Shown one piece after another: positions 1 to 33,623 of a DNA stretch of 33,623 nt. Below the pieces are notes generated by a model. The model saw only the letters and a program-made list of their open reading frames with translations, ran no database searches and was not told where the DNA came from. The stretch lies in the IMG/VR virus record IMGVR_UViG_3300035698_011402. One strand, 5' to 3'. The translations under genes and the position numbers were made by a program. How positions within the stretch are numbered: position 1 is the stretch's first letter; each line of letters starts with the position of its first letter. The stretch is from a virus.

Positions 1-112
1 AGCCATAGAATGTAAAACGCTCCTACGTTGCTTTGACATCGGAATTTTACGATTTTAGAATAAACATAACTAACAATTTGTCATCAGGCAAATAATTATA
101 TGGAGGAATATT

Positions 113-328
113 ATGCCCGAAGAAATGCCAGAACTTAAGACAACAGAGCCCTTAATGTCAGAGATTATCGAAAAATTAAAAAAAGATGTGGGCATTCTGA
201 AAGTAGAATCAAAAGTTCTAATTAGAACCGTTGATAATTTAATGAAAGATGTTGATGCATTAAAGAAAGATAATGTTGTTTTTTCGATGTCTTTGAAAAG
301 AATATTGGAAAAAATAAATCTGAAATAA
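113..328 (+). CDS. hypothetical small protein (coiled-coil-like, K/E-rich)
   Basis: ORF with GGAGG RBS 8 nt upstream of ATG; TAA stop. Confidence 0.55.
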   Translation: MPEEMPELKTTEPLMSEIIEKLKKDVGILKVESKVLIRTVDNLMKDVDALKKDNVVFSMSLKRILEKINLK

Positions 329-420
329 CGTTTAATTGCGGGTATAATTTAATGGTAGAATCTGTGGTTTCCAACCATATCGTGTCAGTTCGATTCTGAC
401 TACCCGTACCAAGGAGAAAA

Positions 421-627
421 ATGTTTAAATTTGTATATTCTTACGCTGACGGTGAACCCCCTGAAGCAATGTATTCTAAAGCCAATAATATAACTAATGC
501 AAATAATGAATGGTTGCAATTCAATAATAAACATGATAATATTCTTTTAGCAATTTTTAAAAACGAAAAAGAAATATATCACGACAAACGTAATGAAACA
601 GGATATAATTTAAATTATATAAAATAA
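421..627 (+). CDS. hypothetical protein
   Basis: ORF preceded by AAGGAGAAAA RBS; tightly spaced with next gene. Confidence 0.55.
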   Translation: MFKFVYSYADGEPPEAMYSKANNITNANNEWLQFNNKHDNILLAIFKNEKEIYHDKRNETGYNLNYIK

Positions 628-629
628 TT

Positions 630-959
630 ATGAAACTTATTGGACATAGAACAGGATGGGTGAACAAAAAAGGAATGTCTTCCGTACAAATTTGGACATA
701 TTTTAACGCTCAAGACTCCAAATGTCTTGGAACGTTATATATGCCATTGTCTCATATGCAAAATAGTTCGAGTTTTGAAGTTACGGAATCTGATTTTAAA
801 GGATTAGAATTTAGAGAGTCTAATTACCAATACGAACAAATAAATGACAAAGATTCTGATCAAATGAAGAAAGTTAAGCTAGAGAAAAAAAGGATTTATG
901 ATTTATTGCAAGGAGCATTGAAAGAAATAAGATCTTTTAATAGCGTCATAATTGAATAA
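630..959 (+). CDS. hypothetical protein
   Basis: ORF starts 3 nt after previous stop (operon-like packing). Confidence 0.5.
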   Translation: MKLIGHRTGWVNKKGMSSVQIWTYFNAQDSKCLGTLYMPLSHMQNSSSFEVTESDFKGLEFRESNYQYEQINDKDSDQMKKVKLEKKRIYDLLQGALKEIRSFNSVIIE

Positions 960-963
960 ATAC

Positions 964-1046
964 GACAGTACGGCGGGGACGGTCCCCGGAGGCAACCCGC
1001 AGCAATGCGGACCTCGTGAACATGGTTCGACTCCATGGGCTGTCGC
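964..1046 (+). ncRNA. tRNA-like RNA lacking a canonical anticodon loop (7-bp acceptor stem, consensus T-arm CATGG-TTCGACT-CCATG, anticodon-arm analog capped by GCAA GNRA tetraloop, no encoded CCA)
   Basis: Hand fold: CGACAGT(963-969) pairs GCTGTCG(1039-1045); hairpin CGGGGA-CGG-TCCCCG; hairpin CCGCA-GCAA-TGCGG; T-loop TTCGACT with G53:C61. Confidence 0.45.
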
Positions 1047-1111
1047 TTTAAATAATAAATCTTGCAATGCTATCAGTCTATGGTATATTACGATAATTGT
1101 AATGGAGAAAC

Positions 1112-1342
1112 ATGGATAAAGATCACGATAACGATGGAGAATGGTATGAAAAATGGCTTTCTGAAAGAATTCCTTTAGAAACAGATTGGGATTACCTTTG
1201 GTACAACGTTATGGTTTTGCAAGGGAAGTCTAGAGAAGAAATAGATAAGTCAAAAATAGAATACTTCATGGAAAGCGATAAAGCATTTGAAGAAAGATTT
1301 GGGAAAATTGATTTTTCAAAAATACCAGTATGGGAACCATAA
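1112..1342 (+). CDS. hypothetical protein
   Basis: ORF with GGAGAAACATG RBS. Confidence 0.55.
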   Translation: MDKDHDNDGEWYEKWLSERIPLETDWDYLWYNVMVLQGKSREEIDKSKIEYFMESDKAFEERFGKIDFSKIPVWEP

Positions 1343-1362
1343 TTGTTAATCGGGAGAAAATA

Positions 1363-1809
1363 ATGAGTCTATACGATGAAATGAAACAACGAATTATTGA
1401 ATGTATGAAAAATGGACACTCGACAGAGCGTGATGTTTTAAGAACTCTGATCGGAGAAATCCAATCTAAGTCTGTTAGTACTGGAAAAGATATTAGTGAT
1501 GAAATTGTCGAAAAAACTTTAATCTCATTTAAATCAAACGCAGAAGAGTGCGTAAAACATATTGATTCTTCTGCGTTTCTGTCAGACTCTTTGGATTATA
1601 TGTTTGAGATTGATATTTACAATAAGTATCTTCCGCAATATGAAACTGTAGAGAGTATAATCGAGTTATTGTCTCCTAATATTGAACAATTGAAATCTGC
1701 TAAGTCTGATGGTCCCGCTACAGGAATGGCAATGGGGATTTTGAAAAAGTCAGGAGCTAAGGTTCAGGGCAAAGAAGTTTCGGAGGCTGTAAAGACAATT
1801 AGGTCATAA
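1363..1809 (+). CDS. GatB/YqeY-domain protein
   Basis: From ATG 1363 with GGGAGAAAATAATG RBS: MSLYDEMKQ...LRTLIGEIQ...YLPQ...GMAMGILKK pattern matches YqeY/GatB C-terminal domain family (about 149 aa like B. subtilis YqeY); track ORF 1330 probably starts too early. Confidence 0.65.
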   Translation: MSLYDEMKQRIIECMKNGHSTERDVLRTLIGEIQSKSVSTGKDISDEIVEKTLISFKSNAEECVKHIDSSAFLSDSLDYMFEIDIYNKYLPQYETVESIIELLSPNIEQLKSAKSDGPATGMAMGILKKSGAKVQGKEVSEAVKTIRS

Positions 1810-2119
1810 AAATATTAGTACCAGATTTTTCACCTAGAAAAGAAGGGGAACCCACATTTACCGAGTTCTTCAATTCTCCTGAAGTTTTAAAAAGAAGACA
1901 ACAATTGGTAGATGCAATGGAAGAAGAATTTAAAGAGACATGCAGAAAGTTTGATGAAATATATATTCAAGCTGTGATTGCAGCGAATAAGAGAAATAGC
2001 ACTGCTGGTATACCTCAGTTGGAAGAGGAATGACAATGTGATTGTAAATAAAAAGAAGGAAAGCCGTAAACGCATATCGAACTATTAGTATAAGACAAGA
2101 ATACCAATAAGGAGGTTCA

Positions 2120-2764
2120 ATGATGCGAAAAGGCATGAGTTATTCGGAAGCAGGCAAAAAGGGATATTTGGCAAGTGTGTCAAAAATTAAAGAGAATGCA
2201 AAAAGAAAAAAAGAAGACTACAACAAAAGTCCTAAGAGATGTAAATATTGCAATTTAAAAATTTCTTTTGAAAAGAAACAATTAAAGTTTTGTAATCATT
2301 CATGTTCTGCATCATATAACAATCGTGGGATAAGGAGACATGGCAAAGAACCATCAACATGTCTATTTTGTGGCGAAAAACTTTCTAATTCTGTTAAGAA
2401 ATATTGTGGGTTAGATTGTCTTTCTAAATACAGATGGAACCAAACAAAAGAAAAAATAAGAAATGGTGTTTATCATTATGGGTTTTCTACGGGTAATCAA
2501 ACGCTTAAAAAGTTTTTAATTGAAGAAAGAGGATACAAGTGTGAGCAGTGTGGATTATCAGAGTGGCTAGGGGAAATTATACCATTGGTATGTGATCATA
2601 TAAGCGGTGATTCATCTGACAGTCGAGTTGAAAATCTAAGAATTATTTGCAATAACTGTGATTCTATCAGTTCAACTTATAAAGGGAGAAACAGAGGAAA
2701 AGGAAGAGCCGCAAGAAGATTGTATCGTAAGGAATACGAAAAGGAACATGGTTTTTATTATTAA
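2120..2764 (+). CDS. HNH homing endonuclease (Cys-rich, C-terminal HNH motif)
   Basis: CEQCG...LVCDHISGD...NLRIICNNCD HNH core plus several CxxC pairs; AAGGAGG RBS. Confidence 0.75.
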   Translation: MMRKGMSYSEAGKKGYLASVSKIKENAKRKKEDYNKSPKRCKYCNLKISFEKKQLKFCNHSCSASYNNRGIRRHGKEPSTCLFCGEKLSNSVKKYCGLDCLSKYRWNQTKEKIRNGVYHYGFSTGNQTLKKFLIEERGYKCEQCGLSEWLGEIIPLVCDHISGDSSDSRVENLRIICNNCDSISSTYKGRNRGKGRAARRLYRKEYEKEHGFYY

Positions 2765-2772
2765 GGAGACAT

Positions 2773-2967
2773 ATGGAAACAGTAACATTAGATGAAAAAT
2801 GGACAGAAGTATTGAAAGGAATGCCAGAAACAGGAATGGGATTTCAGCATGTCACTATTGCCTTTTCAGAAGGTGATTCATTTGACGGAACCGTGTTAAA
2901 CGGAAAATTTCTTTTAAATGGAGATGGATTACAACTGGACAAGATTCAAGACATAAAGACAAGATAA
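2773..2967 (+). CDS. hypothetical protein
   Basis: ORF with AAGGAGACATATG RBS. Confidence 0.5.
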   Translation: METVTLDEKWTEVLKGMPETGMGFQHVTIAFSEGDSFDGTVLNGKFLLNGDGLQLDKIQDIKTR

Positions 2968-2973
2968 AAGTAT

Positions 2974-3092
2974 GCGGAGGTAGCTCAATTGGAAGAGCAC
3001 GTTAATGTACAACCTGTATTGAGGTTGTCTACAGCAATTAAAAATGCCTTATAAGCACGTGGTTGTAGGTTCGAGTCCTGCCCTCCGCACCA
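2974..3092 (+). tRNA. tRNA with non-canonical ~45-nt insertion between D-arm and T-arm (119 nt incl. encoded CCA); isotype unresolved
   Basis: Perfect 7-bp acceptor GCGGAGG/CCTCCGC + A + CCA; D-arm TAGCTCAATTGGAAGAGC; T-arm GTAGG-TTCGAGT-CCTGC; anticodon stem candidate CACGT/ACGTG encloses 52 nt containing a 7-bp hairpin ACAACCT-GTATTG-AGGTTGT. Confidence 0.5.
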
Positions 3093-3103
3093 TAATTTAA
3101 TAT

Positions 3104-3180
3104 CCGCCGGTAGCTCAGTTGGTAGTAGCATCTGACTTTTAATCAGAGGGTCGTGGGTTCGATCCCCACCCGACGGACCA
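3104..3180 (+). tRNA. tRNA-Lys(UUU)
   Basis: Cloverleaf by hand: acceptor CCGCCGG/CCGACGG (one C-A mismatch), D-arm TAGCTCAGTTGGTAGTAGC, anticodon stem TCTGA/TCAGA with loop CTTTTAA (U33, anticodon TTT, A37), T-arm GTGGG-TTCGATC-CCCAC, encoded CCA. Confidence 0.8.
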
Positions 3181-3185
3181 TTTTA

Positions 3186-3297
3186 GGATTGAGATAGCTC
3201 AATGGTAGAGCACTCTATGTAAGAATCAGTCATATATGGGAAACCTGTGATTGGACATAACAGGAGATATCAGGTTCGAATCCTGTCTTCGTCACCA
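3186..3297 (+). tRNA. tRNA-like gene with insertion / possibly degenerate (good D-arm and T-arm, 3' CTTCGTC-A-CCA, but no 5' acceptor partner found)
   Basis: D-arm TAGCTCAATGGTAGAGC at 3195-3212; T-arm TCAGG-TTCGAAT-CCTGT then CTTCGTCACCA; about 70 nt instead of about 27 nt between D-arm and T-arm; 5' strand GGATTGA is not complementary to the 3' strand. Confidence 0.35.
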
Positions 3298-3316
3298 CCG
3301 TCACCATCGTAACCAT

Positions 3317-3393
3317 GCATCAGTAGCTCAATTGGTTAGAGCCCCTGCTTGCCAAGCAGGAGATTGAGAGTTCGAGTCTCTTCTGATGCTCCA
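3317..3393 (+). tRNA. tRNA-Gly(GCC)
   Basis: Acceptor GCATCAG/CTGATGC + U + CCA; D-arm TAGCTCAATTGGTTAGAGC; anticodon stem CCTGC/GCAGG loop TTGCCAA (anticodon GCC); T-arm AGAG-TTCGAGT-CTCT. Confidence 0.85.
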
Positions 3394-3403
3394 AATTTAA
3401 ATA

Positions 3404-3431
3404 TTGACCATTGGTAATTCAATGGTATAAT
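3404..3431 (+). promoter_or_regulatory. sigma70-type promoter TTGACC-16-TATAAT
   Basis: Near-consensus -35 (3404-3409) and perfect -10 (3426-3431), 16-nt spacer, directly downstream of tRNA cluster and upstream of next CDS. Confidence 0.6.
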
Positions 3432-3464
3432 AGACCCTTAACAATAGAAACTAAGGGATATCCA

Positions 3465-3782
3465 ATGAACGACGCAAACGACAAAGTCTCGAAGGCTGTT
3501 ACCGATAAAGCCTTCACCGCTTGGCGAAAAGATGCCGACAGAAGAGCAATTGATGGCTTTAAAAGAAGTGCAGCCAATTTTGCTAATCCAGACATTCAGA
3601 CCGAAACACAAGGTCCAATACAAATAAGAACCTGCAAAAATGGTCATAGATGGGAATTACAACGAATGTTTCGTAGAGATCCCGAGGCAACGTACCCTTT
3701 TGAGGGGAACTCTTGGACGGATGGAAGTTTGACATGTCCTGAGTGTGGAGAATATGCCGTTAGTAGCACAACAAAGGAGTAA
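3465..3782 (+). CDS. small zinc-ribbon protein
   Basis: Start moved to ATG 3465 with AAGGGA RBS (track ORF start at 3411 overlaps the promoter); C-terminal CKNGH...CPECGEY motif. Confidence 0.55.
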   Translation: MNDANDKVSKAVTDKAFTAWRKDADRRAIDGFKRSAANFANPDIQTETQGPIQIRTCKNGHRWELQRMFRRDPEATYPFEGNSWTDGSLTCPECGEYAVSSTTKE

Positions 3783-3918
3783 TCTATGGCAAAGCTAATA
3801 TTTGAAAATTTAACATCAGATAACTTCTTAAAAGATGGAGAAGTTATTGAAAAAGAAATTGATACGATTAAAGATTTTGCAATGGATGATTGTGATATAT
3901 TAATTTAAGGTAATAATT

Positions 3919-4554
3919 ATGAGAGAATTTAAAGAATATGAAAAAGTAAACTCCGTCATTGCGTCAATGCATGAGATACTGAATGTAAATTCACACATTG
4001 ATCGCATATGGAGCAAAGAACAAGAAACTTATGAATTCTTCAAGGATGGAAAGTTGTTTCTTCAGTGGGGTCCGTGGGAGATGAATAATAATTTTAATGA
4101 CCCTGACAGATACTTTCTAGTTTTAAAAGATGGAGATTCAAAAGATTGGGGAAAGTTCTTTTTCAGGGATTGGTACGATTTTACTTCCGAAGAGGTTAAA
4201 CAGCAAATGTCTCTTCTTCTTGGGGAAGATTACACCATCAAGACTCATTTTGACTTTATCAAAGAGATTCTAGATAAAGTCGATACAAAGACATATCATG
4301 AGTTGGATAACTACGATTTTGAAAGTCTAGTCCATTTGGTTTACGGACATAATTATGAATTTGTCGCAGATGTAGAATGCGGTAATGATTCCAGCCATAC
4401 TTTCAGTGTTGACGGGGAAGTATATGATACGAATGGCGTAGAGGCATTTAAGACAACGGGACGTTATTCTTATCTTGCTGGCGACCTTTTGAACGATCTA
4501 GCTGCTCAAGGTACGCTCCCTAAGGGCGAATGGATAATCGGGGTATGCTGGTAA
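3919..4554 (+). CDS. hypothetical protein
   Basis: 211-aa ORF, TAA stop. Confidence 0.55.
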   Translation: MREFKEYEKVNSVIASMHEILNVNSHIDRIWSKEQETYEFFKDGKLFLQWGPWEMNNNFNDPDRYFLVLKDGDSKDWGKFFFRDWYDFTSEEVKQQMSLLLGEDYTIKTHFDFIKEILDKVDTKTYHELDNYDFESLVHLVYGHNYEFVADVECGNDSSHTFSVDGEVYDTNGVEAFKTTGRYSYLAGDLLNDLAAQGTLPKGEWIIGVCW

Positions 4555-4663
4555 TAATGACTTTACATTTTTGGGATATTTGGTATTGTATAAACATAAT
4601 TTAAATGCGGGTGGCTTCGGAGAAAGCGTTATGGAGGACAACCTTCACACTCGCTCCATTTAA

Positions 4664-4740
4664 GGGCCTTTAGCTCAGTTGGTTAGAGCACTGGACTCAT
4701 AATCCATGCGTCGGGGGTTCGAGTCCCTCAAGGCCCACCA
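4664..4740 (+). tRNA. tRNA-Met(CAU) (elongator/initiator/Ile-lysidine not distinguished)
   Basis: Acceptor GGGCCTT/AAGGCCC + A + CCA; D-arm TAGCTCAGTTGGTTAGAGC; anticodon stem CTGGA/TCCAT loop CTCATAA (anticodon CAT); T-arm CGGGG-TTCGAGT-CCCTC. Confidence 0.85.
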
Positions 4741-4769
4741 ATTTAATAGAAAAGGATAGAGAAATAATC

Positions 4770-5162
4770 ATGAAAAAAGAGATAATTGAAAAAATCAACA
4801 AAGCGTGTCCTTACGGACAGGGCGTATTCTTTCAGCCTTGGGGAATTCCTGATGGCATCAAAGAACATGTTATTTATTCATCCTATACGACAGGTGGAGT
4901 AAATGGCGGGAGTTGTTGGGAGAGTAGTGATCCTCAGCCATTTCATGAACCTATGCCAAAAGACCACATGAAGGTTCTTGATATTGTACTCACAGAAATT
5001 TCTCCAGATATTTCTTTTTTACAGTATAAAAAAATACAGAATCTCATTAAGTCCAATACAGAATCGCAATGGGAATACTACGGTAATTATACAGATGAAG
5101 TTATAGAATATATCTTAGTGTCCGACTTAGAAAAACTATTGGAAGAATTAAACAAAAAGTAG
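4770..5162 (+). CDS. hypothetical protein
   Basis: ORF; TAG stop followed by in-frame TGA 3 codons later. Confidence 0.55.
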   Translation: MKKEIIEKINKACPYGQGVFFQPWGIPDGIKEHVIYSSYTTGGVNGGSCWESSDPQPFHEPMPKDHMKVLDIVLTEISPDISFLQYKKIQNLIKSNTESQWEYYGNYTDEVIEYILVSDLEKLLEELNKK

Positions 5163-5170
5163 GTAAAACT

Positions 5171-5362
5171 ATGAACGGGTTTTTTACAAAAGGTGTTACT
5201 TCATTATATTGCCCATCATGCATTAAGAAGCCGAAGGGTGTGTTGTTCTCAATGCCTGTATCAAAATTGGCATTCCATTTAGGAATCCAAAAATACAAAT
5301 GCGATAAATGTCATCAAGATTTCGTAGAAAAGGTTGACCGTGACAATCTTTGCGTGCTTTAA
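5171..5362 (+). CDS. small Cys-containing protein
   Basis: ORF, CPSC...CDKCHQ pairs. Confidence 0.45.
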   Translation: MNGFFTKGVTSLYCPSCIKKPKGVLFSMPVSKLAFHLGIQKYKCDKCHQDFVEKVDRDNLCVL

Positions 5363-5389
5363 GAAATTATGAAAGGTAGGAAAACATAA

Positions 5390-5809
5390 ATGTTTGAACG
5401 ACTAACCATCTCCATAGACGGTAATGACTCTACTGAATTTTTTACAAGTTCAGGACTACATCTTGCAACAGGCTATGTTCGAATAGTTATTGGTGGTCGT
5501 GGACCATACATAGAATTTTCGAATGAACAAATTTTGATGGAGAACATTTATGTACCTTCTGACAAAAAGCATAGACTAAACAATTATGCACTATTCTATG
5601 ATGAATGGCGGTCTAGATGTGATTCTAACGTAAAACTATATCATCAAAAGAATACAGTCAGTTATGCGGATTACCTTATTGGAATGTGGTATATCTGTCC
5701 TACGCTCCTAAGCACTCCTGACATTTCTCAACTTCTATCAGAATACGAGGATATTGAACCCGAAGCGGACACAATAGAAGAAATGACATTATTTGACCTT
5801 CTTTACTAA
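5390..5809 (+). CDS. hypothetical protein
   Basis: ORF with AAAGGTAGGAAAACATAAATG RBS region. Confidence 0.5.
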   Translation: MFERLTISIDGNDSTEFFTSSGLHLATGYVRIVIGGRGPYIEFSNEQILMENIYVPSDKKHRLNNYALFYDEWRSRCDSNVKLYHQKNTVSYADYLIGMWYICPTLLSTPDISQLLSEYEDIEPEADTIEEMTLFDLLY

Positions 5810-5816
5810 TTTTAGC

Positions 5817-5844
5817 TTGCTCATGATATATCTTGTTGTATAAT
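5817..5844 (+). promoter_or_regulatory. sigma70-type promoter TTGCTC-16-TATAAT
   Basis: Perfect -10 at 5839-5844 with -35-like hexamer and 16-nt spacer, just upstream of membrane-protein ORF. Confidence 0.45.
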
Positions 5845-5851
5845 AGATGAC

Positions 5852-6142
5852 ATGAAGTCAAAATTGAAAATATTAGATTACCTATGGAAATATTTCTTTT
5901 TTTGGATAGTTGCCTCCATTTTTTATGTTTTACAGATGACCTTGATAAGCATAGTATCTCTAGTATCTTTTATTATGTATGTTATTCTTTATGTTGTGAC
6001 ATTTCCATCTGAAAGAAGAGAAGGTTCGGAGTTACCATTCTTTCAAGGATTATTCGGATTGCTTTTTGATCATGTATTCTACACGATATGTTGTCATCGC
6101 GAGGCATGCATAAACTGCGGATTTATTGAAGAGGAATGGTAA
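5852..6142 (+). CDS. small integral membrane protein
   Basis: Two long hydrophobic stretches (FFFWIVASIFYVLQMTLISIVSLVSFIMYVILYVV). Confidence 0.55.
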   Translation: MKSKLKILDYLWKYFFFWIVASIFYVLQMTLISIVSLVSFIMYVILYVVTFPSERREGSELPFFQGLFGLLFDHVFYTICCHREACINCGFIEEEW

Positions 6143-6322
6143 GTGACTAACAAGTATAAATGTAAGCATTGCGGCAAAACAGTAATCCGAGAAAGTGACA
6201 AATTTTGGATTCGTTCATACTGTAGTGAAACAGGAAAAACGACCCGATTAATGTGGCAATCATCATGGAACGGAGAATATGAAAGAACAAAACGATCCAA
6301 AACTAAGAAAAAATCCATTTGA
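6143..6322 (+). CDS. possible small zinc-ribbon protein (GTG start)
   Basis: GTG directly after previous stop with GAGGAA RBS; CKHCGK...C motif; below track size cutoff, so only weakly supported. Confidence 0.3.
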   Translation: MTNKYKCKHCGKTVIRESDKFWIRSYCSETGKTTRLMWQSSWNGEYERTKRSKTKKKSI

Positions 6323-6369
6323 AGATGACCTTATGGCACTTCAGCGATTAGGCAAACGAGGAGTAACTA

Positions 6370-6840
6370 ATGTATATTAAAGATGGTGAAGCATCAGATT
6401 ATGGTCAACCTTTTGAGCATGCATATGCTTGGGGATGGTTGGGAAAGAAAGTCGAATCTCACGGATGGGACTCAACTTTAGAGAAAAAGGTTGTGATTTC
6501 TGTTCTTAATAAAATAGATCAAGAATTCCATTGTGGGCGTACTAGAGGATGTCACAGCTGTGAAATTTGCGGTGAGGCTATGGGGAATGCTGAGATTAAG
6601 ATATCTCATAATGGCAAAATATTTACGTGTCCAAGTCAAGTAGTTCATTACATAGAAGCTCATGACTATTGTCCTCCTGAAGAAGTTCGTGATGCGTTGG
6701 CAGAAGGAGTTCTTCTAAAAGACGAGGACATGATGCCTAATTGGGATTTGAAATTGGATGATGAAGCATTTATAGTAGCTAGAGACAAGAAGCTAAAAGA
6801 AGTTTTGGCAGATGGAATGACAAAACCTAGGAGATTCTAA
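6370..6840 (+). CDS. hypothetical Cys/His-rich protein
   Basis: ORF, HCGRTRGCHSCEICGE...HYIEAHDYCPPEE. Confidence 0.55.
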   Translation: MYIKDGEASDYGQPFEHAYAWGWLGKKVESHGWDSTLEKKVVISVLNKIDQEFHCGRTRGCHSCEICGEAMGNAEIKISHNGKIFTCPSQVVHYIEAHDYCPPEEVRDALAEGVLLKDEDMMPNWDLKLDDEAFIVARDKKLKEVLADGMTKPRRF

Positions 6841-7224
6841 ATGCCATTAGAAATACAATGGAAAACGTGGGAAGAGCAGGGCGAGCTAAAGCGTGAAATA
6901 AAAGGTTGGATCGATACAGGTAATAATCGAAAAGATTTAGTTGACACCATCTCCAGTGAAAACCCTGAAAAATGGACTAGAAAAGAGATTCATCAAGCAA
7001 TTACCGAGCTTAAGAAAGATTTACTTATCTCTCATTGCGGTGGAGACTATTTTAAAGTCACAGAATGGGCTTGTGACGCACTTCATCATGCTACAGGATG
7101 TAAGTCCTACCGTAAAGCCTTAGAGCGTCTAAGGGATGCTAGAGTCTATCATAAAGACATGGAGTCTTACGGTATTCTTAGAACCGAAGAAGAAACGGCT
7201 AAAATCAAAGCAGACCGAGCCTAG
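6841..7224 (+). CDS. hypothetical protein
   Basis: ORF begins at the ATG that overlaps the previous gene's TAA (TAAATG junction); 20-bp junction sequence repeated at both ends. Confidence 0.55.
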   Translation: MPLEIQWKTWEEQGELKREIKGWIDTGNNRKDLVDTISSENPEKWTRKEIHQAITELKKDLLISHCGGDYFKVTEWACDALHHATGCKSYRKALERLRDARVYHKDMESYGILRTEEETAKIKADRA

Positions 7225-7234
7225 GAGATTCTAA

Positions 7235-7432
7235 ATGCCTGAAGATAAATGCGGAATGAAATGGACACGACAATATGACATCAACTCAGGTCATATTGAA
7301 TACGAACCATCTACTCTGTGCGGAGAGGACACCTGCATGGACGAATGTTATAAATATTGGACATTCTGTCCTTATTGCGGAAAGGCTTTTGATTATAAAT
7401 ACCCCAGTGAACCAATACATGAACTAACATAG
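7235..7432 (+). CDS. small Cys-rich protein
   Basis: ORF with multiple Cys pairs. Confidence 0.45.
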   Translation: MPEDKCGMKWTRQYDINSGHIEYEPSTLCGEDTCMDECYKYWTFCPYCGKAFDYKYPSEPIHELT

Positions 7433-7442
7433 GAGAACTGCC

Positions 7443-7706
7443 ATGCGAAAAACTAAGATTACTATGGACGGAACAAATTACATTCACTGCATCCATGAGA
7501 AGTTGACTACAAATAAACATTTTGAGTTTCAGTGGGGCAGATTTGACGAGGATGATAATCAGATTTTCGCTACTGAATGTAGGTGGACAACAAAGATGGA
7601 CCATGCGGGACTAGAGATCCATATGGAACTTTTGAGATGGCATGTAAGACTAGCTATATACGATTGTCGTCACTGGGACGATGACAATGATTGTTACGAT
7701 TGTTAA
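7443..7706 (+). CDS. hypothetical protein
   Basis: ORF, 4-nt overlap-style packing. Confidence 0.5.
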   Translation: MRKTKITMDGTNYIHCIHEKLTTNKHFEFQWGRFDEDDNQIFATECRWTTKMDHAGLEIHMELLRWHVRLAIYDCRHWDDDNDCYDC

Positions 7707-7714
7707 GATTACTA

Positions 7715-7742
7715 TTGACATTGATTGAACGTTCCCTATAAT
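7715..7742 (+). promoter_or_regulatory. consensus sigma70 promoter TTGACA-16-TATAAT
   Basis: Perfect -35 (7715-7720) and perfect -10 (7737-7742) with 16-nt spacer, 25 nt upstream of an ORF that has an AAGGAG RBS. Confidence 0.65.
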
Positions 7743-7767
7743 TGGGAACAATACAAGGAGAAATACA

Positions 7768-7962
7768 ATGAAGACCGTAGCACTTGAAGATATATATGTC
7801 TCAACTATTTTGACATTTTGCGAGAATGCAGCCGAACTTGGATGCCCTCGGGACAAAGACGTTGATATGTGGTTCAGGGAACTCTCTCTCGAAGATGCCA
7901 GAAAAGTGGCTCAAAAAATGTTTGACATTGAAGAAAGACAAAGTAATGAATTACAATCCTAA
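7768..7962 (+). CDS. hypothetical protein
   Basis: ORF with CAAGGAGAAATACAATG RBS. Confidence 0.55.
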   Translation: MKTVALEDIYVSTILTFCENAAELGCPRDKDVDMWFRELSLEDARKVAQKMFDIEERQSNELQS

Positions 7963-8656
7963 AACAATATCAGTTGGTGAACATTTTGAGGACTGTCGCT
8001 ATCATCCATGTCTTTGCGTATGGGTTGATCCTGACGACTATACTCACATCAAGGGCAAGTCATTAGTCAACATGAGTGAAGGGTGTTGTTCTATTGGTCA
8101 TTGTGGTATCGTCGCATTTACTAAAGAAGAGGCTTTAGACGCCCAGCGTCAGTGTAATGATATTGGTTTCGATGAATATGTAAACAAAAGAGAAAAAGAA
8201 GAAAATATCGCTCGAAGCGATGCGACCCTGACAATCATGGTAGGATTGCCTAGGTCAGGTAAAACCACATGGATTAAAGAAAACCTAGAAGACAACATTG
8301 TTGTAAGTAACGATTGGATTCGGGAAAACATTCTTCAAGCTCCGTACAGTGATGCAATCAAACCTACAATATGGATGATTACTGATGCGACTATCAGAAT
8401 ACTTTTATCTCAGGGTAAAAATGTTATACTTGATGGCACTAATGTAAATCCTTTTGAGAGGAAGTTCTTTGTTGAGCTGGCTCGGTCATGCCATGCCGCC
8501 ATTCGCATTGTTCACATAACAACCTCTTTAGAGGTTTGTCTACAGAGAAATAAAACTCCTGAAGGGCATAAGCTTCATGGAGATTACTTGATGGGTGTGG
8601 CTAGTAGATTCGTTCTTCCAAAAACACACGAATATGATTCTTTAATTTGTATCTAA
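7946..8656 (+). CDS. polynucleotide 5'-kinase (T4 Pnk kinase-domain-like P-loop protein) with Cys-rich N-terminal domain
   Basis: Walker A GLPRSGKTTW, then ...VVSNDWIRENI...VILDGTNVNPFERKFFVELA...RIVHITTSLEVCLQRNKT, matching the T4 Pnk kinase domain order (GCPGSGKSTW...NINRDDYRQ...ISDTNLNPERR...); start uncertain (7826 or 7946). Confidence 0.65.
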   Translation: MNYNPKTISVGEHFEDCRYHPCLCVWVDPDDYTHIKGKSLVNMSEGCCSIGHCGIVAFTKEEALDAQRQCNDIGFDEYVNKREKEENIARSDATLTIMVGLPRSGKTTWIKENLEDNIVVSNDWIRENILQAPYSDAIKPTIWMITDATIRILLSQGKNVILDGTNVNPFERKFFVELARSCHAAIRIVHITTSLEVCLQRNKTPEGHKLHGDYLMGVASRFVLPKTHEYDSLICI

Positions 8657-8679
8657 AAGTTTGTTATAATAGGAACAAA

Positions 8680-8757
8680 AGGACATATTATGAGCGTATT
8701 GGAAAACATAACAGAGAAAGGACATATTATGAGCGTATTGGAAAACATAACAGAGTT
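8680..8757 (+). repeat. perfect tandem duplication (2 x 39 bp) spanning RBS/start of the downstream gene
   Basis: AAAGGACATATTATGAGCGTATTGGAAAACATAACAGAG occurs twice consecutively; gives N-terminus MSVLENITE-KGHI-MSVLENITE. Confidence 0.8.
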
Positions 8758-9094
8758 AGAGATCTCTGATGAAAGCATAGAAAGATGGAATAGAAGACAA
8801 GCTGAGTATGGAGTCACTAAGGATCTTATTAAAAAAGAAATCGGCAAGGCTATGATTCCTGTTGAGATTCGGGATTTGTTTTGTCATTGGCTTTGTATGA
8901 ATGTAAATGATTATGCTGTAATGCGTGAGTTCCTCCATGATGAAATAGATATTTGCAATGACGCCAATCTAATAAAACACGGACGGATGGGGGTGTATCT
9001 TAGTGCGGTTATTATTGTTCATAGGGATTTCGACAATCCTATTGGATATGCAGAAGATGAGTTGCCTGACGATTACCGTCAGGTGTGGAGCTGA
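8690..9094 (+). CDS. hypothetical protein (start duplicated: 8690 or 8729)
   Basis: ORF; TGA stop; extended -10 TGTTATAAT at 8661-8669 upstream. Confidence 0.55.
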   Translation: MSVLENITEKGHIMSVLENITELEISDESIERWNRRQAEYGVTKDLIKKEIGKAMIPVEIRDLFCHWLCMNVNDYAVMREFLHDEIDICNDANLIKHGRMGVYLSAVIIVHRDFDNPIGYAEDELPDDYRQVWS

Positions 9095-9156
9095 GTTGGC
9101 TAGAGCAACTAGTTAACACCCAGTAGGTCGGGGTTCGAGTTTCTTATCGCCCACCA
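9083..9156 (+). ncRNA. degenerate tRNA-like sequence (D-loop AGTTGG, T-loop GGTTCGAGT, 3' CCA) that does not fold into a canonical cloverleaf
   Basis: GGTGTGGAGCTGAGTTGGCTAGAGC...GGGGTTCGAGTTTCTTATCGCCCACCA; acceptor and T-stem pairing could not be made; overlaps the end of the upstream ORF. Confidence 0.3.
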
Positions 9157-9170
9157 TGGAAGGATAAATT

Positions 9171-9470
9171 ATGAAAGACAAATCACAGATGGCTGACTCG
9201 GATATTGACGAATGGATTGCATCGAAATTAAAAGAATCAGATGACATTCCTGAGGACGAACGAGAAGAAATAAACTTAGCGATGGAGAATGTTCTCACGG
9301 TTAGAGTTGCTATCCGAGAAAAATATCCTAAAGGGGATACGTTTGTTATGGACTCTATTGCTTGCCCTATCTGCAAAGATGGCAAAGTTGAATTTATAAT
9401 TAGCGATCATGTCAATGGACACATACATGCTCATTGTTCTAAAGAAGATTGTGTTAGTTGGATGGAATAA
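9171..9470 (+). CDS. small acidic Zn-binding protein
   Basis: ORF with GGAAGGATAAATTATG RBS; CPICKDGK...HIHAHCSKEDC. Confidence 0.5.
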   Translation: MKDKSQMADSDIDEWIASKLKESDDIPEDEREEINLAMENVLTVRVAIREKYPKGDTFVMDSIACPICKDGKVEFIISDHVNGHIHAHCSKEDCVSWME

Positions 9471-9778
9471 AAATGGACAGGCAAAAAGAACTTAAGATAA
9501 AATTAGATGCAAAATTCACGATGGAACATCAGAATTCATTTGAATTTAAAGATTCCAGTGATTATTACGCATATATGGATAAGTTTAATGAACTTTTTGA
9601 AGCAGCCCATGAAGACTCTCGGCTTGGACCTGAAGGAGAATGGATTATCTTAGAGGCTCTTGAGAAAAAGATTGACTCACACAAGCAGACAATCATGAAT
9701 GATTGTTATGAATCTCAGAAAGAAGCAATAGAAATGATGCCTGAGCTAGACGGTATTCGCGACATGGGGGATATGTAG
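9458..9778 (+). CDS. hypothetical acidic protein
   Basis: ORF. Confidence 0.5.
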   Translation: MDGIKMDRQKELKIKLDAKFTMEHQNSFEFKDSSDYYAYMDKFNELFEAAHEDSRLGPEGEWIILEALEKKIDSHKQTIMNDCYESQKEAIEMMPELDGIRDMGDM

Positions 9779-9779
9779 A

Positions 9780-10199
9780 ATGAAACTAGTCATTGGAGAA
9801 GAAATTGTTAAACCCGAAATTCCTAAAGATCAATATTGGGTTCATATTAAATTCATGCATGGAGATGCTGACCAATATGAAATGATGGATTGGTCCTGTG
9901 AAGACGACTTAGAAGCAATGTTGCATTACGAATTGCACATGCTTGAAGAGCACACAGACGCAGATGTTATCGAAGAACTTATCGAAGAACTTAACATAAA
10001 AGAAATTGTGGAAAAATATCTTGACTTAGGTTGTAAGGTTTTGCAGAATGAGAATATTGATGAATATGTGAAAGAATATTTTTACGCAATTCCCGACGAC
10101 TGCACTTGTGACGGACAGTTCAAGGCTGCGGTAGATGAAGTATTGATTACTTACTTTGATAATGATGGTAAAGAGTTCGAGGTCTTGGTAACAGAATGA
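9780..10199 (+). CDS. hypothetical acidic protein
   Basis: ORF. Confidence 0.5.
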   Translation: MKLVIGEEIVKPEIPKDQYWVHIKFMHGDADQYEMMDWSCEDDLEAMLHYELHMLEEHTDADVIEELIEELNIKEIVEKYLDLGCKVLQNENIDEYVKEYFYAIPDDCTCDGQFKAAVDEVLITYFDNDGKEFEVLVTE

Positions 10200-10513
10200 A
10201 CGAAAAACTAAAACCATTTCTTGTTGACTTTTCTTGTCAAGTTGTGGTCATGGCAAAAAATTGGAATGATGCAAATCAGGAAGCCTCTTATTTAGAGATG
10301 TCAGACATCACAGAATTTGCCGAGTTTGAGGCATCGGAGGTAACTCAATTTGACGACTTTCCTGATGGTTGGTTGGACAGCATTCCATTTAACTCCCAAG
10401 AGGATAGATGTTGTGGAGCAATTCTAAAAGAAATTATAGAAGAACGAGAGAAAAAAGAGAATTTTGAAAAAGCAGATAAACTACAATACAAATTTTCTTT
10501 TTACACGACGTAA
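10196..10513 (+). CDS. hypothetical acidic protein
   Basis: ORF, ATGA start/stop overlap. Confidence 0.5.
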   Translation: MNEKLKPFLVDFSCQVVVMAKNWNDANQEASYLEMSDITEFAEFEASEVTQFDDFPDGWLDSIPFNSQEDRCCGAILKEIIEEREKKENFEKADKLQYKFSFYTT

Positions 10514-10873
10514 TTGGATGATAGTAAGATGAAACCACTAAAAGTAACTTACGTTAACGGCATGGTATGTATAGACAATGATGATATTGCATTTGGGTGG
10601 ATACCCAATATGTATACAGAAAATAGATCGGGTATTGCTTTACAAATAAATCCAAACATCAACGAACCTGCTTGTGAGAAAATGTGTGCAAAAATTGCCG
10701 AAGCAGTAACAGAATTCAATACACACGACGAAGAAAAACTGTTAAAATTAGCCAAAGCCTACGAAGACGCTCAAGAAAACGACCATTGCCTCATTAGCAA
10801 ACATGAGTGTGAAGGTATGAGTCCATATGAAATAGCGAACTTAATTATACGAGAAATATACGAGGAACAATAA
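10514..10873 (+). CDS. hypothetical protein
   Basis: ORF. Confidence 0.5.
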   Translation: MDDSKMKPLKVTYVNGMVCIDNDDIAFGWIPNMYTENRSGIALQINPNINEPACEKMCAKIAEAVTEFNTHDEEKLLKLAKAYEDAQENDHCLISKHECEGMSPYEIANLIIREIYEEQ

Positions 10874-11688
10874 TGGAAGCATTATGGGCAATACAACAGA
10901 ATATCATGCGTCCCGAACGCTACTTTGCAGTACTTAATGCATGTAAGTACATGGATATACCTCACACAGTATTTAGAGCCTATCCTGACGAACCATCAGA
11001 ACTCGCCAAAAAAGGCTATAGTGAACTTCCCGGTTTTACATACGAAGGACCAACTGTCTTTTGTTCGACCACCTTTGTTGTTCGTAGAGTCCATGAAAGC
11101 GGGTTGTGGAAACCCGGCGTCTATTTTGATGCTGACAACTTCACGGTTAAAGCCTACAGAAAGAATTATGGACCTAACTTCTTAAATGGTGGAGGAGAGA
11201 TAACAACATTGGGAGAGTTTATTGCATCCGACAGAGACCCCGAAGACAAGTTTTTTATTCGTCCTGTCAAAGACCTAAAAGAATTCACAGGTCTTGTCGT
11301 ACAATTTAAAGAGATGCTTGAGTGGGACCCTGCTTCAGACTCAAGAGACTATGCTACTCCTAAAACTGAGATTATTGTAAGCGAACCCGCAGAAATTAAA
11401 AAAGAGTGGAGAGTCGTATTTGTAGATGGCAAGTATTGCAGCGGGAGCAAATATATTGAAAACCACAAACTTTGCGTAGACAGAAATGTAGATGACGTAG
11501 TTAAGACTTATGCTCAAGACATGGCTGATATGTGGTGTCCTGCCCCCGTTTTCGTAATGGACATTTGTCAGCTTGACAATGAAACCTATAAGGTATTAGA
11601 ATGTAACTGCTTTAATTGTTCGGGATACTATGCAGCAGACATCCCCAAAATAGTCAAAACCGTTACTGAGTTTGCATCTCAAGAATAG
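10873..11688 (+). CDS. putative ATP-grasp-like domain protein
   Basis: C-terminal ...WRVVFVDGKYCSG...PVFVMDICQLDNETYKVLECNCFNCSGYY resembles an ATP-grasp C-terminal subdomain (E/N metal ligands); assignment is tentative. Confidence 0.4.
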   Translation: MEALWAIQQNIMRPERYFAVLNACKYMDIPHTVFRAYPDEPSELAKKGYSELPGFTYEGPTVFCSTTFVVRRVHESGLWKPGVYFDADNFTVKAYRKNYGPNFLNGGGEITTLGEFIASDRDPEDKFFIRPVKDLKEFTGLVVQFKEMLEWDPASDSRDYATPKTEIIVSEPAEIKKEWRVVFVDGKYCSGSKYIENHKLCVDRNVDDVVKTYAQDMADMWCPAPVFVMDICQLDNETYKVLECNCFNCSGYYAADIPKIVKTVTEFASQE

Positions 11689-11694
11689 GCACTT

Positions 11695-12354
11695 ATGAGT
11701 TGGTATAGTAAACACAGAAACGCAGGAAAAACAGACAGAGACACAAAAGATTTCGTAACTCTCTATCATGTATCACCTAATAAAATATCCCGTTTTTCTG
11801 CACTCTCTCGGTTTGCAGGTAAAAGTGGAGTCTTTTTATCCCCATCCTATAGATCTGCCATTCGGGATTGGGCACCATACGTTCAAAACAAAAAACAAAA
11901 AAACCATACTCTTCAACATCAATGGTCGGCGTTATATGATAAACTCTATAAACTTGAAGACAAACTCGATAAAACCCCCGAAGATGAAGCTCAAATAACT
12001 CATTTAACTGAGAAACAAGAGCGTTTACAAGAAACGTTAAATAATGACGAATATACACGCTCTATACAAGGCTACAAGACGGTATATATGCATAAGGTTA
12101 GTTGTCCCAAGGATATTAACGAAGCCTCTAAAAAGCTATTAACGGACGAATTTGACCGTCAAGACAAAAACGGGTTGATCGATAGTAATATGGGGTTCTG
12201 GATGTGGGGAGAACAAATATTCGTTCCTGAGGAATATCTCTCAGATTTAAAAGTAATTTCTACTCGTGAATTGAGTGTTGGAGATATCCGTCAAGAAGAT
12301 TCTGATTTAAGATGTCGTAATAGACGAGCGGATAATCCGCCTAAACCCGCCTAA
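11695..12354 (+). CDS. hypothetical protein
   Basis: ORF; in frame with upstream gene across its TAG stop (6-nt gap). Confidence 0.5.
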   Translation: MSWYSKHRNAGKTDRDTKDFVTLYHVSPNKISRFSALSRFAGKSGVFLSPSYRSAIRDWAPYVQNKKQKNHTLQHQWSALYDKLYKLEDKLDKTPEDEAQITHLTEKQERLQETLNNDEYTRSIQGYKTVYMHKVSCPKDINEASKKLLTDEFDRQDKNGLIDSNMGFWMWGEQIFVPEEYLSDLKVISTRELSVGDIRQEDSDLRCRNRRADNPPKPA

Positions 12355-12857
12355 ATAACGGTTGTATCAACGGCTTTATTTACTTCCCGTAACTTATAAT
12401 CGGACAAGTTGAAATAACTCTCAGGTATTTTACCTAAGTTTACATTACATTGATTCATTGTAGCAGCACCAGTAACATTCGGAACATCGGTCTGAACTAG
12501 AACGTTGGGCGTTTGAACTCCTAGTCCGCATTTTCTACAGCGGTTCTTATCACTCGTCCACCCTTGAAATAATCTATGTCCTAACCCCTCGCAAACCTTA
12601 ATTGCTTCTGCTTGCATTTTCTTACGTTTGTCGCAAAGAGGTTTCAATTCAGCTCGGACGGCAGCAGGGTCAACTCCATGGAGTATCCATTGCTCAAGTT
12701 CTGTGAATTTTTTACTTGTACGGTATATTTTCATCTTTAAGTTTATTTCGCTTGCTATGAGTAAAATCCCTTGTATAATAGTAGTTAATGGATAGAAATC
12801 GGCGTAAACCGAAAAAGGGATTGTAGTAGCCCAATTAAACCAGTATCCCCGAAACAC
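12351..12857 (-). CDS. hypothetical Cys-containing protein (only sizeable minus-strand gene in the window; GTG start)
   Basis: 168-aa ORF in a 550-bp stretch where the plus strand has no open frame; weak RBS. Confidence 0.4.
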   Translation of the reverse strand: MFRGYWFNWATTIPFSVYADFYPLTTIIQGILLIASEINLKMKIYRTSKKFTELEQWILHGVDPAAVRAELKPLCDKRKKMQAEAIKVCEGLGHRLFQGWTSDKNRCRKCGLGVQTPNVLVQTDVPNVTGAATMNQCNVNLGKIPESYFNLSDYKLREVNKAVDTTVI

Positions 12858-12905
12858 CCGTAAGACCGCTGTTAGGGTTGGGGCGTCATCACTGAAAGGA
12901 AAACA

Positions 12906-13286
12906 ATGAAGATTATAGTTATGGTTGCAGACTTAAAGAAAAGATGCCAAGAAGTCATCGCTAATGTAGAAGATGCTCAGAAATATGAGGACGACGCAGC
13001 ACTAGATAAAGAAACAGCTACTCGTTCTACTCGAAGATCTTTTTGGATGTTTGGAAGTAAAGTCCATGTGGAAGTCGATAGAGAAGCTTTACGCAAAGAA
13101 ATGATAAAAGCTTGCAGTTCTGATGGTTGGTGGAATTTTCCCGGTTTTCCTAGTCACATTGGCAATAAATGTAAAACTCAGGCTCAAGCAATCTTAGCGG
13201 CTTTAGAAGGACATCAACTAGATACGATAGAGCTAAGTCATCATGATATAAAATTATTCTCAGCATGGACTCAAAGCGAGCACTAA
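12906..13286 (+). CDS. hypothetical protein
   Basis: ORF with GAAAGGAAAACAATG RBS. Confidence 0.55.
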   Translation: MKIIVMVADLKKRCQEVIANVEDAQKYEDDAALDKETATRSTRRSFWMFGSKVHVEVDREALRKEMIKACSSDGWWNFPGFPSHIGNKCKTQAQAILAALEGHQLDTIELSHHDIKLFSAWTQSEH

Positions 13287-13291
13287 ATAAC

Positions 13292-13882
13292 ATGGGTGAA
13301 AAATACAATATCATCTATGCAGCTCCTCCTTGGCTCGAACGAGGGGCAGGAAAAGTAAAGCGTGGTGCTGATCGTCATTATCCATTGATGAAGACTGCTG
13401 ATATTTGTGAACTACCCGTTTCTGAACTCGCTGACGAAAATGCTCATTTATATATGTGGGTTACAAATAACTTTTTACCTGATGGACTTAAGGTTATTGA
13501 CGCATGGGGTTTTCGCTACATTACCATGATAACATGGGTGAAAGACAAAATGGGATTGGGGCAATACTTCCGAGGAAAAACAGAGCATTGTATGTTTGCC
13601 GTAAAAGGGATGTTGCCATACAAGCTTAATGATAGTGGTGGGCGTTGCCAATTCCCTACTGTATTCTTCTCTCGTAGAGAGCGTCATTCATCAAAGCCCG
13701 AACAGATGAGAGAAATTATAGAACTTGTTAGTGGGAAACCCGACAGAAAGAAAATAGAGTTATTTGGTCGTTCTAAGTCTCGTGGATGGGACATATGGGG
13801 CAATCAAACAGAAAGAGCAGACGTTGGTATGTTTGCGGATATGAAAGAACCACACGTTCAGGAGATTCCTAATGCCATGTAG
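13292..13882 (+). CDS. MT-A70 family N6-adenine methyltransferase (DNA MTase-like)
   Basis: IIYAAPPW (DPPW-type catalytic motif) near the N-terminus and HSSKPEQMREIIE near the C-terminus, typical of MT-A70/Dam-like methyltransferases; start chosen at ATG 13292 after the upstream stop. Confidence 0.7.
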   Translation: MGEKYNIIYAAPPWLERGAGKVKRGADRHYPLMKTADICELPVSELADENAHLYMWVTNNFLPDGLKVIDAWGFRYITMITWVKDKMGLGQYFRGKTEHCMFAVKGMLPYKLNDSGGRCQFPTVFFSRRERHSSKPEQMREIIELVSGKPDRKKIELFGRSKSRGWDIWGNQTERADVGMFADMKEPHVQEIPNAM

Positions 13883-14096
13883 ATATTTTGAATTTAATGG
13901 AGGACACGGATTTATTTGTGGTCCCGAAATCTATGAGTTTCAAGGATTCTTATTTGAGTGGCATAGCTATTGTGGACCTTGGCCTTTGAAACGATCTAAT
14001 ATGGACCCTCGTAAAACCATTCCAAAGGGTTTTTGGGACATGATTGAAATTTGGCAAAAGAAACTGAAGTGTGAAAAAGAAAAGTACTTGGTGTAA
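13872..14096 (+). CDS. hypothetical protein
   Basis: ORF overlapping previous stop. Confidence 0.45.
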   Translation: MPCRYFEFNGGHGFICGPEIYEFQGFLFEWHSYCGPWPLKRSNMDPRKTIPKGFWDMIEIWQKKLKCEKEKYLV

Positions 14097-14127
14097 TTGT
14101 GCTAGATAAAGAAGAACAAGGAAGAAA

Positions 14128-14490
14128 ATGAAATTATTAGCATTAGCATTAATATTAGTATTAATTGTGAACACAGTTCATGCTCGTCCTGATTATACAA
14201 ACGGACAATATTATGTTTGGTCAGCGAATTCTGGGCTTATGCCTGAGTTTGCTCTAATGTATATTAATAATTCTGGATGGTTCACAATTAAGAGTAATAT
14301 GGAAAGTGACAATATTGTCAAATGGGTTCCTAACATCCACAAGAGGGTCAAGTGGGCTAAATCAGTAACAGTCAGAGCAGATGGTAAAAAATGTTTTCCT
14401 CGTATACCTGAGAGGGTTTTAGATACATTAGGAATTCCAGAACCTATGAGAGAAGCGTTTTTTATTGCTTTTAAACCACATGTAGAGTAG
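14128..14490 (+). CDS. secreted protein with N-terminal signal peptide
   Basis: MKLLALALILVLIVNTVHA signal-like N-terminus; GGAAGAAAATG RBS. Confidence 0.55.
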   Translation: MKLLALALILVLIVNTVHARPDYTNGQYYVWSANSGLMPEFALMYINNSGWFTIKSNMESDNIVKWVPNIHKRVKWAKSVTVRADGKKCFPRIPERVLDTLGIPEPMREAFFIAFKPHVE

Positions 14491-14507
14491 AAAAGGAATA
14501 AGCTAAT

Positions 14508-14981
14508 ATGACAGATAAAGAAAGAAAGATGTGGAACGACAAATGCGACAAAGAACGGGCAATGGACTTGCTGCTGTTATTGTCTTTTCAAAAAAACATC
14601 AAATATGACTATCCGATTCCCGCAGACTATCATGTTGAAAATCGGATAAGAGCATGGCTTCAACAACCTAAAGTCAAAAAGAAATTCCCTAAGGCTATAC
14701 GTGAACGTGTCGCCGAATCTGTGCATGAAACATATGATGATTACAGTTCTATAAGATATGCTCTCGGAAACAACGATATGTTTGGTCATGAGTGGTTTTT
14801 TGGAATAGCAAACCTCTATAGATGGAGAGAGGGCGAAGCCGAAAAAGCCTTTGAAAATTCGTATAAATGGTTGAGTACAATTGAAAAGAAGTGGATTAAA
14901 AAGGTTCAGTTTGATCTTTGTTTGAAATGGGATGAACTGGATCATCCGCCTAAATTAGATTCCATTATGGAAAAATTCTAA
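14508..14981 (+). CDS. hypothetical protein
   Basis: ORF with AAAAGGAATAAGCTAATATG RBS. Confidence 0.5.
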   Translation: MTDKERKMWNDKCDKERAMDLLLLLSFQKNIKYDYPIPADYHVENRIRAWLQQPKVKKKFPKAIRERVAESVHETYDDYSSIRYALGNNDMFGHEWFFGIANLYRWREGEAEKAFENSYKWLSTIEKKWIKKVQFDLCLKWDELDHPPKLDSIMEKF

Positions 14982-15286
14982 TGAGCTTATGGCATAGAAG
15001 TTTTAGGTCTCATACTGGTGGAACAGGCGATAGCATTCACATTGGAAAATTTTTAATCGAAAGACATAGTAGAACTCCTATATGCTCTTGTAGCTATTGT
15101 AAGGAAGGTAATATTATGCCGAGATTCGTTCTGCCAGAATGCCGGGAATGGAATGCATGGAGAAGCATACGATGGTCTTCGTTTAACTATAACTACATGA
15201 CACGATGGACACTCTATAGGAATAAGTTGTTTGTTACTTTTGTAAAATTCTTTGAAGCTATATTTTTGGAAAGGTACAGTTCATGA
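14981..15286 (+). CDS. questionable ORF (odd composition); a shorter gene from ATG 15116 with AAGGAAGG RBS is possible
   Basis: Track ORF, R/W/C-rich; internal RBS+ATG. Confidence 0.3.
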   Translation: MSLWHRSFRSHTGGTGDSIHIGKFLIERHSRTPICSCSYCKEGNIMPRFVLPECREWNAWRSIRWSSFNYNYMTRWTLYRNKLFVTFVKFFEAIFLERYSS

Positions 15287-15437
15287 AAAAGAAACTCGAA
15301 GGATTTTCATTGACAAAGTTCCGTTCAATAAATTAGGATACTATTTGAAGGACGAAATCAAGGACGAAGAAATCTGATGGACTTTTTAATTGGGGTATTT
15401 TGCGGTATGGCTATAGGAATCACTGTGGGGATATTTC

Positions 15438-15710
15438 TTGATTCGTGGATTCAGGGAAGAAAGAAAAATGAAAATCAAAAAACAAATGCTTAAAACGGGA
15501 CGACCACCTGTAATTTGGAATAATGGGTCAGTCAACATTGTATTAGCTCGACATTCTAGTAAGATATACGCAGAAGACGGAGATAATGCATATATCCCGA
15601 GATGGACAGTAACGAACACCAAGTACTACAATGCCAATCCTAATACTTTTGAAGGGTGGATTGAGCTAGAGGATATGGAAATTCCAGAATGGGTGAAAAT
15701 ACCGATATGA
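15438..15710 (+). CDS. hypothetical protein
   Basis: ORF. Confidence 0.45.
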   Translation: MIRGFREERKMKIKKQMLKTGRPPVIWNNGSVNIVLARHSSKIYAEDGDNAYIPRWTVTNTKYYNANPNTFEGWIELEDMEIPEWVKIPI

Positions 15711-15802
15711 ATAAACAAGTAATTGTAATGCGAAAAGATCTTGGCATGCGTAAGGGTAAAATGTGTGCTCAAGTTGATGAAGGATTTTTGCTCGATTCTT
15801 AA
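15707..15802 (+). pseudogene. 5' remnant of a PTH2-type peptidyl-tRNA hydrolase gene (31 codons)
   Basis: MNKQVIVMRKDLGMRKGKMCAQVDEGF matches the canonical PTH2 N-terminus (VVVVRTDLKMGKGKIAAQ); its first 18 nt are 16/18 identical to the start of the intact PTH2 gene at 16612; separated from it by an HNH gene. Confidence 0.55.
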
Positions 15803-15832
15803 GAATATAATTCATAACTTAAAAGGAGTGTT

Positions 15833-16612
15833 ATGAATTATAAAAGACAATATGAAAATTTAATAGAGAGCAGAAGAGGACGGATAAAAGACGACAAGGA
15901 ATTATATGAAAAGCATCATATAATTCCAAAATGCTTGGGAGGAACAGACAAATCTAAAAATATAGTCCGTTTAACATTCAGAGAACATTTTTTGGCACAT
16001 AAATTACTTGTGAATATTTCAGAGGGTGTAGACAAAATGAAGATGTCCTATGCATTATTTAGAATGTGTAGACCAAACAATAGCTTCCAATTATATAGAA
16101 AAATAAGCAGTAAAAAATATGACAGAATAAAAAAGGCAACTCATGCCTCAATTAGTGGGGAAAACGCATCTTTTTATGGCAGAAGACATACCGAAGAAGC
16201 GAAACTGAAGGTGTCGATTTCACAAACTGGTGAAAACAATTCAATGTATGGTAAAAAAGCTTGGAATAATGGCTTGACAAAAGAAACTTCTGACAAGGTT
16301 AAAAAGCTAGCCGAAGAGCATTCTAGAAAATGGAATAATGGAGAGATTGACACATCCAATATCGGATATAAGACAGACGAAGGCAGATTGGCGATTTCAA
16401 ATGCTCAAAAGGGGAAAGCAAAATCAGAAGAAACAAAGAGAAAAATATCGAATACTTTAAAAGGCAGGAAGCAATCAAAAGAATCGGTGGAAAGAAGGAT
16501 ATCTCTATTAAGGGGTAAAAAGCAAAAGACAGTAACCTGTCCCCATTGTGGAAATAGTGGTGGAACAGCAATGTACAGATGGCATTTTGATAATTGTAGG
16601 GAGATAAAATAG
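15833..16612 (+). CDS. HNH homing endonuclease with NUMOD3-like repeats
   Basis: HHIIPKCLGG...LTFREHFLAH HNH motif; repeated EN(A/N)S(F/M)YG(R/K) and TKRKISNTLKGRKQS DNA-binding repeats; AAAGGAG RBS. Confidence 0.75.
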   Translation: MNYKRQYENLIESRRGRIKDDKELYEKHHIIPKCLGGTDKSKNIVRLTFREHFLAHKLLVNISEGVDKMKMSYALFRMCRPNNSFQLYRKISSKKYDRIKKATHASISGENASFYGRRHTEEAKLKVSISQTGENNSMYGKKAWNNGLTKETSDKVKKLAEEHSRKWNNGEIDTSNIGYKTDEGRLAISNAQKGKAKSEETKRKISNTLKGRKQSKESVERRISLLRGKKQKTVTCPHCGNSGGTAMYRWHFDNCREIK

Positions 16613-17070
16613 TGGAAACAAAACAAGTAATCGTAATTAGAACTAAATACCCTCATCCCACGAAAGAGGGGGAATTCTTAAAACCAAGATCCGTAAAACT
16701 CATAGCCCAAGGGGCACATGCCTCCATGAAGGTGTTCTTTGACATGATGGAACATAGTTATGGATTACATACGGGTAAGAATGGCGGACAATATGAGTAT
16801 CGTTTAAGACTTCCCGAAGGGGAACTCGGTGACGCCATGAACGCATGGATGAATGATGAATTATTTACAAAAATAGTTGTATCGGTTAAATCCGAGGAAG
16901 AGCTATTAGACATTGTCGCTCAAGCAGAGAAACAAGGATTGCCATGTGCTTTGATTATTGATGCAGGAAAAACAGAATTTGATGGAGTTCCTACAAAAAC
17001 ATGTTGTGCTATTGGACCATGCAATGCAGAGCAAATTGACAAAATAACAGGGGAATTACCACTATTATGA
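16612..17070 (+). CDS. peptidyl-tRNA hydrolase, PTH2 family
   Basis: GTG start overlapping HNH stop (TAGTG); KQVIVIRTK...KLIAQGAHAS...IVVSVKSEEELLDIVAQAEKQGLPCALIIDAGKTEF...CCAIGPCNAEQIDKITGELPLL matches the PTH2 consensus over its whole length. Confidence 0.75.
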   Translation: METKQVIVIRTKYPHPTKEGEFLKPRSVKLIAQGAHASMKVFFDMMEHSYGLHTGKNGGQYEYRLRLPEGELGDAMNAWMNDELFTKIVVSVKSEEELLDIVAQAEKQGLPCALIIDAGKTEFDGVPTKTCCAIGPCNAEQIDKITGELPLL

Positions 17071-17543
17071 TAGTATGCAGATCTAACGAACCAATACTTG
17101 ATGTGTTGCATTTAGCCAAGACAACACATAGCATATTTTTAGCAGGACCAACACCAAGAGATGATAATGCCGATTCTTGGAGAATAGACGCCCTAAAGAT
17201 TCTTGACGAACTTAAATACGACGGAGCGGTATTCATACCAACACCTTTTGGAGAAGACTATTCGCAACAGGTTAATTGGGAAAAATGTGGGTTGGAATAT
17301 TCTTCCGTAATTTGTTTTTGGGTTCCAAGAATCAAATGGTCTATGCCGGGTCTTACCACAAACGTTGAATTTGGTCGCTATATAGAAAGCGGAAGAGTAT
17401 TGTATGGAAGACCTGACGACGCAGACGCGACAAGATATTTAGACTGGATGTACACAGACGTTACTGTTAGAATTCCTCATGATGATTTAGAGGTTCTACT
17501 AAGACAAGCAATTAGTTTCAATGAAAGTTCAATAGCTGTATAA
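17067..17543 (+). CDS. nucleoside 2-deoxyribosyltransferase-like protein
   Basis: SIFLAGP near the N-terminus and TTNVEFGRYIESG (conserved Glu) are typical of the NDT/Rcl fold. Confidence 0.5.
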   Translation: MIVCRSNEPILDVLHLAKTTHSIFLAGPTPRDDNADSWRIDALKILDELKYDGAVFIPTPFGEDYSQQVNWEKCGLEYSSVICFWVPRIKWSMPGLTTNVEFGRYIESGRVLYGRPDDADATRYLDWMYTDVTVRIPHDDLEVLLRQAISFNESSIAV

Positions 17544-17544
17544 T

Positions 17545-18195
17545 ATGATCATGAGATGGAAAGAAATAACTGAAGATAGCAGAAGTGCTATTTGGGAATC
17601 GAGCGAAGTTGATGGTGTAGTTTACGAGATACTTCCTAATCAATTCCATGAGTGGTCCGACCCTAACGGATTTATGTTACTCCGTATAGGGAGCGAACTG
17701 ACTATGGATGAGGGCTATCTCGGAATGGTCAACGATGAAGTTGGTATCTGTTGTGGAATTGGAATGGCTTGTGCTATGGGTCTTCCTGAACCATGCATAA
17801 ATCAAAAAGTGTCGGAACTTAAAAAATGGGCATTTACAGACAGACTGAATCTCAAGAACGGACTTCACAACATGTTTGTCGGAAAGTTATTTAGAAAAAC
17901 TCCATCCATAAGAGTACAAGAGTTGTTTGAAGAATATCCAGACAACCTAAAGGCTGATGGATTTGATGACTGTATTGTTGGCATCTGTACTCGTTTTGGT
18001 AGTGTAGACGTATTTGCATACGATAAAAACAAAATGCTTGAAAAACTCATGTCGGATGGCATGGGGACATACGAAGAAGCGGTTGAATATTTTGATTTCA
18101 ACATTGCGGGTGCTTGGGTTGGAGAAACCACGCCAGCTTACATCGAGGTAATAAATAAAATTCATGGAAAAAGAGTACGACATAAAAGAAGATGA
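17545..18195 (+). CDS. hypothetical protein
   Basis: 216-aa ORF. Confidence 0.55.
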   Translation: MIMRWKEITEDSRSAIWESSEVDGVVYEILPNQFHEWSDPNGFMLLRIGSELTMDEGYLGMVNDEVGICCGIGMACAMGLPEPCINQKVSELKKWAFTDRLNLKNGLHNMFVGKLFRKTPSIRVQELFEEYPDNLKADGFDDCIVGICTRFGSVDVFAYDKNKMLEKLMSDGMGTYEEAVEYFDFNIAGAWVGETTPAYIEVINKIHGKRVRHKRR

Positions 18196-18261
18196 ACTCA
18201 TCTCGCACTATCGCCCGTTCCACAAAATCACAGAAATGGAAGCAAACGGAGTTATTGCCAC

Positions 18262-18456
18262 TTGCTTGGATTCGTTCTAATGATAGATTATAAAACACAA
18301 TCAATTCGTTGTATATTTGGGTTTCATAGTTGGTTATATTGGAGAACCGATGCCAACTATAGATTTTGTACTCGTTGTGGTAAATGGCAGCATTTGGAGG
18401 CTTATTCAAATAGAACACAGGATTGGGTGGATTGCCAATCTCAAAAAAAGGAATAG
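18262..18456 (+). CDS. small Cys-containing protein
   Basis: ORF, CTRCGKWQH. Confidence 0.35.
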   Translation: MLGFVLMIDYKTQSIRCIFGFHSWLYWRTDANYRFCTRCGKWQHLEAYSNRTQDWVDCQSQKKE

Positions 18457-19142
18457 ATAAAATGTGGATGAAACATTACAAACTAAATGAATACGAGCAA
18501 AAACTACTTGATATGAGTGTCAAAGAGTTTGACGCTTACATGATGCAAACATATCCTAGAATGTTTGCTCTTAGAAATCATGAACATATTGATAAAGAAG
18601 GACGAAAAATCATCCTTCCTATGAATTTTGGCTTTGCAATAGGTTGTGGATGGAGACATGTGTTAGATTCAGCTTGTCGAAAATGTAAAGCTATTTCTGA
18701 AAATTCAGGATACACACCTGTATTTGACCAGATCAAAGAGAAATTTGGATCTGCAAGATTCTACTTCCATGTTGAAGAATGGGAAAAAAGAGAAAGCCCA
18801 TTAAGCAAGGAGTGGGGAGACCTCATTGACGACACTATTACCCAAGCCGAAGAATATACTGAATATGTTTGCGAACGCCTAGGCACTAATGTACGAGAGG
18901 AAGACAAAGTCGGGAGTTCAGGGTGGACCTACGGGATGTCAATGGACGGGTTTAAACTTTGGGCTGTTGAATCTTGGGGCGAAGAAGATGGGCAAAGAAG
19001 AATTGAAGCCTGCAAAAAGGCGACAGAGATCAAAAAGATAAAATATGACCTTATACACAAAGTAAGGTATCTCACTAGCGAAGAAATTCCTGAGGTACTT
19101 GAACTTGTAAATAAAACAATAGATAATCGAAGGAACGCTTAA
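18423..19142 (+). CDS. hypothetical protein
   Basis: 239-aa ORF. Confidence 0.55.
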   Translation: MGGLPISKKGIDKMWMKHYKLNEYEQKLLDMSVKEFDAYMMQTYPRMFALRNHEHIDKEGRKIILPMNFGFAIGCGWRHVLDSACRKCKAISENSGYTPVFDQIKEKFGSARFYFHVEEWEKRESPLSKEWGDLIDDTITQAEEYTEYVCERLGTNVREEDKVGSSGWTYGMSMDGFKLWAVESWGEEDGQRRIEACKKATEIKKIKYDLIHKVRYLTSEEIPEVLELVNKTIDNRRNA

Positions 19143-19145
19143 TAG

Positions 19146-19859
19146 TTGAATTTGGAGCCGACAATGCCACGAAAGAAATTAGAAAACATGTCCATAAAAG
19201 AGCTTGAAGCATTAATGGCTCAAGTAGAGGACGAACGAAATCTGCTCTTTGCAAAGATCGAGCCTCTTCAGGGAAAAGCTGTGAAACTTTATGAAAAAAT
19301 TGAGAGACTTAAATCTAGAACCGACAAATTACGTATCTCTAAGTTTGGTAAAGGCAATAAGGTAGACTGGAAATGGTTGCTCATGGTTAGAGAGAATGGG
19401 GTCGAGAACTCTAGCGAAAAACATCAAAAACGTATGGATGAGCTACGTGAACTCGGGCTCAAGGATGGCGGGTTCTTTCCTGATACTAATCAATCACAAA
19501 TCGAAGTCAAGTTGATAAAAGGTGACCCATCTTCTTTAAAGCAAACGCAGAAAAGCTTAAAAAAGCTTCTACCCCACATAAAACCTCTGCCCGAAGATGG
19601 CTTTAAGCATATTGGCATTTTTGAACGTTCATTGGCGGCAAATGGTGTGTACGGCATAAAAATAAATGAAGAAAAATCTCATTATGAAATTTTTACGTCT
19701 GTTTATCGTAGAGTTTCTATACTTAAAAAGTTTAAAACACTAAACGAATTGCTCGTTTATGTGCAAGAGAATATATGGTATGAAAGCAAATGTCCCGAAG
19801 ACGCCTATCAAGGATACGATTTTGATGACAAGGACTATGATGGTGACAATTATTGGTGA
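19146..19859 (+). CDS. hypothetical protein (N-terminal coiled coil)
   Basis: 237-aa ORF. Confidence 0.55.
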   Translation: MNLEPTMPRKKLENMSIKELEALMAQVEDERNLLFAKIEPLQGKAVKLYEKIERLKSRTDKLRISKFGKGNKVDWKWLLMVRENGVENSSEKHQKRMDELRELGLKDGGFFPDTNQSQIEVKLIKGDPSSLKQTQKSLKKLLPHIKPLPEDGFKHIGIFERSLAANGVYGIKINEEKSHYEIFTSVYRRVSILKKFKTLNELLVYVQENIWYESKCPEDAYQGYDFDDKDYDGDNYW

Positions 19860-20038
19860 CAAAAAGGATTAAGCATCCTAAAATAGGAATCAATAAGTTA
19901 TGCATCATGAGCATAACGCTTAGTGGAGGAAAGAATCCTATTAACCTGAATCAGGTCCAATAATACATAAGCCGTCCGCATTGTTCATTGATCTATTTTT
20001 GTCCTAACCTACTTGATTCCTATATTGAAAGGGGCAAA

Positions 20039-20236
20039 ATGACCTTATCCAAACTTACTCAAACAGTAGCCGAATTATCACTCATACTTAAGGGAAAATA
20101 CAGTTTAACTCAACGATGTTCCATCGTAATTGAGGATGTACTTCTCGGTATGACATCTGAGGGCATGGAATTAGAGCAAGCTCATATTTATGTAGACGAT
20201 CTTCTTGGTAATATTGAATTTGACGGAGGATCTTAA
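20039..20236 (+). CDS. hypothetical small protein
   Basis: Start moved to ATG 20039 with AAAGGGG RBS; possible TTGTCC-16-TATATT promoter at about 19996-20023. Confidence 0.5.
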   Translation: MTLSKLTQTVAELSLILKGKYSLTQRCSIVIEDVLLGMTSEGMELEQAHIYVDDLLGNIEFDGGS

Positions 20237-20248
20237 TGGATACTACAA

Positions 20249-20482
20249 ATGAATACTATAAAGATAGATTTACATGGAATTAGACATGAAATGGCCCGAA
20301 ATCAAACGATTAGGGCTATTGAGGATAATTTGAATGGTAACACCCCTCTAGATTTCATAACGGGGCACAGCGATAAGATGAAGGCTATTGTATCCGAAGT
20401 CTTGAATGAGTATGGGCTAGAATTTCAAGAGGGGGATTTTAGCGGCATCAACACAGGGTATATTAGAGTACATCTTGCGTAA
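20249..20482 (+). CDS. Smr-domain protein (small MutS-related nuclease domain)
   Basis: IDLHGIRHEMA...TPLDFITGHS matches the Smr core (LDLHG...EA...IIHGKG). Confidence 0.6.
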   Translation: MNTIKIDLHGIRHEMARNQTIRAIEDNLNGNTPLDFITGHSDKMKAIVSEVLNEYGLEFQEGDFSGINTGYIRVHLA

Positions 20483-20999
20483 ATATTTTACGGTACCGCT
20501 TTTAAAAATCCTGTATAATAGGTTCATGAAACGATTTAAAGACAATGTTACTAAAGAGGTCTTCGAAGACTATGAGACCTATTTACAATCGAAAGGTTGG
20601 GGGGTACGAACATCGAAGTGGAAGCATCAACATAAAATGTCATGTGCTGCTTGCTCCAAAAGAAACCTTAATCGTCATAATTACACCTTTCAACATTTGA
20701 ATACGACTCGACTAGGACATGAGAAGCTGTCCGATATATGTGTGATATGTAATGACTGTCATTCTTTGTTAGAAGGCACTCCATGGAGAGAAAGAATAAT
20801 TAATTCTCGCTCTAGACGAAAAAGAGTTACCAAGAGTCTTACAAAGCAAGCTGTATCTGAATATACAGGGCAAAGGACAGCTCTTATTTCGCAAGTAAAC
20901 AAATTAGTTAAGCAGAATAACCCCGAACATGAAGTAGTTATTACGAAGCTTAAAAAACAAGATTTTCAAGAATGTATTAAAATAGTAATTCGAAAATAG
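20475..20999 (+). CDS. probable HNH endonuclease
   Basis: CAACS...RHNYTFQHLNTTRLGHEKLSDICVICNDCHS HNH-like Cys/His/Asn spacing; start uncertain (20475 or 20526 downstream of extended -10 TGTATAAT at 20512-20519). Confidence 0.5.
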   Translation: MRKYFTVPLLKILYNRFMKRFKDNVTKEVFEDYETYLQSKGWGVRTSKWKHQHKMSCAACSKRNLNRHNYTFQHLNTTRLGHEKLSDICVICNDCHSLLEGTPWRERIINSRSRRKRVTKSLTKQAVSEYTGQRTALISQVNKLVKQNNPEHEVVITKLKKQDFQECIKIVIRK

Positions 21000-21399
21000 G
21001 TTGATACGAATCGGAGATAGAGGTTTCATCGGAAATTTAGTAAGGTGACCCCATTGGGGGATAGAAGAAAATCCGCTCCGTAAAAACAACACAAAACGAT
21101 GGATAGCTGAAATAGGCTAGTACCGCTGGAAGTCCATTATGGACTAGTATGTATGGCAACAGACATATGACGGGGAATAGAGCCCTTGCACTTACCGGCC
21201 AACCGTAGTGCGACAAACCTATGTCAAGCTCTTTACCTCCTTTAATAGGGGAGGATTGGTGTCTCTTCATGCTAAAGTATGCTAAAGTATATAAAGAGTA
21301 TGATTACTCGATTATGAATTTAATAGCTTGCTAATCCGGTACCATAAGTATACAATGTCTTCTGTTAATGAGTTATGTATAGAGTAAATGTAGTAAAGG

Positions 21400-21813
21400 A
21401 TGATTATGAAAAGATATAAAGTCAAAGAAGGAATACCTGTTGAGATTTGTAATAGTTATGGACAAGTTACTATATCTATAGGAAAAAATGGTTATGCATG
21501 TGGACTTGAAGCAAAGCTAGATAAAAACGTTGCTATTGAAATCAATGACTTGGGAATTAAAGTAACTGGTGGAAAACGAATATCCGAAGGAGTATTTAAA
21601 CCATACGATCTAAAGATGGAAGAACTGTATGAATATGTTCATACAAAAAAAGCTGTAAGATTTAAAATGTATAGAACTTTTAAGTTTTGGAATTGGTGGA
21701 AAACAGAAGACATTGTTGATTCTTGGTTATTATGTAAAGAACGAATTCCGTATACGTTCTTCGCAACAAAATATTTTCTTCAGATGAAAAGTGAGTTAGT
21801 AGAGGAATACTAA
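21400..21813 (+). CDS. hypothetical protein
   Basis: ORF with AAAGGATGATTATG RBS. Confidence 0.55.
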   Translation: MIMKRYKVKEGIPVEICNSYGQVTISIGKNGYACGLEAKLDKNVAIEINDLGIKVTGGKRISEGVFKPYDLKMEELYEYVHTKKAVRFKMYRTFKFWNWWKTEDIVDSWLLCKERIPYTFFATKYFLQMKSELVEEY

Positions 21814-22253
21814 TGTTAAGCGAATCTTTTAAAAAACGAATTAGTAAGAAGCTGAGTTACATCCTTCGTCATGACCCTGCCTCAGCTAATATTGAACTTG
21901 ATGCAAATGGTTGGGCAGATACTAATGCCATTCTTCGTGCCTTAAAGGTTTCTCCTGCGGAACTTGTCGAAGTTGTTGAAACAAACGACAAACAGCGGTT
22001 TGCTTTTGATGACTCTAAAAACGGTATAAGGGCTAGTCAAGGACACTCTATTGAAGTAGATTTAGATTTACCTGAGGCTTGCCCCCCAATTGTTCTATTT
22101 CATGGTACTGCCGACAAGAATATCAAGGTTATTAAGGAAGAAGGTCTAAAATCCATGAATCGTCAGCATGTGCATCTATCTGATGACCCTTCGACTGCTA
22201 CGAATGTTGGCTCTCGTCACGGAAATCCTGTTGTCATGATTATTGATGCATGA
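21813..22253 (+). CDS. kptA: RNA 2'-phosphotransferase, Tpt1/KptA family
   Basis: LSKKLSYILRHDPASANIELDANGWADTNAIL...RASQGHSIEVDLDL...LFHGTADKNIKVIKEEGLKSMNRQHVHLS carries the diagnostic Tpt1 motifs (SK.LS..LRH, GW, SQGHS, HGT, R.HVHL). Confidence 0.75.
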   Translation: MLSESFKKRISKKLSYILRHDPASANIELDANGWADTNAILRALKVSPAELVEVVETNDKQRFAFDDSKNGIRASQGHSIEVDLDLPEACPPIVLFHGTADKNIKVIKEEGLKSMNRQHVHLSDDPSTATNVGSRHGNPVVMIIDA

Positions 22254-22256
22254 AAA

Positions 22257-22748
22257 ATGGAATTAGATGGCTATAATTTTTACTACTCAGAGAATGGTGT
22301 TTGGTTAACGGACAAAGTTCCGGTTGAATATATTCGAGTTTTTGATATGAATGATGTTTCAGAGAATGATTGGGGTAGCGATGATAAAGATATTGTCATT
22401 CCTAATATATCCGATTCATCTTTAGAAATTCTCTATAGCCGTATTAAACCAGTTATTAGTGAAAAAAATGTACTGTACTATATTGAAGATGTAGACACTC
22501 GTTCTATTGCTTTTACGTGGAGTCCTGAAAAAACAACAGAAGCTCATGGCTTGGAAAAGGTATGCGAAATTACTACGTATCATGAATGGGCTTACTATGG
22601 ATTCTTTAAGCCTTCTATTGCAGAAGTTATGTGTCAGATCCCTGCTCATTATTTAGACACGATAAAAGCTTTTCAAACAGTCTGCACACTTGACCCTGAC
22701 TGCATTGTTTGTAGTTGCCATAAGGCTATAACTACACTATATAAATGA
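22257..22748 (+). CDS. hypothetical protein
   Basis: ORF. Confidence 0.5.
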   Translation: MELDGYNFYYSENGVWLTDKVPVEYIRVFDMNDVSENDWGSDDKDIVIPNISDSSLEILYSRIKPVISEKNVLYYIEDVDTRSIAFTWSPEKTTEAHGLEKVCEITTYHEWAYYGFFKPSIAEVMCQIPAHYLDTIKAFQTVCTLDPDCIVCSCHKAITTLYK

Positions 22749-23221
22749 AAATAGATTACATACCATGCGAAGTGATGAAGAGCTTTGAAGACAAACCATT
22801 GTCTCTAAAGTCTATGGAGGGGTTTGTTGCCCGAGTTGGAGGCAAGGGATTTAAAATTAGATTTACATATGATGACAGTCAAACGTCATATGTTGCCTAT
22901 ACTTATGAAACAGAAGATAAAACAGTTTATGTGAACGTTTATTGGCTACCTCATCTTAAGGTTGAAACGCTCAGGGCAGGATTAGCTCATGAAATTGGTC
23001 ACTGTCATGTTAGCAGTAAACAAGGCAGAGCAAAGTATGAGTATGCTGCAAACAAGTGGGCTATTGACCGAATGGAAGTTTTAGGATATAGTCGGGTAAG
23101 AAAACGTCTTATAAAAGCTTTTGTAGAGTGGGGAGTTCTTCCTAATAGCAGGTATGAAAAGAAAGCAATGAAACATTACTATAAGGCTTACGAAATAGCG
23201 AAGAAGAATGGGGATATATAG
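22745..23221 (+). CDS. putative zinc metallopeptidase (HExxH)
   Basis: LAHEIGHCH motif followed by EYAANKWA, similar to ImmA/IrrE-type HExxH domains. Confidence 0.5.
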   Translation: MKIDYIPCEVMKSFEDKPLSLKSMEGFVARVGGKGFKIRFTYDDSQTSYVAYTYETEDKTVYVNVYWLPHLKVETLRAGLAHEIGHCHVSSKQGRAKYEYAANKWAIDRMEVLGYSRVRKRLIKAFVEWGVLPNSRYEKKAMKHYYKAYEIAKKNGDI

Positions 23222-23466
23222 TGAAAGAATTAGAAAGACCATTTGAAGTAGTTAATTGGGCTGGGGCTGGACAAGAACTTACTGCGTTAGGATATGAACC
23301 GACGGACGAAGTCGGTTCGATTACTCACAAGCATGACGAAACGAAAACTATTTGGGAAGTAGCTAAAGATCTCTATGATAATGGATTAAATGTAATGATT
23401 GTACACCGTGGTAGTGAAGAGTGTGATCTCTTGGCTGTAGATTATAGAAGATTCGGACAAATATAA
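23221..23466 (+). CDS. hypothetical protein (GTG start)
   Basis: ORF overlapping previous stop (TAGTG). Confidence 0.45.
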   Translation: MKELERPFEVVNWAGAGQELTALGYEPTDEVGSITHKHDETKTIWEVAKDLYDNGLNVMIVHRGSEECDLLAVDYRRFGQI

Positions 23467-23469
23467 CAC

Positions 23470-23970
23470 ATGGACAAACTCAATCAAATATTTTTCTTAT
23501 TGATCGCAAAAGACCGAATAGAAACTCCAGAGGGGTTATATAATGAACTGAGTAAATTAATGACAAATGATTTATTCGGGTTAATGGGTGATGATTGGGA
23601 CATTGCAAGAGTTAATGCTGAAAAGCCTCATATGCAAAATGCATTAAGTGATGTTGCATATTTAATGACAGCAAAATGCATAGACCATCGGCTTGCAAAA
23701 ATGATTCTTTCAGAAGCTTGGGACACAGACCAATATGTTTGGGATCTTTATCGGTATTTGAAAGACTCTAAGATATTGGAAGAAAAAGACGGTAATGAGT
23801 TAGATGAAATTCTATCTAAAGTGTTTTCCGAAAACGAAAAAGCCGTTCAAGATATTAAAGACGGTAAAAAGAAAGCAGTTGGTTCGTTAATAGGTCAGGT
23901 TATGAGATTGTCGGAAGGCAAGGCTGACCCAAAAGTGATTAGTAAAAGAATTCTTGAGTTATTGAAGTGA
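23470..23970 (+). CDS. GatB/YqeY-domain protein
   Basis: C-terminus KKAVGSLIGQVMRLSEGKADPKVISKRILELL matches the GatB/YqeY C-terminal helical domain signature. Confidence 0.6.
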   Translation: MDKLNQIFFLLIAKDRIETPEGLYNELSKLMTNDLFGLMGDDWDIARVNAEKPHMQNALSDVAYLMTAKCIDHRLAKMILSEAWDTDQYVWDLYRYLKDSKILEEKDGNELDEILSKVFSENEKAVQDIKDGKKKAVGSLIGQVMRLSEGKADPKVISKRILELLK

Positions 23971-23980
23971 GGAAGTCACA

Positions 23981-24226
23981 ATGAGAAGAATACCATCGGC
24001 TACATTTAAGCTCAAACCTAACGATAAATTGTATGGTTATTCAGCAATCACATATGAGGGTAAATTTGTATATGGATCAACACTTGGTGAATCTGTTGAA
24101 GAAGTTACATTAGACCTACGTAAGCATCAATATGAGATCCGAAACATTACTGAGACAATGAATCATGCAGAGTTGCTTGCATACATGTCCCGTATTACTC
24201 CATTATTCCAACGTTGTCCTAAATAA
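23981..24226 (+). CDS. hypothetical protein
   Basis: ORF with GAGGAAGTCACAATG RBS. Confidence 0.5.
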   Translation: MRRIPSATFKLKPNDKLYGYSAITYEGKFVYGSTLGESVEEVTLDLRKHQYEIRNITETMNHAELLAYMSRITPLFQRCPK

Positions 24227-24236
24227 GGAAAGTAAA

Positions 24237-24602
24237 ATGAGTTCAATAACAATTAATGGTAAAACAATTCAGGCAGATGGCCCCATAAGTATTATTAATG
24301 GCAAAATTGTTTATGGAGATAATGTCATAGACGGTAATATAGGAATGGATGTTCCTATTGAGATTATAGGTGATATACATGGCGACTTCAAAACAGATAG
24401 AAATGTCAATATCCAAGGGAATGTAGACGGAAATGCCGATGCGGGAGGAAGTATTACCTGCAATGATGTCGGAAAAGATGCTGATGCAGGCGGTAGTCTT
24501 CGTTGTGGAGATATTGGTGGAGATGCTGATGCAGGAGGTAGTCTTCGTTGTGGTAAAGTAGGCGGTAGCGTTGATGCGGGAGGAAGTGTTCGTCATGGGT
24601 AA
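24237..24602 (+). CDS. bactofilin-like beta-helical repeat protein
   Basis: Start at ATG 24237 (AAGGAAAGTAAAATG); repeats G-D-[IV]-G-G-D-A-D-A-G-G-S-[LV]-R-C-G encoded by about 39-nt tandem DNA repeats 24440-24600, resembling bactofilin/polymer-forming repeat proteins. Confidence 0.5.
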   Translation: MSSITINGKTIQADGPISIINGKIVYGDNVIDGNIGMDVPIEIIGDIHGDFKTDRNVNIQGNVDGNADAGGSITCNDVGKDADAGGSLRCGDIGGDADAGGSLRCGKVGGSVDAGGSVRHG

Positions 24603-24960
24603 ATCAAGAATGGAAAGTGGAGTTTTCGTCCAAGACGATAAAGCTTGGACATTTCAAAAGATGTTTGAAGATAGTTACAATGGTAAATTTACTTTGCGTG
24701 AAGTTCTTGAACATCTTAAAGCATTACCTGACGAAGATTTAGATCTACCTATTATTGGGTATAGCTCGGATGAAGGATGTTTTGGACCACGTACTCCTAG
24801 TTTCGAAAAAGTGATTCTTGTTAATTGTAAAGCTTCTGATAGTAAATATCCTATTGTGATTATAGAAGACGAACTAGATATGCATCAAGACTACGCTAAA
24901 CATTTGGGTGCAGAATTTGAAGTTTTAGAAAAATTGGATGCAATTGAAATTATTTCTTGA
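24571..24960 (+). CDS. hypothetical protein
   Basis: ORF overlapping the previous gene end. Confidence 0.45.
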   Translation: MMREEVFVMGKSRMESGVFVQDDKAWTFQKMFEDSYNGKFTLREVLEHLKALPDEDLDLPIIGYSSDEGCFGPRTPSFEKVILVNCKASDSKYPIVIIEDELDMHQDYAKHLGAEFEVLEKLDAIEIIS

Positions 24961-24984
24961 TTTTATGAATATGTATAGTATAAT
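24957..24984 (+). promoter_or_regulatory. sigma70-type promoter TTGATT-16-TATAAT driving the downstream structured RNA
   Basis: -35 at 24957-24962, perfect -10 at 24979-24984, 16-nt spacer; no ORF follows for about 370 nt. Confidence 0.55.
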
Positions 24985-24991
24985 GAGGACT

Positions 24992-32404: not shown

Positions 32405-32916
32405 TAAAAGCCATTAGAATTCATAACCGATTTCATATGGACCTTATTGCGAACAAGATGGAGAAGATTTCTGATGTGGGATTATCTGAGTGGTATCTTG
32501 TTTCCATTCATACAACTCCCGAAGAGGAGTTTGTTACTGAATATAAAGCTCCCCGACTACAGAAGTTAGGTTGCAAAGGAACATTATCTCTGTGTTTTTG
32601 GGACATTACCAAAGATCGTCTAACGGAAAGATTTGCTGAAAGATATCCTAATTATGTTTTGTTCGATGCAGATATGGCAGACAGAACAGTGAAGTTTTTG
32701 AATGCTATTCACAAACAGCCCGGAGAGCAACTTTTGCTTTTGCATTGTGATGCAGGCATTTCACGCTCTGGTGCTGTCGGTCAGTTTGCAAACGATCTTT
32801 ATGGATTTGGATATGAAGAGTTTCATCGTTTAAACCCTGACAATCGTCCAAATATTCTCGTGACAAGTCTTTTAAAAGAAGCCGCAGGATGGAACCCAAT
32901 TGGAGAAAAACAATGA
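32401..32916 (+). CDS. dual-specificity/protein-tyrosine phosphatase-like protein
   Basis: HCDAGISRSG = CX5R(S/T) phosphatase P-loop signature. Confidence 0.6.
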   Translation: MIKAIRIHNRFHMDLIANKMEKISDVGLSEWYLVSIHTTPEEEFVTEYKAPRLQKLGCKGTLSLCFWDITKDRLTERFAERYPNYVLFDADMADRTVKFLNAIHKQPGEQLLLLHCDAGISRSGAVGQFANDLYGFGYEEFHRLNPDNRPNILVTSLLKEAAGWNPIGEKQ

Positions 32917-33542
32917 AAGCCTATAAAGCTACACGGAATATGAAATGTAAATCTATAACTTATGAAGTCGGTAAAACCTATGAGTTTATTGGGGAAATAA
33001 AAATGTGTTTCCAAGGATTTCATTTCTGTGAAAATCCTCGGGATACCTTAAAGTATTATCCGCTTAATAAAGACCTTGAATTAATGGAAATTGATGTTTT
33101 AGGTGATGTTCAAGAAGAATCTGACAAATCCATTACGAATAAATTTAAAGTTTTGAGAATTGTCCCACAAGAAGAGTATCCAAAACTACTAGGATTGACT
33201 GTAGATTCAAATGGAAACATAACTAAAAAAGTTAATCCAAATGGTAATATTTACGAATATGATTCTAATGGAAATATAACTAAACACGTTTCTCCAAATG
33301 GTGATATTTATGAATATGAATCTGAATATGATTCTAATGGAAATATAACTAAACACGTTTCTCCAAATGGTGATATTTATGAATATGAATATGATTCTAA
33401 TGGAAATATAACTAAACACGTTAATCCAAATGGTGAAACTTACGAATATGAATACGATTCTAATGGAAATATGATTAAAGAAGTTTATCCAAATGGTGAT
33501 ACATGGAGTATCGTAATCACAGGAGAAAACTATGAAAGTTAA
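32913..33542 (+). CDS. YD-repeat protein (N-terminal globular domain plus about six 21-aa tandem repeats)
   Basis: Repeats DSNGNITKHVSPNGDIYEYEY encoded by near-identical about 63-bp DNA repeats 33200-33500; GGAGAAAAACAATG RBS; start at 32913 rather than 32889. Confidence 0.6.
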   Translation: MKAYKATRNMKCKSITYEVGKTYEFIGEIKMCFQGFHFCENPRDTLKYYPLNKDLELMEIDVLGDVQEESDKSITNKFKVLRIVPQEEYPKLLGLTVDSNGNITKKVNPNGNIYEYDSNGNITKHVSPNGDIYEYESEYDSNGNITKHVSPNGDIYEYEYDSNGNITKHVNPNGETYEYEYDSNGNMIKEVYPNGDTWSIVITGENYES

Positions 33543-33623
33543 ATGGCTATTAGAAGAAGATATGTCTTGGAATGACAATCCCGATGTGTTGTCAGGTCCT
33601 ATCGCTGAGTTGGGGATGGAATG
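33532..33623 (+). CDS. 5' end of a gene continuing beyond the window
   Basis: ATG with AGGAGAAAACTATG RBS; open to the window end (MKVKWLLEEDMSWNDNPDVLSGPIAELGME...). Confidence 0.4.
   Translation, partial: MKVKWLLEEDMSWNDNPDVLSGPIAELGME

What the first reader, a model, noticed from the sequence alone, without database searches (positions are those of the whole stretch)
964..1046. tRNA-shaped RNA with a GNRA tetraloop in place of the anticodon loop
The element folds into a 7-bp acceptor stem, a compact 6-bp/3-nt hairpin where the D-arm would be, a long interrupted hairpin capped by GCAA where the anticodon arm would be, and a consensus T-arm. No CCA is encoded. It cannot decode, but it could be recognised by tRNA-binding enzymes such as RNase P, CCA-adding enzyme, the Pnk/Tpt1 repair proteins or host anticodon nucleases. 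It may therefore be a decoy, a processing signal, or a Y-RNA/mascRNA-like small RNA.
Basis: seen in the sequence. Interest (0 to 1): 0.55.

Follow-up and report, generated by a model that had tools for sequence, protein, structure and literature searches.

The report
Anticodon-less tRNA-shaped RNA gene in phages
The element is a real, conserved gene for a tRNA-shaped RNA that has a long plain hairpin where the anticodon should be; it belongs to a small family, absent from every database I searched, found in the tRNA/tmRNA gene clusters of uncultivated phages, and it probably acts as a tRNA mimic rather than a decoder.

Summary
Window 963-1046 (+) folds as a cloverleaf in its minimum-energy structure and is the sharpest GC peak of the window.

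Single-sequence thermodynamics are only modest (z = -2.3). Comparative evidence is strong. Four independent metagenomic homologues share an invariant core, and their acceptor and T stems covary: 10 of 23 pairs carry compensatory changes and 98% of cells are paired. The arm at the anticodon position is kept as a helix, but its length, sequence and loop all differ, so the RNA cannot decode.

A covariance model built without the window finds the element at 71 bits. Ordinary tRNAs in the window score 17.5 bits or less.

The scaffold is tRNA-Sec/allo-tRNA-like: an 8-bp acceptor, a 5-bp T stem, and a 6-bp D stem with a tiny loop. It has no anticodon loop, no long variable arm and no encoded CCA.

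Homologues lie inside phage tRNA arrays or beside phage tmRNA genes. In one pair of close relatives the element is a clean 153-nt presence/absence cassette.

No member was found in Rfam, GenBank phages, IMG/VR or 185,579 species genomes.

Best reading: a stand-alone, tRNA-processed, non-decoding tRNA mimic. What it binds or titrates is inferred, not shown.

The parts
963..971 (+). Acceptor-stem 5' strand: C963-U969 and C971 are paired, A970 is bulged
   Evidence: Covariance-model alignment to homologues. All 8 acceptor pairs show compensatory changes across the 5 sequences. The minimum-energy fold pairs 963-969 with 1039-1045.
972..973 (+). GG linker, at the position of tRNA nucleotides 8-9
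   Evidence: Invariant in all 5 members and not forced by the search pattern.
974..988 (+). D-arm equivalent: 6-bp stem CGGGGA/UCCCCG with the 3-nt loop CGG
   Evidence: Present in the minimum-energy fold. Invariant in the family. The same GGGGA-NGG-UCCCC hairpin forms the D arm of the tRNA-Sec-like and allo-tRNA-like genes recovered by the same scan. The loop GG could make the G18/G19-to-T-loop elbow contacts; this is an inference.
989..1015 (+). Long arm at the anticodon-arm position. Invariant base GAGG/CCUC (989-992 with 1012-1015); hinge CAAC/A (993-996 and 1011); distal helix CCGCA/UGCGG (997-1001 with 1006-1010); GCAA tetraloop (1002-1005)
   Evidence: for the fold. The base helix is invariant. 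The hinge occurs in two subtypes (CAAM/A in the window and L102; U-G-U/C in L083, L089 and L100). The distal helix is retained but differs in sequence, length and loop. No member has a 7-nt anticodon loop.
1016..1020 (+). 5-nt variable region GUGAA
   Evidence: GUGAA, GUGUA or GGGAA in the homologues. There is no long variable arm.
1021..1037 (+). T arm: 5-bp stem CAUGG/CCAUG with the consensus loop UUCGACU
   Evidence: Two T-stem pairs covary in L102, which has GUUGG/CCAAC.
1038..1045 (+). Acceptor-stem 3' strand, directly abutting the T stem
   Evidence: In L089/L156 the 153-nt insertion that carries the homologue ends exactly at the 3' end of this strand.
1046..1046 (+). Discriminator-position C. 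No CCA is encoded; the sequence that follows is UUUAAA
   Evidence: Read from the sequence. This position is not conserved among homologues.

Best explanation
Window 963-1046 is a gene for a stable, non-decoding tRNA-like RNA. It belongs to a small conserved family, called 'group A' here, that is carried by uncultivated phages among their tRNA and tmRNA genes.

Shown:
- It adopts a four-way cloverleaf on a tRNA-Sec/allo-tRNA-type scaffold: an 8-bp acceptor stacked on a 5-bp T stem, a GG linker, a 6-bp D stem with a CGG loop, and a consensus T loop.
- The anticodon arm is replaced by a longer closed hairpin. Only its base and hinge are conserved.

Inferred mechanism:
- It is co-transcribed with its neighbours on the same strand and in the same orientation as the flanking tRNAs.
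- It is released like a tRNA, by RNase P at the 5' end and 3' trimming, with CCA possibly added afterwards.
- It then acts through its conserved upper body (acceptor/T stack, elbow, D hairpin, junction) as a tRNA mimic for a factor that recognises tRNA shape without reading an anticodon.
- The most likely roles are a decoy or titrator of a host tRNA-targeting or tRNA-sensing protein, or a ligand of the phage's own tRNA-handling proteins.
- The long arm would be a structural strut that also keeps the RNA out of the ribosomal decoding site.
For: Fold: the cloverleaf is the minimum-energy structure.

Family: there are four independent homologues, L083 371-464, L089 2528-2625, L100 754-846 and L102 1571-1669 (identical to L106).

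Covariation:
- 98.3% of cells are paired.
- 10 of 23 pairs carry compensatory changes, including all 8 acceptor pairs and 2 T-stem pairs.
- 0 of 500 shuffles reach the observed values.
- Slid controls give only 37-54% paired.

Specificity:
- Family model R1 scores members at 81-106 bits. tRNA-Sec-like genes, allo-tRNA-like genes and ordinary tRNAs score 37 bits or less.
- The model built without the window scores the window element at 71.4 bits and the window's own tRNAs at 17.5 bits or less.

Non-decoding: the distal loops and helix lengths all differ.

Gene-like context:
- In L102/L106 the element sits in the same orientation inside an array of 27 tRNA genes. Its acceptor ends 5 nt before tRNA-Ala.
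- L083 and L089 carry it 0.4-1.3 kb from a phage tmRNA gene.
- The window itself carries 5 tRNAs, a tmRNA, PTH2, Tpt1, a PNK-like kinase and two YqeY/GatB-domain proteins.

Discrete unit: L089/L156 differs from its close relative L154 by a 153-nt insertion that ends exactly at the acceptor 3' end.

Core conservation: GG, C974/G988, the loop C, GAGG/CCUC, G.G.A and part of the T stem are invariant although the search pattern did not force them, while the acceptor stem is saturated with substitutions.
Against: - There are no expression or processing data. Everything after 'it folds and is conserved' is inference.
- Only five independent sequences are known. They were found with a pattern taken from the window (12 nt of the D hairpin and 10 nt of the T loop), so invariance at those positions is partly ascertainment.
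- No conserved protein partner was found. Window ORFs have no homologues on the other carrier contigs, and those contigs encode mostly ORFans.
- The window phage's nearest detectable relatives, judged by their YqeY protein (55-71% identity), have no copy within 6 kb of that gene.
- The element is dispensable at one locus.
- The window copy has the shortest long arm and a bulged acceptor stem.
- The single-sequence z-score is only -2.3.
Confidence: 0.55

Rival explanations
1. It is a cis-acting processing or stability element. The tRNA shape serves only as an RNase P / 3'-end punctuation mark that separates the upstream mRNA (ORF 630-959) from the next transcription unit, or protects its 3' end. 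The released RNA has no function of its own.
For: - In the window it begins 4 nt after the stop codon of ORF 630-959.
- It lies upstream of a promoter-like site, TTGCAA-16-TATATT at 1062-1089, and no intrinsic terminator is predicted.
- In L032/L095 an unrelated anticodon-less tRNA-like element lies about 45 nt upstream of an ORF. That ORF is followed by a twister-P1-like match of 48.6 bits, below its gathering score of 67.2.
Against: - In L102/L106 it sits between tRNA genes, which already supply RNase P sites.
- L154 keeps both flanks but lacks the element, so it is not needed for its neighbours there.
- As I understand RNase P recognition (general knowledge, not tested here), it relies on the acceptor/T stack. 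That would not explain an invariant 21-nt D region, the GAGG/CCUC base and the conserved hinge subtypes.
Confidence: 0.2
2. It is a decaying pseudogene of a tRNA-Sec-like or allo-tRNA-like phage tRNA. An example of such a tRNA is the tRNA-Tyr(GUA)-like gene with the identical D arm in L053. On this reading the anticodon arm has been destroyed and the element has no function.
For: - L053 1450-1531 is a decoding-type tRNA in a phage array with the same ACGS-CGGGGACGGUCCCCGG segment and the same T loop.
- The distance from the D arm to the T arm is similar in L053 (33 nt) and the window (32 nt).
- The element is accessory.
Against: - Neutral decay does not produce compensatory changes in all 8 acceptor pairs.
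- It does not keep 98% of cells paired.
- It does not replace the anticodon arm with a stable, fully paired helix five independent times.
Confidence: 0.07
3. It is a functional decoding tRNA whose anticodon arm carries an intron or extension that is removed, like the insert-bearing tRNAs elsewhere in the window.
For: - The window and L083 contain tRNA genes with inserts of 18-45 nt in the anticodon arm.
- The window encodes Tpt1 and a PNK-like kinase.
- ARAGORN forces L100 into a 'tRNA-Thr(CGU)' call.
Against: - Removing the distal hairpin leaves a 4-5-nt loop (CAAC+A or UGU+C), not a 7-nt loop with U33. This is read from the sequence.
- No anticodon-loop-like heptamer is shared by the members.
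- The ARAGORN fold of L100 cannot be drawn for any other member.
- A 13-bp acceptor/T stack and an arm of 9-14 bp do not fit ribosomal geometry. This is established tRNA knowledge, not tested here.
Confidence: 0.04
4. It is a chance GC-rich fold, or an attP-type fragment of a host tRNA gene.
For: - The z-score is only -2.3, and the reverse strand folds equally well in energy.
- GC-rich palindromes such as GGGGACGGTCCCC occur by chance in GC-rich DNA.
Against: - Homologues with covarying stems exist.
- The model built without the window scores the element at 71.4 bits.
- None of the 41 hits to the core 19-mer in 185,579 species genomes is tRNA-shaped, so there is no host tRNA for it to be a fragment of.
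- Both acceptor strands are present, unlike an attP fragment.
Confidence: 0.02

Closest known systems
Bacterial selenocysteine tRNA (Rfam RF01852)
   Same: - An 8-bp acceptor on a 5-bp T stem, giving a 13-bp branch.
- A 2-nt linker.
- A 6-bp D stem with a very small loop containing GG.
- The D stem abuts the next arm with no intervening nucleotide.
- A consensus T loop.
- The same GGGGA-YGG-UCCCC hairpin is the D arm of the tRNA-Sec-like genes recovered by the same scan.
   Different: - No 7-nt loop and no UCA anticodon.
- No long variable arm (5 nt instead).
- No conserved G73.
- The D loop is 3 nt rather than 4.
- The Rfam score is 14.8 bits against a gathering score of 47.
allo-tRNAs and other tRNA-Sec-like irregular tRNAs (Mukai et al. 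2017, NAR, PMC5389517)
   Same: - A long D stem with a tiny loop.
- A longer acceptor stem.
- Found through metagenomes, and some occur in phage tRNA clusters.
- That paper already suggests that some members are translationally inactive and may act as non-coding RNAs.
   Different: - allo-tRNAs have a 12-bp branch split 8/4 or 9/3, a long V arm and a normal anticodon loop.
- Group A is 8/5, has no V arm and has no anticodon loop.
- allo-tRNA-like genes from the same scan score 37 bits or less on the group A model.
mascRNA / MEN-beta tRNA-like RNA (Rfam RF01684)
   Same: A tRNA-shaped, non-decoding RNA. In eukaryotes it is released by RNase P and RNase Z from a longer transcript (established knowledge). 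It is the best weak Rfam hit.
   Different: - It is eukaryotic.
- It has a short anticodon stem-loop and no tRNA-Sec-type D arm.
- It scores 17.1 bits against a gathering score of 42.5.
- It is an analogy of mechanism, not a relative.
Bacterial Y RNA-like YrlA (Rfam RF02553)
   Same: A non-coding RNA with a tRNA-like module (T arm, D arm, acceptor-like stem). Examples are known from bacteria and phages (my own knowledge).
   Different: - In YrlA the RNA ends lie in the long Ro-binding stem and the acceptor-like stem is closed by a loop. Here the long arm is closed and the acceptor stem is open.
- There is no YrlA match at the element.
- No Ro/Rsr gene was seen.
tmRNA tRNA-like domain
   Same: It lacks an anticodon, is processed like a tRNA, and the element is co-located with phage tmRNA genes.
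   Different: - The tmRNA tRNA-like domain has no D stem and carries the G3:U70 alanine identity pair. Group A has a strong D hairpin and no conserved G:U at that position.
- It has no mRNA-like part.
tRNA-Other of Bacillus cereus, a tRNA-like small RNA charged non-canonically (cited in PMC5389517)
   Same: A precedent for a bacterial tRNA-like RNA with a function outside ordinary decoding.
   Different: As I recall, it retains an anticodon-type arm. No sequence relationship was tested or seen.

Membership tests
Canonical tRNA (RF00005) | A 5-bp anticodon stem with a 7-nt loop (U33, anticodon at 34-36) | tested here: not met
   The arm has a 4-bp base, a hinge, a 5-bp distal helix and a GCAA tetraloop. 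Homologues have loops of 4, 5, 4 and 8 nt with no shared sequence.
Canonical tRNA (RF00005) | Detected by tRNA covariance or heuristic models | tested here: not met
   ARAGORN makes no call. Rfam tRNA gives no match even at E up to 10 on a 211-nt stretch.
Canonical tRNA (RF00005) | A T arm with the GTTCRANYC loop, and acceptor strands that pair | tested here: met
   GGTTCGACTCC at 1024-1034. The acceptor pairs covary.
tRNA-Sec (RF01852) | An 8/5 acceptor/T branch and a 6-bp D stem with a small loop | tested here: met
   The model alignment gives an 8-bp acceptor (with one bulge in the window), a 5-bp T stem and a 6-bp D stem with a 3-nt loop.
tRNA-Sec (RF01852) | A UCA anticodon loop, a long variable arm, and a score at or above the Rfam gathering score | tested here: not met
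   There is no such loop or arm. The score is 14.8 bits against 47.
allo-tRNA (Mukai et al. 2017) | A 12-bp acceptor branch split 8/4 or 9/3, a long V arm and an anticodon loop | tested here: not met
   The branch is 8/5 (13 bp), the variable region is 5 nt, and there is no anticodon loop. The family definition is taken from PMC5389517.
allo-tRNA (Mukai et al. 2017) | A tRNA-Sec-like D stem-loop (long stem, tiny loop) | tested here: met
   CGGGGA-CGG-UCCCCG. The same hairpin type occurs in the allo-tRNA-like genes L081, L084, L085 and others.
mascRNA-menRNA (RF01684) | A score at or above the Rfam gathering score | tested here: not met
   17.1 bits against 42.5.
YrlA / bacterial Y RNA (RF02553) | RNA ends in a long Ro-binding stem, an acceptor-like stem closed by a loop, and an Rfam match | tested here: not met
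   There is no YrlA match over 900-1110 at E up to 10. The topology is the opposite.
Group A phage tRNA-like RNA (defined here) | An 8-bp acceptor; GG; CGGGGACGGUCCCCG; GAGG-[hinge plus variable closed helix]-CCUC; GNGNA; a T arm with UUCGACU. Score of 70 bits or more on models R1/R2 | tested here: met
   81.0 bits on R1. 71.4 bits on R2, which was built without the window.
Group A phage tRNA-like RNA (defined here) | Expressed and processed as a discrete RNA of about 85 nt | not testable with these tools
   No transcriptome data are available. The only indirect evidence is that its orientation and spacing match the neighbouring tRNAs.

The most novel reading that the evidence does not exclude
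Group A RNAs are purpose-built anticodon-less tRNA mimics with a tRNA-Sec-type upper body.

Phages would carry them in their tRNA/tmRNA cassettes as mobile accessory genes, for one of three purposes:
- to titrate a host factor that attacks or senses tRNAs through the acceptor end, elbow or D arm (for example acceptor-end-modifying or cleaving toxins of defence systems);
- to serve as the dedicated RNA ligand of the phage's own tRNA-handling proteins (YqeY/GatB-domain, PTH2, Tpt1, PNK);
- to serve as an aminoacyl carrier for those proteins.

This would be an RNA-level counter-defence or regulatory device distinct from supplying replacement tRNAs.
Probability: 0.25. Interest if true: 0.8.

Novelty: new variant of a known kind. 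Interest (0 to 1): 0.6.

Why it matters
Phage tRNA arrays are currently read as codon-usage aids or as spare parts against host tRNA-cleaving defences. A conserved gene in those arrays that keeps every tRNA feature except the ability to decode suggests that phages may also exploit tRNA shape itself.

It gives a concrete, small (about 85 nt), testable RNA. The tests are RNase P and CCA-adding assays, pull-downs with tRNA-binding toxins or with the phage YqeY/PTH2/Tpt1 proteins, and challenge assays against tRNA-targeting defence systems.

It also extends the tRNA-Sec/allo-tRNA structural class to a member with no anticodon. It shows that standard tRNA finders and Rfam miss such genes.

Tried and rejected
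1. GenBank phages. megablast of window 1-6000 and blastn of the element both gave no match.
2. Exact 18-mer of the D region in IMG/VR. It gave 3 chance hits in GC-rich phages.
3. Neighbouring proteins.
   - The 76-aa ORF gave only spurious low-complexity matches.
   - The 109-aa ORF has no homologues.
   - YqeY relatives (55-71% identity; 10 loci) have no copy.
4. IMG/VR scan with GGGGANNNTCCCC plus the T loop. It returned mostly an unrelated hairpin-plus-tRNA-fragment family. It also gave L053, a tRNA-Tyr-like gene with the same D arm, and L032.
5. Three further scans found no family member in IMG/VR or in 185,579 species genomes. The patterns were ACGNCGGGGANGGTCCCCG, CGGGGANGGTCCCCGGAGG and CCTCGNGNANNTGGTTCGACTCCA.
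6. Intron-containing tRNA reading. Removing the distal hairpin leaves a 4-5-nt loop, so it was rejected.
7. ARAGORN's 'tRNA-Thr' call for L100. The fold cannot be transferred to any other member, so it was rejected.
8. SRP-RNA-like or K-turn readings of the long arm. The distal sequence is not conserved and there are no tandem G·A pairs, so both were rejected (by eye).
9. Vault-RNA idea, prompted by the MVP-like protein at 28754-31273. No supporting link was found.
10. Shared proteins between the window and the other carrier contigs. None were found. Pfam on their ORFs gave only DUF551.
11. Literature searches for a prior description found none.

Full report
**1. The observation**

Its parts are an acceptor helix, the hairpin CGGGGA-CGG-UCCCCG, an interrupted hairpin capped by GCAA, and a T arm CAUGG-UUCGACU-CCAUG. 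No CCA follows.

On its own the fold is only moderately better than shuffled sequence: z = -2.28, with 7 of 200 shuffles as good. The opposite strand folds about equally well.

Other features of the site:
- The element is the strongest GC island of the window, 0.69 in 70 nt against a mean of 0.38.
- It lies in a 152-nt gap between ORF 630-959 and ORF 1112-1342, on the strand that carries essentially all genes.
- A sigma-70-like site, TTGCAA-16-TATATT, follows at 1062-1089. No intrinsic terminator is predicted.
- ARAGORN and Rfam call five tRNAs and a tmRNA in the window, and Rfam one further tRNA match, but not this element. At a permissive threshold the best matches are mascRNA at 17.1 bits and tRNA-Sec at 14.8 bits, far below their gathering scores.

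**2. Finding relatives**

The following routes found nothing:
- GenBank phages give no match.
- The flanking 109-aa ORF has no homologues. Matches to the 76-aa ORF are spurious.
- Relatives of the nearby YqeY protein (55-71% identity; marine and other metagenomes) lack the element within 6 kb.

A structural pattern did work. Scanning the metagenome collection for the D hairpin followed by the T loop (GGGGANGGTCCCC, 20-50 nt, GGTTCGANTCC) returned 29 loci. They fall into three kinds:
- tRNA-Sec-like genes with anticodon UCA, GCA or ACA.
- allo-tRNA-like genes with anticodon UGA, many of them in AT-rich phage tRNA arrays.
- Five loci (four distinct sequences) that match the window element along its whole length: L083, L089, L100 and L102 (identical to L106). 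I call these, together with the window copy, group A.

**3. The family**

All group A members fold into the same four-way junction. Read from 5' to 3', the shared architecture is:
- an 8-bp acceptor;
- the linker GG;
- the D hairpin CGGGGACGGUCCCCG;
- with no spacer, a long arm with the invariant base GAGG/CCUC;
- a hinge of one of two types: U-G-U/C in L083, L089 and L100, and CAAM/A in the window and L102;
- a distal helix that differs completely in sequence, in length (5 to more than 9 bp) and in loop (GCAA, UGAC, ACAAC, UUUG, GGUUAAAG);
- a 5-nt variable region (GUGAA and variants);
- a T arm that directly abuts the acceptor 3' strand.

In the window the acceptor has a bulged A970.

Pair counts on the model-based alignment:
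- 98.3% of cells are paired.
- 10 of 23 pairs carry changes on both sides, including all 8 acceptor pairs and 2 T-stem pairs.
- 0 of 500 shuffles reach these values.
- Slid controls give 37-54% paired.

The D hairpin and the GAGG/CCUC base never vary, so they say nothing about pairing. They do indicate sequence constraint. At least 17 invariant positions were not forced by the search pattern, while the acceptor is saturated with change.

The family model separates members (81-106 bits) from everything else in about 325 kb of tRNA-rich loci (37 bits or less). A model built from the four homologues alone finds the window element at 71.4 bits, with a rough E of about 9e-18. The window's real tRNAs score 17.5 bits or less on it.

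One caveat applies. The homologues were retrieved with a pattern taken from the window, so this is not a fully independent test. The acceptor covariation, the junction and the hinge lie outside that pattern.

**4. Context**

- In L102/L106 the element lies in the same orientation inside an array of 27 tRNA genes. Its acceptor ends 5 nt before tRNA-Ala.
- In L083 and L089 it lies 0.4-1.3 kb from a phage tmRNA gene, together with other odd tRNA-like genes.
- In L100 it lies near tRNA-Val.
- The window has the same flavour:
  - tRNAs, a tmRNA and an amber-suppressor tRNA;
  - PTH2, Tpt1/KptA and a PNK-like kinase;
  - two YqeY/GatB-domain proteins, an R2K ATP-grasp protein and an MVP-like protein.
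- No protein is shared between the window and the other carrier contigs.

A close relative of the L089 phage gives a natural experiment. L154 shares a neighbouring protein at 89% identity and has alignable flanks. L089/L156 differs from it by a clean 153-nt insertion. The insertion consists of a leader of about 57 nt plus the group A element, and it ends exactly at the 3' end of the acceptor stem. The element is therefore a discrete, gained-or-lost accessory unit, as tRNA genes in phage arrays are. It is not needed for expression of its neighbours at that locus.

**5. What it is not**

- It is not a decoding tRNA. No member has a 7-nt loop. Excising the distal hairpin would leave only 4-5 nt. 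The arm (9-14 bp) and the 13-bp acceptor/T branch do not fit ribosomal or EF-Tu geometry. That last point rests on established knowledge about tRNA-Sec, as reviewed in PMC7609411.
- It is not a decaying pseudogene. The compensatory changes and the five independent intact helices argue against that.
- It is not an attP fragment of a host tRNA. None of 41 hits to the core 19-mer in 185,579 species genomes is tRNA-shaped, and IMG/VR has none.
- It is not a Y RNA (opposite topology, no Rfam match) and not a mascRNA.

**6. Closest known kinds**

The D arm and the 8/5 geometry are those of bacterial tRNA-Sec and of the tRNA-Sec-like 'allo-tRNAs' of Mukai et al. 2017 (PMC5389517). That paper reports irregular tRNAs in phage tRNA clusters and notes that some are translationally inactive and may be non-coding RNAs.

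Group A fails the defining tests of both families. It has no anticodon loop and no long V arm, and its branch is 8/5 rather than 8/4 or 9/3. It is best described as a new variant: an anticodon-less derivative of that scaffold.

A possible evolutionary link is L053 1450-1531. This is a tRNA-Tyr(GUA)-like gene in a GC-rich phage array. It carries the identical ACGS-CGGGGACGGUCCCCGG segment and T loop, but has a normal anticodon loop and a variable arm.

**7. Mechanism**

Shown: this is a conserved, structured, tRNA-shaped, non-decoding RNA gene in phage tRNA/tmRNA clusters.

Inferred:
- It is co-transcribed and released by RNase P and 3' processing.
- It acts through the conserved upper body and junction as a tRNA mimic, either a decoy or titrator or a ligand of tRNA-handling proteins.
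- The long arm is a spacer.

I put 0.55 on the stand-alone tRNA-mimic reading, of which the specific decoy/ligand version is perhaps 0.25. I put 0.2 on a pure processing or stability element. The remainder goes to a pseudogene, a spliced tRNA or chance.

The invariance of the D region, the base helix and the hinge argues for recognition by a dedicated factor. The partner is unknown.

**8. Verdict**

It is a new variant of a known kind (tRNA-like RNAs on the tRNA-Sec/allo-tRNA scaffold). It was not found in Rfam 15, GenBank phages, IMG/VR, GTDB species genomes or the literature searched.

Interest is 0.6. The family is real, specific and testable, and it bears on why phages carry tRNA arrays. 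Its function remains inferential and the family is still small.

Noticed in passing
window 2974-3089 (+): A tRNA gene scoring 47.2 bits on the Rfam tRNA model, with canonical acceptor, D and T arms. It has 54 nt where the model expects 11 in the anticodon arm. The 3' part contains GC-CUUAUAA-GC, a loop with anticodon UAU. It looks like a tRNA-Ile(UAU) with a non-group-I insert of about 43 nt. ARAGORN misses it.
   Followed up: partly
window 3188-3293 (+): A second insert-bearing tRNA-like gene between tRNA-Lys and tRNA-Gly. It scores 28.9 bits, just under the tRNA gathering score. It has canonical D and T arms, an insert of about 35 nt and a weak acceptor stem.
   Followed up: partly
L083 872-965 (-): A 94-nt 'tRNA-Phe(GAA)' with a canonical D arm and an 18-nt insert after CUGAA. 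The insert extends the anticodon arm into a long helix capped by GCAA. Short inserts in anticodon arms therefore recur in these phages. The window also encodes Tpt1/KptA (21813-22253) and a PNK-like kinase (7826-8656). This raises the possibility of protein-mediated tRNA splicing or repair in a phage.
   Followed up: partly
window 26203-26272 (+), 7 nt after the tmRNA (25836-26196): A second anticodon-less tRNA-shaped element from a different sequence family. It has a 6-bp acceptor, a 6-bp/3-nt hairpin GGAAUA-AGC-UGUUCC, and a hairpin CUUUGU-UAU-ACAAAG (6 bp with a 3-nt loop, or 5 bp with a 5-nt loop). It also has a T arm CUAGG-UUCGAAU-CCUAG and an encoded ACCA. The fold z-score is -2.73. ARAGORN and Rfam do not call it.
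   Followed up: partly
window 24960-25836: About 870 nt upstream of the tmRNA with no ORF of 100 aa or more, several GC-rich islands and no Rfam match. It may hold one or more unknown structured RNAs.
   Followed up: partly
window 26286-26374: A tandem repeat with a 34-nt unit (AAGTAATGTAAGTTGACGAAGTAACTAAGTGGGC), 2.6 copies, 92% matches, just downstream of the tmRNA and the tRNA-like pair.
   Followed up: no
window 31330-31403 (+); also L053 3018-3092 (-): An amber-suppressor-type tRNA with anticodon CUA, which ARAGORN labels 'Pyl'. It hints at TAG reassignment or read-through in this phage. A second phage that carries the same unusual D arm also has one.
   Followed up: no
window 28754-31273 (+): An 839-aa protein with Major Vault Protein shoulder and repeat domains (2.4e-27). 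In the same window: PTH2 (16612-17070), two YqeY/GatB-domain proteins (1330-1809 and 23470-23970), an R2K ATP-grasp protein (10873-11688) and an MT-A70 methyltransferase (13265-13882).
   Followed up: no
L032 1547-1628 (-) (identical to L095 9093-9174) and L032 944-995 (-): An unrelated anticodon-less tRNA-like element: a 6-bp acceptor, the hairpin GGGGA-UGG-UCCCC, a 12-bp hairpin and a T arm. It lies about 45 nt upstream of a 160-aa ORF. That ORF is followed by a twister-P1-like match of 48.6 bits, below its gathering score of 67.2. Two RNA-processing-type elements may therefore bracket one gene.
   Followed up: partly
L154 2594-2669 (+) and L156 about 1650-1735 (+): Another conserved irregular tRNA-like gene ('X') just upstream of the group A insertion site. 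It has a canonical-looking D arm, a 3-4-bp stem with the loop NGAGAAN (G rather than U at position 33), and a small GNRA-capped extra hairpin. The T stem and the anticodon-like stem covary between the two phages. ARAGORN calls one copy tRNA-Ser(AGA).
   Followed up: partly
L083 1130-1218 (-): A very stable 10-bp hairpin followed by an acceptor/T-arm 'minihelix' with CCA: UGCCCCG-GA-GGCGG-UUCGACU-CCGCC-A-CGGGGCA-CCA. The fold z-score is -5.4. It lies between two tRNA genes near the phage tmRNA.
   Followed up: no
L053 1450-1531 (-): A tRNA-Tyr(GUA)-like gene in an IMG/VR phage array of 18 tRNAs. It has a tRNA-Sec-type D arm identical to the window element's. ARAGORN misses it, and it scores 31.4 bits on the tRNA-Sec model. 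From the anticodon arm to the T arm it resembles annotated phage tRNA-Tyr genes (Mycobacterium phage Rey, Bacillus phage Deep Blue), which have ordinary D arms.
   Followed up: yes

Follow-up and report, generated by a model that had tools for sequence, protein, structure and literature searches.

How a conserved phage gene can remain whole with a homing endonuclease gene at its beginning is the question raised by a locus in the virus record IMGVR_UViG_3300035698_011402, where a complete PTH2 gene is preceded by a nuclease gene and by another, short PTH2 beginning. The window, as the whole analysed stretch of 33,623 nucleotides is termed here, carries all features of the locus on the plus strand. 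An upstream resident ORF of 90 amino acids with no family match (15438–15710) ends in a TGA that overlaps the ATG of a 31-codon ORF (ATGA; 15707–15802), which translates to MNKQVIVMRKDLGMRKGKMCAQVDEGFLLDS followed by a stop. The first 22 codons of this short ORF (MNKQVIVMRKDLGMRKGKMCAQ, 15707–15772) appear to be a remnant of the resident PTH2 gene, referred to as the stub, with an N-terminus of the short type and a conserved Gln codon, CAA, at its end. The left end of the presumed insert follows (15773–15832) and supplies nine non-PTH2 codons (VDEGFLLDS) with a TAA, a TATAAT sequence (15806–15811) and a ribosome binding site, AAGGAG (15823–15828). An intact, free-standing HNH/NUMOD3 homing endonuclease gene then extends from 15833 to 16612 and encodes 259 amino acids with a C-terminal Cys/His cluster. 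Its TAG stop shares one base with the GTG start of the full PTH2 gene (TAGTG; 16612–17070), an overlap that the initial annotation had described correctly. The nuclease gene was also said to separate the two PTH2 sequences exactly; it does lie between them, but a 30-nt spacer intervenes between the stub TAA and the nuclease gene.

Within the full PTH2 gene, codons 1–33 (16612–16710) make up a putatively foreign replacement 5' end of the long type, with a KYPHPTKEGEF loop and V28 in the GK motif, and codons 34–152 with the stop (16711–17070) make up the apparently resident body. The stop overlaps the ATG of the downstream resident neighbour (17067–17543), a nucleoside 2-deoxyribosyltransferase-like gene (Pfam PF15891, E 4e-9) that is given for context only. 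A promoter and terminator scan of the locus gave no signal above that of shuffled sequences, and neither the nuclease gene nor PTH2 was found a second time within the window.

The proposal that the 31-codon ORF carries a PTH2 N-terminus was borne out by a match to positions 2–22 of the Pfam PTH2 profile (E 2.2e-6, 28.3 bits against a cut-off of 23 bits) and by a purpose-built PTH2 HMM (E 7e-7). The stub shares 90% identity with the P0002/L181 N-terminus and belongs to the common short PTH2 type. Since relatives show several decay stages of this ORF, the sequence comparisons support a PTH2 5' remnant rather than an independent gene. The overlap of its ATG with the stop of the upstream ORF suggests that the start is in its native context. 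Past the junction, a tail of similar sequence and equal length is present in contigs L009 and L186 (60–61 nt), and at the protein level VDEGFLL aligns with GDRGICI. The stub of the window could be partly donor-derived; stubs can travel with the element, since L186 and L187 have an identical decayed stub in different surroundings.

The first 18 nt of the two PTH2 beginnings had been described as identical at 16 positions; in register, only 9 of 18 agree. The actual match, which is the only DNA identity between the stub and the intact 5' end, is 16/17 nt with a one-codon offset (15713–15729 and 16621–16637) and encodes KQVIV. Over this stretch, the stub also agrees with PTH2 genes from unrelated contigs, at 26/29 (L010) and 22/23 (L098) positions. 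Because the motif is conserved, the genome is AT-rich and unrelated contigs match equally well or better, this stretch is not evidence for a recent duplication.

The full PTH2 gene covers profile positions 2–115 of 115 in PF01981 (89.4 bits against 23) and has KYPHPTKEGEFLKPRS at the place of the DLGMRKGKM of the stub. While the initial annotation was right that the two segments differ, the one in the intact copy is not a diverged version but the N-terminus that is standard in another lineage, which includes P0001 and P0008. This N-terminus is of a rare long type, nearest to P0001 and P0008 and about 78% identical to P0001, and its 15-residue KYPHPT loop is present in only 10 of 120 homologues. 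Long-type and short-type N-termini differ by 10 residues and represent separate, widespread subfamilies. In trees of the PTH2 body only, built on about 113 columns, the 10 loop-bearing homologues form their own clade with the window outside it. The body of the window PTH2 instead groups with the short-type P0002, P0004 and P0006, in a 25-tip clade that is otherwise all short-type; the nearest clade was without a long-type member in 39 of 40 bootstraps and all-short-type in 18 of 40. The middle region of the window PTH2 is likewise identical at 20–21 of 38 positions to short-type proteins (P0002, P0004), against 4–7 of 38 for long types. If the stub is joined to the body, a gapless canonical PTH2 of 141 amino acids results that aligns to P0002 with 178 bits and 63% identity, whereas the actual protein reaches 157 bits and 55%. 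Since a rare long-type start precedes a body that groups with short-type proteins, the intact PTH2 gene is, judged from its sequence, a chimera of a foreign long-type 5' end and a resident short-type body. The right-hand crossover is placed between codons 26 and about 46.

N-terminal type and body type agree in 84 of 119 nearest neighbours; given this imperfect congruence across the family, some PTH2 recombination happens without a visible nuclease. With respect to function, R26, K29, Q33 and D117 are all present in the intact protein. Two positions that are usually glycine differ, with V28 where 119 of 120 homologues have Gly and D82 where 91% have it; the G28V substitution might leave the intact copy impaired.

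The nuclease was matched by NUMOD3 in three stretches (Pfam E 2.4e-15, 56.6 bits, cut-off 20.4) and by phrog_655, annotated "homing endonuclease" (E 1.3e-52). The HNH catalytic motif of paired His, Asn and His is present (YEKHHIIPKCLGGTDKSKNIVRLTFREHFLAH), and the Pfam families HNH_5 (E 4e-4) and HNH (E 0.02) were both detected under the gathering score. Among 32 nuclease homologues, H28, H29, H52 and H56 are invariant, N43 is nearly so, and the C236/C239/H251/C255 cluster is also invariant; the window nuclease has all 22 of the 22 columns that are invariant across this set. Homologue lengths range from 247 to 266 amino acids. In cultured phages, the best matches reach about 35% identity and bear annotations as HNH homing or mobile endonucleases. 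A comparison to solved structures gave only a marginal match of the HNH motif to Cas8f-HNH fusions (E ~0.09). Together with its position, the sequence supports the assignment as a homing-type HNH gene in or beside PTH2. Read-through of the nuclease TAG would add only five residues and would not produce a fusion to PTH2. TAG recoding, considered on account of a tRNA with a CTA anticodon, was rejected; TAG is a normal stop across the window.

Nuclease homologues of at least about 40% identity were present in 13 contexts (the window, L009, L186, L187, L188, L097, L017, L010, L015, L098, L018, L019 and L099), and in all 13 the gene is located at the PTH2 5' end. More distant homologues were never found beside PTH2, either in metagenome and viral contigs (0 of ~154) or in genomes (0 of 51). 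Both orientations of the nuclease gene relative to PTH2 are represented, the flanking genes are unrelated from locus to locus, and at all co-directional loci the PTH2 start overlaps or almost touches the nuclease stop. A PTH2 5' remnant lies upstream of the nuclease gene in seven contexts, namely the window and six uncultured phage contigs, and all seven remnants end at one shared Gln codon (CAA/G, the slash marking the junction). This shared junction could stem from one ancestral event and not from the position of cleavage.

The remnants run from complete to decayed, and four had position-weight-matrix scores with an empirical p<0.001. In L186 and L187, about 28 nt are left with an in-frame TGA, and the upstream contexts differ. 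L009 and L186, which are about 76% identical from the nuclease gene through PTH2 to the downstream gene, have an 84-nt upstream block of 90% identity in common as well; the surviving extent of the stub differs. Stub and intact 5' end have a DNA identity of 59–71% in L097, L017 and L009, and 62–68% of the codons for identical residues differ between the copies. A clear stub was absent from the co-directional L010, L015 and L098 and from the divergent L018, L019 and L099, with remnant scores that were marginal in L015 (p=0.02) and not significant in the others. PTH2 genes fetched independently (L001–L008, L177–L182 and L185) are without such a nuclease. The sequence GKQ just left of the junction was found in 4 of 13 nuclease-linked copies and in 0 of 12 nuclease-free copies.

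From these observations, it is probable that an HNH/NUMOD3 gene invaded the PTH2 gene of a huge phage after codon 22 and brought with it a foreign 5' end that kept the gene whole. The insertion point would be ...GCT CAA/G (15772/15773), just past this codon. The incoming DNA would have measured about 938 nt (15773–16710) and consisted of a short leader, the nuclease gene and a spare 33-codon PTH2 5' end with a GTG start. Drawn from a different PTH2 lineage and placed in frame with the resident body, the spare end would have produced a complete chimeric PTH2, leaving resident codons 1–22 stranded upstream as a dead-end 31-codon ORF. The nuclease is predicted to cut or nick nuclease-free PTH2 alleles in or near the conserved coding stretch GK..AQ/GAHA. 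Repair by recombination from a nuclease-bearing genome would then copy the nuclease gene with the adjoining PTH2 5' end, and the element may still be mobile. With the stub present, the nuclease gene would have PTH2 sequence on both sides, and the element could then home into any PTH2-bearing phage regardless of the neighbouring genes. The foreign 5' end might plausibly give immunity to the nuclease, an effect that the initial annotation had suggested for what it took to be a diverged segment.

Other explanations were considered. It is unlikely that the moving unit was the stub plus the nuclease gene, landed upstream of an untouched and wholly native PTH2, with the stub as the foreign part. The 28-nt stub and TGA common to L186 and L187 point to co-inheritance with the nuclease, and the tails beyond the junction seem to be homologous between the window, L009 and L186; however, the intact gene of the window is itself chimeric, with a long-type N-terminus on a short-type body, the type of the stub is the type of the body, and the start codon of the stub overlaps the end of the upstream resident ORF. 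A local tandem or target-site duplication of the PTH2 5' end with later divergence in place is very improbable. The initial annotation had read the locus as the footprint of a homing endonuclease insertion with co-conversion or target duplication. A homing-type HNH gene in or next to PTH2 agrees with that reading, but target duplication is not supported since the 5' ends belong to different PTH2 subfamilies. While two PTH2 5' ends in direct orientation do flank the nuclease and have the 16/17 nt stretch in common, their 10-residue length difference is that of separate widespread subfamilies, unrelated phages are equally similar over the identical stretch, the copies at other loci are near synonymous saturation, and the phylogenies of N-terminus and body conflict.

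Adjacency in 13 of 13 contexts and tight stop/start coupling at the co-directional loci could also be expected of a conserved two-gene operon, in which the HNH protein is a domesticated partner of PTH2 and the stubs are rearrangement debris. This arrangement is quite improbable given that most PTH2 genes are without the nuclease, that both orientations relative to PTH2 occur among unrelated surrounding genes, that the insertion scars lie at a single fixed codon, and that the family is annotated, and known in T4-like phages, as homing endonucleases. Finally, PTH2 could be interrupted by an intein or a self-splicing intron in which the nuclease gene resides, the stub being exon 1. Stub and body do form one canonical PTH2, but an Rfam search over 15000–17600 gave no match at E<=10, and non-coding sequence makes up only 60 nt of the insert, the remainder encoding the nuclease and a second complete PTH2 N-terminus. 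The nuclease ORF also has its own start, stop and ribosome binding site, and Pfam detected no intein domain; an intron or intein is hardly credible at this locus.

If a foreign 5' end did arrive with the nuclease, the element may be considered, more tentatively, as a self-contained, gene-end-replacing homing cassette. It would consist of the HNH gene and a translationally coupled spare 5' end, with the stub as the left homology arm and the substitutions left of the junction (G28V, GKQ) as immunity changes in the recognition site. This is possible, though we would not favor it over its negation. Such a cassette would be a free-standing endonuclease that lives in coding sequence without an intron or intein, and it would be portable among unrelated phages with only PTH2 in common.

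Free-standing phage endonucleases with intronless homing include SegF, SegG and MobE of T4. Their genes sit in intergenic positions and, to our knowledge, leave no displaced gene fragment. The locus described here is similar in that the nuclease gene lies beside its target, and presumably nuclease-free alleles are cut and the gene is spread by repair with flanking co-conversion; the HNH family is also common to this nuclease and the T4 Mob proteins. In contrast to SegF, SegG and MobE, the insertion is within coding sequence and the gene is made whole again by a spare 5' end. Conserved genes are entered by homing endonucleases in other phages as well. Aeromonas phage Aeh1 nrdA/mobE and T4-related gp43 are genes split by such insertions into two functional halves, and in the T4 mobA-gene 60 cassette the target is rescued by ribosomal bypassing. 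We know of nothing duplicated in any of these three cases. They resemble the present locus in that a free-standing endonuclease occupies a conserved phage gene and extra sequence makes the host gene tolerate the element; here, however, there is one complete gene and a decaying upstream remnant.

A close resemblance in anatomy is to fungal mitochondrial mobile endonuclease ORFs (mORFs) that carry a foreign gene C-terminus. These were described in Allomyces macrogynus atp6, Glomus sp. atp6/atp9/cox2/nad3, Rhizopus atp9 and Mortierella cox2 (PMC3630166), with endonuclease activity given as demonstrated for the Allomyces element (PMC3630166), and related partial duplications have been noted (PMC7487136). 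In both settings a free-standing endonuclease ORF lies inside a conserved protein gene without an intron or intein, a foreign gene end is in frame with the resident core to form a hybrid gene, and the displaced native end is kept as a neighbouring duplicate. The duplicates are alike in protein and diverged in DNA, at about 63% nucleotide identity for Glomus atp6 and 59–71% here. The phage arrangement is a mirror image, in that the 5' end is replaced, with its start coupled to the nuclease stop, and not the 3' end. Further differences are the nuclease family (HNH/NUMOD3 rather than LAGLIDADG or GIY-YIG), the host and target (PTH2 of a huge phage rather than mitochondrial genes), and the nuclease activity, which is a prediction here. 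The cassette, if real, would thus correspond, in phages and at the 5' end, to the fungal elements. A lexical and non-exhaustive literature search found neither an endonuclease described as targeting PTH2 nor a phage element described as replacing a 5' end.

By supplying a replacement gene end, a homing endonuclease could reside inside a phage coding sequence without destroying it, which would add a third route to those through introns and inteins. The nuclease clade appears to be dedicated to a single target, with the GK..AQ/GAHA coding stretch as the candidate recognition site. Phage PTH2 can evidently be mosaic, its N-terminus and body having different histories, which matters for both phylogeny and annotation. 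For the latter, the 31-codon ORF should be labelled a remnant, and a PTH2 start is easily called wrongly where it overlaps the nuclease gene. The locus may be a further case of nuclease genes at boundaries of genetic exchange in huge phages.

The empty site considered above is a reconstruction; among the genomes searched there was no closely related nuclease-free one. A megablast of 14500–18200 against 50,697 phage records returned no close DNA relatives, and the neighbouring genes in the window had no match in any fetched locus. Relatives of L097, sought through its NAPRTase gene, led to a nuclease-free PTH2 in L185 that is not isogenic. No viral contig matched the downstream neighbour. Of two homologues of this gene, P0243 has no PTH2 alongside. 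The best (62%) is in L189, a contig of 735 nt, where it directly adjoins a PTH2 3' end; the synteny of the PTH2 3' end and the downstream gene is thus kept in that contig.

On the plus strand, a 90-aa ORF called at 15438–15710 is followed by a 31-codon ORF (15707–15802) whose ATG overlaps the preceding stop codon (ATGA). A spacer of 30 nt, in which a TATAAT box and an AAGGAG ribosome-binding site are found, separates it from a 259-aa ORF (15833–16612). A 152-aa ORF (16612–17070) comes next, with a GTG start that has one base in common with the preceding TAG. A nucleoside-deoxyribosyltransferase-like gene on the same strand overlaps its stop codon. The initial annotation had recognized a PTH2-like short ORF, an HNH/NUMOD3 gene and an intact PTH2 gene, and Pfam and PHROGs matches bear this out. 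The 152-aa protein is PTH2 across the entire Pfam profile (89.4 bits). For the 31-aa peptide the match spans PTH2 positions 2–22 (28.3 bits, above the cut-off), and the 259-aa protein has a NUMOD3 match with a weak HNH signal in Pfam and belongs to a homing-endonuclease family in PHROGs (E = 1.3e-52). The intact HNH gene lies within a former short-type PTH2 gene. The original 5′ end of that gene persists as a stub (codons 1–22, 15707–15772), and the PTH2 reading frame is restored by a 5′ end of foreign origin that is coupled to the stop codon of the nuclease gene. The insert covers about 15773–16710 (938 nt), with edges that are ambiguous by a few bases because GCY CAA G closes one piece and opens the other. 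Upstream of the locus are an MT-A70-family methyltransferase (13265–13882, E = 2.6e-26) and a protein with an AAA_33 kinase-like domain (7826–8656).

The near-identity at the DNA level that had been claimed for the two 5′ ends does exist; it is smaller than described, 16/17 nt, and offset by one codon. Since this match encodes the conserved KQVIV strand, and this part of the short ORF is also found in PTH2 genes of unrelated contigs, with 26/29 and 22/23 nt identical, it is uninformative with respect to recent duplication. What had been read as a duplicated gene 5′ end is a foreign replacement 5′ end together with the stranded original. The arrangement itself is real, and the initial annotation was largely correct in sensing it.

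More than 1,800 PTH2 relatives were retrieved from a large protein collection, with identities of at most 58%. Grouped by the length between a conserved R and the GK motif, their N-termini form discrete classes: a short canonical type, two intermediate types and a long type. The short type (KQVIVMRKDLxMRKGKMIAQGAHAS) accounts for 65 of 121 sequences (window included), and the long type, which has a 15-residue loop (KYPxPxxxGxF), for 10 homologues and the window. The stub is of the short type and is 90% identical to the homologue P0002 over 20 residues. The intact gene opens with the long type, its loop reading KYPHPTKEGEF where P0001 has KYPHPTEEGEF and P0008 has KYPHPTKEGEM. The two 5′ ends come from different PTH2 lineages. 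In the variable middle (residues 46–84), the window protein matches the short-type P0002 and P0004 at 20–21 of 38 positions and long-type proteins at only 4–7 of 38. A neighbour-joining tree of residues 37–152, built on about 113 columns, groups the window body with P0004, P0002 and P0006 in a 25-member clade whose other members all have a short N-terminus; the other ten long-type proteins form a separate clade without the window. Of 40 bootstrap replicates, 39 gave the window a nearest clade free of long-type members. In the family as a whole, the type of N-terminus generally goes with the body, as it does for 84 of 119 nearest neighbours. Joining stub codons 1–22 to codon 34 onward yields a gapless canonical 141-aa PTH2 with a best match to P0002 (178 bits, 63%); the real protein scores 161 bits against P0001 and 157 bits against P0002. 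The intact PTH2 is a chimera of a long-type N-terminus and a short-type body.

The homologue P0073 has a short-type N-terminus and a body inside an otherwise long-type clade, and may be a chimera of the reciprocal kind. Many PTH2 homologues (P0006, P0011, P0032, P0033, P0041, P0055, P0076, P0101 and P0104) are recorded from MRKDL, without the KQVIV strand. On contig L188 (1984–2394), the true PTH2 ATG (MSVKQVIV...) overlaps the final 11 nt of the nuclease gene and was skipped by the gene caller; some of the MRKDL entries are probably miscalled starts.

The window locus exemplifies an endonuclease lineage that is specific to PTH2 and recurs in other contigs. The closest nuclease homologue is 56% identical, and inspection of each context placed all homologues of at least about 40% identity directly at a PTH2 5′ end. 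In ten contexts (the window, L009, L186, L187, L188, L097, L017, L010–14, L015–16 and L098) the nuclease gene is upstream and co-directional, its stop overlapping or nearly abutting the PTH2 start; in three (L018, L019 and L099) it is divergent from that start. Neighbouring genes vary between these loci. PTH2 was absent from the fetched flanks of about 154 more distant homologues in metagenome and viral contigs and of 51 distant homologues in bacterial and archaeal genomes. Conversely, PTH2 loci fetched by way of PTH2 itself (L001–L008, the contexts of P0001, P0002 and P0004, and L185) lacked the nuclease. The deposited phage collection yielded matches of at most 35% identity, which come from T4-like and other phages and carry annotations as HNH homing or mobile endonucleases. 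This distribution is what would be expected of a selfish endonuclease devoted to one target gene. The IMG/VR contig L008 carries an ordinary short-type PTH2 followed by two unrelated HNH-motif ORFs (6364–7089 and 7111–7614), and endonucleases of more than one lineage may be drawn to the surroundings of PTH2. On the separate phage contigs L177 and L097, a nicotinate phosphoribosyltransferase gene is found a few genes upstream of PTH2; L177 additionally has an isochorismatase-family gene.

Of the ten co-directional loci, seven have a PTH2 5′ remnant immediately before the nuclease gene, and these remnants all end at the same Gln codon of an (A/S)Q motif. With a slash marking the junction, the remnants read ...KGKMCAQ/VDEGFLLDS-stop in the window, ...GKEIAQ/GDRGICIS-stop in L009, ...GKMVAQ/LKDI-stop in L097, ...GKMVSQ/DTLC-stop in L017, MR-stop-GKEFSQ/ in L186, MR-stop-GKEVSQ/ in L187 and MHKGKIIAQ/EQ-stop in L188. 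Scoring with a position-weight matrix that had been trained on intact genes gave an empirical p < 0.001 for four of the six remnants outside the window, p = 0.008 for L186 and p = 0.05 for L017. Decay varies: four retain the entire 5′ end and three about 27–28 nt, two of these three having an in-frame TGA in common. The related contigs L009 and L186, which are 76% identical from the nuclease gene through PTH2 to the gene after it and have an upstream block in common, differ in the extent of the surviving stub. The short ORF is therefore a PTH2 remnant that recurs in varied states of decay, and not an independent conserved gene, the finding that the initial annotation had named as refuting it. 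In L097, L017 and L009, stub and intact 5′ end are of the same subtype, yet their DNA identity is 59–71% and codons differ for 62–68% of identical residues; in these loci, too, the ends are heterologous and not recent repeats. Only diverged copies would be expected to persist, since recombination between near-identical direct repeats would excise the nuclease gene. The common junction may reflect either a cut site or descent from one founding event. P0010, a PTH2 homologue on a 2.8-kb JGI contig, has a 13-residue tandem duplication (KIRTGKLISQACH twice) exactly across the AQ/xxH region in which the stubs linked to the nuclease terminate, and this duplication could be a scar of repair there.

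Cleavage and immunity are putative, as is any current mobility. The enzyme would cut or nick nuclease-free PTH2 alleles in or near GGN AAR ... GCN CAR/GGN GCN CAY GC, the most conserved DNA of the gene. The right-hand break end would then recombine within the conserved AQGAHASMK coding stretch, which fits the window crossover between codons 26 and about 46, and synthesis would copy the donor PTH2 5′ end and nuclease gene. The left-hand end may be resolved illegitimately at the break or, if the donor already has a stub, by stub homology. The latter would explain both the common junction and the 60-nt tail that follows it in the window, L009 and L186, and would make the element independent of the genes neighbouring PTH2. 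A close relative of this genome lacking the nuclease was not found; the empty site is therefore a reconstruction, not an observation.

Because the chimeric allele recreates the junction, self-protection would need differences on the cassette side. Many of the 15 nt preceding the junction in the intact copy, the codon for V28 included, differ from those of the stub. V28 (16693–16695), a GK-motif residue located 15 nt to the left of the junction, takes the place of a Gly conserved in 119 of 120 homologues, and D82 (16855–16857) that of a Gly conserved in 91%. GKQ occurs at this place in 4 of 13 nuclease-linked intact copies versus 0 of 12 nuclease-free loci, and in about 5 of 120 homologues. V28 and D82 could be immunity changes or could reduce hydrolase function. 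V28 and GKQ hint at immunity; G28V might equally mean a weakened hydrolase.

The closest described system, in mirror image, is that of mobile endonuclease ORFs inserted in atp6, atp9, cox2 or nad3 of fungal mitochondria, first found in Allomyces macrogynus atp6 (PMC3630166). These carry a foreign C-terminal gene portion that becomes fused to the resident core, leaving the native C-terminus downstream as a duplicate of about 63% nucleotide identity (PMC3630166); related duplications are described in PMC7487136. As in the fungal elements, there is a hybrid gene and a displaced native end with no intron or intein. In contrast, the window element replaces the 5′ end and supplies a new start codon, its nuclease is HNH/NUMOD3, its host is a huge phage and its target is PTH2. 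Among phages, the nearest in behaviour are the T4 Seg and Mob genes (intronless homing), genes split by endonuclease insertion (Aeh1 nrdA, gp43) and the mobA–gene 60 cassette; none of these is known to leave a duplicated gene end. A lexical literature search, which is not proof of absence, returned no PTH2-associated endonuclease and no 5′-end-replacing element in phages. The locus introduces no new principle; it is a known strategy in a phage form that is clean, testable and, apparently, previously undescribed.

The window is from a relative of uncultured huge phages of 460–735 kb. An 839-aa ORF (28754–31273) has a major-vault-protein shoulder domain (E = 2.4e-27) and a vault repeat, and its sole matches among deposited phages are LR756500, LR756501 and LR756503 (43–45% identity; uncultured, 462–735 kb). 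A tmRNA gene (25836–26196, tag peptide ADTALPMAA) occupies a 1.7-kb ORF-free gap, and ARAGORN identified four ordinary tRNAs (Gly, Lys, Gly and Met; 338–411, 3104–3180, 3317–3393 and 4664–4740); with PTH2, these form a set of translation-rescue genes. ARAGORN also reported a TAG-reading tRNA, labelled 'Pyl', whose anticodon is CTA (31330–31403). In 10 of the 46 long ORFs of the window TAG nevertheless acts as an ordinary stop, which gives no indication of recoding here. The terminal TAG of an R2K ATP-grasp ORF (10873–11688) is in frame with the next ORF (11695–12354), and read-through would add at least 200 residues, compared with at most 10 for all other TAG-ended ORFs. With the CTA tRNA nearby, this TAG could be a suppressed stop or a coincidence.
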